Shown: piece after piece, positions 1 through 64,000 of the stretch | Layout of the letters: every line of letters starts with the position of its first letter | Position numbering within the stretch: position 1 is the first letter of the stretch | Source of the DNA: Torpedo marmorata | Taxonomy: Eukaryota | Reading direction: 5' to 3' | NCBI GenBank assembly: GCA_977017645.1 | Contig: OZ360221.1 | Coordinates: 203,422,001-203,486,000, forward strand | DNA length: 64,000 bases | Notes under the pieces: generated by a model | The model's database searches: none | What the model was told of the DNA's origin: nothing | The model's input: only the letters and a program-made list of their open reading frames with translations | Made by a program: the position numbers and the translations under genes

Positions 1-453
1 CTGAACTCGAAATCCTTATGAACACCCAAGAAAGGGACGTCATCAGAGAGGAAAACAAGTATTTGTAAGCATAAACTGTCATTGTCTCTCTCCAACGTTC
101 ATTCAGAAGTACTTCTACCAGACACAGAGCTGAATTTGAAGCCTGAACTTAGAGAGTGAATTTTGTGGACTGTATTATCCTTTTTTTTTTGACTGACTTG
201 TTTTTTATGACTGACCTGGGGTTTTTGGGGAAAGTTTTTCCATTTTTACATAAGGGTTGGGCACAGACTGTAATGGTCTGGGCTTTACACACACACACAC
301 ACACACCTTTTTGATAAGAATAGTGTTTATAGACGTTTATAGTGGGGTTAATTGTTGTGAAATTATATGTTTAATTGTCTTTAATAAATAGTAATTTCAA
401 TTTTACACCTTTTGCATTGTGTCTTCTGTCGTTGCTGGTTTGAATTTGTAACA
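1..453 (+). repeat. 5' LTR (3' part) of Gmr1-like element
   Basis: Matches 5002-5453 with roughly 15 substitutions by eye; ends TGTAACA; AATAAA at ~383. Confidence 0.92.
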
Positions 454-456
454 AAT

Positions 457-474
457 TGGGGGCTCGTCCGGGAT
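457..474 (+). promoter_or_regulatory. Primer binding site, tRNA-Pro
   Basis: TGGGGGCTCGTCCGGGAT, 3 nt after the LTR end; the canonical 18-nt tRNA-Pro PBS (same as MLV). Confidence 0.92.
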
Positions 475-582
475 TTGAATCAAAACCATCTTGGTAATTG
501 AAGGAATCCCAGTTTGGTTTAAGGCATTCCTTTTGTAAAGCTAATTAAAAGCTAGTGTGTGTGTAACGAAAAACCAGCAACA

Positions 583-1704
583 ATGGATGTAGAACATTTT
601 TTGGAATCACCTGAACCTGATACTTTAAAAAAGGCGAAAAAGGAACAGTTAGTGGCTATAGCAACAGAGTTGGGCATTGCTTCTGTAAAACCATCTATGA
701 AAAAGGCTGAGATTGGGAGAAAAATTGTCAAATACTATATAAAAGAAAAAAGATTTTAGGAGAGCATGTTAGAGCAGTTTCCCAAGGGTAAACCTTCTGA
801 AAACATACAATTGGAAATAAAGAAATTGGAATTGAAACAAAAGAAATTGGAGGCAGACAGGGAACTAAAGAAATTGGAGGCAGACAGGGAACAAAAGAAA
901 TTTGACATGGAATTAGAACAAAAGAGATTAGACTTAGAGAATGATGAGAGAAATAGGAAATATGAGTTGGAAAAGATGAGGTTGGAAAATGAGAGGAGAC
1001 AAGAAGAGCGCCAAGATCAAATTCGTCAGCCTGCTGAGGGGTTTTTGGCTAGTAGAGAAGTTAGGTTGGTTCCTCCGTTTGAGGAGGCAGAAATAGATAA
1101 GTACTTCCAACATTTTGAGAAGGTGGCTGTGAAATTAAAATGGCCACAAGACCAATGGTCTCTTATGTTACAAAGTGTAATAAAAGGAAAAGCTCAGCAA
1201 GCTTATTCTACTCTCACCACAGAGCAAGCTGCTGAATATGAAACGGTGAAAAAGGCTATACTCCAGGCTTATGAGTTAGTTCCAGAGGCTTATAGACAGA
1301 AGTTTAGAAATTTAAAAAGATCAGCAACCCAATCTTATACAGAGTTTGCCTATGAAAAAGTTATGTGTTTTGACAGGTGGTGCACATCTAAGGCAGTAAA
1401 CAATGATTACAATCAATTGAGAGAATTGATAATAATCGAGGAGATAAAAAGGTGTGTTCCTGAGGATATTAAGGTATACTTAGATGAAAAGGAGGTGAAA
1501 ACTTGGCAAGATTCAGCTAAGTTAGCAGATGAATATGCTTTAACCCACAAGCCTAAGTGGACGTCAGGTAGAATTTTTCAAAAGGTCACGGTGGATAATC
1601 AGAAGCAAGTAGAAAGTAAATTTGGAAGTGGTGTTAAGGAAAGTGGAAAGGGGAAAACTATTCGGGTCCCATTTGCCACTACTGTAGGAAGGCTGGTCAT
1701 ATGA
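583..1704 (+). pseudogene. gag: Gag (coiled-coil + SCAN-like domain) of Gmr1-like element
   Basis: ORFs 559-759 and 766-1704 are in the same frame, split by TAG 757-759; motifs VPPFEEAEIDKYFQHFEKVA and YELVPEAYRQKFRNLK; frameshift before the CCHC knuckle. Confidence 0.85.
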
Positions 1705-3779
1705 TAGCAAGCTGTCCAGTGTTGAAAAAGAAGAGAGAAAAGGATGCAACACCTAATGCTTGTATTCAGAGTAAGAAGAGGCATAACACCCAGGAAGGAG
1801 ATAAATTTACTGACAAAGTTAAAGATGTATTTAAACCTTTTGTGACTGATGGTTTTGTTTCAGTTAAGGCAGGATCAAAACAAGTTCCAGTGAAAATCTT
1901 GCGAGATACTGGAGGTGCTCAGTCACTTGTGTTAGATAGTGTCTTGGAATTTTGTGAAGCTACTGACACGCGTGACATAAATTTAATTAAAGGAATTGGT
2001 GGTGATGTTGAGTCCATTCCTTTGCACAAAATAGTATTGGAATCAGACTTGGTGGAAGGACCAGTTATAATAGGAGTGAGATCAGAGTTGCCAGTAGAAG
2101 GAGTCTCACTGTTGTTAGGTAATGACTTGGCCAAGGGTAAAGTAGTTCCTGCAGTGCGAATGACCACTAAGCCAGTCATTGATAAGTCAGAGAAAGACTC
2201 TGATATTTATCCGGCATGTGCCATAACCAGGGCCATGTCTAAGAAAAATGTCACTGTAGAGAAGGCAGTGGAAAATAACTTGGTAAAAGAAAAAGACAAT
2301 GATAATCAAGAAAACCTGGAAAAGGTTGAGCTATCTCCTATGTTACACCCATCCACTGATAAGACACCTAAAGGCACAGATTTGTCACTATCCCGACAGG
2401 AGTTAATAGCAAGGCAAAAGGACGATCCTGATCTTGCTGAGGTGAGGGATAAGGTTCTCTCTGAAGAGGAGATTAAAAGGGGGCCAGTAGGTTATTATGA
2501 AAAAGATGGGGTGTTGATGAGAAAGTGGAGACCACGTGATGTTCCTGCCAATGAAGAATGGGCAGTAGTGCAGCAGGTTGTGATCCCTAAAGTATATAGG
2601 GATGCAATAATAACTTTGGCTCATAGTACACGCTTAGGTGGTCATCTTGGGGTGAAGAAAACTATAAGGAAGATAATGAAACAATTTTATTGGCCCAGTT
2701 TGAGAAGGGAGGTTGTAAGCTTTTGCCGGGCCTGTCACACTTGTCAGGTGGTGGGTAAACCTAATCAGGGTCCCCCGGTGGCACCCTTGCAACCTATCCC
2801 TGCTTTCAGTGAGCCTTTCTCGAGAGTAATTGTGGACTGTGTTGGCCCATTGCCCAAAACCAAAGCGGGGAATGAGTATTTGTTAACAATTATGTGTGCA
2901 GCCACCAGATTTCCAGAGGCCATTCCTTTGAGAAGCATAAAAGCAAAGTCCATTGTAAAGGCTATGGTAAAGTTTTTCACCTTGGTAGGTTTGCCAAGGG
3001 AAATTCAATCAGATCAGGGCAGTAATTTCATGTCAGGCGTTTTCCAACAAGTGGTTGATGGACTAGGAGTTAAACAGATTGTATCCTCTGCGTACCATCC
3101 AGAAAGTCAAGGGGCCTTGGAGAGGTTCCATTCGACTTTGAAAATCATGATTAGAACCTATTGTTGTGAGAAGGAAAAGGATTGGGATGAGGGGGTTCAT
3201 TTGTTGTTATTTGCAGCGAGGGAGTCTGTCCAAGACTCACTTGGTTTTAGTCCATTTGAGTTAGTTTTCGGGCATGAGGTGAGAGGTCCTTTAAGATTAT
3301 TAAAAGAACAGTGGATTAATCGTGATGTGCATTTAAATCTGTTAGATTATGTTTCCAAATTTAAGGATCGATTGCATAGGGCTAGTGAGATGGCAAAGGA
3401 GAATTTAAAGGCCACTCAACGGAGAATGAAGGTTTGGTATGATCAAAAGGCTAAGATGAGAACTTTTAAACCTGGTGAGAACGTATTAGTTCTGTTTCCC
3501 ATCCATTCAAATCATCTTAGGGCTAGATTTTCAGGACCCTATAGAGTTAAGTCAAAAATTAATGATGTCACCTATGTCATAGAAACACCTAATCGCAGAC
3601 GAGACACACAGGTCTGTCATGTGAATATGATTAAACCATATTTTGAACAGGTGCCACACAAAGGGACTGAAAATGTACCAGAGGTACTGGACTGGTTATT
3701 GACAGGGGTAAGGAGGAGACAGATAAAACCAGTTTCAGAGAGGGTCATGGGACTGTTAATTCTCGGAGTTATGTTGTAG
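1674..3779 (+). pseudogene. pol: Pol 5' part: zinc knuckle, aspartic protease, integrase (HHCC, DDE, GPY/F)
   Basis: CHYCRKAGHMIASC; ILRDTGGAQSL; HSTRLGGHLG...CRACHTC; VIVDCVGP...IQSDQGSNF...ESQGALE; RFSGPY. Confidence 0.9.
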
Positions 3780-4388
3780 GACAAGGGAAGTTGGTGCCAG
3801 TAGAGGCAAAGGTTGTGACTATTTCCGAGTTCCCTGATCCAATTGGTAAGAAAACTCTGAGGAGGTTCCTGGGAATGATTGGCTACTACCGTAAGTTCTG
3901 TAAAAACTTTGCTGATCTTGCGCTCCCTCTCACAAATTTGCTTAGAAAGAAACAAAAATTTGTATGGTCTACAGGTTGTCAGGAAGCATTTGTCAAATTG
4001 AAAGCCATGTTATGCCACCAACCTGTGCTTAAGTCACCTAATTTAGAACAGTCGTTTTCTTTAGCCGTGGATGCCAGCGATGAAGCTGTGGGTGCGGTGC
4101 TGTTACAGAAGAAGAACGAAGAGGACATTGACCATCCGGTATCCTACTTCTCAAAGAAGTTCAATGATCATCAAAGGAATTATTCAACTATAGAAAAAGA
4201 GTTGTTGGCTCTTGTGTTGGCTCTACAACACTTTGATGTGTATATAATCCATTGGTTTTTCTTTGTAAAATGAAAAATAAGAATCGACGGTTGTTGAATT
4301 GGAGTCTAATTTTGCAAGGATATAATTTGGTAATCACTCATATAAAAGGGAAAGATAATGTAATTGCTGATTGTCTTTCAGATGTTAA
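3765..4388 (+). pseudogene. pol: RT thumb/connection + RNase H remnant
   Basis: YVVGQGKLVP; LRRFLGMIGYYRKF; AVDASDEAVGAVLLQ; NYSTIEKELLA; terminal HIKGKDNVIADCLSRC in another frame; no YxDD palm. Confidence 0.88.
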
Positions 4389-4520
4389 ACTTTATTAATG
4401 AAAATAGTTCATATTTTGTATTTGTGGATGAACATTGTAGATTTTGTTTATATTGTGACACCTCAATTACTTTCCAAAATTTTGTTCTTGCAGACCAAAA
4501 TTTCCTTTGTGGGTGGGAGG

Positions 4521-5453
4521 TGTTATGGACCATGACTGACCATTTGGACTGCGGACGGTCAGCAGGAAGGATGAAGTCTTTTTGGAGTATACACTGGGGC
4601 CAGGTACTGAAAGAGTTAACTTCCCCAGGACTTGGTGTACCCAGACAGAGAGAGAGAGAGACAAGCTGTGGACAAAGATACATTGTTGCACTTTTGGTGT
4701 ACCCAGACAGAGAGAGACCAGAGAGAGAGACAGACAGACTGTGGACAAGATACATTTGTTACACTTTTGCAAAAAGCAGGTGTAGATCTCTGCAAGAAGC
4801 AGACAGTTGTAAGTTGCAAAGGCTAGAGAACACAGCCAAATCCAGGCGTGTGCATAGTCAGAGAAAAGACTGGCAGAATAGCACATGGCCTCCTGTCTCA
4901 GAGAAATTCTGAGGAAAAGCAAGTTCTGTGGGGAACAGGCGTGAGATCAGCGAGACTAGCTGTGAGATTCAAGCATACGCCTAAATCAGTGGTATATTGA
5001 TCTGAACTCGAAATCCTTATGAACACCCAAGAAGGGGACGTCATCAGAGAAGAAAACAAGTATTTGTAAGCATAAACAGTCATTGTCTCTCTCCAACGTT
5101 CATTCAGAAGTACGTCTACCAGACACAGAGCTAAATTTGAAGCCTGAACTTAGAGAGTGAATTTTGTAGACTGTATTATCCTTTTTTTTGACTGACTTGT
5201 TTTTTTTGACTGACCTGGGGTTTTTTGGGGAAAGTTTTTCCATTTTTACATAAGGGTTTGGCACAGACTGTAATGGTCTGGACTTTACACACACTCACAC
5301 ACACACCTTTTAGATAAGAATAGTGTTTATAGACGTTTATAGTGGGGTTAATTGTTGTGAAATTATATGTTTAATTGTCTTTAATAAATAGTAATTTCAA
5401 TTTTACCCCTTTTGCATTGCATCTTCTGTCGTTGCTGGTTTGAATTTGTAACA
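4521..5453 (+). repeat. 3' LTR of Gmr1-like element (933 bp)
   Basis: Follows purine tract GGGTGGGAGG (4511-4520); termini TGTTA...TAACA; internal ~62-bp direct duplication at ~4633-4768. Confidence 0.92.
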
Positions 5454-5644
5454 AGAGCTAATGAATTAGTTCTGTTCTGATTACTCCGACAGAGTGTGAG
5501 AGCGGTATAAATACATTAGAGTTACCAAACTCTCTTTCAGACCTTTCTCTCTTCTGTCAATGACCTAGCTTTGTTCCCTTCTATCCAGATGAATAGGTCT
5601 AGTTTTCCTTCTCTGCCAGTGTTATATTCCAAAAATATGGCATT

Positions 5645-5931
5645 TGTAGTTTGTTTATTTGTCCTTATACGTAGTACTATGAGAAGGGTTATTCTGCGAA
5701 CAGGTTAACGGATTATCTCTAACATTCATACAGCCAGAGTTACAATGAAAAGAATGATCAATTAGTATTAATCAAGGGCAGCATGGGGTTCAAACAGGAG
5801 CTTGATGGCTGCAGTGTAGAAACTGCCTTTATCCCTGTTGGTGTGTGCTTTCACACTCGAGCCTTCTCCCTGATGGGAGGAGCGAGAAGAGAGTCAGGGG
5901 TGTGATGGGTCCTTCAGTATGTTGGCTGCTT
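5645..5931 (-). mobile_element. Rex-Babar LINE 3' fragment
   Basis: Reverse strand resembles the Rex C-terminus (DPSHP...LLPSGR...FYTAAIKLLF) seen at 33245-33380. Confidence 0.55.
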
Positions 5932-6120
5932 AGGACCACCTACTGCATGATATGGCTGACACTAAGATAGTTTGTGACAAATACACAGTACTCTTGCTGA
6001 ATGGACTTGTATGAAAGGCAATTAAATATCCACCTAGAAAAGTGGAACATGGTCTTCATTGTAAATAAGGAACTAGACAGGAATGGACAAGCAAAGGATC
6101 ATCGTGTACTGGGTTCACAC

Positions 6121-6355
6121 AATTTAAAAATAATTTAGACATACAGCATGGTAACAGGCCATTTTGACCCATGAGTCCGTGCCGCCCAATTTACACCCAA
6201 TTAACCTACACCCCCGGTACGTTTTGGAGGGTGGGAAAACCCACGCAGACACGGGGAGAACGTACAAACTCCTTACAGACAGTGCGAGATTCAAACCCCG
6301 GTCCCGATCACTGGCGCTGTAAAGGCGTTGCGCTAACCACTACGCCAACCGTGCC
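6121..6355 (-). mobile_element. tRNA-derived SINE (V-SINE-like)
   Basis: Reverse strand starts GGCACGGTTGGCGTAGTGGTTAGC (box A), has GGTTTGAATC (box B-like), core GAGTTTGTACGTTCTCCCCGTG and an AT tail; homologous to 18744 and 21100 copies. Confidence 0.88.
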
Positions 6356-6589
6356 ACCTTGAGTGCAAACTAAGCACAGGGGTTCATCTCTGTAAGAATG
6401 ATATTTAAAAAGCAGAGAAAATTGGTGTGAATAAATAAATATCACACAGTTCACCCTACTTCCAAAAGTTGGTTCGATTAATTTCAATAGATTCCAATTT
6501 CAGAGGCAGTTTAACATGCACATGCCATTATATTTCACATTTAGCACATGCAACCAATTTTTGAGGTTGCTATTCCTCTGCTATCTTTG

Positions 6590-8230
6590 TTCTTTTAGGT
6601 AGTAGAAATTGGATGTTATAGGGAGATGGTGTTGAAGAAACATTGGTGAGGTCATGCAGTGCACATTGCAGCCATGGTGGATTGATGGTGCAGTGAGTGA
6701 GTATTTCGGAAGGGAGATCAGATGTCACCATTGAGGTTGCTTTGTCTTGGATGGTTGCAGACATTTGTTGAGTGTCGTTGGCATGGTACTCATCCAGTCA
6801 AGTGGAGGGTGTTTCATTACACCAATGACTTGTGCCCTGCAGATGGTGGAACGTTTTTGGGGTTTCAGGAAGTGAGCCAATTGTCACAGGATACACAATC
6901 TCTGACTGCTCTTATAGACACAGTAGTTACGTGGCCAGTTCAATAAAGATTCTGGTCAATGGTGACTCCCCAGGATGTTGATGGTAGGGTACTTACCATC
7001 TTAGGGTCCCACCGCCCGGTCATAATGCCGATGGCTCCGTACAGGCTTTAAACATCCTGTTAGAGGATCTGACGGTGTTTTTTTAAAATCCTGCAACCGC
7101 TGGTTCTGTGCCAAGATGGTGGCGCCTGTGCTGGGCAGTGAACCACGAAGGGTTGCAGACTCCGGGGAGCAGCAGACTGACACAGGGCACCAGAAACGGG
7201 GGAAACATCATCCATTGAGAAGGAGAGGCATAGGAGACGGCCCTACAGGACGGTGACCACAGTAGCGGACCAGCGAAGGTCTCAGTGGCTGAAGGACCCA
7301 CACAGGCTGCAGTCTGATAGCGACTTGCAGATGAAGGATCCACACAGGCTGGGGGTTGATGGAAACTGGCTCATGGGAACCAGGTAATGGAACCGGGATT
7401 CAAGAGGGTGCTGAGGGATAAAAGGGCTCCCGAAGGGCCTCGGGCTCTGAAGGCATCCTGATCACATTGAGGTTTGGATATGGAGCTCAGGTTGCCAATG
7501 GTTTGAACTGGAGTCTGTGCGGCTGCAGAGGCTGCAGGAGCACTGGAGGTGAATCCACTGAGACACTCAGTGTCTCTGAAGGGATTCTCTTTTGCTTTTC
7601 TTTCTCCTATTGTTAGGGGCACCGGGCAATGCTCATGATGACTCTTTGTTTGCCTTACAGCAGATTAAAGCTGAAATATATCATGTATAATACATTTTTA
7701 TGTGACAATAAAATCAACCTTTTTTTAAACGTAACCATGAATTTTGACCATGAACTATGAAATCCAATGCCTTTAAATGTGAAGAATAGGTGGTTAGAAT
7801 TTCTGCTGTTGGAGATGGTCATTGGCAGGCACATGTGGTGCTCATGTTACAGACATTATATTTGTGCCTTTGATCCTCTTCTTGCTACACGCAGTTGTGG
7901 GCTGCCCAATTATCTAAGGAGATACAATTGGAAAACTGATCTCCCAACTGGAGGAGAGTCATTGATGAAGTAGTTGATGATGCTGAGCCCAGAATACTGA
8001 TCTGAGGATCTCTTGTGGTGATGTTCTGGTGCTGAGATGATAGAATACCAACAGCCACAGCCATCTTTTTCTTAGTAAGCCCTGATTCGAGCTGATGAAA
8101 ACTTGAAGGCTGTTTGATGCTACACGCAGTTAAGTCTCAATTTTGGATTTCACCCTTTTCGTTCATAGTTGGATTAAAGCTCTGTTGGGCCAAATGGATC
8201 TGAAGGAACTCCAACTGAATATCAACTATT
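6590..8230 (-). mobile_element. Old degenerate CR1/L2-group LINE fragment, interrupted by the 7001-7720 element
   Basis: Reverse strand CCCTACCATCAACATCCTGGGGAGTCACCATTGACCAGAA resembles an RT C-terminal INILGVTIDQ motif; heavily decayed. Confidence 0.4.
7001..7720 (+). mobile_element. ~0.8-kb non-tRNA retroposon, copy 1 (5' truncated)
   Basis: Homologous to 24085-24838, 48770-49450, 57030-57865 and 63802-64000; ends GACAATAAA. Confidence 0.8.
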
Positions 8231-9744
8231 GGTCAGTAGGTCTTTCTGAAACTGAACCAAATTATTTCCAACCTTGCTGTCACAATTAACTCTGGGAAAA
8301 GCTTTGATCCACATAACTGAACCATCATTAAGGCTGCCTGTTTCCACACCCAGTGTCTACTTGTTTCAGATTCCAATAGACTCCTCTTGTCTCCTTTCTA
8401 ATTTCCATAAACTTGAGGTCATCCAAATCTCTGGTGCCTTTCTCACAACTCACGAGTTCAGTTCCTCCAGTCCTTTGTGTTTGATAAGCAAAGATGGTTC
8501 TCAGGAAAGCACTTTAAAATTCTCAGCCTTCTTTTCAGATCCCTCCATTCCTTTTCTGTCTCCATAATTCTCTGAATCATCTACTCTTCTCCAATTGTTC
8601 CATCTTCATCAATCCCAAATGTAACTGTCTCATCATTCTTGGCTAACATTTAAACATCTAAAGCTCTAAGCTTTGACATTTGCCTCTCGAGACCTCTCTT
8701 AGTCTCCACAAAGAAATCCCTTAAAACCTAACACTTAACCCAAACTTTTTCTCATGTATCTCCCTGGTGCATTTTTTTTGCTTTGCTAAGCCCCTGAAGG
8801 CCCTTGAGACATCTTGCTGATTTATTAGTGGGGTATGATGAACGCTTTTTTAAACTCTCCCTGACATGGATGCTAGCTACCATCATTTTGCCAATGATTG
8901 AGAGGAGAAATTGCCTTGTAATTAATTAGATTAGATTTGTCCTACTTCAAATTTATAGAGTAGATACTGGAACTGTAATTCGAAAGGAAAATCTTGACAA
9001 GTTAAAATTAGTTTTTGCCTTCAACTCTCCAGCACTACAAAAGGATTGTTCTCTGATATATAATTTTTGCCGAGTCAGTGGTTGCAGTTTTCTTGATATC
9101 GCAATGATCGAATTGAATTAATTGAATACTTGCATTTATGTTGGTGGGAACCTTGGGCAGATAATCATCCATTCAATCATTCTGGCTAAAAATTGGTGCA
9201 AACTCTTCAGCCTTGTGTTTTTTGCACTCATATTATGTTCCAACAACATTGAAGACAGAGATATCAATGGAAATTCCTTGTCCCATTAGCTGTTTAATTG
9301 TCAACCACCATTCCTAACAAAATATGGTAGGTCTAGAGAGCTTTGATCTGAATCACAGATTGTTTCCTCTGATCATATCTATTCTGCCTTTGCTTCTACA
9401 AAAATAGATAACTGTCCTTCCTTAATTATATCCTGAGGGAAAAGGATTTCTTACATCAAAATAATCTGCATGGCCATTTCTCTGAAACCCTCATTACATT
9501 TTCTTAATGATAATACTAAATTGATGATTCTTGACCATTGATTTATCAACTAAACAAACTGAACTTGCACAACTACATCCATCAAAAGTTTTCACATACA
9601 TGGAAAGGTATTATGGCCAAGAATTAGAATTGATCAGCAGATTTTCTTCATCTGAATCTTTAAGTTGAAACCTTTCCTCCTTAACTTCAACCATACAGTT
9701 GTATTATCCGCAAACCTCTGTCAGGCACTCTAATGTTTAGGTCC

Positions 9745-11071
9745 AAGTCATTACTGGGAAATCTCCAGTCATTAGAAAATAAAATTGATGACTTCAGGGC
9801 AAGGCTGCTTTATCAGAGACAGGTGAGACAAATCTCAGTTGTTTGCTGCACCGAGACATGGCTAACAGAGAACACACCAGATGCCGTGATCCAACTAGAG
9901 GGCTTCACCATTCATAGACTGGATCGGAACTCGGATTCTGGCAAAGAGAGAGGGGCGATGTATGCTTTTTAGTTTATACTGGCTGGTGCACGGACATTTG
10001 GGGTCATGTCGAACTCCTGCTCTACTGCATTAGAGCAAATCTCAATTAAATGCAGACACTTCTATCAACCCTGAGAGTTCTCATCAGTGATTCTCACCGG
10101 AATTTATATCCTTTCCGATGGCGATTACAAACAGACACTTGTACAGCTGCATGATGTGGTCAGTAAACAAGAGATGGTCCACTCCAATGCACTACAAATC
10201 ATAGATGGTGACTTTAACCTGGCCTGTCTCAAGAAAACCAGCAGGTAACCTGCTATATCAGAGGTCCCAGCACACTTGATCACTGCTACACCAGGATAGG
10301 GAAGGCCTACCGTTCCTTCCCGAGACTGCATTTTGGCAAGTCAGATCACCTGGCAGTGCTCCTTCTGCCTGTATACAGACAGAGCCTAAAAGGAGAGGCT
10401 ACAGAGATCAGGACAGCCAGAAGGTGGTCGCGGGAGACTGAAGAATGACTACTGGGTTGCCTCAAGTCAGTGGATAGGGCGATGTTGAAGAACTCAGCTG
10501 AGGATCCGAATGATTACACCAGGGCCAGTACGGACTTTATCAAAAAAGCTGTGGACGAGTGTGTCCCCATCAAATCGTTGAGGGTATTCCCCAACCAGAA
10601 GCCCTGGATGAACAATGAAATCCGGAACCCACTGAGAGCCAGATCATAGGCATTTAAGTCCGGAGATCCAGACACTACACAAGGAGCAGGTATGACCTAC
10701 GAAAAGCCAACTCCCAGGTGAAATGGAGATTCTGGATGAAAATGGCAACCAACAATGAAGGATACCCAACAGCTGTGGCAGGGCCCAAATGACATAACCA
10801 GCTGCAAAACCAAATCTGCTGCAGTAGGAGACAGCAAAGCTTCACTCCCAGATGAACTCAATGTTTTCGACGCCCGATTTGACCACCAGAACAAGGAAGA
10901 ACCACTGCACATCCCCATGTCCCCTGATGATCCTCTACTGTCAGTATCTGAGGATAATGTGCAGGCTGACTTCAGGAGAGTGAATCCAAGGAAAGCATCC
11001 GGTCTGGATGGAGTACCCGGCCGAGTACTGAAAACCCGTGCTGACCAACTTGCCAGTGTATTCATGGATAT
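9745..11071 (+). mobile_element. Rex-Babar LINE, 5' part (APE endonuclease), degenerate
   Basis: LLGNLQSLENKID, CCTETWL, GDFN, SLPDELNVF, VNPRKASGLDGVPGRVLK; continues at 17101 after the BEL insertion. Confidence 0.88.
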
Positions 11072-11742
11072 TGTAAGAGCCGTAGGCTCAATAACTTACC
11101 TTGGTCGCGGTGCTCCGATGCCTCGACGGGTTATGGAGAAGTCGCGACGTTCGTAGGCCGTCCTCGGCCTGTTTGTGCTCTGCGCATGCGCTGGAGTGCC
11201 GACGGGCGCATGCGCAGTCTGAAATTGACGTCGTTGTGCGCGGTGTAGTATGGGAGATGTAGTATGCGCGGTGGAGCGTGCGCAGTGGAATAGGAGCATG
11301 GAGCATGCGCGAATCGGAAGGAATAGGAAAAAGATGGTGACGTAGGAGGGTGAGTGAGATCGCCATATCTTTTATTGACCGTTTCATACATCGTTTCATA
11401 CATCGTTTCATACATCGTTTCATACATCGTTTCATACATCGTTTCATCGAACGTTTTATACATCGTTTCATAGAACGTTTCATTGAACATTAAACTAGTT
11501 ACTTTGTGGTTTAAAATTGTTTATTTGAACATCTAAATACAGTCTAAGGAATCACTTAAAGGAACTCATACATCGTTTTCAAGAACTGTTTGTATTGAAG
11601 TCATTGAAGATTACTGCAAGTCACGTGTGTAAATAAAGTTTTTGATCATATTGGACTTTGTTGGTAAATTAATTGAAGCGTCAAAGACAAGTATCTCACT
11701 TAGCCTCCAGGTGACTATTGTTGGATAGAAGTCACCATAATA
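11072..11742 (+). repeat. 5' LTR of BEL copy A
   Basis: Starts TGTAAGAGCC, ends CACCATAATA; CpG-rich U3; 12-bp tandem TACATCGTTTCA at ~11380-11485. Confidence 0.92.
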
Positions 11743-12196
11743 TAGTCAATAAAAGTGGATGTTTGGAACAGAAAATTGAAGGAAATAAGATAGAATAATC
11801 TCTCTGTGCTTTGGACTGATATTTAAAATAAAATGGTGGCCATCTTGAAGATGCCTCGAGTTGGGGGCAGTTTGTAATCCACATCCATCTGCCATGAGTA
11901 ACAGCCAGAGAGGGATTTAAAGCTTCAAATCTTATAGTAAAGTGTACTATAAATACGTTGGAGAAACCATTTTTGGAAAATCAGTGATATTATTGACGGA
12001 TGTTGAGGTTGAAACTCGTTTGTGGATAGCAGCACATTACAGTCATTTGAAGTGGTAGGCATAAGTCTGTGGACTCCTTCTGTGTATCTTTGGCAAGTAA
12101 GAACTCAGATTGGAATTGCTGCTGCTGGTCCATTGGGGACTGTTGATTTGGCTAGTGTTGTGTATGCTTGAAGGACAGAGGAACAAGATGAGTAAA

Positions 12197-15100
12197 ATGG
12201 CCGCAGCAGCCTTTGATACAGCAGCCACTGATGTATCAGCAGCTGACGCAGCAACCGCTGATGTTGCTGTTGAGGACCAACGTATTGATGACATGAAGGT
12301 TACGGATATTAAAGAAGAATTGAAGCGACTGAAAAAGGACATAAGTGGAAATAAAAAGGTTCTTATCGCAAGATTGAAGCTGGCAAAGGAAGAAGAGGCA
12401 GCTTCATCAGATGAACAAGAAGATAACGTGGAAATGGCTGAAATTGTGTCACCAAATGATGAAGAAAATGATGAAGATATTGAAGAGGTTGAAGATGCAA
12501 AGGATATACAATTCGAATTGGATAAAGAGGTAAGTATGAAGACAACATATGAACTGCAGGACGAAATACAAGCAAGTGACAGTGTCTCAACTGCTGAAAG
12601 CAGGAGAAGCAAACAAAGTTCTGGTTTGAGCTCCAGGGTTTCTAGTACTTCAAGTTCTGCATCGTCACGTACAAAGATTGATTTTAAATTGGCCGCTTTT
12701 TTTGCACAACAAAAAACGCTTAAGGATAAACATATTTTAGAACAAAAGGAGGAGCAGCTAAGACAAAAGGAGGAGCAGCTAAAGGAGCAGCTAAGACAAA
12801 AGGAGGAGCAGCTAAAGGAGCAGCTAAGACAAAATGAGAAGCAGCTAAAGGAGCAGCTAAGACAAGAGAAGGAGCAGCTAAGGCAGAGAAAAGAACAGCA
12901 GGAGCTGGAAGCAAACATTGCTATTGCCAAGGCAAAAAAGAAAGCTCAATGGTATCTGGTGCTAGAAGTAAATTATCTAAAGTGTCTGATAATAAAAGGT
13001 CATATTTAAAAAAGGAGTCACAGGAAAAGAAACCAACCAAAAGGATAGATATTTTAGAACCAAGGATACAAAACTTGCATATACAAGGACAAATCTTTCA
13101 AGAGCATATTGGTATCGAGTCACATGTACCAGTGGTAACATCTGAAAGCAAAGCTGCGGCTTGGGTTCGGTCGAACGAAGCAACTTCTTTGTTATTTGAG
13201 TCAAGCATCAGAAATATGGAAGAAACTACACCAGTGAGGTTTCCAGATACATTACCTGCAACAAGAGACAGTGAACAGAGCAATGTATTGTCATCCAAGG
13301 GAAGACAAAATGAAATTGCTACATCATTGATTCAGTTACAGTCTCTCTCTTCTTTACCCAAGAAAGAGATACAAACTTTTGATGGTGATCCACTTCAGTA
13401 TCAATCATTTATGAAATCTTTCAAACGCAATATTGAAAATAAATGTCAAGATCGTGATGAATGTCTTTATTATTTGGAAATGTTCACAAAGGGACATCCA
13501 AAAGAACTGGTAAAGAGTTGTCAACAAATGTCTTCAGAAAGAGGACTAGACAAAGCTAAGGCTTTACTGGAACAACATTTTGGCAACAAGCATCGAATTG
13601 CTTTAGCTTATATAGATAAAGCTCTTAAATGGACATCAATAAAACAAAATGATGTAAAGGCTCTGCAAGAATATACTCTATTTTTAAGAGGATGTTGTAA
13701 TGCTATGGAAGATATTGATAATATTCGTGAGCTTGAAGTGCATAGTAATATGCAAATCATCTTAGAAAAATTACCTTACAAGTTATGGGCTAGATGGAGA
13801 AATTTGGCTTGTGATTTACAAGTAAATTACGGTCGAAGAGCTACCTTAAAGGATTTGGTAAATTTTCTTGAACAACAGGTGTACGTTGAAACAGATCCAC
13901 TATATGGAAATACCAGAGATAATTCAATGGGCAAAGATGTAAGGAAGTCTAATTCACAGCCTAGTCCAAAATTGAAAAGGAGTACTTTTGCTACTAATGT
14001 GTCAGTTATAAGTAAAGAAAAGGACAAAGTAAATAAGGAAAAGGAAAGTTTGCCTGATGAAAAGAGTTGTTTGTTCTGTAAAGGTGGACATGCTTTGGAA
14101 ATGTATTTACGATTGGAAAAGAAGGAACATAAGGAGATGATCGCTTTCTTAAAGGAAAATGGAATATGTTTTAGCTGTCTGTGTAAAGGGCACATCAGTA
14201 AAAACTGCGAGAAGCAAATTAATTGTAACATATGCAATTTGAAACATCCTAGAATTTTGCATATCCATAACAGAAACAAGGAATTGGAAAAGGAGCAAAC
14301 AGAAACAAAGGAAACAACAGAAAACAATGTTATAACCTCGGTTCAGACAAGTGGTCTTACCGGGGCCGGTGTGGATAACTGCAAACTTTCGATAGTGCCT
14401 GTACAAGTGAAGACCAAGAAAGGGGATGCAAAGGTAAAAACATATGCATTTCTTGACCCAGGCAGCACTGCATCTTTTTGCACGGAAGGACTAATGAATA
14501 AACTTAATATTCAAGGAAGAAAATCAAGAATTATGTTAAAAAACCATGGGACAAGAAAAGGTCGTTGAAACCAGCATTGTTTCAGGCTTAGAGGTTGCTG
14601 GATTATATGACAAAAAATTTTGTGATCTTCCAAGTTTATATACTCAGAAGACTATGCCTGTGCATGAAGGAAATATTCCTCATCAAAAGGATATCCAGCT
14701 TATCTGTGGAAGGTTTATTTACCTGAAATTAATTCTGAGATAGAAATGCTGATTGGTTCAGATGTGCCAAAGGTTTTGGAACCAATAGAAGTAATACAGA
14801 GTAGAAGGAATTGACATTACGCTATTAAAAACAAGCTTGGTTGGACAATCAATGGACCATTGGAAAGAAATAATGATATTACTCAGGAACAGTTAGCAAT
14901 AAATATTAATAGAATTTCGGTTGTGAAAGTTGAAGAGTTAAGTGAAGAGCAAAAAACTGTGAATAAGAAAATCACTTTTGAAGAAAAGAAAACAGATCAT
15001 TGTGAAAATAAATCAAGGGTATTTAAAACAACATTGAAGGAATTATTTTCACCAAAAATGGATGAAAGTGAAGTATTAGAAGATGTTGCAAATAATACTA

Positions 15101-15654
15101 TTGATTGTTCATGTGTAATTTAATCAGATACAGGAATAAAACAAGTGACTGAAAACAAATCTGAATGTAGATTTTGTAGTTCAGAGATTACAACAGACAA
15201 AGCTAATGAAGAAATATTGCAATGTGATGTAAAACTGGAGAACACAGAAAATTGTGCTGATGGAATAAAGAATAATGTGAATGATAATTTAATGCAATTG
15301 AATTCAGAGAACAAAATGTTAAAAGGGGAATTGTAAATATTAGATAATCATGAAAACAGTAAACAGAAAGATTTAATTGTAAGTAAAACTCGCAAAGTCA
15401 GAAAGCGGAAGAAAAGAATAACTGCTGAAGAAATGAATACAGTTATTGAGGAAAGAGATTCAGCATTATCAAAATGTAAAAGGTTGGAGGAAGAGATTAA
15501 TATTTTGAAAGAGAACAAGTTATTGGTTAATAACACAAAACAGTTGATTTTAAAAACCAATCAAGAATGTAAATTGAATGTTCAGCTATTAACAATGCAG
15601 AAAGAATGTGATATTGCATTGCAGAAATGTAACAAGCAAGATGAAGAAATTTAA
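12197..15654 (+). pseudogene. SAP-Gag-protease-MIPOL1-like fusion, disrupted
   Basis: Colinear with the intact ORF at 41569-45036, but with frameshifts (~12945, ~14540, ~14700) and stops (14812, 15121, 15334). Confidence 0.88.
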
Positions 15655-16059
15655 AAATTTCAAGTTTGCCACAGCAGGATTGACAATGGAAATATCAATG
15701 TATCACATGATATTTTGACTTCAAATCAAATTATTAATTTCTCGGAAAGAACTGAGACTGAATTGAAAGTTGCAAAATTGGATTTAGAATTGCAGGAAAG
15801 AGCAATAGAAACCAGAGTGGTTAAAGAGACCTGTTTATTAAAATCGAAAGGATCAAATAAATATTCAAATTCTAGTTCTAAGAGTTTAAATTCTTCACAT
15901 GAGAAGTGGAATGCTGAAGAAAGGAATAAAGTGAAACGACATGCTGAACAAGTGCCTCGTGTTAAATTCAAAAGAAAAACTGTATCTATTTTGTCTGAGG
16001 AAGATTTGAGGTTTACTGGTCGACATTTTAACTCAAAGATTATGGAGATAAAAGAACTT

Positions 16060-16245
16060 TAAAGAGACATTGTAATTATTATGGATAATTCAACTCCAAG
16101 AAACTCCTGGTTACTTGAAAAAATTATTGAGACTATTCAAGACAAAGGGACTTGTGCGTCAAGTGCGAATTAAAACTAAGACTGGCTTTCTCAATAGACC
16201 TATTAACAAGGTCTGTCTTTTGTTGGAGACAGAGGAACTTTGATA
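16060..16245 (+). pseudogene. BEL integrase C-terminal (DUF5641-like) remnant
   Basis: Reads DIVIIMDNSTPRNSWLL...GLVRQVRIKTKTGFLNRPINKVCLLLE across a frameshift; typical BEL pol terminus. Confidence 0.8.
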
Positions 16246-16448
16246 AATACAAACTGACTTTATTTGTTGTTGTATACTTCACAGGTTACAGACTTTTGTT
16301 GATTCAGAGTTATGGTAAACTCTGGTTTTATGAAGAAGGAAGAAAGAAGATTTGTATATTGTTTGAATGTTATGGTTATTGTTATTTATAATTTATAGTG
16401 TAATTATTATTTAAGACATTGCGTCTAATTATAATAATTAGGGGCCGG

Positions 16449-17100
16449 TGTAAGAGCCGTAGGCTCAATAACTTACCTTGGTCGCAGTGCTCCGATGCCT
16501 CGACGGGTTATGGAGAAGTCGCGACGTTCGTAGGCCGTCCTCGGCCTGTTTGTGCTCTGCGCATGCGCTGGAGTGCCAACGGGCGCATGCGCAGTCTGAA
16601 ATTGACGTTGTTGTGCGCGGTGCAGTATGGGAGATGTAGTATGCGCGGTGGAGCGTGCGCAGTGGAATAGGAGCATGGAGCATGCGCAAATCGGAATGAA
16701 TAGGAAAAAGATGGCAACATAGGAGGGTGAGTGAGATCACCATATCTTTTATTGACCGTTTCATAGATCGTTTCATAGATCGTTTCATAGATCGTTTCAT
16801 CGAACGTTTTATACATCGTTTCATAGAATGTTTCATTGAACATTAAACTAGTTACTTTGTGGTTTAAAATCGTTTATTTGAACATCTAAATACAGTCTAA
16901 GGAATCATTTAAAGAAACTCATCATACATCGTTTTCAAGAACCGTTTGTACTGAAGTCATTGAAGATTACTGCAAGTCACGTGTGTAAATAAAGTTTTTG
17001 AACATATTGGACTTTGTTGGTAAATTAATTGAAACGCGTCAAAGACAAGTATCTCACTTAGCCTCCAGGTGACTATTGTTGGATAGAAGTCACCATAATA
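16449..17100 (+). repeat. 3' LTR of BEL copy A
   Basis: Follows PPT-like TTAGGGGCCGG; direct repeat of 11072-11742. Confidence 0.92.
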
Positions 17101-18571
17101 GATATCCTCAACATTTCTGTTTTAATCAGGCCTCAATTATACTCGTGCCCAAGAAGAGTGTGGTAACCTGCTTAAATGATTACGAGCAGTGGCACTCACA
17201 TCTCCAGCGATGAAGTTTTTTGAGAGGGTGATGTTGAAGCATATCAGCTCCTGTCTGAGCGGCGACATGGATACATTCCAATTTGCCTACCACAGCAACA
17301 GGTCTACAGCAGATGCCATCTCACTGGCTCGACACAAAGCCCTGAAACACCTGGACAGCAAAGATGCATACATCAAGATGCTCTTTATTGACTACAGTTC
17401 AGCATTCAACACCATCATCCCCGCAAGACTGATCAGCAAACCCCAAGACCTGGGCCTCAATAGCCCATTGTGTAATTGGATCCTGGATTTTTTCACTTCC
17501 AGACCTCAATCAGTGAGGATCAGTAAGAACATCTCCTCCACAATCTCCATCAGTACCAGAGCACCACAGGGATGCATTCTTAGCACCTTGCTCTACTCAC
17601 TTTACACCTATGACTGTGTACCTTGGTGCTCCAACAACACCATCTACAAATTTACTGATGTTATCACGATAGTGGGCTGCATAAAATGGGGAAATTAGTC
17701 CACCCGCATACAGGAGGGAGATTGAAAACTTGGCTGAATGGTGTCTAACAACAACCTCGCTCTCAATGTCACCAAAACCAAGGAGCTGATTGTGGACTTT
17801 AGGAAGGGAAAACCAGAGGTGTACGATCCAGTGATCAAAGGTGGAGAGGGTGAGAAAATTTAAATTCCTGGCAGTCACTTTCTCGGACCCAACACACGAA
17901 TGTCATCATGAAGAAAGTACGTCAGCACCTCTACCTCCTCAGGAGTTTGTGGAGGTTTGGTATGACATCGGAAACCTTGGCAAACCTCTACAGATGTGTG
18001 GTGGAAAGTGTGCTGACCGGCTGCATCACAAATGGTATGGGGCACCAATACCTCTGAGTGGAAAGCCTTGCAAAAGGTAGTGGGCACAGCCCTGTACATC
18101 ACAGGCAAAATCCTCACCACATCGAGAAAATCTACATGGAGCGCTGCCGTTGGAGAGCAGCAGCAATCATCAATGATCCACACTACCCAGGACATATTCT
18201 GTTCTAGCTGTTGCCATTGGAAAGAGGTATAGGTGCCACAAGACTCATACCACCAGGTTCAGGAACAGCTGCTACCCCTCCACCATCAGACTCCGAAACA
18301 GCAAACTCAATCAAAGACTCATTTAAGGACTCTTACTTTGCACATTATTTATTACTGATTTTTTTTTTCTGTATTGCACAGTCAGTTTGTTTACATTTCT
18401 TTGTTTGTTTACATTTCTCTCTTTTGTATACTTATCTTTCCTTGAGTTCAGTTTTTTGCACTACCGATAAATTGAAATTCTGCCTGGCTCGCTGGCCAGC
18501 AGGAAAAAGAATCTCAGGGTTTTATGTTATGTCATGTATGTACTCTGATAATAAATCTGAACTTTGAACTT
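17101..18571 (+). mobile_element. Rex-Babar LINE, 3' part (RT and tail)
   Basis: ALTSPAMKFFER, QFAY, LFIDYSSAFNTI, APQGCILS, IYKFTDV (FADD equivalent), TKTKELIVDFRK; tail AATAAATCTGAACTTTGAACTT. Confidence 0.9.
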
Positions 18572-18743
18572 GGTTAAGGACATCACTGCAGATATCATGT
18601 TTTGGTTGGGCTGCTGGCTCTGCAGTTGTGCTACGTGAAGGTCCACTCTCCCCCGCGGTTCTTTGATGCTCTTTACTGAAGAACACTGCAAGTCTGAACC
18701 TTGCTTCTATTGACAACAACACCTTCTACTGTGTTCCACCAAC

Positions 18744-18996
18744 GACACGGTTAGCATAGCGGTTAGCGCAACGCTGTTACAGTACCAGTGATCGGGACTG
18801 GGGTTCGAATCCCACGCTGTCTGCAAGGAGTTTGTACATTCTCCCCGTGTCTGTGTGAGTTTCCTCTGGGGGCTCCGGTTTCCTCCCACCGTTCGAAACA
18901 TACTGGGGGTTGTAGGTTAATTGGGTGTAATTGGGCGGCACGGGCTCGTGGGCCGAACTGGCCTGTTACCGTGCTGTATATCTAAATTTAAAATTT
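18744..18996 (+). mobile_element. tRNA-derived SINE (V-SINE-like)
   Basis: TAGCATAGCGGTTAGC box A, GGTTCGAATCCC box B, conserved core, AT tail. Confidence 0.9.
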
Positions 18997-20292
18997 GAAC
19001 AGTTGAACCCTCCTGATAAAAACTGCTTGGCTTATGCTCCTCACATGCCAACCTGTGCTCCTCCCACGAACCCCCCCCCCCACCCCACCCACACCCCTAC
19101 ACTTATATTTGGCTTCTGCCTGTTTCTTGCTATTCCTGATGAAGGGTTTTTCATCCCAAAGCGTTGACTATCTATTGCCTTCCATGGGCGCTGCCTGACT
19201 TGTTAAGTTCCTCAAGCCTCGTGGCAGGTATCCGGGGAGCTCGAATGCTTCATGAAAAGACAACTGCACAATCTCAAGGTGAATGGAGACCATGATCTTT
19301 GTACAGGAGTGTGGATTATTGCACATCGCTGTTTCCTCCCCTGTATTAGGATGCTAATGAATTTCTAAGCCTGTACCTTCTCTTGGTCTTATCTGCTGCA
19401 TTGTTAGTAGTCGAGTATCTCTTGATTCTGCACTCAAAACCATATCTTTCCTTATTTGGCATCATTCATCTCCTTTGGCTTTTATTGTGAAAGGGTCTAT
19501 TTTATGAACAAATACAAAAATTACAAATTAAAGTAAAAGGAAATGTAAAATCTTTAGAAATGCTGCATTGGGATCATTGAAATTTAATGGTACTAATGAT
19601 GCTGCCACATTGACATACTTTGATCCCATGTCTTCTGTCCGATATGCATTTATACCATGCTGGCACTTGCTATCTCACTGAATCAGAATTTCCGAGACAC
19701 CATTTTGCCTACAGAAACACTGTTATTTTGAAACAAGATCTCAAATACACATAGCACCCAGTAACCTACCTCGAGTGGTCAGGATTGCAGGGTGAGTTTT
19801 GGAGCCTTATATTTTGGGTGTGGGTGGATTTTCTCAGTTTTCTGCAGAGGTGATGAACAGTCATTTTAACTGCACTGAGTGCTACTATCACAACAATTGT
19901 TGTAAGAGCGAGAAAAATGTGGTTCCATTATTTTATTTTTTGAATAGTAGGTAATTTTCTCCACTGTTTTGGAATGTATCAATCTCCTGCTGTCGAGGAT
20001 TGAAAAGAACAAATTTCTGTTTTCCTTTTTCCTTCACAATAGTTCTGCAAGGGACAAAAGACATTTGGACAGATCTGTGGATGTGAAGGTTTTAGGATAT
20101 GGGCCAAACGAAGGCAAATGGGACTAGCCCAGAATGCCAACAAGGTCAGCATGAATGAGTTGGGCCAAAGGCCCTGTTCTATGCTGTATGACTCAATGAC
20201 AAGCATCTACGTAGGAGACAAGGGATTAAATTGATTATGACTCATGCCAGGAAGCCTTAAATCTTACTTCAATCATTTAAATGCTGAAAAAT

Positions 20293-20622
20293 GGGGAGCA
20301 TGGTTGCACAGCAGTTAGTACTACCACCTCACAGTTCCAGGCAATGAGCTTTGATCCTGACCTTGGGAATTCTCCGTGTGGCAGTGTAGGTTCCTGATGG
20401 GTTTCCTCCCTATTCCCAAAGATGGGCTTGTAGATTAATTAGCGGCAGTAAACTGCCCTGTAAAAGAACCATTTGGGAGTTGAGAGGCACAAAGGAGAGA
20501 GAATAAATTGCCCGGCTATAGTAAAAAAGTAGGGGAATAGGAACAAATGGATTGCTCTGTGGAAGCCAAAATGAACTCTATAGGCTGAATAGCCTTATTC
20601 TGTGCTGTAATAAATAAGTAAG
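20293..20622 (+). mobile_element. Older, diverged tRNA-derived SINE
   Basis: GGAGCATGGTTGCACAGCAGTTAG head, CCCAAAGATG core, TGTGCTGTAATAAATAAGTAAG tail. Confidence 0.55.
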
Positions 20623-21099
20623 CTGCTAAAGCCTGAAACAACCCTCCCCAAACTGCAAAAGGGGCAGGAGGCTATGATGGGGCAGGATGACAATCTTTGA
20701 GTAATACTGGAGATCTAGGAGAAACGAGCCTCCCTCTCCTCCCCCAATAAAGATTTTTCTTGTCTTTCCAATGGCCAGGAGAAGGTGGATTGAAAGGGGA
20801 CATGTGTTCAGCTCAAGGCAGGCTAAATTTGGAGAGGGATCCTAAGACAGACACAAAGCCTTTCATTCTCATGTGCAAGGGGCATACTGCCAAATAAAAG
20901 CCCAGCAGAGAGCAATGGCTTGAAAACGTGCATTGCAACAACCCATTACACTGCTAATTTCTGCACGCTTGAATATCTACTGTTATTTTTGTAAATCAGG
21001 TACCCCTACAATCAGACTTCACACCACAGAGTCAATTTCAAACCATGTTTAGAATCAAAAATGATGGATGTGATGAAATCTCTCTGCAATGTACATATT

Positions 21100-21386
21100 A
21101 AATTTATTTATTTTTTATTTTAAATTTTAAATTTTAAATTTAGACATACAGCACGGTAACAGGCCATTTCGGCCCACGTGTCCGTGCCGCCCAATTTACA
21201 CCCCATTAACCTACACCCCTGGTACGTTTTGAACGGTGGGAGGAAACCGGAGCCCCCGGAGAAAACCTACACAGACACGGGGAGAACGTACAAACTCCTT
21301 ACAGACAGCGCGGGATCCAAACCCCGGTCCAGTCCCGATCGCTGGCGCTGTAAAGGCGTTGCGCTAACCACTATGCCAACCATGCC
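21100..21386 (-). mobile_element. tRNA-derived SINE with TSD
   Basis: Same family as 6121 and 18744; flanked by direct repeat TACATATT (21092-21099 / 21387-21394). Confidence 0.9.
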
Positions 21387-21963
21387 TACATATTTTGCAA
21401 GATGAGAAATTACATTGTGTTTGCATTCTGAGATGTTGTCATTCAAAGGATGAATTAGTACAAGGAAGCATTTCCAACTATTCACAAAAGTATACCACTA
21501 CCAACTGATTATACAACATTCCTTGTGAATGAAGGAAAATCTGTTCTTTAGTATTTTTATTAATCATGGCATTTTTATAGAGATTAATGTTGTCTGTCTC
21601 ACCATCAGTTCTAAAGATTTTTATTCTGTACTAAATTCCTAATTTCCTAACCCTTAGCATTCTCTGATTGACTGCTGATTGCTGAATACTTTCACAATTT
21701 CTGATATTAGCTCTTCATTAGAAAATGAATGTGCAAACATTTGCTTCAGAGTAAATGTGATACGCATGGTAATAAGCAATATGAAGCACAATGAAAAACC
21801 AACAATCCCTTGGACAGTGAAGCTTTTTATATATGATTAAAACAGAGTGATGAAGCAGAATAGAACTCTTTTCTCGGATAGCAATTTAACTATGCACCAT
21901 GACTGTGGTCATACAAAAATCCATGCATGTTTATGATGCATGAATAGTACATACAAAGTCATT

Positions 21964-23560
21964 CACTGCCCTCCATAATGTTTGGGACAAAGACACTTTT
22001 TTTCCTTTATTTGCCCCTGTGCTCCACAGTTTTAAATTTGTAATCAAACAATTCACATGTGATTAAAGTGCACATTCCACAGTTTATTCAAGATTATTTG
22101 TATACATTTTGGTTTGACCATGTAGAAATTACAGCACTTTTTATACATAGTCCCCTCATTTCAGGGCACCATAATGTTTGGGACATTTGGCTTCACAGGT
22201 GTTTGTGATTACTCAGGTATGTTTAATTGCTTCATTGGTGCAGGTATAAGAGAGCTAGGCTTGCTTCTAAGCTTTTGATCACCTTTGGAGTCTGCAGTTG
22301 ACATTTTTCAACATGAGGACTAGAGTTGTGCCAATGAAAGTCAAAGAAGCCATTATGAGGCTGAAAAACAAGAATAAAACAGTAAGAGACATTGCCCAAA
22401 CTTAAATAATGTTCCAAACTGTTGATTTTGATAATCCTAAGAAGAGCGTACTGCTGAGCTCAGTAACTGCAAAGCGACTGGTAGGCCAAGGAAGACCTCC
22501 ACTGCTGGTGACAGAAGAATTCTCATCATAATGAAGAAAAATCCCCAAACGCTTGTCCGACAGATCAGAATCACTCTTCAGGAGGCAGGTGTGGATATGT
22601 CAATGACGACTGTCCGCAGAAGACTTCACAAACAGAAATACAGAGGCTGCACTGCAAGATGCAAACCATTAGTTAGCCACAGAAAGGATGGCCAGATTAC
22701 AGTTTGCTAAGAAGTATTTAAAAGAGCCTGCATAATTCTGGAAAAAGGTCTCGTAGACAGATGAGACCAAGATTAACCTGTATCAGAGTGATGGCAAGAG
22801 CAAAGTGTGGAGGTGTAAAGGAAATGCCCAAGATCCAAAGCATTCCACCTTTACCATGGTTTGCATCTTACAGTGCAGCCTCTGTATTTCTGTTCATGAA
22901 GTCTTCTGCAGACAGTAGTCATTGACATATCCACACCTGCCTCCTGAGGAGTGTTTCTGATCTGTTGAACATACGTTTGAGGATTTTTCTTCATTATGAT
23001 GAGAATTCTTCTGTCATCAGCAGTGGGGATCTTCCTTGGCTTATCAGTCCCTTTGCAATTACTGAGCTCACCAGTGCTCTCTTTCTACTTAATGATGTTC
23101 CAAACTGTTGATTTTGGTAATCCTAAGGTTTGGGTGATGTCTTACTGTTTTATTCTTGTTTTTCAGCCTCATGATGGCTTCTTTGACTTTCATTGGCACA
23201 ACTCTGGTCCTTGTGTTGAAAAATGTAAACTGCAGACTCCAAAGGTGATAAAAAGCTTCGAAGCAAGCCTAGCTCTCTTATACCTGCACCAATGAAGCAA
23301 TTAAACATACCTGAGTAATCACAAACACCTGTGAAGCCAAATGTCCCAAACATTATGGTGTCCTGAAATGAGGGAACTATGTATAAAAAGTGCTGTGATT
23401 TCTACATGGTCAAACCAAAATGTATACAAATAACCTTGAATAAAATCTGGAAAATGCACTTTAATTACATATGAATTGTTTGATTACAAATTTAAAACTG
23501 TGGAGCACAGGGGCAAATAAAGGAAAAAAAGTGTCTTTGTCCCAAACATGGAGGGCAGTG
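21964..23560. mobile_element. Tc1-like IR/DR transposon, foldback non-autonomous derivative
   Basis: TIR CACTGCCCTCCA...TGGAGGGCAGTG then TA; internal DR CATAATGTTTGGGACA; transposase N-terminus (MRTRVVPMKVKEAIMRL, GRPRKT, TDETKINLY) on +, repeated inverted in the right arm. Confidence 0.88.
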
Positions 23561-24084
23561 TACCTTTATACTGTATGAAATAAACTTGCTTACTTCTTTG
23601 TCTAGAAACGCTCACAATAAATGATGTCAAAGAATTTGTTATCTCAAAAATTGGGACAATTAATGCGTGCTAATATCCTTGTTTCGTCCTACATTCTTTA
23701 AATTATTTTGTGTTAATAGTAAAATACCTATTGTCAATTACAGAAAAGAAAGATCGTGCTTGTAACTATTATCAGGAGTCATCAAAGAATTCTAAAATGA
23801 ATGAGGTAAGTGAAGGATAGGCAAGTGTGTTTGAGTCTTTTTGTTTTACAGGGGTATTGTTCTTTTGCTCCACGTGCATGATTGATGGGTCCTTAGGTTT
23901 CTGGTGGCCTCAATTCTAGCTGAAAACTTTAGAAGACATTCTCACATTACATCACAGCTGAAAGACTTTTTAATACAGGAAACCATAATGACTGCTCAGC
24001 AGTATTTGACACATCTGTGTAGTTATCAGCTCTTTGAACTGTGGAAATCTTTTTAACTTTATTTTGAAAAATGTATTTCTAATG

Positions 24085-24838
24085 TTCTTTTCCTTTTTAT
24101 TGTCATGTAATAATACAAAAAATGTAATATACATGATATACTTCAACTTTTGCCTGCTGTAAGACAAACAATGAGTCACCATTTGCATTGCCTGGTGTCC
24201 CTAACAATAAGAGAAAGAGAAGCAAAAGAGAGTCCATTCAGAGATATTGAGTGTCTGTGGATTTGCCTCCAGTGCTCCCGCAGCCTCTGCAGCTGCACAG
24301 AATTCTGTTCAAACCATTGGCAACCCGAGGTCCAGATCCAAACCTCCAATATGATCAAGAAACCTTCAGCACCTGAGGCCCTTTGGGAGCCCTTCTTGCT
24401 CTCATGACCCTCTCAAATCCTGATTCCGATACCTGGGTCACAAGAGCCAGTCTCCAGCAGCCCACAGCCTGTGTGAGTCCTTCAGCCACTGAACCCCTCG
24501 CTGGTCCATTGTCATGATCACCTTCCCTGTAGGGTTATCTCCCAAGCTTCTCCATCTGAACGAGGGGTGTTCTCCCCATTTCTGGTGCCTTGCGCTGGAC
24601 CGCTGCTCCCCTGGAGTCGGCAGCCCCTTGTGGTACGCTGCCCAACACAGGTGCTGCAATCTTGGGCACAGACGCCAGTGGTTACAGGATGTTAAAAAAA
24701 AACACCATCAGCTCCTCTAGCAGGCTGTTTAAAGCCTGTGTGGAGCCATTGGCATCAGGGCCTGGCAGTAGGACCCTGCGAGCAGAGCTGTGTCTCCGCT
24801 TTCCTCTCTCCCAGCAGCTCCGGCAGCACCGCCATTTT
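24085..24838 (-). mobile_element. ~0.8-kb non-tRNA retroposon, copy 2
   Basis: Reverse complement of the family at 57030-57865; 5' end AAAATGGCGGTGCTGCCGGAGC. Confidence 0.8.
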
Positions 24839-26304
24839 ATTTTGCATGTCATACTTTCTGTTAAATATAGTTCTATATTCATCTGTATTCAATGATGGAT
24901 TCATCTGCAAATCATACTTTCTGTTGAATACAGTTTTATAAAACATTCAGAGGATTGGAAGAGGCTTTCATCATGTTTCAATAATAATAAATTAACATAC
25001 AATATACTGTTGCAATTCTCTTTCCCTATTTTTTTCCCTCTGCATCCCCTCCCTAACATGGGGATGCCCAATATTCATGGTGCACTTCCATGAGAACACC
25101 AAATTGAGTGCAAATAAATTGAGCTTGGAGCTTTCAGTAGAGTAATTACTGAAAGAGCTTTTAAGATACAATCCACAAACACAAATGCTAAAATCCAGCA
25201 ATATTGACCAGAGGGAAGTATCGTTCATTTGCAGCCTCAAATCAAATGGGAATCATTTTGAGAGGTACACGTACAACATCCCGATCATTCTACATTTTTT
25301 GGAATGCTTTAAATCTTCCAACTGCATCATTTCCTGTTGGTCCATGCCAGTATATTTATGCAATAATGAAAGACAGATGACAATCCTGCAACAGGATTCA
25401 TTATGCAAAAGGGTGCAATGATATTTGCAGATCTGATGTATGAAATGAATTGACGGATATTTTGTTACAGCCTCTTCCAGGGAGCATTCTGACTTGAATC
25501 ATCTTGCAGTGTTTAAAGGCAAGACTGGTTTTGGTCAGTTTTATCTTTCTTTGAGTTAAAAGTCTGCTTCAAAAGCAATTTTTATTTTTAATGCTCACAT
25601 AAAGTATAATAAGAATGAAACGTTTTTACCTGTTGTATTGCAGTTTTATAGAATGGTGCACTCCTCCATCATCAGAACTGTGTAATGTGCCTTTGTTGCT
25701 TCAGTAAGGGTCTGATCATCCCCGTCACCTTGGTAACAGCGAGAATCAAAGGGAAAAAACATGAATAAAGCTCATACCATTCAGAGACTGCCCGTGACTT
25801 GCCCTCCTTTTCTGCAGCTTGATAACCTTCAAATAGTGACTGCCTGTGATAGTAGGGAAGGTTTAAATGAAGCTGCTTCAGGCTGCAGGCAGTTCACACC
25901 CATCCTATCTGGTGGCATAATAATGACAGTTTACAGTGCAATCCACAGACAGGTTAGTGTCTGGCTAATTCCAAATGAGGAAAGGAAACCAGCTACCATC
26001 TCAGAGTAATATGACTCTACAAAGCACTCAGGTGGATGAGTATATATCACCTCACAGGTGCAGTACCTACAGAGACTGCGGCAACAGCTTCTGACTGAAT
26101 AGGGCTATTTATAACACAGAACTCAAATTCGCAAACATGAACTGTAGCAGGATGTGGAGCAAATAAAATACTTCTGTAGGCAGACATTGATGAAAAAATT
26201 CAGCATCACCTCCATCGCACCATCTAGCCATCTGAGCAGAATGTTTCAATCTCAAGACTTCAAAGTCAACCCAAAACTACTCCTGGGCCTTCCAATTCCC
26301 AAAC

Positions 26305-26670
26305 CAGGCTGTGAAGCAACCAGTCAGGATACTTTCCACAGTGCACCTGTAGAAGTTTGTTAAAATATTCGCCGACATGCCAAATCTCCTCAGACTCCTT
26401 TGAAAGTCGAGGCATTGGTGACCTTTCTTCTCGGTTGCCTTAATGTGCTAGCTCCAGGAGCAGTCTTCTGAAATATGGACTCCTAGGAACTTGAAGGTTT
26501 TAACCTTCTCCACCTCTGTCCCATGAATATGGTCATGTGTGTGGTTCCTTTCCTTCTCTTTCTAAAACCAACAATAAGCTCCTTGGTCTTGGTGATGTTG
26601 AGAGCAAGATTGTTCTGGCACCACCCAATCAGGTTCTCGATCTCCAATTCTGTATTCTGACTCACCATTT
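26305..26670 (-). mobile_element. Rex-Babar LINE RT C-terminal fragment
   Basis: EIENLIGWCQNNLALNITKTKELIVGFRK on the minus strand. Confidence 0.75.
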
Positions 26671-26689
26671 CCAGTTATTTGGCCATTGG

Positions 26690-26980
26690 GTTGCAGACAA
26701 CCCAGGTGGAATGTCAGGTGCTGTATTGTAGTCTGCATTATGGCCTCACCCTGCTGTGGACGAGGCCGAAGACAGACAGGTTGGTGTGGAAATGGGGTTC
26801 GGAATTGAAATGGCTGGCAACCATGAGTTTAAGATGACCATTGTGTACAGAGGGCAGGTCCTTGGCAAAGTAATTGCTCAAGCAATGCTTGGTCTCACCT
26901 TTGTAGAGGAGGCCACATCGGGAGCACCAAATGCCGTAGCTGAGTTGCATGTGAATCTCTGTCTCACCTGGAACGTGGTT
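26690..26980 (-). mobile_element. Penelope-like element GIY-YIG endonuclease remnant
   Basis: YGIWCSRCGLLYKGETK...VASHFNSEPHFHTNLSVFGL. Confidence 0.75.
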
Positions 26981-27099
26981 TAGGTCCAAAATATTCAAGG
27001 ATGTTCTCAAAAGCATCTTGACAAAAACATTGTCATCAGTGGGAATGCGCGGCTCATGACCTTTCAAAATTGAAAGGAGAATTCAAAAGACACAGGGCA

Positions 27100-30000
27100 G
27101 GGCAGGGCATCCTCAAGGGTGAAGGTGGACAGCCAGAAGTGGTAGTGCACGTCGGCACAAATGATGTCGGGAGGAAGAGAAAAGAAATTCTGCAGCGTGA
27201 CTTCAGAGAACTCGGAAGAAGTCTGAAAAGCAGGACCTCCAGGGTGGTGATCTCCGGTTTGCTTCCAGTTCCTCGTGCTGGTGAGGGCAGGAACAGGGAG
27301 ATATGGGATCTGAATGTGTGGCTGAGGAGCTGGAGCGTGAAACAGGGATTTGGATTCTTAGACCACTGGGAGCTGTTTTGGGGTAAGGATGAATTGTACA
27401 GGAGGGACGGGTTGCACCTTAACAGGAGAGGGACCAGCATTCTGGCAGGCAGGTTTGCCACTGCTACACGGGTGTGTTTAAACTAAGTAGGGGGGGGGTG
27501 GGGGGAGATGAACAGGAAATATAAGGATGGAATTAAAGAGAGAATAAGAAAAGTTAGGAAAGACAACAGAATTAACAGGGCAGAAAGCTCAGGAAGGGAT
27601 CGGAGAGTATGGCCAAGTGCGATAGGAATCTATGTGAAAGGGGAGGGGAGTAATGGATTAAAAGTATTATATATGAATGCACAAAGTATAAGAAATAAAG
27701 TGGATGAGCTTGAGGCTCAGTTGGAAATTGGAAAGTATGATGTTGTAGGAATAACAGAGACATGGCTGCAAGAGAACCAGGGCTGGGAAATGAATATTCA
27801 AGGATATACGTCCTATCGAAAGGACAGACAGGTGGGCAGAGGGGTGGGGTGGCTCTGTTGGTGAAGATTGAAATTCAGTCACTTGCAAGGGGTGACATAG
27901 AATCAGGAGATGTTGAGTCAGTATGGATAGAACTGAGAAATTGTAAGGGCAAAAGGACCCTAATGGGAGTTATTTACAGGCTCCCAAACAGTAGCCTGGA
28001 TATAGGGTGCAAGTTGAATAAGGAGTTAAAATTGGCATGTCGCAAAGGTAATGCTACGGTTGTTATGGGAGATTTCAACCTGCAGGTAGACTGGGAAAAT
28101 CAGGTTGGTACTGGACCCCAAGAGAGGGAATTTGTGGAGTGCCTCAGAGATGGATTCTTAGAGCAGCTTGTACTAGAGCCTACCAGGGAGAAGGCAATTC
28201 TGGATTTAGTGCTGTGTAATGAACTGGATTTGATAAGGGAACTCGAGGTAAGTGAGCCATTAGGAAGTAGTGACCATGATATGATAAGTTTTAATCTACA
28301 ATTTGAGAAGGAGAAGGGAAAATCGGGAGTGTCAATATTACAGTTGAACAAAGGGGACTATGGAGCCATGAGGGAGGAGCTGGCCAAAGTTGACTGGAAA
28401 GATACCCTAGCAGGGATGACAGTGGAACAACAATGGCAGGTATTTCTAGGAATAATACAGAAGGTGCAGGATCAGTTCATTCCAAAGAGGAAGACAGATT
28501 CTAAGGGGAGTAAGGGGCGACCGTGGCTGACAAGGGAAGTCAAGGACAGTATAAAAATAAAAGAGAATATAACATAGCAAAGACGAGCGGGAAGCCAGAG
28601 GATTGGGAAACTTTTAAAGAGCAACAGAAGATAACTAAAAAGGCAATACGGGGAGAAAAGATGAGGTACGAAGGTAGGCTAGCCAAGAATATAAAGGAGG
28701 ATAGTAAAAGCTTCTTTAGGTATGTGAAGAGGAAAAAATTAGTTAAGATCAAAGTTGGGCCCTTGAAGACAGAAACGGGTGAAATTAATATGGGGAACAA
28801 GGAAATGGCAGAAGAGTTGAACAGGTTCTTTGGATCTGTCTTCACTAGGGAAGACACAAACAACCTCCCAGATGTAATAGTGGACAGAGGACCTAGGGTA
28901 ACGGAGGAATTGAAGGAAATTCACATTAGGCAGAAAATGGTGTTGGGTAGACTGATGGGACTGAAGGCTGATAAATCCCCAGGGCCTGATGGTCTGCATC
29001 CTAGGGTACTTAAGGAGGTGGCTCTAGAAATTGTGGACACATTGGTAATCATTTTCCAATGTTCTATAGATTCAGGATCAGTCCCTGCGGATTGGAGGGT
29101 AGCTAATGTTATCCCACTTTTTAAGAAAGGAGGAAGAGAGAAAACAGGGAATTATAGACCAGTTAGCCTGACATCAGTGGTGGGGAAGATGCTGGAGGCA
29201 ATTCTAAAAGATGAAATAGCAGCACATTTGGATAGCAGTAATAGGATCGGACCGAGTCAGCATGGATTTACGAAGGGGAAATCGTGCTTGACTAATCATC
29301 TGGAATTTTTTGAGGATGTAACTAGGAAAATGGACAAGGGAGAGCCAGTGGATGTAGTGTACCTGGACTTTCAGAATGCCTTTGATTAGGTCCCACATAG
29401 GAGATTAGTGGGCAAAATTAGAGCACATGGTATTGGGGGTAGGGTACTGACATGGATAGAAAATTGGTTGGCAGACAGGAAACAAAGAGTAGGGATAAAC
29501 GGGTCCCTTTCAGAATGGCAGGCAGTGACTAGTGGGGTACTGCAAGGCTCGGTGCTGGGACCGCAGCTGTTTACAATATACATTAATGATTTAGATGAAG
29601 GGATTAAAAGTAACATTAGCAAATTTTAAGATGACACAAAGCTGGGTGGCAGTGTGAAATGTGAGGAGGATGTTATGGGAATGCAGGGTGACTTGGACAG
29701 GTTGGGTGAGTGGGAAGATGCATGGCAGATGCAGTTTAATGTGGATAAATGTGAGGTTATCCACTTTGGTGGCAAGAACAGGGAGGCGGATTACTATCTG
29801 AATGGTGTCAAGTTAGGAAAAGGGGAAGTACAACGAGATCTAGGTGTCCTTGTTCATCAGTCAATGAAGGTAAGCATGCAGGTACAGCAGGCAGCGAAGA
29901 AGACTAATGACATGTTGGTCTTCATAACAAGGGGAGTTGAGTATAGGAGCAGGGAGGTCCTTCTGCAGTTGTACAGGGCCCTGGTGAGACCACACCTGGA

Positions 30001-30547
30001 GTATTGTGTGCAGTTTTGGTCTCCAGGTTTGAGGAAAGATATTCTTGCTATTGATGGAGTGCAGCGTAGATTCACGAGGTTGATTCCCGGGATGGCGGGA
30101 CTGTCATATGTTGAAAGATTGGAGCGATTGGGCTTGTATACACTGGAATTTAGAAGGATGAGAGGGGATCTGATTGAAACATATAAGATTATTAAGGGAT
30201 TGGACACACAAGAGGCAGGAAACATGTTCCCGATGTTGGGAGAGTCGAGAACCAGAGGCCACAGTTTAAGAATAAGGGGTAGGCCATTTAGAACGGAGTT
30301 GAGAAAAACATTTTCACCCAGAGACTTGTGGATCTGTGGCATGCTCTGCCTCAGAAGGCAGTGGAGGCCAATTCTCTGGATGCTTTCAAGAAAGAGTTAG
30401 ATAGAGCTCTTAAAGATAGTGGAGTCAAGGGATATGGGGAGAAGGCAGGAACGGGATACTGATAGTGGATGATCAGCCATGATCACAGTGAATGGCGGTG
30501 CTGGCTCGAAGGGCCAAATGGCCTACTTCTGCACCTATTGTCTATTG
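27100..30547 (+). mobile_element. CR1 LINE (5' truncated in ORF1; ORF2 APE-RT with frameshifts and stops)
   Basis: ORF1 SGNH esterase VVVHVGTND...DGLHLN; ORF2 YMNAQSIRNK, GITETWL, MGDFN, SDH, KSPGPDG, NYRPVSLTS, QGSVLGP, RPHLEYCVQFWSP; short tail CTATTGTCTATTG. Confidence 0.95.
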
Positions 30548-30639
30548 AGAGACTTGAGTCTGTTGTCAGGTGTATGTGGAAGCCCGTAGAAATGCCTCCT
30601 GAACTACCCAGTCACTGTCAAGCACCTTCTGTCCCACCT

Positions 30640-31072
30640 GTGGCACAGTCAGTTCAAACAGAATCATCGAGTTTGCTGATGATACAGCAGTAGTTGCCTC
30701 ATCAACAACACTGATGAGTCGGCTTACAGAGTGGAAGTTGGGCGGGTCTACACTTCCTAAGGAGGTTGAGGAGAGCAAGGCTATCCTCCCCCATCTTGAC
30801 AACATTTTAAAGGAGCACAATTGAGAGTGTCCTTTCTGGCTGCACCATTGAGTGGTATGGTAGCTACAAAGCATCAGAGTGGAAGTCCACACAGAGGATT
30901 ATCAAAATGGTCATGAAGATCACTGGGGTCTCCCTTTCCTCTATTGATGAATATATGTCAATAGAGGAAAGGGAGACCCCAGTGATCTTCTTGGCCATTT
31001 ATTGGGAGCATTGCTTAAATCGAGCAATTGTTTAGGACCCTTTCCATCCAGTACCCAGTATCTTTAACCCGC
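30640..31072 (+). mobile_element. Degenerate Rex-Babar RT/3' fragment
   Basis: IIEFADDTAVV at ~30663; downstream similarity to the Rex C-terminus (DPFHP). Confidence 0.6.
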
Positions 31073-31105
31073 TCAGGGGGTCTCTCTCTCTCTCTCTCTT
31101 TCTCT

Positions 31106-31213
31106 CTGTACATATTTACCTAAACCTCTATATTGTACCTCTACATGGTGACCTCGGACGTATCTGCGATCAGACATTACTCGATCAGGTGTAAGTTGAG
31201 GTATGGCTGTACA

Positions 31214-31253
<40 letters not shown>

Positions 31254-31361
31254 TGTACAGCCATACCTCAACTTACACCTGATCGAGTAATGTCTGATCG
31301 CAGATACGTCCGAGGTCACCATGTAGAGGTACAATATAGAGGTTTAGGTAAATATGTACAG
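31106..31361. repeat. Perfect 256-bp palindrome centred on (TA)19
   Basis: 109-bp arm 31106-31214 is the exact reverse complement of 31253-31361; spacer (TA)19 at 31215-31252 is itself palindromic. Confidence 0.95.
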
Positions 31362-31928
31362 TATGTGTGTCATGGTATCTTATGTTGTGCAGTATATTTC
31401 ACCTATAATGATCGACCTACCGCCAAATCGATTTGCGTCCCCACATTGGAAAGGTTTCATTGCAAGCTCCATGCTCGTGACACATTAGTACAATAGTCTT
31501 CCATGCTCCTTGAAGTTGTGGCAGACATTCTTGCTCACCAAACACGAGGCTGTACACATTCATCAGGTTTATCTGCACCATCAAAGCACACACCTCAGTT
31601 TCTGCAGCCGAACTGATGTGCAACCTCACTGTCTGTACCTGCTACCTGAGTTATGCATTTCCCCTAGCCAGGCTCTTCCAAAACTTTAACCCTGACCCTT
31701 AGTGTCTTTCACCTTGCATGTGCCTTGTCTAACTTACCTGCCATTGTTTCAGCTGGTGACAGAACATAAGACCTCTTCACTAAATTGCCTTCTTCATCTC
31801 CATTGGATGACTGGGAAACTGCCAGTTCTTGGGGTCCTTAAAGGAAATGGGACATATTCAGGTCACGGTGAGGGCCAGGAAAACGTTACGTGCCCTCCTG
31901 CACCAGTTACAGCTTATGAACACTATAG

Positions 31929-33542
31929 ACGGCTCTGATGCTTCACTACCCAATGAGCTGAACATCTTCTATGCCCGCTTTGAGAAGAAGTACCAAACAG
32001 TGCCTACTAGAATCCCTGAAAAGGCTGAGGACCCTGTGATATCTGTCTCTGAGGGCGACGTCAGAACATCATTCAAGCGGGTGAACCCTCACAAGGCATC
32101 AGGCCTTGACGGCATACCTGGCAGTGTACTGAAATTCCGCACCAACCAACTAGCTGGAGTGTTCACGAACATTTTCAACCTCTCATTGCGGCAGTCAGAG
32201 GTTCCCACCTGTTTCAAAAGGGGTTCAATCATCCCGGTACCAAAGGAGAGTAGTGAGAGCTGCCTCAACGACTACCGCCCAGTAGCACTAACTCCTACTG
32301 TGATGAAATGCTTTGAGAGGCTGGTCATGGCCAGAATTAACACGTACCTAAGCAAAGATCTGGACCCACTACAATTCGCCTATCGTCACAATCGCTCCAC
32401 AGCAGATGCAATATCGCTGGCACTCCACTCAGCTCTGGATCACCTCAAAAACAGCAATTCATACATACGGCTGCTCTTCATTGACTACAGCTCGGCCTTC
32501 AATACCATTATTCCCTCAGTGCTGGTCAAAAAGCTGCAAACTCTTGGCCTCTGTACCCCATTCTGCAACTGGATCCTTGACTTTCTCATCGGAAGACCAC
32601 AGTCAGTACGAATGGGAAACAACGTCTCTTCCTCACTGATTATCAACACAGGCGCACCCCAAAGATGCGTGCTTAGCCCACTGCTCTACTCGTTATACAC
32701 CAATGACTGTGTGGCCAGGCACAATTCCAATGCCATATACAAGTTTGCCGATGACACCACAGTTGTCGGCAGAATCACAAATGGCAATGAGGAAGCGTAC
32801 AGGAGGGAGATAGATTAGCTCATTGAATGGTGTAACGACAACAACATTGCGCTCAACGTCTGCAGAACCAAGGAGATGATTGTGGACTTCAGGAGGAAGT
32901 CAGGGGAACACGACCCAGTCCTCATCGAGGGCTCAGTAGTGGAGAGGGTCAAGAACTTCAAATCCCTGGGTGTCAACATCTCTGAGGATCTGTCCTGGAG
33001 CCTCCACGTTGATGCAATCACAAAGAAGGCTCGCCAGCGGCTATACTTTGTGAGGTGTCTGAGGAGATTCGGTATATCACCGAAGACTCTCGTAAACGTC
33101 TACAGGTGTACCGTGGAGAGCATTCTAGCTGGTTGCATCACTGCCTGGTATGGAGGCGCCAACTCTCAGGACAAGAATAAACAGGGGGTTGTTAACTCGG
33201 CCTGTGACATCACAAGCACCAGACTTCACTCCATCGATCCTCAAAGACCCCCACCACCCAGGCCATGCCCTCTTCACTCTGCTACCATCGGGAAAAAGGT
33301 ACAGGAGCCTAAAGATGAGCACTCAACGGCACAAGGACAGCTTCTTCCCCACTGCCATCAGATTCCTAAATAATCAATGAACCAAAGACACTGCCGTACT
33401 TTTCGTGCACTATTATTTATATATATATTTTTATCGTAATGTCGTAAGATGGTTATAATCTGAATGTTTGCACTATGATGCTGCCGCAAAACACCGAATT
33501 TCATGACTTGTTCATGACAATAAATTCTGATTCTGATTCTGA
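31929..33542 (+). mobile_element. Rex-Babar LINE, 5' truncated, RT
   Basis: SLPNELNIFYARF, NDYRPVALT, LDPLQFAY, FIDYSSAFNT, YKFADD; in-frame TAG at 32816; tail CATGACAATAAA(TTCTGA)3. Confidence 0.93.
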
Positions 33543-34804
33543 AGCAAATAGTGAATGGGACTCGTGGTGTGTTTGATAGTTACTGATTTCATTAACTTCT
33601 TTCTGCTGTCAACCATATCTTGAAGTAACACCATTGGCATATCCCTCCATTAGTTGTTCCTCTAGCCATTGAGCACAAAGTTAGAAGGCCTCTAACCACT
33701 TGCCCACCATCTCGACCCCTGCAGATAAGGGGCTTATCTCTTTCTCCAGTACAATGCCTATATACCTAGCACTTGCTCTTTCATATGTTCAGCCATTGCT
33801 CCAAGAAACAAAACTCCCACTTCAGTGCACTCCCCCTTTAAGAAGTTCAGACTTCCTTTATATAAATATAGTCTGCTGATACATACTTTAAAAAACAGAG
33901 TGAGCAGTGCAGTCTACACATGTAAATCACTGTAAAGTGTAAGCTGCAAGGATCCAGTTGCAGAGGGGGGTACAGAGGCCTAGAGTTTGTCCTTCTTGTG
34001 ATGCCCATGAGCATTTTATATTGTTTTACTATTTAAAATTGGTCATGGTCAAAAGCATACATTGATACTACAGGCAATGGAGTCTGATTGCGTCTCTGGG
34101 GAATATGTCTAGTTCCACATGTAAACTAAAACATATTCAGCCAATCTAACTGGTCTGTGCAAGTAATGCGGTATTTTATATTTTATCAGTCTTTATTCAT
34201 TCTAGGAATTAAGTTGAAAGTCATTGGAGTTTTGATGAACAAGAGTGTGGGGGTAGTGAGGAGCCATTCATATGTATTGATGAACAGATTTAATATGGAA
34301 TTTTCATTATATAATTGTATTTAGATACATTTAGAATTAGGAAGTATTTTTTAGCCTGTCAGTGGAATAATTACTGTACATGTAATTATTAACAGCTAAG
34401 AGTGACTGGGCGGTAATGATAACCACCACAAACTCAGTACTGATGATGACCTTGTGTATATATGTGTTTGTGTGGATATGCATATACACATAATTACACG
34501 CACAACCATCAGCACAAATCATTTTGGAATGTTGTGACACTGCTATGCCCTTGGTCACATTCCATAGTGCACCATATTGTCAAACTGGAAGTCACTTAAA
34601 TACTTTATTTGTGATAGGTTGCAGATTTTGGATTTGCAGTGTTTATCTTTTGCACACTATGAAGGCAGAGTTAGATCGAATATGATATCTGATACATGCA
34701 TGCAGAAATTGGTTGCAAGTTGCTCTGGATGTCAATTTGGTGATGCTTTGGCCTCGGTAATGCTACAGTCTGTAGAATCCAGAGCATGTGATATGAAGCA
34801 AGGA

Positions 34805-35230
34805 TGACAGAGCTAGAGCTTTTCACTTTGGAGCAATGAAGGATGAGAGGTAACTTAATAGAAGTATGTAAGATTATGAGGGGCTCAGAAAGCGGGGACA
34901 GCCGGCACGTTTTTCCTGGGGCAACAATAGCAAATAACAGAGGACATTTGTTTAAGGTGAGTGGAGGAAAATTTAGGGCAGATGTCAGAAGTATTTTTTT
35001 TTACACAGATCGTGGTGGGTATCTGGAATGCATTGCCAGGGATGGTGGTGGAGGCTGGTAAAATAGAGACATTCTAAAGACTCTTAGATTGGCACATAGA
35101 TGTAAGAAAAAAGAGGGTTATGGATGTGAGGTATGGAAAAAATTAGATTGTTGTGAAGTAGGTTTACATTGGTCGGTACAACATCGTGGGCTGGAAGGCC
35201 TGTACTGTGCTGCAGTGTTCTACGTTCTAT
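34805..35230 (+). mobile_element. CR1 3' fragment
   Basis: MRGNLIEVCKIMRG...RGHLFKV; CR1-like 3' UTR and tail. Confidence 0.75.
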
Positions 35231-35855
35231 GATCGCGAAGCCAATCAGCGTGCAATGCTAATTGATCCAACTGCCGCCATTTAGGAGCTCAACTAACACC
35301 CTCACTTAATCTCCCATGGCTGTATGTATGTTCAGCAGCAAAGGGGACCTCTCACTCAAGCTTTAATCAACTAAGGTCATCAACAGCTTGGGGGTGACTT
35401 GGTGATTCTATCAGTGGTTGCTATCATTCTACAATATTTTTCATATTTTAGAGTTCCATGGTGTTGCTAAAATGAGCTGGGGCAGAACTTCAAGTTGACT
35501 TCAAGCATCATGCAAATTAGTTGTTTCTGGGCATTAATAGGGTTTTCATTTTGAAGCAGATCCGAACAAGGAGACTTAGCAGAAGGCAAGTACAAGCTCT
35601 GAGGAAAGGGAGAGAGACATGAAAAAGAGCTCTCATAATGTGATCCACAGTGTTTGGGGAGCTGTTCTGTCTGAGTTTGAGAAAGGGAAAGTACAAATAT
35701 CATTATGTATCAAGGATGTTAGTCCTGTTTTCAGGGATGTTGGCTCATGCTGTTGGGGAGAGTTTAAATCAATTTGACAGGGGAGGGGGAACAAAGGAGG
35801 GGGTAAAGGTACAGACAAATATAGAAGAAAAACGAAGTTAGACCAAGAGTAGACA

Positions 35856-36485
35856 CACTGGCGTCACTAGGGGGGTGTGGGGGGTGTGGACCGCACCGGG
35901 TGACACCATCAGAGGGGGTGACACCAAAATGACTGTCTATAAAATTTTTGTTCAGTGTTTCAGCAGAAATTTATTATTTTTTATAAAAATATCCCTGTAG
36001 TTAGTTATAACAACAAAAACATTTTTTGTAAGCCCAGCTTACATGTATCAATATACCTACAAGGCTAAAACTCTATGCTAATTTACTTTTTGAACCTTCT
36101 AATGCGCTCCGGTCAGAGCTGTCATTATTACTCAATTACAATGACGCTTCGAATCACATGGTTTCGGCTGCACGTGCTACAAGCACGCGCTGTTGTTTTC
36201 GTTGCTGCTGGTGTTTTTATAGTCGCTGCTTTTGTCAAATTTTCTGTTGTTTTTGCTAAATATTGTGGTAATTAGTATTTGTGAACTTACATCAATAACT
36301 TTTTTGAGAATGAAGTAGTAATTAAAGGAAAAGAAGGAGAAAAATCAAAAAAGGCTTCTGCTCAGTTACTCAGTTACGGAGGAGTTCCATTGCGGGGTGG
36401 GGGGGGGTGATACCATGAGTGGGGGGGGAGGTGGTGACACCATGAGTTACCGCACTGGGTGACACCAACCCTAGTGATGCCACTG
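35856..36485. mobile_element. Non-autonomous hAT DNA transposon (630 bp)
   Basis: TIR CACTGGCGTCACTAGG / CCTAGTGATGCCACTG; perfect 8-bp TSD AGTAGACA (35848-35855 / 36486-36493); subterminal GGTGACACC repeats. Confidence 0.9.
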
Positions 36486-36932
36486 AGTAGACATGGGTAT
36501 GATAAGGCACATGGGATGAATTCAAAACTAAATTGTATTTATTTTCATGAAAGGAACCTAACTGGTATGACAGATGAACTTTGATCGGCATGTGAGAATA
36601 CAAAATTGTTGTAATGATGGAGGGAGTTATGCCTGGGCGTTTCTTGAGTCTGTTCATGCAGCTGGTGGGATATGTTTTATGATGCTAAAATTTAACATCT
36701 TGTAAAAACTGGAAGTTCCTGTCCTTTCCATTTCATTAAGGCCACCAATATCATGGCCACATTGGTATATTATAACCTGCCCTTTCTTGCAAGATTTATA
36801 CACGTCCAATGGTAAGGACTTAACTCACCCATTTCCAATACACTAATAGTTTTCAAACAGAAGGAGATGTTTTGAGTGCTACGAACTAACAAACCTTGCC
36901 AGTACTAACAAAGGAACAGCAATGGAAAATTC

Positions 36933-39900
36933 ACCATATAACCATATAACATTTACAGCACAGAAACAGGCCAGTTCGGCCCTTCGAGTCCATGCCGAAC
37001 ACATTCTCCCACCTAGTCCCACTGACCCACACCCGGCCCATAACCCTCCACACTTCTCTCGTCCATACACCTATCCAACTTTTCCTTAAACATTAAAATT
37101 GAACCTGAATCTACCACTTCGGCCGGAAGCTCGTTCCACCCTCCTACCACCCTCTGAGTGAATAAATTCCCCCTCATGTTTCCTCTAAACTTTTCCCCCT
37201 TCAATCTCAATCCATGCCCTCTTGTTTGAATCTTCCCCTCTCTCAATGGAAAAAGCCTGTCCACATTGACTCTATCTGTCCCCTTCATAATTTTAAATAC
37301 CTCTATCAAATCACCCCTCAACCTTCTACGCTCCAGGGAATAAAGTCCCAACCTGTTCAACCTTTCCCTATAACTCAAACCCAGAAACCCAGGCAACATT
37401 CTTGTAAATCTCCTCTGCACTCTCTTTATTCTGTTTATATCCTTCCTGTAATTCGGTGACCAAAACTGCGCACAATATTCCAAATTTGGCCTCACCAATG
37501 CCTTATACAACTTCAACATGACATCCCAACTCCTATATTCAATACTCTGATTTATGAAGGCCAACATACCAAATGCCTTCTTCACCACCTTATCTACGTA
37601 TGACTCAACTTTCAGGGAATTATGTACCAGAATTCCTAAATCCCTCTGTTCTACTGCACTTCTCAATTGTCTTCCATTTAACATGTATGACCTTTGCTGA
37701 TTAATCCTACCAAAATGTAGCATCTCACATTTATCAGTATTAAATTCCATCTGCCATGTTTCCGCCCACTCTTCTAACTGACCAATATCCCCCTGCAAGC
37801 TTTGATATCCTTCTTCACTGTCCACAACACCACCAATCTTCGTATCATCTGCATACTTAATAATCCAATTTACCACCCTATCATCTAGATCATTAATATA
37901 TATGATAAACAACAATGGACCCAGTACCGATCCCTGAGGCACTCCACTAGTCACCGGCCTCCAATTTGACAAACAATTTTCCACCACTACTCTCTGGCAT
38001 CTCCTATCCAACCATTGTTGAATCCATTTCACTACTTCGTCGTTAATACCTAATGCTTGAACCTTCCTAACGAGCCTCTTATGCGGAACCTTGTCAAGTG
38101 CCTTACTAAAGTCCATATAGACAACATCCACAGCCTTCCCCTCGTCAACCCTCTGAGTAACCACATCAAAAAACTCTATGAGATTTGTCAAACATGATCT
38201 ACCACGAACAAAACCGTGTTGACTACTCCTAATCAATGCTTGTCTTTCCAAATAACTGTATACACCATCTCCAAGAACACTCTCCATTAATTTACCTACT
38301 ACTGATGTCAGACTCACAGGCCTATAATTTCCAGGTTTACTTTTGGAGCCCTTCTTAAACAGCGGGACAACATGAGCTACCCTCCAATCCTCTGGCACCC
38401 TCCCCACCCCCCCACCCCGTGGCCAGTGACATTTTAAATATTTTTGTCAGAGCCCCCACTATTTGTACACTAACCTCCCTCAGGGTCCTCGGGAATATCC
38501 TGTCAGGACCTGGAGATTTATCCACCTTTATACTCTTTAAAATAGCCAATACTACCTCCTCATTAATCTTTATATTATCCATGACCTCCCTGCCAGATTG
38601 CCTTACTTCACCTGGCTCAATATTCCTTTCCTTTGTAAATACTGAAGAAAAAAATTCATTTAAAATCTCCCCCATCTCCTCTGACTTCTCACATAGCCTA
38701 CCCGTCTGATCCTCAATGGGCCCAATTTTATCCCTCACTATTCTTTTGCTTTTAATGTACCTGTAGAAACTCTTTGGATTTATTTTTACCTTGCCTGCCA
38801 AAGCAGCCTCATATCTCCTTTTAGCCTTTCTAATTTCTTTCTTAAGATATTTTTACACTCCTTATATTCCTCAAGGACCTCATCTATTCCCTGCTGTCTA
38901 TACCTGTTGTACACATCCCTCTTCCTCCAAACCAAATTCCCAATATCCTTTGAAAACCAAGGCTCCCTATATTTTCTAACTCTTCCTTTAATCCTCAAAG
39001 GGACGAACCGACTCTGTACTCTCAAGATTTCCCCTTTGAATATCCTCCATTTATCTGTGACATCCTTTCCTAAAAATAAATTATCCCAATCCACACCCTC
39101 TAAATCCTTCCTCATCTCCTCAAAATTTGCCTTATTCCAATCAATAATCTCCACCTTAGGCCCAGCCCTATCCTTCTCCATTATCAACCTAAAACTAATG
39201 GTATTATGATCACTTGACCCAAAGTGTTCCCCAACACAAACCTCTGTCACCTGACCTATCTCGTTCCCAAATAGGAGATCCAATACTGCCCCCTCTCTCG
39301 TCGGTTCTTCTCTGTATTGGTTTAGAAAACTTTCCTGAACACATTTGACAAACTCCAACCCATCCTGCCCTATTACAGTATGGGCGTCCCAGTCAATATG
39401 TGGAAAGTTAAAATCACCTATAATCACCACCTTATGCTTATTACACATATATTCTATCTCCTTACAAATTTCCTCCTCTAATTCCCTCTGCCCATTCGGT
39501 GGTCTATAATACACTCCCATTAGTGTTTTCATGCCTTTCCCATTCCTCAATTCCACCCAAATAGCCTCACTGGACGAGCCCTCCAATCTATCCTGCCATA
39601 GCACTGCTGTAATGCTTTCTCTAACAAGCACTGCGACCCCTCCACCTTTTATCCCCCCTGTTCTATCACGCCTAAAACAACGGAATCCAGGAATATTTAG
39701 CTGCCAATCACGCCCCTCCTGCAACCAAGTTTCACTGATGGCTACAATATCATATTTCCATGTATCAATCCATACTCTAAGCTGATCCACCTTTCTTATA
39801 ATGCTTCTTGCATTGAAATATATACACTTGAGAGAATGTCCCCCACGTACACTCCTTTGATTACCCTTTCCTTCATTAACTTTAACATTCTGGTTCCTCT

Positions 39901-40094
39901 CTTCCTTCAAATCTAGGTGTTCTTCTACCCTACTCTCCACATTCACATTCTGATTCCCACCCCCCTGCCAAACTAGTTTAAACCCTCCCCAATAGCTCTA
40001 GCAAACCTGCCTGCCAGGATATCGGTCCCCCTCCAGTTCAAGTGCAGCCCGTCCCTTTTGTACAGGTCAGACCTTCCCCAGAAGAGATCCCAAT
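36933..40094 (-). mobile_element. CR1 LINE, 3' part (end of ORF1, ORF2 APE-RT, tail)
   Basis: YFNARSI, AISETWL, IGDFN, KSPGPD, PQGSVLGP, KYADD, RPNLEYCAQFWSP; two frameshifts (~38810, ~38410); tail (GTTATATG)n. Confidence 0.95.
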
Positions 40095-40786
40095 TATAAG
40101 TAACGGTGACTTCGCTCCACCAATAGTCACCTGGAGGCTAAGTGTGGTCCTTGCTTTTGACGCGTTTTATTTAGTTTACTGACAAAGTTCAATATGTTCA
40201 AAAACCTTTATTTTCACACATGACTTGCAGTAATCTTCAATGACTTTAATATAAACAGTTCTTGTAAACGATGTATGATAAGTTCCTTTAAATTATTCCT
40301 TAAACAATTCCAAAACGATATGAAACACTGTAGATGATGTTAAAGTTATAGAAACATTATAAAACGGTATAAAACGGTCAATAAAGATGTGGAGACCAGA
40401 CTCACCCCCCATACATCTCTATCCTTTCTTTGTTCTCTCTCTCCAATGGTTCTGCGCATGCTCCAACGCGCATACTACAATTCCCAGCCTCCCACGCGCA
40501 CTATGACGTCACTCTATACTGCGCATGCGCCCGTCGGCACTCCCGCGCATGCGCATATCAAAGAACGGGCCGACGACGGCCCACAGAACAACGCAAGCGC
40601 TCCAAGGCCCGACGTGGCCTCGGAGCGCGCTGAGGACGGCCCAGTGAACAACGCGAGCGCTCAATGGCCCGACGTGGCCCAGGAGCGCTCCGAGGACGGC
40701 CCACCGAACCACGCGAGCGCTCCAAGGCCCGACGAGACATCGGAGCGCCGCAACAACGGTAAGTTAACGAGCCTACGGCTCTTACA
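40095..40786 (-). repeat. 3' LTR of BEL copy B
   Basis: Same length and sequence as 45484-46175; three ~60-bp CpG-rich tandem units at ~40572-40750. Confidence 0.93.
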
Positions 40787-40982
40787 CCGGCCCCTAATTA
40801 TTATAATTAGACGTAATGTCTTGAATAATAATTACACTATAAATAATAATAACCATAACATTCAAAACAATACAAATCTTCTTTCTTCCTTCTTCATAAA
40901 TCTAGAGTTTACCATAACTCTGATTCAACAAAAGTCTGTAACCTGTGAAATGTACAACAACAAATAAAGTCAGTTTACATTT

Positions 40983-41175
40983 ATCAAAGTTCCTCTGTCT
41001 CCAACAAAAGGCAGACCTGGTTAATAGGTCTGCTTAGAAAACCAGTCTTAGCTTTAATTCGCACTTGACGCACAAGTCCTCTTTGTCTTGAAAAGTCTCA
41101 ATAATCTTTTCCAAGTAACCAGGAATTTCTTGAAGTTGAACCATCCATAACAATCACAATGTCTCTTTAAAGTTC
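40983..41175 (-). pseudogene. BEL integrase C-terminal (DUF5641-like) remnant
   Basis: DIVIVMDGSTSRNSWLLGK...GLVRQVRIKAKTGFLSRPINQVCLLLE, with frameshifts. Confidence 0.8.
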
Positions 41176-41202
41176 TTTTATCTTCACAATCCGAGTCAAA
41201 CG

Positions 41203-41568
41203 TCAACCAGTAAACCTCAAATCCTCCTCAGACAAAATAGATACAGTTTTTCTTTTGAATTTAACACAAGGCACTTCTTCAGCACGTCGTTTCACTTTAT
41301 TCCTTTCTTCAGTATTCCACTTCTCATGTGAAGAATTTAAACTCTTAGAATTAGAATTTGAATATTTATTTGATTCTTTCGATTTTAAACAGGTCTGTTT
41401 AACCACTCTGGTTTCTAATGCTCTTTCCTGCAATTCTAAATCCAATTTCGCAATTTTCAATTCAGTCTCAGCTCCTTCCGAGAAATTAATAATTTGATCT
41501 GAAGTCAAAATATCATATGGTACATTGATATTTCCATTGTCAATCCTGTCGCGACAAACTTGAAATTT
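41203..41568 (-). other. In-frame open continuation after the TAA stop of the fusion ORF (coiled-coil, partly MIPOL1-like)
   Basis: ORF 41203-41508 is in the same frame as 41569-45078, with no stop between; same layout at 15655-16062. Confidence 0.55.
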
Positions 41569-44500
41569 TTAAATTTCTTCGTCTTGCTTGTTACATTTCT
41601 GCAATGCAATCTCACATTCTTTCTGCATTGTTAATTGTTGAACATTCAATTTACATTCTTGATTGGTTTTAAAAGTCAACTGTTTTGTGTTATTAACCAA
41701 TAACTTGATCTCTTTCAAAACATTAATCTCTTCCTCCAACCTTTTACATTTTGATAATGCTGAATCTCTTTCCTCAATAACTGTATTCATTTCTTCAGCA
41801 GTTATTCTTTTCTTCCGCTTTCTGACTTTGCGAGTTTTACTTACAATTAAATCTTTCTGTTTACTGTTTTCTTGTTTATTTAATATTTCCAATTCTCCTT
41901 TCAACATTTTGTTCTCTGAATCATTATTCTTTATTCCATCAGCACAATTTTCTGTGTTCTCCATTTTTACATTACATTGCAATAATTCTTCATTAGCTTT
42001 GTCAATTGTAATATCTGAACTACAAAATCTACATTCAGATTTGTTTTCAGTCACTTGTTTTATTCCTGTATTTGATTCAATTACACATGAATGATCAAAA
42101 GCATTATTTGCAACATCTTCTAATACTTCACTTTCATCCATTTCTGACGAAATTAATTTCTTCAATGTTGTTTCAAATACCACTGATTTATCGTTACATT
42201 GATCTGTTTTCTTTTCTTCATAAGTGATTTTCTTATTCACGGTTTTTTGCTTTTCTCTTAACTCTTCAAATTTCTCAACTGAAATTTTATTAACATTTAT
42301 CGCTACCTGTGCCTGAGCAATATCATTATTTCTTTCCATTGGTCCATTGATTGCCCAACCAAGTATGGTTCTAATAGCGTAAGGTCCATTCCTTTTACTT
42401 TCTATTACTTCTTTTGGTACCAAAACCTTTGGCACATCTGAACCAATCAGCATTTCTATCTCAGAATTAATTTCAGGTAAATAAACCTTCCACAGATAAG
42501 CTAAATGATGGATATCACTTTGATGAGGAATATTTCCTTCGTTCACAGGCATAGTCTTCTGAGTATATACACTTGGAAGATCACAAAATTTTTTGTCATC
42601 CAATCCAGCAACCTCTAAGCCTGAAACAATGTTAGTTTCAACAACCTTTTCTTGTCCCATGGTTTTTAACATAATTCTTGATTTTCTTCCTTGAATATTA
42701 AGTTTATTCATTAGTCCTTCCGTGCAAAAAGATGCAGTGCTACCTGGGTCTAGAAGTGCATATGTTTTTACTATTGCATCCCCTTTCTTGGCCTTAACTT
42801 GTACAGGCACTATTGAAAGTTTGCAGTTATTCACCCCGGCCCCAGTAAGACCACTTGTCTGAACCGAGGTTATAACATTATTTTCTGTTGTTTCCTTTGT
42901 TTCTGTTTGCTCCTTTTCCAATTCCTTGTTTCTGTTATGGATATGCAAAATTCTAGGATGTTTCAAATTGCATATGTCACAATTAATTCGCTTCTCACAG
43001 TTTTTACTGATGTGCCCTTTACACAGACAGCTAAAACATATTCCATTTTCCTTTAAGAAAGCGATCTTTTCCTTATGTTCCTTCTTTTCCAATTGTAAAC
43101 ACATTTCCAAAGCATGTCCACCTTTACAGAACAAACAACTCTTTTCATTAGGCAAACTTTCCTTTTCCTTATTTATTTTGTCCTTTTCTTTACTTATAAC
43201 TTGCACATTAGTAGCAAAAGTACTCCTTTTCACTTTCGGACTAGACTGTGAATTAGACTTCCTTACATCTTTGCTCATTGAATTATCTCTGGTATTTCCA
43301 TATAGTGGATCTGTTTCAACATACACTTGTCGTTCAAGAAAATTTACCAAATCCTTTAAAGTAATTCTTCGACCATAATTTACTTGTAAATCACAAGCCA
43401 AATTTCTCCATCTATCCCATACCTTGTAAGGTAATTTTTCTAAAATGATTCGCATATTACTATGCACTTCAAGCTCACGAATATTATCGATTTCTTCCAT
43501 AGCATTACAACATCCTCTTAAAAACAAAGTATATTCTTGCAAAGCTTTTATATCATTTTGTTTTATTGATGTCCATTTAAGAGCTTTATCCATATAAGCT
43601 AAAGCAATTCGATGTTTGTTGCCAAAATATTGTTCCAATAAAGCCTTAGCTTTGTCTAATCCTCTTCCTGAAGACATTTGGTTACAACTTTTTACCAATT
43701 CTTTTGGATGTCCCTTTGTGAACATTTCCAAATAATAAAGACATTCATCTCGATCTTGGCATTTATCTTCAATATTGCGTTTGAAAGATCTCATAAATGA
43801 TTGATATTGAAGTGGATCACCATTAAAAGTTTGTATCTCTTTCTTGGGTAAAGAAGAGAGAGACTGTAACTGAAACAATGATGCAGCAATTTCATTTTGT
43901 CTTTCCTTGGATGACAATACATTGCTCTGTTCACTGTTTCGTGTTGTATGCAATGTATCTGGAAACCTTACTGGTGTAGTTTCTTCCATATTTCTGATGC
44001 TTGACTCACATAACAAAGAAGCTACTTCGTTCGACCGAACCCAATCTGCAGCTTTGCTTTCAGATGTTACCATTGGTACATGTGACTCGATACCAAAATG
44101 CTCTTGAAAGGTTTGACCTTGTATATGTAAGTTTTGTATCCTTGGTTCTAAAATATCTATCCTTTTGGTTGGTTTCTTTTCCTGTGACTCCTTTTTTAAA
44201 TATGACCTTTTATTATCAGACAATTTAGATGATTTACTGCTAGCACCAGATACCATTGAGCCTTCTGTTGCTTTCTTTTTTGCCTTGGCAATAGCAATGT
44301 TTGCTTCCAGCTCCTGCAGTTCTTTTCTCTGCCTTAGCTGCTCCTTCTCTTGTCTTAGCTGCTCCTCCTTTTGTCTTAGCTGCTCCTTTAGCTGCTTCTC
44401 ATTTTGTCTTAGCTGCTCCTCCTTTTGTCTTAGCTGCTCCTTTAGCTGCTCCTCATTTTGTCTTAGCTGCTCCTTTAGCTGCTCCTCATTTTGTCTTAGC

Positions 44501-45036
44501 TGCTCCTCCTTTTGTCTTAGTTGTTCCTCTTCTTGTTCTAATATAAATTTATCCTTAAGCGTTTTTTGTTGTGCAAGAAGAGCGGCCAAGTCAACTTCAA
44601 TCTTTGTACGTGACGATGTAGAACTTGAAATACGAGAAACTCTGGAGCTCGAACCAGAACTTCTTTTGCTTCTCCTGCTTTCAGCATTTGAGACACTGTC
44701 ACTTGCTTGTATTTCGTCCTGCAGTTCATATGTTGTCTTCATACTTACCTCTTTATCCAATTCAAATTGTTCATCATTTGTTGATACAATTTCAGCCATT
44801 TCCAAGTTATCTTCTTGTTCAAATAATGAAGCTGCCTCTTCATCCTTTGCCTGCTTCAATCTTTCAATAAGAACCTTCTTATTTCCACTTATGTCCTTTT
44901 TCAGTCGCTTCAATTCTTCTTTAATATCCGCAACCTTCATGTCTTCAATACGTTGGTCCTCAACAGCAACATCAGCGGTTGCTGCGTCAGCTGCTGATAA
45001 ATCAGTAGCTGCTGTATCAGTAGCTGCTGCGGCCAT
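41569..45036 (-). CDS. BEL polyprotein: SAP domain, coiled-coil repeats, Gag (DUF1759-like, three zinc knuckles), aspartic protease, captured MIPOL1-like coiled-coil
   Basis: Open 1169-aa frame (likely ATG 45036, context AAAATGG). SAP: MKVADIKEELKRLKKDISGNKKVLIERL. Gag: LPKKEIQTFNGDPLQYQSF, CLFCKGGH, CFSCLCKGH, CDICNLKH. Protease: YALLDPGSTASF, IGSD, GPYAIRTILGW. C-terminus RITAEEMNTVIEERDSALSKCKRLEEE. Confidence 0.9.
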   Translation of the reverse strand: MAAAATDTAATDLSAADAATADVAVEDQRIEDMKVADIKEELKRLKKDISGNKKVLIERLKQAKDEEAASLFEQEDNLEMAEIVSTNDEQFELDKEVSMKTTYELQDEIQASDSVSNAESRRSKRSSGSSSRVSRISSSTSSRTKIEVDLAALLAQQKTLKDKFILEQEEEQLRQKEEQLRQNEEQLKEQLRQNEEQLKEQLRQKEEQLRQNEKQLKEQLRQKEEQLRQEKEQLRQRKELQELEANIAIAKAKKKATEGSMVSGASSKSSKLSDNKRSYLKKESQEKKPTKRIDILEPRIQNLHIQGQTFQEHFGIESHVPMVTSESKAADWVRSNEVASLLCESSIRNMEETTPVRFPDTLHTTRNSEQSNVLSSKERQNEIAASLFQLQSLSSLPKKEIQTFNGDPLQYQSFMRSFKRNIEDKCQDRDECLYYLEMFTKGHPKELVKSCNQMSSGRGLDKAKALLEQYFGNKHRIALAYMDKALKWTSIKQNDIKALQEYTLFLRGCCNAMEEIDNIRELEVHSNMRIILEKLPYKVWDRWRNLACDLQVNYGRRITLKDLVNFLERQVYVETDPLYGNTRDNSMSKDVRKSNSQSSPKVKRSTFATNVQVISKEKDKINKEKESLPNEKSCLFCKGGHALEMCLQLEKKEHKEKIAFLKENGICFSCLCKGHISKNCEKRINCDICNLKHPRILHIHNRNKELEKEQTETKETTENNVITSVQTSGLTGAGVNNCKLSIVPVQVKAKKGDAIVKTYALLDPGSTASFCTEGLMNKLNIQGRKSRIMLKTMGQEKVVETNIVSGLEVAGLDDKKFCDLPSVYTQKTMPVNEGNIPHQSDIHHLAYLWKVYLPEINSEIEMLIGSDVPKVLVPKEVIESKRNGPYAIRTILGWAINGPMERNNDIAQAQVAINVNKISVEKFEELREKQKTVNKKITYEEKKTDQCNDKSVVFETTLKKLISSEMDESEVLEDVANNAFDHSCVIESNTGIKQVTENKSECRFCSSDITIDKANEELLQCNVKMENTENCADGIKNNDSENKMLKGELEILNKQENSKQKDLIVSKTRKVRKRKKRITAEEMNTVIEERDSALSKCKRLEEEINVLKEIKLLVNNTKQLTFKTNQECKLNVQQLTMQKECEIALQKCNKQDEEI

Positions 45037-45483
45037 TTTACTCGTCTTGTTCCTCTTTCCTTCAAGCATACACAACACTAGTCAAACAACAGTCCCCAAT
45101 GGACCAGCGGCAGCAATTCCAATCTGTGTTCTTACTTGCTAAAGATACACAGAAGGAGTCCACAGACTTATGCCTACCACTTCTAATGACTGTAATGTGC
45201 TGCAATCCTTAAACGAGTTTCAACCACAACATCCGTCACTAATATCACTGATTTTCCAAAAATAGTTTCTCCAACGTATTTATAGGACACTTTATTATAA
45301 GATTTGAAGCTTTAAATCCCTCTCTGGCTGTTATTCATGGCAGATGGAAGTGGATTACAAACTGCCCCCAACTCGAGGCATCTCCAAAATGGCCACCAAT
45401 TTATATCAGTCCAAAGCACAGAGAGTTTTTTTCTATCTTCTTTCCTTCAAACTTCTGTTCCAAACAGCCAGCCCTTTATTGAC

Positions 45484-46175
45484 TATAAGTAACGGTGACT
45501 TCGCTCCACCAATAGTCACCTGGAGGCTAAGTGTGGTCCTTGCTTTTGACGCGTTTTATTTAGTTTACTGACAAAGTTCAATATGTTCAAAAACCTTTAT
45601 TTTCACACATGACTTGCAGTAATCTTCAATGACTTTAATATAAACAGTTCTTGTAAACGATGTATGATAAGTTCCTTTAAATTATTCCTTAAACAATTCC
45701 AAAACGATATGAAACACTGTAGATGATGTTAAAGTTATAGAAACATTATAAAACGGTATAAAACGGTCAATAAAGATGTGGAGACCAGACTCACCCCCCA
45801 TACATCTCTATCCTTTCTTTGTTCTCTCTCTCCAATGGTTCTGCGCATGCTCCAACGCGCATACTACAATTCCCAGCCTCCCACGCGCACTATGACGTCA
45901 CTCTATACTGCGCATGCGCCCGTCGGCACTCCCGCGCATGCGCATATCAAAGAACGGGCCGACGACGGCCCACAGAACAACGCAAGCGCTCCAAGGCCCG
46001 ACGTGGCCTCGGAGCGCGCTGAGGACGGCCCAGTGAACAACGCGAGCGCTCAATGGCCCGACGTGGCCCAGGAGCGCTCCGAGGACGGCCCACCGAACCA
46101 CGCGAGCGCTCCAAGGCCCGACGAGACATCGGAGCGCCGCAACAACGGTAAGTTAACGAGCCTACGGCTCTTACA
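45484..46175 (-). repeat. 5' LTR of BEL copy B
   Basis: Minus strand starts TGTAAGAGCC, ends TTACTTATA; several TGCGCATGCGC palindromes. Confidence 0.93.
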
Positions 46176-46686
46176 CCAATGATCCACAAATGTGAACCCC
46201 TGCCCCCAGCACCAACTGTTTAGCCACGCATTCATCCTCCACATCTTCCTATTCCTACCCTCTCTAGCGTGTGGCACAGGCAGCAATCCTGAGATTACCA
46301 CCCTCGAGGTCCTGCTTTTTAACTTCCTTCCTAACTCCTTATATTCCTTCTTCAGGACCTCATTCCCATTTCTTTCTATGTCATTGGTCCCCACGTAGAC
46401 CACGACACCTGGCTGCTCGCCCTCCCCCTCCAGAATGCTGAGTACTCGATCAGAGACATCCCTGACCCTGGCACCCGGAAGGCAACATACCAACCGGGAG
46501 CTCCGATCTTGTCCAGCAAACCTTCTATCTGTTCCTCTAACCAGCGAGTCCCCAATTACAAAAGCTCTCCTCTTTTCCCCCCTTCCCTTCTGAGCCAAGG
46601 GGCCATCCCCGTGCCAGAGACCTGACCCCCGCGACTTGTCCCTTGTAGGTTGTCCCCCCCAACAGTATCCAAAGCAGTATACTTAT
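46176..46686 (-). mobile_element. CR1 LINE, 5' part (ORF1 SGNH esterase)
   Basis: RRAFVIGDSLVRGTDRRF, CCLPGARVRDV, VYVGTND, FVDHW; joins 40094 across the BEL insertion. Confidence 0.92.
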
Positions 46687-47726
46687 TATTATACCAAACA
46701 ATGGTAAATTAAAAATAATAGTTTTTATTGAACTATTAATAACATAACATTTCTTACTTATCTCTAAACTTAACTCTAACTTAAACCTCACTATGCGCAA
46801 ATGTAAATGTGTGTGTGTTAAAGTCCAAACTATTTCAGTTTAAACTTGAGTCTGAAAAGTCAACTTTAAAGTCCAGTTTCAAACTTCTTGTTGAACTTCA
46901 GGATCTTTTAAAATTGTGGTTCAGAAGTAATTATAAAGCAAGAGTGAAGCACCCGATTTCTTTCAAACTCACTCGTCTTTTGATGAGTTGTCTTTCAGAG
47001 AGATATTCTTCTTCATGCGAGTGATTTCACAAACTCCCTCTTATCTTGCCTAAGAGTTCCAGAGTCTGTTTTTCACGATGATTTCTTTCTTAATCGAAAG
47101 TAACACATGAAGCTGCCCTCTTTTCTTAGAGGCAGTCGGAAGTGGTCTTACTTATTTAAAAGCCACTTATGTTGTGTATCTCCTATGATAAGGATGATAC
47201 AAGACAGAACAGCATCTCCCTCTTTCCAGAGATTACTGCTCCAATCCTGTCTTTCCAGGATGTCAAATTTTCTTAAACTCCCCTTTGTCTCTGAGTTCGA
47301 TAATATATTTCTTGCATATCTCTCATGTCACAATGTATTTGACATCATTTCTGTCTTTGAAGTTCATAATGTCTTCTTCACACTTATGTGCTAAAATCAT
47401 CTCAGTCCACCTAGACTCCGTGATTTCTATGCACATGGACACAAAATGGAACTACGTTTACACAGGTGCTTCTGAGCCAACACCTATTGTTTTCAGTATC
47501 TCAAGAACCATCATAAAGCCTTTCATCTCTTGGCTTCAACTGCAATCAGCAGACATTCTGTCTCTGAAAAAGACCATCTGCCATCTCAAAGAACCATGTG
47601 TGTTTAAAATGCAAATGTATTGTCTTTGTGCCCCTGAAACCACCCAAAACTAACTTACTAAGTCATCTCTAGATGAAATATAATTTTAACATTATACTAA
47701 AGATTAATCATAGCACATTCGTCACA
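46687..47726 (-). mobile_element. Possible solo LTR
   Basis: Minus strand starts TGTGACGA, has AATAAA near the far end, ends GGTATAATA; CR1 similarity stops here; no TSD found. Confidence 0.35.
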
Positions 47727-48769
47727 CGAGAGATGAGTAAAACCTTAGTAATAGATGTAAGTTTTAAGAGTTTTAAAGGAAAAAAAAAGACATGAGAAGT
47801 GGTAAGGGTGAATGTGGGAGGGAAGGTTGGATTCCATAGCTTGCGGACAACTCTTGAAATGTGGCCACCCATGATTGAAACTGACCTCGAAGATGGTACA
47901 AAGACTGGTGAAATACAATACAGAAATTATGAAGGTTTGCACTGCTGAAAGATTGTAGAGATTGTGTTTGGGGCGGGAGGGAGAAGACTGCAAAATTATT
48001 TTGAGACAGGAAATTTAAAAATTGAATTATTGTTTGGATCCAGCGCAGGTTTGCAAACAGGAAAGACAGGTGATCGAGACTTTGTGCAGTTAAGGTAGGT
48101 TAATTAGGTGGCACAGGTCTCTAAGGCCGGAATTGGCTTCTACCATGTTGTAAATAATTTTTTTTTTTTAAGTACCAGAACTGTCGATGGATGTGCAGCA
48201 TGGAAGATGGCAGGCGAACCAGAAGAATTATCAAATATTGGAAATTCAATGGTAATGAAGGTAAGGAGGTAGATCTCCTTGTAAATAACTTGAGGCACGA
48301 TCGGAGCTGGGTGTTAACATAGAGGTGAAGGGGGGCAGTTGAAGTGATGGAATGGAATTGTGGTTAGAAACTCACCTGCATGTCAGGCAAAACATTAAGG
48401 TTGCAAACGGTCTGTCTGGGTCTTCCAAATATTTGATGCCATGTTGATTCTTTCATTCACAATTCCAGTCCTATGTGTGTGGTTTTAAGCCATTCTTTGA
48501 AACAAAAAATCTGCTCCTATTTCTCAACTGCAGCAGTCGTGTGTATTGGCGGCTTTGAAAATATTGCAAACTTTACAGGCTTGGAAATGAACCATGCTGC
48601 ATGCTTCCCACTTGGATGAAAGAATTCTTCCTTGTACGTTGAGTTTAAATAGCTGGTTGTAAGAAATAGGAAAAAAAATGTACTGTTGGAGAAGGCAGGA
48701 AAATGGGATTTAAAGGAATAATATATCAGCCATGATTCAAATAGTGGAGCAGACTTTTGACTGTTGGTT

Positions 48770-49450
48770 GGAGATCTGTGCTCAAGATGGCGGCACTTGA
48801 GTTTGGCAGCAGACCATAAAGGGTTTCAGACTCTGAGGGAGCAGTGAACCAGCGTAGGGCACCAGAACGGCGGGAGCAACCCCCGCCCCCTCCCCATCGA
48901 GGAGAAACCTGGGAGGTGACCCTATAGGAAGGTGACCATGGCAGTGGACCAGTGAGGGGCTCAGTGGCTGAAGGACCCACACAGCCTAAGGGATGTTGGC
49001 AACTTGTGGTCGAAATACTCACACAGGCTGCGGGCTGCTGATGACGCAGTCAAAGGACTCACACCAGTCTGTGGGCTGCTGGAGACTGGCTCATGGGAAC
49101 CAAGTATCGGAACGGGGATTCAAGTGGGTTCTGAGAGCAAGAAGGGCTCCCGAAGGGCCTTGGGCGCTGAGAGCTTCCTGATCATATCCGAGGTTTGGAT
49201 CTGGAGCTTGGGTTGCCAATGGATTGAATAGGAATCTGTGAGGCTATGGGAGCGCTGGAGGCGAATCCATGGACACAGGGTCTCTAAAGGAACTCTCTTT
49301 TGCTTCTCTTTCTCATATTATTGGGGGCACTGGGCAATGCTCATAGCAACTCTTTGCTTGCCTTTACGGCAGACAAAGGTTGACGTATTTTGTGTATATT
49401 ACATTTTTTTGTAGTATTACATGACAAGAAAGGAATCTTGAATCTTGAAT
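48770..49450 (+). mobile_element. ~0.8-kb non-tRNA retroposon, copy 3 (5' truncated)
   Basis: CAAGATGGCGG motif, family body, tail CATGACAAGAAAGGAATCTTGAATCTTGAA. Confidence 0.8.
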
Positions 49451-49919
49451 TCATGATCTACAATTCCATTTGAACTGAATATAGAGAAGCAAGTAGAACT
49501 GGAAGCACCAGCAATTAAAGACAAACTGCTCTGCTGCTGCATTTGCTTACTTCTACGTTTCAAAATTGACTAACTTTGACAAATAAAATAAAATGCCCTA
49601 GAAAGCTGTGGTGTTGAACTTGTGAATAAATTGGTGCTTGTACTTATTATAAACTGTTTCATAATATTGGCCCACATTTTGTGCTTAGATAGGAACAAAT
49701 GTTCTCTGGCATTACTACTCTTCCATTTCTCCACGGAATTATTATGAGATTTTTACCCTGAAATTTGTTATGATTAGAAAGCCATGTTTTGCTGGTGTTT
49801 CACCAGGATCACTTTGCTCCGAGCCTTGTCATTGCATTGGCCCAAACATGGAGCAAACAGCTGAATTCCAGACGTAACATAAAAGTAAACTCCTTTGACA
49901 TATAGGCGTTATTTGACTG

Positions 49920-50280
49920 AAGAACATAGAACGATACATTGCAGCGATAGGACCTTTGGCCCACAACGTCTGTGCCGAACATTATGATTATGTTAAAGTG
50001 AAACTTTGTCACTTGCACATGACACATACTCTCTGCATGTTCATGAGTCTATCTGTGAGCCTCTTAAATTCTACTGTGTCTGCTTCCACCAGCCCAATTG
50101 TAGCACCTACCACTCTGTGAAAAAAAAAAATTGCTCTGCACATCTCCTTTAAACTCTCATCTCAACACCCATCCCCTCCAGCTGAAACACATGTCCACTA
50201 GTACTGTATGTGAAATCTGTACCCTAGGAAAAAGATTCTGGCTGTGCATCTTGTGAAGGCCTCTCATAATTTTGTACATT
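49920..50280 (-). mobile_element. Degenerate CR1 3' fragment
   Basis: Tail AGAACATAGAAC and 3' UTR similar to 34805-35230 in reverse. Confidence 0.5.
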
Positions 50281-50389
50281 TGAGAAGCTTGAGTAAATCT
50301 GGTCGATGAGAATCAAAGGAGTAACTTCCGCTGATTGGAATCATCGGGAACAGTGAGGTTGTCATAGAACTGTCTTCATTCCCCATGTT

Positions 50390-50685
50390 GCATATGGTAA
50401 TACAGCATGGAAACAGGCCCCTTCGCCCACTGTCCACTCTGACCATCAAGCACCTACCTAAACGAATTCTATTTTGTTCTCAAAATACATGAACTCCCCC
50501 AGATTCCATCACTCACGTACACTTTGTTGTCAGTTTACAGTAGCTCATTAATTCACCAACCACATTTTATGGACGTGGGAGGAAAATGGAGCATTAGTAG
50601 AAACTCATGAGATCGCAGGGAGAGGGTGCAAATTCCACAGACACAGCAGCAGATGTCAGGATTGAACCCATGTCACTGCAGCAGA
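50390..50685 (-). mobile_element. Diverged tRNA-derived SINE
   Basis: TACAGCATGGAAACAGGCCC tail, GTGGGAGGAAA and GTGCAAATTCCACA core, GGATTGAACCC (reverse box B). Confidence 0.6.
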
Positions 50686-51289
50686 TACGATCTGAGAAAG
50701 ATCTTATCATTGCAGAATATTGATCTCCTTGTTTAAGAAAAAAATTATCTGCGTTAGAGGCAATCAAAGTTGATTCCTGGAATTAAGGCATTGTCTTATT
50801 AGGAAAAATGAGCCTGTATTCTAATGAGCATAACAATTCTTAATTTGATTGAAACATTAGATTCTGAGGGGGTGGTTAAAATATTCTTTACACCTTTGAA
50901 AGCCAACTCTCTCCATTGAGACCACCTATCTTTAAAAATTGAAAATTACTGCATAATGCAGAAATCTATGAAGACTGAGTCACCAGAGCTGGTGTGGGGC
51001 AGGTTGACATTTAGTCAAGAAAGCTAAATGGGTTTCATATTATATAATAAGCCTGCAATGAACCTAACATTGCAGGAAAAATTCAAAGCTGTTTGGACAG
51101 TATTTTCAGCACTTTATGATCAAATCTACAATGGTTAAAAATCAAGTGGTAACATGAAAGCAGCAGAAATATATTGTGCCAAAACCATGGTTGCTCTGAA
51201 GCATCTTCTGAAGGGAATCCATCAGCAATTGTTGCCCGAAATCTTCACTCTATGTGCACAGTGTGCGCACATACATCATCAGAGTTGGA

Positions 51290-52260
51290 AACTTTTCAAC
51301 CTTGGCAGTAGGCAGCCCAGTGGTATGAACAATGAATTTTTCAATTTCAGGTAATGTGTCACCTCTCTCATCTTCTGAGCTACTTCTGTTCTCCCCCACC
51401 CCTGTTTTTGGCCCCTTTCCAACACACCCCCACTCAGCCCCCAACCCATTCTCATTGTCCTTCCCCTTCTGATTCCATCCTTTCCACCAGATTTCACTCT
51501 TGCAGTTCCATCTGGTACAATTTGTCCTTCACTTCTCCCCAAAGAACATCCATTACATTACCATTATCACCTTCTATACATCAGATTCTAGCATTGGGAG
51601 CCTTTAGCCCCTTTCACACTGCCGATTACATGTGGGTTAAACCGGGTAATTTACTGGGTCCGTACCCGGTAATCGCACGGTGTGAAACGTCCCAATCGGG
51701 CAGGGCAAGTTAAGTTCAACCGGGCTCTGACACTTGGTGGGGGCAAGTGTCAGAGCCCGGCCGCGTTAACTCACTAATCGCCTTCTGGAGATGTGAAAGT
51801 ACAACCTGCTCTCGCATTGTCACCGCTGGAACTTAAAATCCCGGGTTGCCGATTAACCAGGTAAATCATGGTGCAGTGGGAAAGGCTCCCGGGTGCAGCA
51901 TGCCCGGTAAGTTTACCCGCTTCCTAGGAGGGTTGGCAGAGTGAAAGGGGCTGTCTGCATTTATCACCCCCCGCTAGCCATCTCCAACACATCTTCCTTC
52001 ACCCAAGCCCCTTTTTCCTCCTGTCCTCTCTCCCCTGCCTGGCACATGCCAATCAACTGCCTCTGCCTCCCCAGCTGTCCATCATCCTTCACCCCTCCCT
52101 AGCTCATCAATCACCCACTGGCCCCTGTTCAACCCCTCCCACCCTGTCCTCATTATACTCGCTCACTCCCCTCTCCACTGTCAATCTTGATGAAAGGTTC
52201 CAACATGAAATGTTGACCATTGATGCTGCTCGATCTGCTAAGTTCATCCAACTTTGCTCC
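51290..52260 (+). mobile_element. Penelope-like 3' remnant, interrupted by a MITE
   Basis: LGSRQPSGMNNEFFNF, pyrimidine-rich tract, CTTGATGAAAGG...GCTGCTCGATCTGCT end; similar to 53580-54330. Confidence 0.55.
51606..51952. mobile_element. MITE, possibly PIF/Harbinger-like
   Basis: 18-bp TIR AGCCCCTTTCACACTGCC / GGCAGAGTGAAAGGGGCT (1 mismatch); central perfect 17-bp hairpin at 51720-51760; TSD unclear. Confidence 0.7.
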
Positions 52261-52499
52261 TCACACCTTTTGCTTGGCCAGCCATTGTACCCATGAAATT
52301 CATGAAGATCTGGCAGTGAATGCTGATGATTCATAAAAATTTATCTCATACAAGGAAGTGAAATATTGGCCTCCTAGAGGCTAAGATAGTATTAATAAAG
52401 GGAACTGAGAAAACAAGTAGTTTATTCACAGAAGAATGGCTACAATCAAAGGAGCAAAAAAATAAATAAAACCATTAATGTTACCAGAGAAGAATTACT

Positions 52500-53190
52500 G
52501 GTCAAACTAAGGGGAGGAAGGATGATAAAACCTATGAACTTGTTGGCCTGTTTCCCAGGTTCCTGAGAAAGTGGCTGCAGAGATGATTGTAAACTTTAAA
52601 AATTCTATGGATTTTGTAAATGTTCCATCAGCTTACAAGTAGCAAATGCAATATTGATATTTAGGAAAATAATGGTGGTGGGGAGGGGGAAGAGAAAGCA
52701 TAGAGCTACAGGCCAGTGATGAAATATCAACTCAGGAAGCAGAATTAGAGGTTTGGTTTACAGGTCAGTTTCAACTCAGCAAAATATAACAAATAGGATG
52801 CTATCAGTGCTGGTACTTCAGCGATTTACAATCAATTTTAATAGCACCATGGCGTCATATGATTATACAGCATGGAAATAAGCCCTTCAGCCCAACTTCC
52901 ATGCTGACCAGGTTGCCTACCTATAGATTTAAGGTGAGAGGAGAAAGTTTTAAAAGGAGTCTGAGGGGCGACATTTTGCACACAGAGGGTGGTGGGTATA
53001 TGGAATGAGCTGACAGACGAAGTGGGAGAGGCAGGTACAATTGCAACATTTAAAAGACGCAGGCAGGTACATGGATAGGAAAGGTTTAGAGGGATAAGGG
53101 CAGAATGCAAGCAAATGGAACTATTTTAGGTAAGCAACTTGGTCAGCATGAACAAGTTGGGCCAAAGATCCTGCTTCCAGGCTGTATCTC
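52500..53190 (+). mobile_element. Degenerate CR1 fragments with a SINE tail
   Basis: Decayed CR1 ORF2 and 3' UTR motifs (TTTAAGGTGAGAGGAGAAAG...CACAGAGGGTGGTGGGTATATGGAATG). Confidence 0.55.
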
Positions 53191-53574
53191 TTCAAAGCAG
53201 CAGACTAAGTACGTAGCTTTGCAAGGGTTGCCTGTTCCTCTTCCAGCATGGTACATCATCGTCAGCTTCTATATTGATTTAAGAGCTTCAGGTTCTGATG
53301 AAATGTTTCTCCTCCCAGACTCCACTCACCTTGCCGAGTGTTTTTCAGCTTTCTCAGTTTTCATTGCAGAATTTCAGATTCTGTAGTTTTACTTTGATCT
53401 GCATCAACTCCAGATTTACGTTTGTTACAGAGCTTCATCCTTTGCTGTATTTTGGCATTTAGTCCGAAGACTGGGAGTAGAATCCTATAATATAGGGCAC
53501 TGAAGACACGATTTTAATGGTAGAAAGTCTTCAGATTCTTCAGCAGCTGACAGTCTGTAGATGACCCGCCATCT

Positions 53575-54330
53575 CCCTGCAACGTCATTGCCTCACTCAG
53601 TTCCCGTTCTCCAAAGTCACATAGCATGCCATTTCAACACCCCTTTCCCACTGACTAGGCCATCCAGATCCACTTGCCAGAGTGAGGCCCAATGTAAACT
53701 TGAGGAACAACACCTCATATTCCACTTGGACAGTCCACAGCCCAATGCCATGAACATTGAATTTTCCAGCCCTCCCTACTGTTGTTCTCCCCCCCCCCAC
53801 CCACCCTGTTTTTGTCCCCTCTCCCACCCACACATTCTAATCCTCTCTGGTTCCATCCTCTTCCACTCACATTTCCCATGCAGGATTCTACCCCCTTCCT
53901 TTGGTTCCATCTGGTCCAATCTGTCCTTCACCTCTCCCTTTCTCAACTCTCATTACACTATGACTGTCACCGACATTTCTTATCAGATTTCAGCACCGTG
54001 CCTTCACTTATCACCCCTCCATTCTGTATGACACAAATTCCTCCACCTGATCCTCTTTTTCCTCTTGCTCACTTTGTCTGGCACCTTCTGATCAAGGGCC
54101 TCTGCCTCTTTATCTGTCCGTCACCGACACCCCTCCCCTCCTGGCCCCTGTCCAACACCTCTCCCCCACTCCCTGTCTGTCCTCATTATACCAGCTATCT
54201 CCTCTCTGCACTCTCAGACTCAATGAAAGGTTCCAACATGCAACACTGACCATTCTTTTTCTCTCATGCTGCTCGTCCTGCTGAGTCCCTCCAGCAGATT
54301 GTCTTTTGCTCCAGATTTAAGCATCTAAAG
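53575..54330 (+). mobile_element. Penelope-like element C-terminus and 3' region
   Basis: IACHFNT...CQSEAQCKLEEQHLIFHLDSPQPNAMNIEFS; end GCTGCTCGTCCTGCTGAGTCCCTCCAGCA. Confidence 0.72.
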
Positions 54331-54464
54331 TCTACTGTGTGTCCCCACTCACACCGCCTGCCCTCTGAGACAACATTCACCGGGAGCACTGCTTAAATAG
54401 GGCTCAAAGAATTATTGAGGACCCTTTCCATCCAGCACATCGTATCTTTGACCCAGGAGAAAAC

Positions 54465-55375
54465 TGACCAGGGGATCCCCTGAATGACCCCCCCCCCCAC
54501 TTCTCACTGGGTGACCGAACATCAAAAGCGTGAGACTGAAATACTGTATAGCCAGAACTTGAGGAGCAACACCTTCAGATATTCAAATAGAGGCTGCAAC
54601 CTCTCACACTCCGTATATACATGGTACACCATCTCCTCCCAGCCGCAGAAATGACAGGCGGTCAAGGTGTCAGTAAACAGACATAAAATCAATTACATGG
54701 TACAGCTTGGTGCAGCACTTTCCACCCCAGCTCTCCAATGTAACAGGGGAGGAATCCCTCGTAAAGAGACCTCCACTATGGACCTCCCTTAGCTCCAGAT
54801 GACAAAACGGACCGTCAGGACATGTCTGGATGAAGAATGAGGGCAAGGAAATATACGGTGTGCAGGAACAGTCTATAAAATAAACGACTTGGTGCATCAC
54901 GAAATGGCACAGTGGGCATCTCTGCAAGGTTGCTCATATGTGGGCCGGCACCTGAGAAAGATTTTGAGCCTTGGGTCCAATGAGCAATTCTGGCAGTGCC
55001 GGAACCACACCACACTCCCAAACCCCCTCAATACCTACTGCAACAGGATGGGAGGTGACCATACCCCAGACACACGTTAACTCTTGAAAGAAACGAGGCA
55101 GCTCCCGCAAAACGGCACAGATGATATTTGCTGCTGGGAGCTGTGTATCGTCCTGAAGGCAATGTCCCCGGTGAATAAAAAATGTTGCCAGCGTATGCCA
55201 TGGCAGAGGGTGCTTTGTGTACAGGTATCTCTGCAGGGTCCACGAGCAGAGAGCCACTGGTTTGGTATGCATGGAAACCAGTGACTGACCACCCTCCTCA
55301 ATCGGGAGACTCAGGACCGCAGCAGAGACACAGCATTCCTTATTGCCCCAAAAGAAATCCACCGACTTCCTCTAG
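54465..55375 (-). mobile_element. Tx1-like (L1 group) ORF2 C-terminal fragment
   Basis: DFFWG...LSLPIEEGGQSLV, LQRYLY, WRSLY...LGWKVLH, FCG...HVYTECERL zinc-knuckle-like motif. Confidence 0.72.
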
Positions 55376-55534
55376 GTCATGGTAACAAATACAGCGGGTG
55401 GGACCAAAAGGACCAACCAGTATCACGACATAGAGGCTATCAGAGTGTGTGCACTGTGGTCTGGAGAAATGCTGTTTTGTCTGGTTGTATATGTACAGTC
55501 AGATGATAATAAACTTGAAAACCGCACGCTGAAC

Positions 55535-55945
55535 CATCTCCAGGGCAAAGTCATACCGACGCCTGTCCGCCCGCTCTCCAAGGCAACATCACACCACTGC
55601 CTATCCCTAACCTCAGGGACAACATCACACCGCCGCCTAATCCCTAATCTCTGGGGCAACATCACACCGCCGCCTAATTCATACTCTCCGGGGCAATGCC
55701 ACACCACCGCCTGTCCGCCCGCTCTCCGGGGCAACATCACACCATCGTCTGTTCAACCTCTCTCCATGACAACGTCACACCGAAGCCTGTCATCCCGTCT
55801 CTGGTGCAAAATCACACCTCCACCTGACCACCAGCTCTTGCAACGTCACACAGCCACTGGGTCCGACCCCCACTCTGGCAACTCCACACCACCGCCTGTC
55901 TGTTCGCCTGCTCTCCGGGGGAATGATTCAACCCCACCTGTCTGA
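55535..55945 (+). repeat. Degenerate ~38-bp minisatellite, ~10 units
   Basis: Recurring unit like CTCCGGGGCAACATCACACCGCCGCCTGTCCGCCCGCT. Confidence 0.8.
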
Positions 55946-56460
55946 CCTTCCTCTGCAGGCATATGTAATGTGGAGGATTATATGTGTCATGTGATCCTAT
56001 TGGCGGACACGTAGTTGGAAGACGCCTCACCTGCCAATCAAGGTCAAGCTCCACCCACAGATTAGCACACATGTTACCATTGGCCCCTTTAATCACCTAA
56101 CCCATACCCGGGCTGGACTCTCCAGCTGATTTCACGATAAAGCCCATCACATATAGACCATCTGCCTCTTTCTTCCTTCTTCCCGTGACAAACCCCAGCT
56201 CCACACAAGATTGTGAACCATCGGCGATGCTGGAGAGTCATTGGTAAGGCGTGCACTGACAAAGGGTTGAGAGTTGTAGTATTGGGTATGTAGAAATCAC
56301 TGTTCCTACAGTACTCTAGTTTAGTTAAGAGCTGTGCCTGCACTGTATCAAGGGGTGGCGGGTATTGTATTTTATTCCTTGATTGTAAAGCTATCTCCTC
56401 CGCGGGTGGTTGCGAGTATTGGGTAATTGTTGTGTCTGATGCAATTGTATTGTGCGATCC

Positions 56461-57029
56461 TGCGTGAGTATGTGAGTGTGTGTGTGTGTGAGTGAGAGTG
56501 TGCGTGTATATGTGTGTGTGAGTGAGAGTGTGCATGGGCGTGTGAGTGAGTGAAAGTGTGTGAGTGTGAAAGTGTGTGTGTGTGAGAGTGTGCGTGTGAG
56601 AGTGTGTGCGTGTGTGTGTGAGAGAGTGAGTGTGTGCGTGTGAGAGTGTATGCATGTGTGTGTGAATGAGTGTGTGTGTGAATGTGTGAGTGAGATTGTG
56701 TGCATGTAAGTGTGTGTGTGAGCGTGTGTGTGTGTGTGAGTGTGTGCGTGTGAGAGTGTGTGAGTGAGAGTGAGTGTGTGCATGTGAGAGTGTGTGCATG
56801 TGTGTGTGTGTGTGTACGTGTGTGTGAGTGAGNNNNNNNNNNNNNNNNNNNNNNNNNNNNNNNNNNNNNNNNNNNNNNNNNNNNNNNNNNNNNNNNNNNN
56901 NNNNNNNNNNNNNNNNNNNNNNNNNNNNNNNNNNNNNNNNNNNNNNNNNNNNNNNNNNNNNTGTGTCTCTGTGCATGTGTGTTTGTGTGTGTGCGTGAGT
57001 GTGTGTGCGTGTGTGAGAGTGAGTGTGTG
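56461..57029. repeat. (TG)n/(TGAG)n microsatellite containing an assembly gap (N 56833-56961)
   Basis: Directly visible. Confidence 0.97.
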
Positions 57030-57865
57030 CCGGAGCCACTGTAACGGCAGCGCTGCCACTGGTGCGGACCCGCGGGGAGCAAGGAGCGGAAATACAGTGC
57101 TCCCGCGGGGTCCAACCACCCAGTCGACTGCCGTCAGCTCCGCACAGGCTTTGAACGGCCCGTTAAAGGAGCCGACGGTAGGTTTATTTAAAATCCCGCG
57201 ACCGCGGGGTCTGCGCCCAAGATGGCAGCGCCTCTAATCGGCAGCAGCCACGAGGGGTTGCAGACTCCAGGGGAGCGGAGGACTGGCGCAGGGTACCAGA
57301 AAACGGGGAGACCATCCCCCGTCTGAGAAGGAGAAGCAGAGGAGATGACCCACAGGACAGTGACCACGGCGGCGGACCGGTGAGGGGGCTCTGTGGCTGA
57401 AAGACCAATGCATGCGGCGGGCTGCTGGCGACTCGAGGCGAGGAACCCGCGGAGGCTGTGGGCTGCTGGAGACTGCTGTCGGGAGACTCGCGCCGGGCTG
57501 CGGACTGCTGGAGACTGGCTCGAACTGGCTGAAGGGGTACCAGGTATCGCAACTGGAATGCGAGGAGGTGTCGAAGGCGCTGAAGGGTTCCTGACCGTGT
57601 CGGAGGTTCGGATCTGGAGTTCGGGTTGCCAATGGTTTGGACTGGACTCTGTGTGGCTGCGGAGGCTGCGGAAGCGCTGGAGGCGAATCTACGGACACTC
57701 GGTGACTCTGGGGGGACTCTCTTTTGCTTCTCTTTCTCTGACTGTAAGAGGCGCTTCAGGCAATTTCTGCCGATGGCGGATCTGTCTGCCTTACAGCAGG
57801 CAAAAGCAATTTTGTGTAATATGACACTGTTTTATTGCATGACAATAAATTGAATCTTGAATCTT
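57030..57865 (+). mobile_element. ~0.8-kb non-tRNA retroposon, copy 4 (near full length, CpG-rich)
   Basis: Inserted in the TG microsatellite; tail CATGACAATAAATTGAATCTTGAATCTT. Confidence 0.85.
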
Positions 57866-58639
57866 GTGTGTGTGTGTGTGTGTGTGAGTGTGAGTGTGTC
57901 TTTTATCCGTGTTGCGACTTCCCGACACGTGTGAATAAAGATCACTGTTTTAATCACCCTGTGTTCAGTCTCGCTGCTCTTCGGATCCGTCAAATTTGTT
58001 TTTCCTCACATAACAATTGGCGCTGCGAGCAGTGTCCTTGGAGTTTCGACTGAACACAGATGCGGGGGAGATGTTTTGGAATCGGGGCAGGGGAGCTAGT
58101 GCAGACAGTGAGTATAGGATCCCCCGGTGGACCGACGATAGTGCAGGGTTTGGGAGCTTGGCGAACATGCTGGTGGACCACAGCAAACCAATAGACTGGT
58201 CCAAGCACCTGGACCCACATGGTGAGAAAATGGGGCACCACGTGGTGTAATTCCTCAAGAAGTCAGGTTTCCAAAGACTAAGGGGAGTCAGAGGGGTGTC
58301 TTTTGGCTGCTAGTGTCTCTCCTGATACACCAATGTGAGACCATAGAAAGGAAAGATCAAGAGAGCACACAGAAAGATAAGGAGATTAAGGCGCTCCAGC
58401 AACACTGCTGTGCGCTGCAGGAGGCAACACAGTCTGCCCAAGCCCGAGCTACAGACCTCCAGGTTAAAGGGACTGAGGTAGCCTGCAAGCTGCTTAAAAT
58501 GTAAGAGCTGCATGCGGCTCACCGGTCCGGCTGGCAGCTAGGCCCAATTAAGGTCTGGGCCATTGTCCGGCAAGGGTACAGGCTTGACACATGGTCGGGG
58601 GAGGGGGACATGTGGATGGACAGTGATGAGAATGAGGAG

Positions 58640-58998
58640 GCTGTTTATCAACTTCTCTAAGTGAATCTCTCATACTTGATACAATTCCTTCCAACTTCTG
58701 ATTGGATTTTGTTACATGTTCCATCTTCGTTTCCATCCTAGACATAACCTGGATAATAGCTTCAAACGCTGATGAAGGTTCCTTAGGATCTTCATCTTTC
58801 TTCCCATTCTTCCCATTTTTACCTTCCACAAAAGGTTTTCCACTTCTAGTCGTCATCCTCAGAGGTCATAAAACCATAAAACAGAAAGATCCACTTTTTC
58901 TCAAAAGTTAGAAGTATAACGGTTATTTAAAAGTGGGAAAAAATTAAAAAGAAGTTCGGAGCGGTGCCTTCAGCAACCTACCCCATGCTGTGCCACTG
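58640..58998 (-). mobile_element. L1 5' UTR + ORF1 N-terminus, inverted
   Basis: MTTRSGK...IQVMSRMETKME...SLREVDKQ on the minus strand; plausibly continues as LKGNFERF at 59001 on the plus strand. Confidence 0.7.
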
Positions 58999-59000
58999 AT

Positions 59001-61418
59001 CTTAAGGGGAACTTTGAACGCTTCGATGGAAGATTAGCTGATCTGGAAAGAGGAGTTGGAGTTTATGATCACAGGCTTAATGATGTTGAGAAGAAATTAA
59101 TTGAAGTTACAGCTGTGATGGAAAAATGTAAACAAAAGTCTATTGATTTGGAAAGCAGAAGTCGAAGACAGAATTTGCGTATTTTTGGATTGCCTGAAGA
59201 TACAGAAACTGATGATTCGATTAAATTCTTTACTAATATGTTGGCTGAGATGTTCCTGGGTGTTTTGAAGAAACCCCCACTTCTGGATCGAGCACATCGA
59301 GCTTTAAAAAGGAAACCTTCTGCTGAAGCTAGACCTCGTCCAGTGATTCTTTGTTTTCATTACATTCAAACCAAAGAAGCAATTACCGTATTTGACGGCG
59401 TATAGGACCCACTGGCATATAGAACCCCCCATTTTTAGCGTGAGATTTCAGGAAAAATTTGTTTTAGTGTATTTACATTCGCAGCAGCAACACATCCTCC
59501 TGCCCGCCGCACGCCGAGGCTCAGGCTGCTTCTCCCCACTGCCCAAACGCTAATTGATTGACAGGTGTGCCAGGACCTGAGGGCGCACGAGAGTGGGAGG
59601 GAGAGAAGCCAGGACAACGGGCAGGGCCCAGGCCCACCGTCGCGGGGAGCAGACAATCGATCGCTTGCTTTGAGGGGAGTGCTGGGCCTCGGTGATCAGG
59701 CTCCACGCTGAGCCATTGTTCGACGCGCACGGCCCCCCGAACAGATTGAATGAGGCGGGGGGGGCGGGTGGCAGTGAGCGAGCGGCCTGTTGAGCTGAGC
59801 TTGACAGGCTGCTCACTCACTGCCACCCGCCCCCGCGCCTCATTCAATTTGCTCGAGGGTCCATGCTTGTCGAACAAAGCCTGATCAACGAGGCCCAGCG
59901 CTCCCCTCAAAGCACTGTTGGTGAGAGCGAGCGAGCGGGAGGGAGAGAGCGGGCGGGACCAAGCGAGTGAGAGGGCGGGAGGTAGCGAGCGGGCGGGAGG
60001 GAGCGAGCGGGAAGGAGAGAGTGGGTGCGAGGGAGAGAGCGAGCAGGAGGGAGAGAGCGAACGGGAGGGAGAGAGCGAGCTGGTGGGCGGGAAGGAGGGA
60101 GAGAGCAAGCCTTCTTACCGGGGGAAGTGAGCGGCGGCAACTCTGGAAAGCACGGGCCACCCAAGGGAAGGTGGTCCGCGAAGCTGCGGGCCCGCTTCCT
60201 GGACTCCACTCGGTGCCCAAAATGTCACCTTTGCGTATAAGACCCGGGGTGGCTTTTGAGGCAATTTTTTGGGGAAAAAAGGGGCATCTTATATGCTGTC
60301 AAATACAGTATTCATGAAGCTCATAAGCGCGGGAAAATACTTTACAAAGAAACTGAAATTCGTTTTGTTGAAGATTAGCCTCAAGAAGTTCTTGCTTGAG
60401 AGAGCTAAATACAGAGATGTTATGTCTGAGCTTTATAGTAAGCAATATCGACCCTCTCTTCGCTATCCAGCACATCTGAAGATCTTTCCGAAGGATAATC
60501 CCCCTAAGTGGCTTGTTTCTCCTGATGATGCATGGAAATTTCTCCAAGATAGTTCAACTACTTCGCAATCAACATGAACATTTTAACCTGGCTGTGTGGT
60601 TGATGCAGCTGAAGAAATCTCATGCTGAAATATGGTGACTGGAATGTAGTTTGATTCGAACGCTGGTTCGAACTGCTTGAATATATGTAATTTTTCTTTT
60701 GCTCCTTTTGGTTTTTTTTTTATATAGACTTATTCTGGTTAATGAAGTTTTTTTTAAATGATTTAACAGGTTTAGTTTTTTTTTTAAACTTTGCTATTAG
60801 TTTTCTTTTGTTTCTTTGTTTAGTTTAATTTTAATTTTTTTTATTGAACCGGATTTAAATGCAGTAAATTTTGTTTGATTAATTTTTAGTCTTTGATGTT
60901 TATCAATTTGTTGGATTATGGTTTCTTTTACTCAAATTCATTAGATGAATTCAAAATGGAAGCTCTGTTTTTTTTTATCATCTTGATTTTTAGACAGTCC
61001 AAACTGTCTTTTTCTTGTTTTTAAATTCCATTAGTTTGTTTTGTCTTATTGTTGTGGGAACAAACATTAGTTTTAATCTTGGAGTCGTGCCAGTTGGAGC
61101 CGTGGGTTAAGGATTAATAGCTGTAGCATGCTGTCCTTCTCCAGGATAGTTTTTTTCAGGGCTTGGGGGGAGGGGGATGGGCTATTTAGAGATTTAGTTT
61201 CACTGGGCAGCCTTGAGAAGATATTGCTATCTGCATTGTTTCAATGTTCTGGACTGAACCACAGTTTGCTGTCTCCTTTTGAATGTAGTCTGCACATGCA
61301 ATTTAAATATGTTCTTTTATAGTTATTAAAATTATTTTAAATATGGATGTAAAGACATAACTTGATTTCTTTTAATGTTAACGACTGGAATCACCCAGTT
61401 AAACGTAAAAAGGTTTTT
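59001..61418 (+). mobile_element. L1 ORF1 remainder, spacer and start of ORF2
   Basis: DLESRSRRQNLRIFGLPE, LDRAHRAL, PRPVI, LRYPAHLKI (L1 ORF1p RRM/CTD); APE start LISFNVN...HPVKRKKVF at ~61360-61418. Confidence 0.88.
59386..60308. mobile_element. Tc1/mariner-superfamily (Tc2/pogo-like) MITE inserted in L1 ORF1
   Basis: TIR CCGTATTTGACGGCGTATA / TATATGCTGTCAAATACAG; TA TSD at 59384-59385 and 60309-60310; GC-rich interior with GAGC repeats. Confidence 0.85.
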
Positions 61419-63801
61419 CTTTCTTTTTTAAATCTCTTTATTAATTCCATAAAATCATGGATATAACAGTTCATTCACTATATACGTTTACAGAGAAAAA
61501 GCAAAGAAAAGCATTATCACATGTTCCATTAATCCATCCATAACAGAGTATACATTACAGATATATATCAATTTTTTTTCTTTACAATTTAGTATTATAC
61601 CAATAGATATAAAAAGAACCAAGCCACAAAAAAAAGATAACATAGTAATTTCACCATAATACATTTTTTTATAAAAGCTAAAACAATCTAAACTAGCCTA
61701 CCACCTATCCCCACCCCAGAATTGCACTGACCTGTAGAAATAATATAACTTCAAAGCATGAGGAATCATAAACACTGATAATAGTCGATAAAGGAACCCC
61801 AAATATTAGTAAATTTTAGGTTTAATTTAATATTTGAACATCTAATTTTTTCTAATGTTAAATAGGACATTAAACTTGATAGCCAATCTTCATAGATAGG
61901 AGGATTACCATCCTTCCATTTTAGCAAGATCTGTCGCCTTGCAACCAGAGAAGAAAAAGCAATCACATGTTTTTGATTATTAGTAAGATCATGATTACTA
62001 GGATCATTTATACCAAATATTGCTATAAATGGATTTGGATCTAATTGAGTAGTTAAATCCAAAGAAAGAGTACAAAAAATTTTGTTCCAAAATCTAACTA
62101 ACTTAGGGCACAACCAAAACATGTGAAATAATTTACCTTCATGAACATTACATCTATCACACATAGATGATATATTTGATGAGAATTTAGCCAGTAAAGA
62201 TTTCGAGTAATGAGCTCTGTGAACTACTTTGAATTGAATTAAATTATGTCTTGCACATAATGAAGAGGTATGGATACAGTCCAAAATATTGGACCACACT
62301 GAAGGTGAAAAAACTTCTAAAAAAATCTCTTTCCTAAGCCTCCTTTATTTTATCCACATGCTGTATCACATTTTATTTTAAAAGGTTATAAAATACTGAC
62401 AATGGTTTTGGTATATCAGGAGTAATAGTAAAAACCTTTTCTTTGATTACTAACTTTAAATCTAAAGGAAACTCCAATCTAAAAGAACTTATAAAATTCC
62501 TAACTTGAAAGTATCTAAAATAATTGTTTCTAGATAAGTTATACTTATTAACCATCTGTTCAAAAGTAATAAAATTAGAGTATATAAACAAGTCTTTAAA
62601 TGAACATACACCTGATCTTGCCAAATGTGGAACCCTCTATCCCCACTAGCTGGGGTAAAAAAGGTATTGAAATTTATTGTACTATCAAGCAAGAAATTAA
62701 GGAAATTATTAGCTTTTCTGAATTGGAACCATATTTTTAATGTTTGTTTAACTATCTTGTTATTAGAAATTTTGGAATATTTAAAGGGTGAAGGCATTCC
62801 TAATATAGATACTAACGAATGTTTACCTATAACCTTCATTTCTGATTTCATCCATTTAAATCTTTCTTGATAAAATGTATCCAAATATTAATAAATATAA
62901 TGTTAGCAGCCCAATAATAATTCCTGAATTTAGGTAAAGCAAAACCACCCTGTGGTTTGTCATTTTGTAGTACTTCCTTTCTTGGTCTTTTACCATTCCA
63001 AATAAAAGACGAAATTAAAGAGTCTATTTGATCAAAAAATACTTTAGGGAGAAATACTGGAAGTGCTTGGAATACATACAAAAATTTAGGTAAAATATTC
63101 ATTTTGATAATGTTTATACGACCAATTAATGACATCATTAACAGAGACCACACTTTAGTTAAATTTTTAACTAAAATTCTCTTTATATAGGTGATCAAAT
63201 TTCACTGTAATGTTAACCCCAAGATATATTAAATATTTTTAACTACTTTAAAAGGAACTTGAAATGGTAGTACATGAGGTGATTTTATCATCATTAATTC
63301 GCTTTTACCTAAATTCAATTTATATCCCGATAAACTTCCAAATCTATCCAGTAATTGTAAAATCACTGGAACAGAATTTTTAGGATCTGAAACAAACAGC
63401 AGCAGGTCATCTGCATATAATGATACGTTATTTTCCATTCCCTCTCTTACAATACCTGTAATATTTTCTGATTGTTTAACTGCCAATGCTAACGGTTCCA
63501 AAGCAATATCAAATAATAATGGGCTTAGTGGACATCCCTGTCTCGTCCCTCGGGATAATTTAAAAGGCAATGATTTCATTGAATTCGTAACAACCCTAGC
63601 TTGTGGTAAAGCATAGATTATCTTAATCCAATTAATAAATTTTGGTCCAAAATCAAATTTCCACAAAACCGTAAACAGGTAATTCCACTCCACCCTATCA
63701 GAGGCCTTCTCAGCATCTAATGAAATTACACTTTCAAAGGGAGTCTGCACTGGAGAATATACTATATTTAACAACCTCCTTATGTGTACCATATGTATCG
63801 T
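61414..63801 (-). mobile_element. L1 ORF2 (RT and C-terminus) with 3' UTR and A-rich tail, degenerate
   Basis: HIRRLLNI, ISLDAEKA, RGTRQGCPLSPLLF, SLYADDLLL, GRINIIKMNILPK, CDRC...HMFWLC; AATAAA then A-rich tail at ~61414-61445. Confidence 0.92.
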
Positions 63802-64000
63802 CATGGCAGCGCTTCCGCTGGTGCAGACCTGCGGGGAGCGCGGGGAGCCGTCGGCTCCTCACGGGCTTTGAACAGCCCGTTGAGGGAGCCGACAGTGGTT
63901 TTATTTGAGATCCTGCGACCGCGGGGTCTGCACCCAAGATGGCAGCGCCTTTTAACCGGCAGCAGCCATGAGGGGCTGCAGACTCCGGGGAAGCAGAGGA
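63802..64000 (+). mobile_element. ~0.8-kb non-tRNA retroposon, copy 5 (runs off window), inserted in L1 ORF2
   Basis: Matches 57045-57280 (GACCGCGGGGTCTGCACCCAAGATGGCAGCGCC). Confidence 0.85.

Follow-up and report, generated by a model that had tools for sequence, protein, structure and literature searches.

A BEL/Pao family in Torpedo marmorata with BRCA1 and MIPOL1 pieces in place of Pol and a putative self-primer

Acutely transforming retroviruses carry gag-onc fusions, in which host sequence stands in place of pol, and are replication-defective and helper-dependent. Multi-gene capture by LTR elements is likewise known, and the LTR-mediated retroposition chimeras of Tan et al. 2016 (PMC5131818) include cases from the Pao element BATUMI and from BEL18_AG. 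In the mouse, circRNA-derived pseudogenes are enriched for flanking LTR sequence, by a mechanism that was left open (Dong et al. 2016, PMC4897178). TR-GAG elements of plants are shorter than 4 kb, encode a Copia or Gypsy Gag, and were selected for having no similarity to protease (Chaparro et al. 2015, PMC4350172). Self-priming elements have been described in Ty3/gypsy (Tf1/sushi, Tj1 and Tcn1) and in copia (TAR/Houba/Osr-1) (PMC6317226, PMC4600332). For BEL/Pao elements (Belpaoviridae), whose replication is said to be poorly understood, the ICTV profile gives an 18-nt primer-binding site (PBS) and priming by tRNA-Arg/Gly (PMC8742986).

Here, we examine a 64-kb stretch of the Torpedo marmorata assembly GCA_977017645.1 (hereafter the window), which holds two copies of a BEL/Pao family that has captured host genes. 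Copy A, with its coding sequence on the minus strand, is 6081 nt long (~6.08 kb; 40095-46175). Copy B (11072..17100, plus strand) is an older, decayed member of the family, in opposite orientation, inserted in another LINE with the target-site duplication (TSD) GATAT; its internal region is 94% identical to that of copy A. The LTRs of copy A (5', 45484..46175; 3', 40095..40786; both minus strand) are 692 nt each and end in TG...TA rather than TG...CA on the coding strand. They carry AATAAA at LTR positions 575 and 616, and the 3' LTR includes a tandem array of three 60-nt units (40569-40748, minus strand). A polypurine tract (PPT) lies next to the 3' LTR (40787..40799, minus strand) and is the same in copy B. 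The insertion lies within ORF1 of a CR1 LINE, whose frame runs uninterrupted across the empty site. LTR length, PPT and TSD all fit BEL/Pao ranges, which for LTRs are 0.2-1.2 kb (PMC8742986).

A single minus-strand ORF of copy A encodes, in order, a SAP domain, Gag, protease, a BRCA1 piece and a MIPOL1 piece. It measures 1155 aa from its methionine (41569..45036) and 1170 aa from stop to stop (41569-45081). The SAP domain (44848..44949, minus strand; Pfam E 2.8e-8) belongs to an N-terminus of ~100 aa that stands where the usual N-terminus of BEL Gag would be. This N-terminus has no match among 120 BEL relatives (best E 0.33), and a search for its donor returned only the MKL1 SAP in the PDB (E 7e-5) and only generic SAP clusters in the ESM Atlas (0.88). 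It may resemble the N-termini of SAFB and SLTM. Gag continues with a coiled-coil expansion built of 21/33-nt tandem repeats (44325..44536, minus strand), whose number differs between the copies, and with a capsid-like DUF1759 region (43297..43884, minus strand; E 1.3e-6). A motif search found triple Cys-His nucleocapsid boxes (42943..43137, minus strand), a hallmark of BEL/Pao Gag (PMC554778). The aspartic protease region (42247..42900, minus strand) has a weak Pfam match (E 0.03) and is homologous to BEL polyproteins; it contains LLDPGS (42739-42756) and LIG (42433-42450), in keeping with the LLDxG and LIG motifs that PMC554778 gives for BEL/Pao. The whole protein has 169 BEL matches, the best full-length polyproteins being 59% identical over Gag-protease, and in most of these homology stops at about residue 930.

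Beyond that point, the enzymes of replication are missing. The three coding-strand frames of copy A contain neither the reverse transcriptase (RT) motif Y[VIM]DD nor the integrase motifs D[YF]FGP and SDNG, and a full-length BEL polyprotein aligns to the window only over Gag-protease and the C-terminal tail of integrase. The latter is a frameshifted relic (40990..41202, minus strand), matched by tblastn to residues 1935-1994 of polyprotein P0002 (E 1.6e-12), in which DUF5641 occupies residues 1903-1996. Copy A is thus a non-autonomous BEL/Pao derivative without the RT-RNase H-integrase core, not an autonomous member. The initial annotation had recognised an open ORF of more than 1150 aa and the absence of RT, RNase H and the integrase DDE core, and both points agree with our measurements. 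Its description of the element as Gag and protease only does not hold: ~230 aa of the ORF and ~60 codons past its stop are host-derived, and the integrase C-terminus persists as a relic. About 55 further open codons between the MIPOL1 piece and this relic (41206..41373, minus strand) have no match in Pfam, the ESM Atlas or stored proteins. None of 120 relatives aligned along the tail of copy A, the best alignments ending by query residue 995. Five short Gag-protease proteins (P0001, P0004, P0005, P0010 and P0021), considered as kin with the same tail, are truncated ordinary BEL copies. No BEL family resembling copy A was found in the literature searched.

In place of Pol stand in-frame, sense-strand pieces of BRCA1 and MIPOL1, and their junctions recur in two independent insertions. 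The BRCA1 fragment (41851..42246, minus strand) follows the protease directly and in frame. It corresponds to about residues 199-354 of P0244, its sole match among 1.84 billion proteins (E 1.2e-13; 43% by tblastn). P0244 was assigned to BRCA1 through its RING and BRCT matches, and the captured piece contains neither domain. At the protease/BRCA1 and BRCA1/MIPOL1 junctions, donor and acceptor residues overlap, as seen at the protein level only. The next piece, MIPOL1 segment 1 (41549..41859, minus strand), is three exons fused without introns, corresponding to about residues 449-553 of the Narcine protein (E 2e-26; 66 of 102 residues identical). All 10 of its 10 matches are MIPOL1, and in a tree with 15 reference proteins it is sister to Narcine (UFBoot 100) on a branch of 0.48 substitutions per site; the captured MIPOL1 appears to derive from the electric-ray lineage. 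Intron loss in MIPOL1 is inferred from isoform-defined exon borders.

MIPOL1 segment 2 (41374..41548, minus strand) follows the stop of the ORF and comes from upstream exons (Narcine residues ~295-376), with an in-frame deletion of 27 codons. The end of a downstream exon is therefore joined to the start of an upstream one, at 41548..41549 (minus strand) in copy A and 15674/15675 in copy B. This putative back-splice coincides with two exon borders, as judged from predicted protein isoforms. Exon-skipping isoforms of Hemitrygon and Cetorhinus stop at the residue where segment 1 stops. The start of segment 2 is marked by a one-residue tandem-acceptor difference between Cetorhinus isoforms X6 and X7, and also by the differing N-termini of Rhincodon and Chiloscyllium MIPOL1. 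A back-splice predicts Y-S-R at the junction, and copy B reads H-S-R. Mouse Mipol1 gives an exonic circRNA (PMC9888537). We consider it likely that RT copied MIPOL1 from a back-spliced circular RNA and passed through the junction. The scrambled order might instead reflect a second template jump at short microhomology on a linear mRNA, or a tandem exon duplication in the host. Isoforms suggest that each of the two exon borders probably has AG at its end, which would give a few bases of microhomology; the element has other jumps and an internal deletion; and non-colinear junctions can have other origins (PMC4897178). Such a jump, however, would have had to hit both isoform-based exon borders together, in matching phase and with no slack in copy B, which by rough, uncomputed estimate a random jump would do in well under 1% of cases. 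All captured MIPOL1 sequence also falls within the exon span of such a circle. These origins seem rather unlikely beside a circular template.

The primer-binding position of copy A (45474..45483, minus strand) starts with GT, and copy B likewise lacks the TGG start and the 18-nt complement to a tRNA-Arg/Gly 3' end expected of a tRNA-type site. It pairs over 10 Watson-Crick nucleotides and one G.U with the element's own LTR, at a putative self-primer motif in the 5' LTR (45766..45775, minus strand; LTR positions 401-410) that recurs in the 3' LTR (40377..40386, minus strand; from LTR position 401). In copy B, the self-complementary motif is 11 nt long (11369-11379 and 16746-16756, plus strand). 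The Tf1 self-primer is 11 nt long. No other internal position reaches these complement lengths (0 of 4671 in copy A, 0 of 4678 in copy B), and each primer site pairs better with its own LTR than with that of the other copy (9 nt), an indel between the copies being compensated. This pairing is the sole match of at least 8 nt between LTR and 5' UTR in both copies, so that no extended Tf1-like auxiliary duplex of at least 8 nt is present. With G.U pairs allowed, a weaker null, 6 of 500 shuffles for copy A and 4 of 500 for copy B reach the observed complement. The predicted pairing probability of motif and PBS is 0.44-0.66 (copy A) and 0.95 (copy B) with 150 nt of downstream sequence, at most 0.09 with 40-80 nt, and at most 0.04 with an RNA start 20 nt further upstream. 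A search for a TATA box gave none.

Relatives extend the pattern. Four of them (L002, L004, L006 and L007), only 25-32% identical to copy A in Gag-protease, have an 11-nt complement to their own LTR, in each case only across a predicted GT..AG intron in the LTR; 0-9 of 600 shuffles reach this split complement. A Gypsy control gave 5 nt, matched by 381 of 600 shuffles, and among off-diagonal BEL pairs 1 of 30 likewise reaches 11 nt. The splicing idea was formed on L006, L007 and L002, and the L004 site was found by scanning, with an offset of 1 nt. The L007 intron has a non-consensus donor, and L004 has no AATAAA after the acceptor. These four are all the testable loci among nine from GTDB: L001, L008 and L009 have no definable primer site, L003 has a site with an incomplete LTR and no match seen, and L005, for which no LTR was defined, reached 11 nt solely when scanned without an anchor. 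The internal region starts with GT in copies A and B. Its start could be read in five relatives, and is GT in four of them and AA in L004.

We think that minus-strand synthesis probably starts in the manner of Tf1, with 11 nt of the LTR transcript itself as primer in place of a tRNA. The complement could also be incidental, or serve packaging or strand transfer, with priming left to a tRNA half or other host RNA. That reading would agree with the tRNA-Arg/Gly priming of the ICTV profile (PMC8742986), and the folding support does vary with the sequence window chosen. We nevertheless find it doubtful: the sites differ among five families, yet each pairs over 10-11 nt with its own LTR, from internal base 1 or 2 onwards; the indel between copies A and B is compensated; and Rfam has no match in 39500-46800. 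The 64-kb window contains no tRNA genes. Neither self-priming nor a spliced primer in BEL/Pao was found in the open-access literature searched. The main texts of PMC554778, PMC3118150 and PMC12440569 make no mention of primer, PBS or tRNA; the supplements of PMC3118150 and PMC5131818 may contain BEL sequences relevant to the primer. We speculate, with our own opinion evenly balanced, that much of BEL/Pao primes itself, often with an 11-nt primer that forms only after splicing of an LTR intron. The ray family would then be an intron-less, helper-dependent offshoot that records how an LTR reverse transcriptase copied a circular RNA through its back-splice junction, together with BRCA1 mRNA, into a Gag-protease fusion that is still mobile.

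The two LTRs of copy A are identical at 692 of 692 positions in pairwise comparison, and the TSD CCAAT is perfect (40090..40094 and 46176..46180, plus strand), as the initial annotation had observed by eye; the exact repeat extends by chance to 694 nt. The identical ORF-track translations across the LTRs that it had added are real, but a mere consequence of this identity in an antisense frame. The antisense ORF itself (40344-40967) was rejected, having no Pfam match and crossing the 60-nt array that copy B lacks. In copy B, the LTRs (11072-11744 and 16449-17100, plus strand) differ at 20 of 647 positions (K2P 0.032). Were copy A as old, the probability of no difference in 692 nt would be 4e-10, which excludes chance. 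The 95% bound on its LTR divergence (<0.43%) makes copy A ~7 times younger than copy B, so the very recent mobilisation that had been claimed is upheld in relative terms only. With the rate of 7e-10 per generation from an epaulette-shark pedigree (PMC10587355), thus from a shark and not a ray, the bound still permits ~3 million generations; this rate would make copy B implausibly old, and we therefore use relative ages alone. That the identity arose from assembly collapse, polishing or gene conversion, leaving copy A not especially young, is improbable. The window is indeed scaffolded, with Ns filling a gap at 56833-56961, but the same assembly separates the LTRs of copy B and those of a Gypsy element (14 mismatches in 452), the ORF of copy A is open against three stops and several frameshifts in copy B, and the TSD is intact.

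Between the two copies, the capsid/zinc-knuckle region is under purifying selection (omega 0.31 by NG86; 0.52-0.58 after transition correction, p 0.02-0.04). Constraint on the protease is not significant once transition-corrected. Synonymous divergence is higher in Gag-protease (0.10-0.12) than in the captured tail (~0.06), so recombination with a helper could supply part of the Gag signal. In the tail, omega is ~1 or above, and ~1 stop is observed against 4.4-6.8 expected (P 0.006-0.06). We propose that the tail is filler, its residues unconstrained and its frame mostly kept open. The stop codon common to both copies (41569..41571, minus strand) lies 8 codons ahead of the MIPOL1 junction, and the frame stays open for another 121 codons. 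Programmed readthrough was considered and rejected, omega past the stop being above 1 (3 synonymous and 17 non-synonymous differences). It is very unlikely that the host has selected the chimera as a gene, in the way of maize Bs1, or that its BRCA1 and MIPOL1 pieces act in host pathways. In favour, each capture has the sense orientation and keeps the frame, which has outlasted neutral expectation; against this stand the omega of the tail, a BRCA1 piece lacking the domains named above, and the decay of copy B in the manner of a dead insertion.

Copies A and B share all internal junctions and the ORF-ending stop as independent insertions, and the Pol-less form must therefore have replicated after the loss of Pol. 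The initial annotation's proposal that Pol is borrowed in trans is supported on these grounds. The window showed no further copy and no helper. Loss of pol after integration from one full-length BEL insertion is the commonest origin of pol-less copies, and truncated relatives are frequent among the BEL matches, yet here it is scarcely credible, being contradicted by a copy B that has every junction in common despite a different TSD, strand and LTR age, and by spliced host RNA, not a simple deletion, in place of pol.

Taken as a whole, a non-autonomous BEL/Pao family that captured host genes by template jumping, replicates in trans and probably primes itself is, in our judgement, a very probable explanation. 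We hold the jumps themselves, from element RNA to BRCA1 mRNA to MIPOL1 RNA to the integrase 3' end within a particle, with slightly greater confidence. RT would have left the element RNA just past the protease for a co-packaged BRCA1 mRNA, moved on to a MIPOL1 RNA that may have been circular and copied through its back-splice junction, and re-entered the element RNA at the integrase 3' end. The resulting chimera would retain LTRs, primer site and PPT, and would since have been copied by the RT and integrase of an autonomous relative. Its Gag may co-assemble with helper Gag-Pol, favouring the packaging of its own RNA. An 11-mer of its LTR transcript would prime the minus strand; distant autonomous relatives may build this 11-mer by splicing out an LTR intron, and copies A and B would hold it intron-less.

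A young Gag-protease element in need of a helper is a correct but ordinary claim. The self-primer, possibly put together by splicing, makes for a definite prediction, and thousands of annotated BEL elements and RNA-seq sets are available for testing it immediately. If true, self-priming would account for the failure of tRNA-based PBS filters on BEL elements, and if the primer needs removal of an LTR intron, host splicing would gate replication. A junction of back-splice type, enclosed in a complete LTR element that has its TSD, suggests template switches within LTR particles. BRCA1 and MIPOL1 transcripts would have been co-packaged in the ray germ line and dispersed as fragments in multiple copies. 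Such fragments can lead gene annotation astray and, we speculate, could give rise to small RNAs that target the two genes.

Copy A resembles several described systems, and differs from each. Like TR-GAG elements, to which it had been likened, it is non-autonomous, keeps Gag in one ORF, and has LTRs, a PPT and a 5-bp TSD; with its 6.08 kb, protease, BEL Gag and host captures it is not one of them. Unlike gag-onc retroviruses, it has no envelope, and the captured residues are not conserved, giving no sign of an onc-like function. With the chimeras of Tan et al. (PMC5131818) and maize Bs1, it shares partial RNAs, apparently spliced in the case of MIPOL1, of at least two unlinked host genes between discontinuous halves of an LTR element, captured in the sense strand, often in frame, and able to re-retropose with common switch points. 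In contrast to those chimeras, Gag-protease is intact with Gag under selection, the captures replace exactly the RT-RNase H-integrase core and include a non-colinear one, and the element lives in a cartilaginous fish, a host outside the species listed in PMC5131818. As in the pseudogenes of Dong et al. (PMC4897178), of which many copies can stem from one circle, a genomic non-colinear junction joins the 3' end of an exon to the 5' start of an upstream one, with borders placed here by predicted isoforms. In this case, however, the junction lies within a complete LTR element with a TSD, in frame with Gag-protease and beside a second captured gene. As in Tf1-type self-primers, the primer site complements part of the element's own 5' LTR RNA rather than a tRNA 3' end, and this part precedes the poly(A) signal (AATAAA being absent after the acceptor in L004). 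What sets this family apart from them, as read from sequence, is that it belongs to BEL/Pao, and that in four relatives a predicted LTR intron interrupts the complement.

Copy A (40095-46175, minus strand), the younger of two Pol-less elements of one family in the window, is a derivative of BEL/Pao and not an autonomous member. As the initial annotation held, its LTRs (45484-46175 and 40095-40786, minus strand; TG...TA termini) are identical, with no difference over 692 nt in pairwise comparison, the 5-bp target duplication CCAAT is perfect on both sides, and the reading frame is open for 1170 codons stop to stop, or 1155 from Met. A motif scan of the element detected neither reverse transcriptase (RT) nor integrase-core motifs, again as annotated. 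Residues 400-1155 gave 169 matches in a protein search, headed by BEL/Pao polyproteins such as the full-length relative P0002 at 59% identity. The Gag carries DUF1759 and three Cys-His boxes, the protease LLDPGS and LIG motifs, and a frameshifted relic of the integrase C-terminus lies upstream of the polypurine tract (PPT). Pfam places a SAP domain within the first ~100 residues, an N-terminus unmatched in all 120 BEL relatives listed.

The older copy B (11072-17100, plus strand; target duplication GATAT) lies in another LINE, while copy A sits in ORF1 of a CR1 LINE whose frame runs through the reconstructed empty site. LINE coding sequence flanks both insertions (B, 11067-11071/17101-17105; A, 40090-40094), and two cases in a LINE-rich window cannot demonstrate a target preference. 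In both copies the LTRs end in TA instead of the canonical CA (A, 46175/45484; B, 11744/17100), an end retained even though the 3′ LTR of copy B falls 2 nt short of the 5′ one in length. A 7-bp hairpin, GGTGACT...AGTCACC, is likewise kept in U5 directly before the primer site (LTR positions 656/676 in A, about 45494-45520, and 639/659 in B).

For most of the 120 BEL relatives listed of the 169, homology ends at about residue 930, just past the protease. What follows is captured host sequence, running in sense and in frame throughout from protease to BRCA1 (amino acids ~199-354) to MIPOL1, with donor and acceptor residues overlapping at the joints. Residues 931-1155 match MIPOL1 of rays and sharks in ten of ten matches (best Narcine, E 2e-26). 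The rest of the tail matches a single protein among 1.84 billion (P0244, E 1e-13). This protein has the RING and tandem BRCT domains of BRCA1, and a comparison with the PDB recovers BRCA1 chains at 1e-66 and 1e-37. A phylogeny built with 15 reference proteins puts the MIPOL1 piece on a long branch as the sister of Narcine (UFBoot 100), and the two share a one-residue gap that is specific to Narcine; the capture is therefore old and came from an electric-ray lineage. Between copies A and B, omega in the tail is about 1 or more, leaving its amino acids unconstrained. The tail has one stop where neutrality predicts 4-7 (P 0.006-0.06), a deficit that is partly ascertainment because copy A was picked for its open frame. 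We infer that the tail is filler whose openness matters, for example against nonsense-mediated decay.

The MIPOL1 segments are scrambled: residues corresponding to Narcine ~449-553 come first, followed by a return to ~295-376. Exon borders, inferred from predicted proteins (isoform pairs of named species), are crossed without introns inside the first segment. One border coincides with the final residue of that segment and is skipped in the isoforms Hemitrygon X4 and Cetorhinus X5. Another falls at the first residue of the second segment, where Cetorhinus X6/X7 differ by a one-residue acceptor shift and the MIPOL1 N-termini of Rhincodon and Chiloscyllium diverge. With these inferred borders, the junction is non-colinear in the sense that PMC4897178 uses to recognise circRNA-derived sequence, and PMC9888537 describes an exonic circRNA from mouse Mipol1. 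This pattern suggests a circRNA template; back-splicing predicts Y-S-R at the junction, and copy B reads H-S-R. An RT jump at a short AG microhomology remains a rival, as does exon duplication in the host gene.

According to the ICTV profile, Belpaoviridae are primed by tRNA-Arg/Gly (PMC8742986). The interiors of copies A and B begin with GT, not TGG, and their first 10 (A) or 11 (B) bases complement a motif in their own LTR, upstream of AATAAA. A one-base difference between the copies occurs in both pairing partners, and none of ~4670 other internal positions in either copy equals the primer-site score. Folding support for the pairing varies with the chosen RNA window.

Outside relatives came from a scan of GTDB contigs, which gave nine BEL-homologous loci (L001-L009), animal-type though filed as bacterial genomes and presumably eukaryotic host contamination. 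Four were testable (L002, L004, L006 and L007), all distant from copy A at 25-32% identity. Each shows an 11-nt complement only after its LTR is joined across a GT..AG interval (399, 251, 76 and 625 nt, respectively), with GTRAGT donors in three of the four. Among 600 shuffled LTRs, 6, 9, 0 and 8 reached the score; one of 30 cross-family pairs reached 11 nt, and a tRNA-type Gypsy control from the window scored 5 nt. Three of the four loci had already served to develop the spliced-primer idea; in L004 the site lies one base off and was located by a scan. The complementarity points to probable self-priming in the copy A family and a putative splice-built primer in its relatives. Self-priming elements already on record are Tf1/sushi/Tcn1 and TAR/Houba/Osr-1 (PMC6317226, PMC4600332); a literature search, with subscription journals, Repbase and GyDB outside its scope, found no self-priming BEL and no spliced primer.

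Other features of these loci were observed. The L001 3′ LTR has a ~24-nt inverted repeat (~2413-2436 and 2673-2696) with the TTGAC/GTCAA core of the copy A primer pair; the contig ends there, leaving the LTR end undefined. The putative L007 LTR intron includes an 11-mer identical to the copy B motif. In L007 (2903-5408), a circularised BEL contig, the LTR is followed by a 5′ leader of ~1.2 kb, in which an additional ORF (<250 aa) and tandem repeats may lie.

The interiors of A and B are 94% identical and share their junctions and the ORF-ending stop. A single origin of the Pol-less form follows, with copying in trans on at least two occasions, which bears out the annotated supply of Pol in trans. 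Their LTRs are 84% identical, with numerous gaps. By NG86, omega is 0.31 for capsid and zinc knuckles (Fisher p 1e-4) and 0.50 for protease (p 0.035); once transition bias is taken into account, capsid and zinc knuckles rise to 0.52-0.58 (p 0.02-0.04) and the protease to 0.71-0.76, which is no longer significant. Decay of B after insertion dilutes this signal, and helper recombination could inflate it. The copy B LTR pair has 20 mismatches in 647 (K2P 0.032). Copy A was annotated as very recent, an ordinary claim: LTR divergence below 0.43% agrees, as a relative age, yet at 7e-10 per generation (a rate from PMC10587355) it could still be up to ~3 million generations old.

Genomic RNA from the 5′ LTR would be translated as SAP-Gag-protease plus filler. 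This product would co-assemble with the single-ORF Gag-Pol of a helper, to which it may contribute extra Gag (compare PMC11302176). By analogy to Tf1, helper RT/RNase H would cleave after the self-paired 11-mer, making it the primer; plus strands would initiate at the PPT, and helper integrase would insert the product with a 5-bp duplication. Observed directly are the anatomy, the host captures, the junctions common to both copies and the LTR complementarity; co-packaging, a circRNA template, cleavage and use of the primer, and splicing are proposed steps. No BEL RT was found in the 64-kb window, hence no helper was seen there.

Elsewhere in the window, a Gmr1-type Ty3/gypsy element (1-5454, plus strand; LTR K2P 0.032) encodes a SCAN-like Gag, a protease and an integrase that precedes both an RT remnant and RNase H; lacking the RT catalytic core, it is a second RT-less LTR element. 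Its primer site is TGG-type, which we take to be tRNA-Pro. The 1.6-kb near-palindrome at 21964-23560 (410-nt arms, 96%) is a fold-back derivative whose ends and transposase remnant are, from their motifs, presumably Tc1/mariner-like. A perfect palindrome at 31106-31361 (128-nt arms that abut each other in a central (TA)n run) is either a young hairpin element or an assembly artefact, and a degenerate array of ~37-38-nt units occupies 55537-55950.

What is of value here, and open to direct testing, is the proposal of a back-splice capture and of a self-primer that relatives would assemble by splicing. The likeness to TR-GAG elements drawn in the initial annotation breaks down, as copy A differs from those described in PMC4350172 in length, in having a protease and in Gag type. 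In its way of working, copy A instead resembles maize Bs1 and the multi-gene, LTR-mediated retrocopies in PMC5131818, and it fits the structural definition set out there.

Follow-up and report, generated by a model that had tools for sequence, protein, structure and literature searches.

A non-autonomous BEL/Pao retrotransposon of Torpedo marmorata with BRCA1, MIPOL1 and Elongin A sequence in place of pol, and a MIPOL1 piece most likely copied from a circular RNA

The window, that is, the whole stretch of 64,000 nucleotides that was analysed, contains an LTR retrotransposon which, from its sequence, is a non-autonomous BEL/Pao element whose pol has given way to cDNA from the host genes BRCA1, MIPOL1 and Elongin A. 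The exons of the MIPOL1 piece stand in a permuted order, and this piece was most likely copied from a back-spliced circular RNA rather than from mRNA. Taken together, we consider it probable that RNAs of three genes, including a likely MIPOL1 circle, were captured and that the resulting element depends for copying in trans on a pol-bearing sister family, the two recombining with each other.

The element and its captured host sequences

The element is complete and lies on the minus strand at 46175-40095, with two LTRs of 692 bp that are 100% identical and a 5-bp target duplication, inserted in what its motifs suggest is a CR1-like LINE. Another, older member of the cargo family also lies in the window; the parts are as follows.

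45484..46175, minus strand: 5' LTR of 692 bp with TG..TA termini, flanked by the target duplication at 46176-46180
41569..45081, minus strand: single frame of 1170 aa (SAP, coiled repeats, Gag, knuckles, protease, cargo), with its stop codon at 41569-41571
44848-44949, minus strand: SAP domain at the Gag N-terminus (Pfam E 3e-8)
about 43137-42960, minus strand: Cys/His knuckles
near 42750, minus strand: active-site motif of the protease (weak Pfam match, E 0.03)
41847..42251, minus strand: BRCA1 cDNA fragment, two host exons (host G000:C61:25504642-25488147)
41198..41404, minus strand: Elongin A cDNA fragments (host G000:C41:38994689-38994846 and 39005551-39005599)
40985..41165, minus strand: integrase C-terminal remnant, common to the young pol-bearing family
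40787..40799, minus strand: polypurine tract position
40095..40786, minus strand: 3' LTR; target duplication at 40090-40094
11072..17094, plus strand: the other, older cargo copy, 90% identical to the first and frameshifted, its two LTRs 93% identical to each other

The SAP domain is found at the Gag N-terminus of cargo and pol-bearing copies alike; we considered it as a fourth host capture and rejected this, as it had no match among 1,520 candidates and the pol-bearing copies have it too. Elsewhere in the window, positions 1-5454 of the plus strand hold a Gypsy-like element with 96% LTRs and integrase motifs ahead of an RT/RNase H remnant, a domain order that we take to be Gmr1-like.

The window copy has no RT, RNase H or integrase of its own. 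It aligns with its pol-bearing relatives up to about 42247 and again from 41165, close to the limits of about 42250 and 41175 that an earlier, sequence-only reading had given for the BEL similarity. That reading took the roughly 1.05 kb in between for a MIPOL1-like insert. The replacement (1.08 kb, 42246-41166) is indeed non-pol host sequence, namely spliced host cDNA in the sense orientation and in the Gag-protease frame, but MIPOL1 accounts only for 41854-41395, about 450 nt; the order is BRCA1, then MIPOL1, then Elongin A. Nor is the insert read from Gag throughout in the window copy, which stops at 41569-41571 and leaves the last 370 nt or so of its cargo unread; in most of the copies sampled the frame is open there.

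All eight protein matches of the sequence before MIPOL1 were BRCA1 (best E 3e-70), and what follows MIPOL1 was identified as Elongin A, by Pfam (above cut-off) and by PDB 8oev (E 8e-37). For the last 125 aa of the frame, 10 of 10 matches were MIPOL1 proteins (209 candidates; best E 3e-27), with 62% identity to an electric-ray MIPOL1; the best protein matches are from rays, an electric ray first. As DNA, the window cargo is 73-87% identical to the three host genes, and 79-87% identical to the MIPOL1 exons of its own genome, across splice junctions. Older copies are closer, their cargo being about 91-98% identical to host exons. Introns of 0.6 to 83 kb are removed at every exon join, and, in the older copies, BRCA1 has three such joins, MIPOL1 five (not counting the back-splice) and Elongin A four. 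In these, the BRCA1 part consists of four spliced host exons (short exons 89-100% identical, the long one about 89-93%, 77% in one copy) and the Elongin A part of five exons, spliced and in order. The older copies also contain the Elongin A BC-box region, which is absent from the window copy and from the young family. Exon skipping was ruled out for the loss of Elongin A exon 5, which is a short-repeat deletion.

The joins from gene to gene all fall within exons and show either 0-4 nt of shared sequence or, in two cases, fillers of 11 and about 17 nt that the explanation proposed below does not account for. No chimeric protein like the cargo was found in the best 150 of 736 representative-library matches, ranked by best stretch. 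A public electric-ray BRCA1 model (P0011) has, in place of the RING domain, a start (residues 1-190) that resembles a retrotransposon Gag, probably an annotation artefact.

The amino acids E, K and Q are abundant in both the element's protein and MIPOL1, and the sequence-only reading had itself named generic coiled-coil bias, or a normal part of BEL elements, as what would overturn it. We regard either of these, or an assembly artefact, as a negligible prospect: old copies are 91-98% identical in DNA to host exons, with exact splice joins, the cargo is missing from pol-bearing relatives, there are thousands of copies, and the cargo stretch was covered in 30 of 30 bins in each of three sequencing runs with the labels of other studies and organisms. 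One of these runs, X6, is RNA-like, having a spliced Elongin A join and leaving unique introns uncovered, and it covers the cargo; intronic repeats are deep in it too, and its contigs give neither strand nor level.

The MIPOL1 piece and its back-splice junction

A single host MIPOL1 gene was located, 400 kb were fetched and the exons, denoted here by letters, were mapped. The segment spans host exon junctions with the introns removed, as the earlier reading had asked to be checked, but the exon order is permuted. The A-B-C joins of the element lack host introns of 29 and 78 kb, and exon C is followed not by exon D but by exon X, whose place in the host gene is 206 kb farther upstream.

41549..41854, minus strand: MIPOL1 exons A (3' part), B and C, spliced (host G000:C40:64492636-64385712)
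41548..41549, minus strand: back-splice junction, exon C donor joined to exon X acceptor
41395..41548, minus strand: MIPOL1 exon X (5' part) joined to exon Y (3' part) across a deletion of 27 codons

In six of six copies, the 73 nt after exon C agreed with exon X in 51-54 letters at offset 0, compared with 12-26 at offsets of −9 to +9, 15-17 for the linear next exon D and a background mean of 19.8 (sd 4.1). An older subfamily, recovered by searching with host exon X, has C followed by X (and Y) at 11 of 11 loci, with identities to the host of 95-98% and 96-98%, and the second copy in the window (11072..17094, plus strand) has the identical junction. A perfect 23-mer across the C-X junction occurred 153 times, and its control not once; exon X is single-copy within the 400-kb host locus. 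The circle suggested by these joins, from X to C, would be 780 nt long, without a stop in the host frame and with flanking introns of 50 and 62 kb; 589 of the 780 nt were captured, and both entry and exit lie within exons. Exons W and D, which are outside the circle, had no match in the 11 old loci or in six younger copies, and downstream MIPOL1 exons are present only at the host locus. The piece thus has what is expected of a circRNA retrocopy, a non-colinear junction exactly at splice sites and only exons from within the circle. Because reverse transcriptase reads its template from 3' to 5', a circular template would allow passage from X to C without a jump. We looked in the flanks for a second round of the MIPOL1 circle and rejected it, as z was mostly under 2 in six copies and the flanks are BRCA1 and Elongin A.

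The same order might have arisen without a circle, by a jump of reverse transcriptase between linear mRNAs or by copying of a trans-spliced transcript with repeated exons. In linear MIPOL1 mRNA, the C|D and W|X joins share 3 nt, so a jump between two such mRNAs could yield the same letters, a trans-spliced linear RNA would likewise fit the sequence, later deletions in the cargo family use similar short repeats, and Dong et al. caution, in the part of their paper covered here, that non-colinear junctions may arise in other ways (PMC4897178). We nevertheless think these routes quite unlikely, since the C-X junction ends exactly on splice sites whereas all of the gene-to-gene joins are mid-exon; by a rough estimate, two splice sites would be hit by chance about once in 1,000 cases, even with the 3-nt microhomology allowed. 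A back-spliced circle is therefore the template that we prefer. The earlier claim that an LTR element had transduced a host mRNA holds in so far as spliced host RNA was taken up at the expense of pol, but three genes are concerned, and for MIPOL1 the RNA was most likely circular. As a separate observation, the introns of the host MIPOL1 gene (G000:C40:64300001-64700000) contain four copies of the exon-carrying element, which are a trap for annotation and read mapping.

Copies, pol-bearing relatives and reading frame

A degenerate pattern for the junction gave 15,041 genomic matches (control 0), which is a lower bound on the number of copies and answers the copy count asked for in the earlier reading with at least that figure; the 34,634 candidates of a first look, and the seven copies in a biased 764 kb, are not copy counts. 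At about 6 kb each, 15,041 copies would amount to roughly 90 Mb, or 1.5% of the 6.2 Gb assembly. Copies were sampled by pattern matching, in small numbers (30 young, 20 old and 12 pol-bearing). Of 30 sampled copies, 10 had frames of 1,175-1,349 aa through the cargo and 12 had LTR pairs of 98.4-100% identity, compared with about 82-93% in old copies where pairs were found; the 5-bp target duplications were clean in both classes. The 3' terminus of the LTR is the canonical CA in old copies and has become TA in young ones, cargo and helper alike (window 40095 and 45484; L117 and L118). At G000:C1:1498493-1518382, five junction matches at an exact spacing of 4,964 bp form a tandem array of the cargo element.

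A search for the integrase joined to the element's 3' remnant gave 192 matches, of which 12 loci were fetched. Frames longer than 1,600 aa were found in 8 of the 12 and LTR pairs of 98-100% in 9; MIPOL1 was absent from 11, and the twelfth has a nested cargo copy. Their Pfam domains (Peptidase_A17, DUF1759, DUF5641, RVT_1 and rve) are the BEL/Pao set; paired LTRs with a 5-bp duplication, and in this sister family a single Gag-PR-RT-RH-IN frame, agree with that assignment. Helpers had also been sought with old RT and RNase H/integrase probes, an approach that was rejected as it gave broken frames only (150 scored of 7,937 and 7,151 candidates).

The window copy and the pol-bearing copies are 87-99% identical over LTR, gag and protease (gag 93.6-98.6%, protease 87-97%), whereas the gag of the window copy is 69-74% identical to that of old cargo copies, and its MIPOL1 block 80-84% identical to theirs. 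A tree of gag was built from 39 rows (25 cargo, 9 pol-bearing and 5 old; rows of less than 85% coverage left out). In it, pol-bearing copies were intermixed with cargo copies, and monophyly of the helpers was rejected (p-AU 5e-5), in a test that presumes one tree though the gag region recombines. Within the helpers, dS was higher in gag (0.04-0.11) than in pol (0.01-0.02). The shared LTR, gag and protease and the intermixed gag tree suggest that recombination probably passed the cassette on to newer backbones. Repeated events of this kind would have renewed the backbone and retained the cassette, with short-repeat deletions trimming it and a 3' swap removing the BC-box.

We propose that host RNAs may have been packaged together in a particle, where reverse transcriptase would have switched template onto BRCA1, MIPOL1 and Elongin A RNAs, the MIPOL1 template being presumably the back-spliced circle. 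The element provides Gag, protease and all of the cis signals, and the pol-bearing sister family would copy it in trans and recombine with it.

Selection was assessed against a null that keeps the mutation spectrum, counting variants common to three or more copies. The relative N/S was 0.51 for gag (P<0.001, 26 copies) and 0.55 for protease (P 0.015, 29 copies), and purifying selection on the gag of cargo copies may be inherited from the helpers through recombination. The cargo gave 0.76 (P 0.09, 31 copies, shared variants), and host against element 0.93 (P 0.36); BRCA1 and MIPOL1 variants of the old family were neutral. The frame behaves differently. Shared indels in the cargo were in frame in 3 of 3 cases, compared with 10 of 30 singletons, one shared stop was observed where 5.3 were expected, and the nine later joins leave each block in its host frame (about 5e-5 if they are independent). 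The frame stayed open past 41569 in 30 of the 30 closest copies and in 22 of 26 scorable sampled copies; a truncating stop after exon C, which removes the last 122 codons, occurs in the other 4 of the 26, among them the window copy, whose LTRs are identical; in two other runs about half of the contig depth has it too. An open frame is therefore not strictly needed. The frame of the cargo is thus favoured and its residues are mostly near-neutral, and the cargo is most likely translated filler in which an open frame is favoured (for instance for RNA stability or translation through it) while the residues drift.

We also weighed whether the cargo might encode a functional module that aided the spread of the family. 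The MIPOL1 coiled coil would multimerize Gag-protease in place of Pol, and the ancestral BC-box of Elongin A would have recruited an Elongin BC-cullin ligase in the manner of HIV Vif. This we consider unlikely. The three pieces are all sense and in frame, the nine later joins preserve host frames and the coiled-coil core is the best-kept block of the cargo, but under the mutation-spectrum null the cargo is near neutral, as are the old BRCA1 and MIPOL1 variants, and the pairwise dN/dS of about 0.4 for the cargo came from uncorrected NG86, which overstated constraint and was superseded. In 11 of 20 old copies the BC-box motif can be read, and its shared variants lean synonymous (17 against 11.5 expected), although the uncorrected P of 0.04 is one of 15 tests; moreover, the BC-box was gone before the large expansion, and truncating stops spread. 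Translated filler therefore remains the reading that we follow.

Judged by eye, the ten bases that follow the 5' LTR do not form a tRNA-type site. They are complementary to a 10-mer inside the LTR.

45766..45775, minus strand: 10-mer inside the LTR, complementary to the bases that immediately follow the 5' LTR; predicted transcript start and self-primer
45474..45483, minus strand: primer-binding position, complementary to 45766-45775

Perfect complementarity of this kind, 9-14 nt long, was found in 28 of the 31 copies that could be scored. Both complementary stretches differ between the old and the young class, and pairing an old one with a young one leaves about 5 nt, a compensatory change. 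The family looks self-primed, with a Tf1-type signature in which the complementarity and its compensatory change are observed and priming would follow from them. The signature lies at 45766-45775 and 45474-45483 (minus strand) in the window, and the copies concerned are L155-L181, L215-L224 and L116-L119. In L177, near 1324, and in L218, the primer site inside the LTR leads straight into the reverse complement of the LTR terminus, which may be a fold-back at the site of priming or an inversion between the two complementary 10-mers. In self-primed Tf1/sushi and TAR elements, a site inside the LTR is complementary to the primer-binding position over 10-11 nt (PMC7175516, PMC6317226); the arrangement is the same here, but those elements are Ty3/gypsy and Ty1/copia, whereas this family is BEL/Pao. 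No report of self-priming for BEL was found in the literature searched, the sources covered dealing with the Gypsy and Copia groups only. A bolder account would have a self-priming BEL element copy the circle and the BRCA1 and Elongin A mRNAs as a selfish in-frame cassette encoding a coiled coil and a Vif-like BC-box, which hops between helper backbones by recombination and outnumbers its helper by one to two orders of magnitude, its protein being selected for particle assembly or escape from defence; in this full form we doubt it.

Relation to known systems and significance

Acutely transforming retroviruses carry host cDNA fused to gag, have lost pol, depend on a helper and recombine with it. 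The comparison with gag-onc fusions made in the sequence-only reading fits the anatomy of the element, but it is structural only, because the cargo residues are near-neutral (0.93 against the host, 0.76 within the cargo, neither with clear purifying selection) though the frame is kept. A captured protein that is functional and selected, as gag-onc fusions have, was not found, apart from a weak hint at the old BC-box; the element also differs from those viruses in having no env and in being a germline retrotransposon.

Among LTR elements with captured sequence, maize Bs1 contains partial exons of three unlinked host genes, with shared switch points, and is copied as a unit, according to the part of Tan et al. 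(2016) covered here (PMC5131818). It is given there as having 1-5 copies per genome, whereas the window family has at least 15,041, is a vertebrate BEL/Pao family with all pieces in frame, contains a back-spliced piece and has an identified helper; both have intronless partial host cDNA in place of the internal ORF between LTRs. The same paper describes LTR-mediated retrocopies in animals, in which the internal ORF is replaced by partial mRNAs with mid-exon joins and microsimilarity or short fillers, multi-gene chimeras (a four-gene case in the mouse), secondary retroposition and a mosquito retrocopy flanked by BEL18_AG, so that the earlier belief that host capture was undescribed in BEL/Pao does not hold. 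The window family resembles these retrocopies in its replaced internal ORF, mid-exon joins and multi-gene cargo. The main text of that paper, supplements aside, contains neither 'circular' nor 'circRNA', and in the part covered here there is no case of such a copy number or of a cassette moving between backbones.

Circular-RNA-derived pseudogenes have been described for mouse circRFWD2 (Dong et al. 2016, PMC4897178), with 33 high-confidence copies, LTR-rich flanks and a mechanism that the covered part of the paper calls mysterious. The exact non-colinear donor-acceptor junction, the lack of poly(A) and the LTR context are common to circRFWD2 and the window family, in which, however, the circle piece lies inside a mapped element, between two captured RNAs and in the Gag frame; the supplements of that paper may place circRFWD2 copies in an LTR element. 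Multi-gene capture by LTR elements, including BEL (PMC5131818), and circRNA pseudogenes (PMC4897178) are thus, on the parts of these papers covered, already known separately. In the open literature, outside Repbase and supplements, no report was found of their combination at such a copy number, of the window family or of a back-spliced piece in a multi-gene in-frame cassette.

The route by which circular RNAs enter genomes was left open in the covered part of Dong et al. (PMC4897178), and a back-splice junction inside a mapped LTR element, between two captured RNAs, points to template switching in a particle. The family would then be a fossil record of a germline circle, and its thousands of datable copies record the history of a gag-host fusion through capture, trimming and helper swaps. 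The family's copies of BRCA1, MIPOL1 and Elongin A are in sense orientation and could give rise to small RNAs directed against those genes, and they could confound annotation and the calling of circular RNAs in rays.
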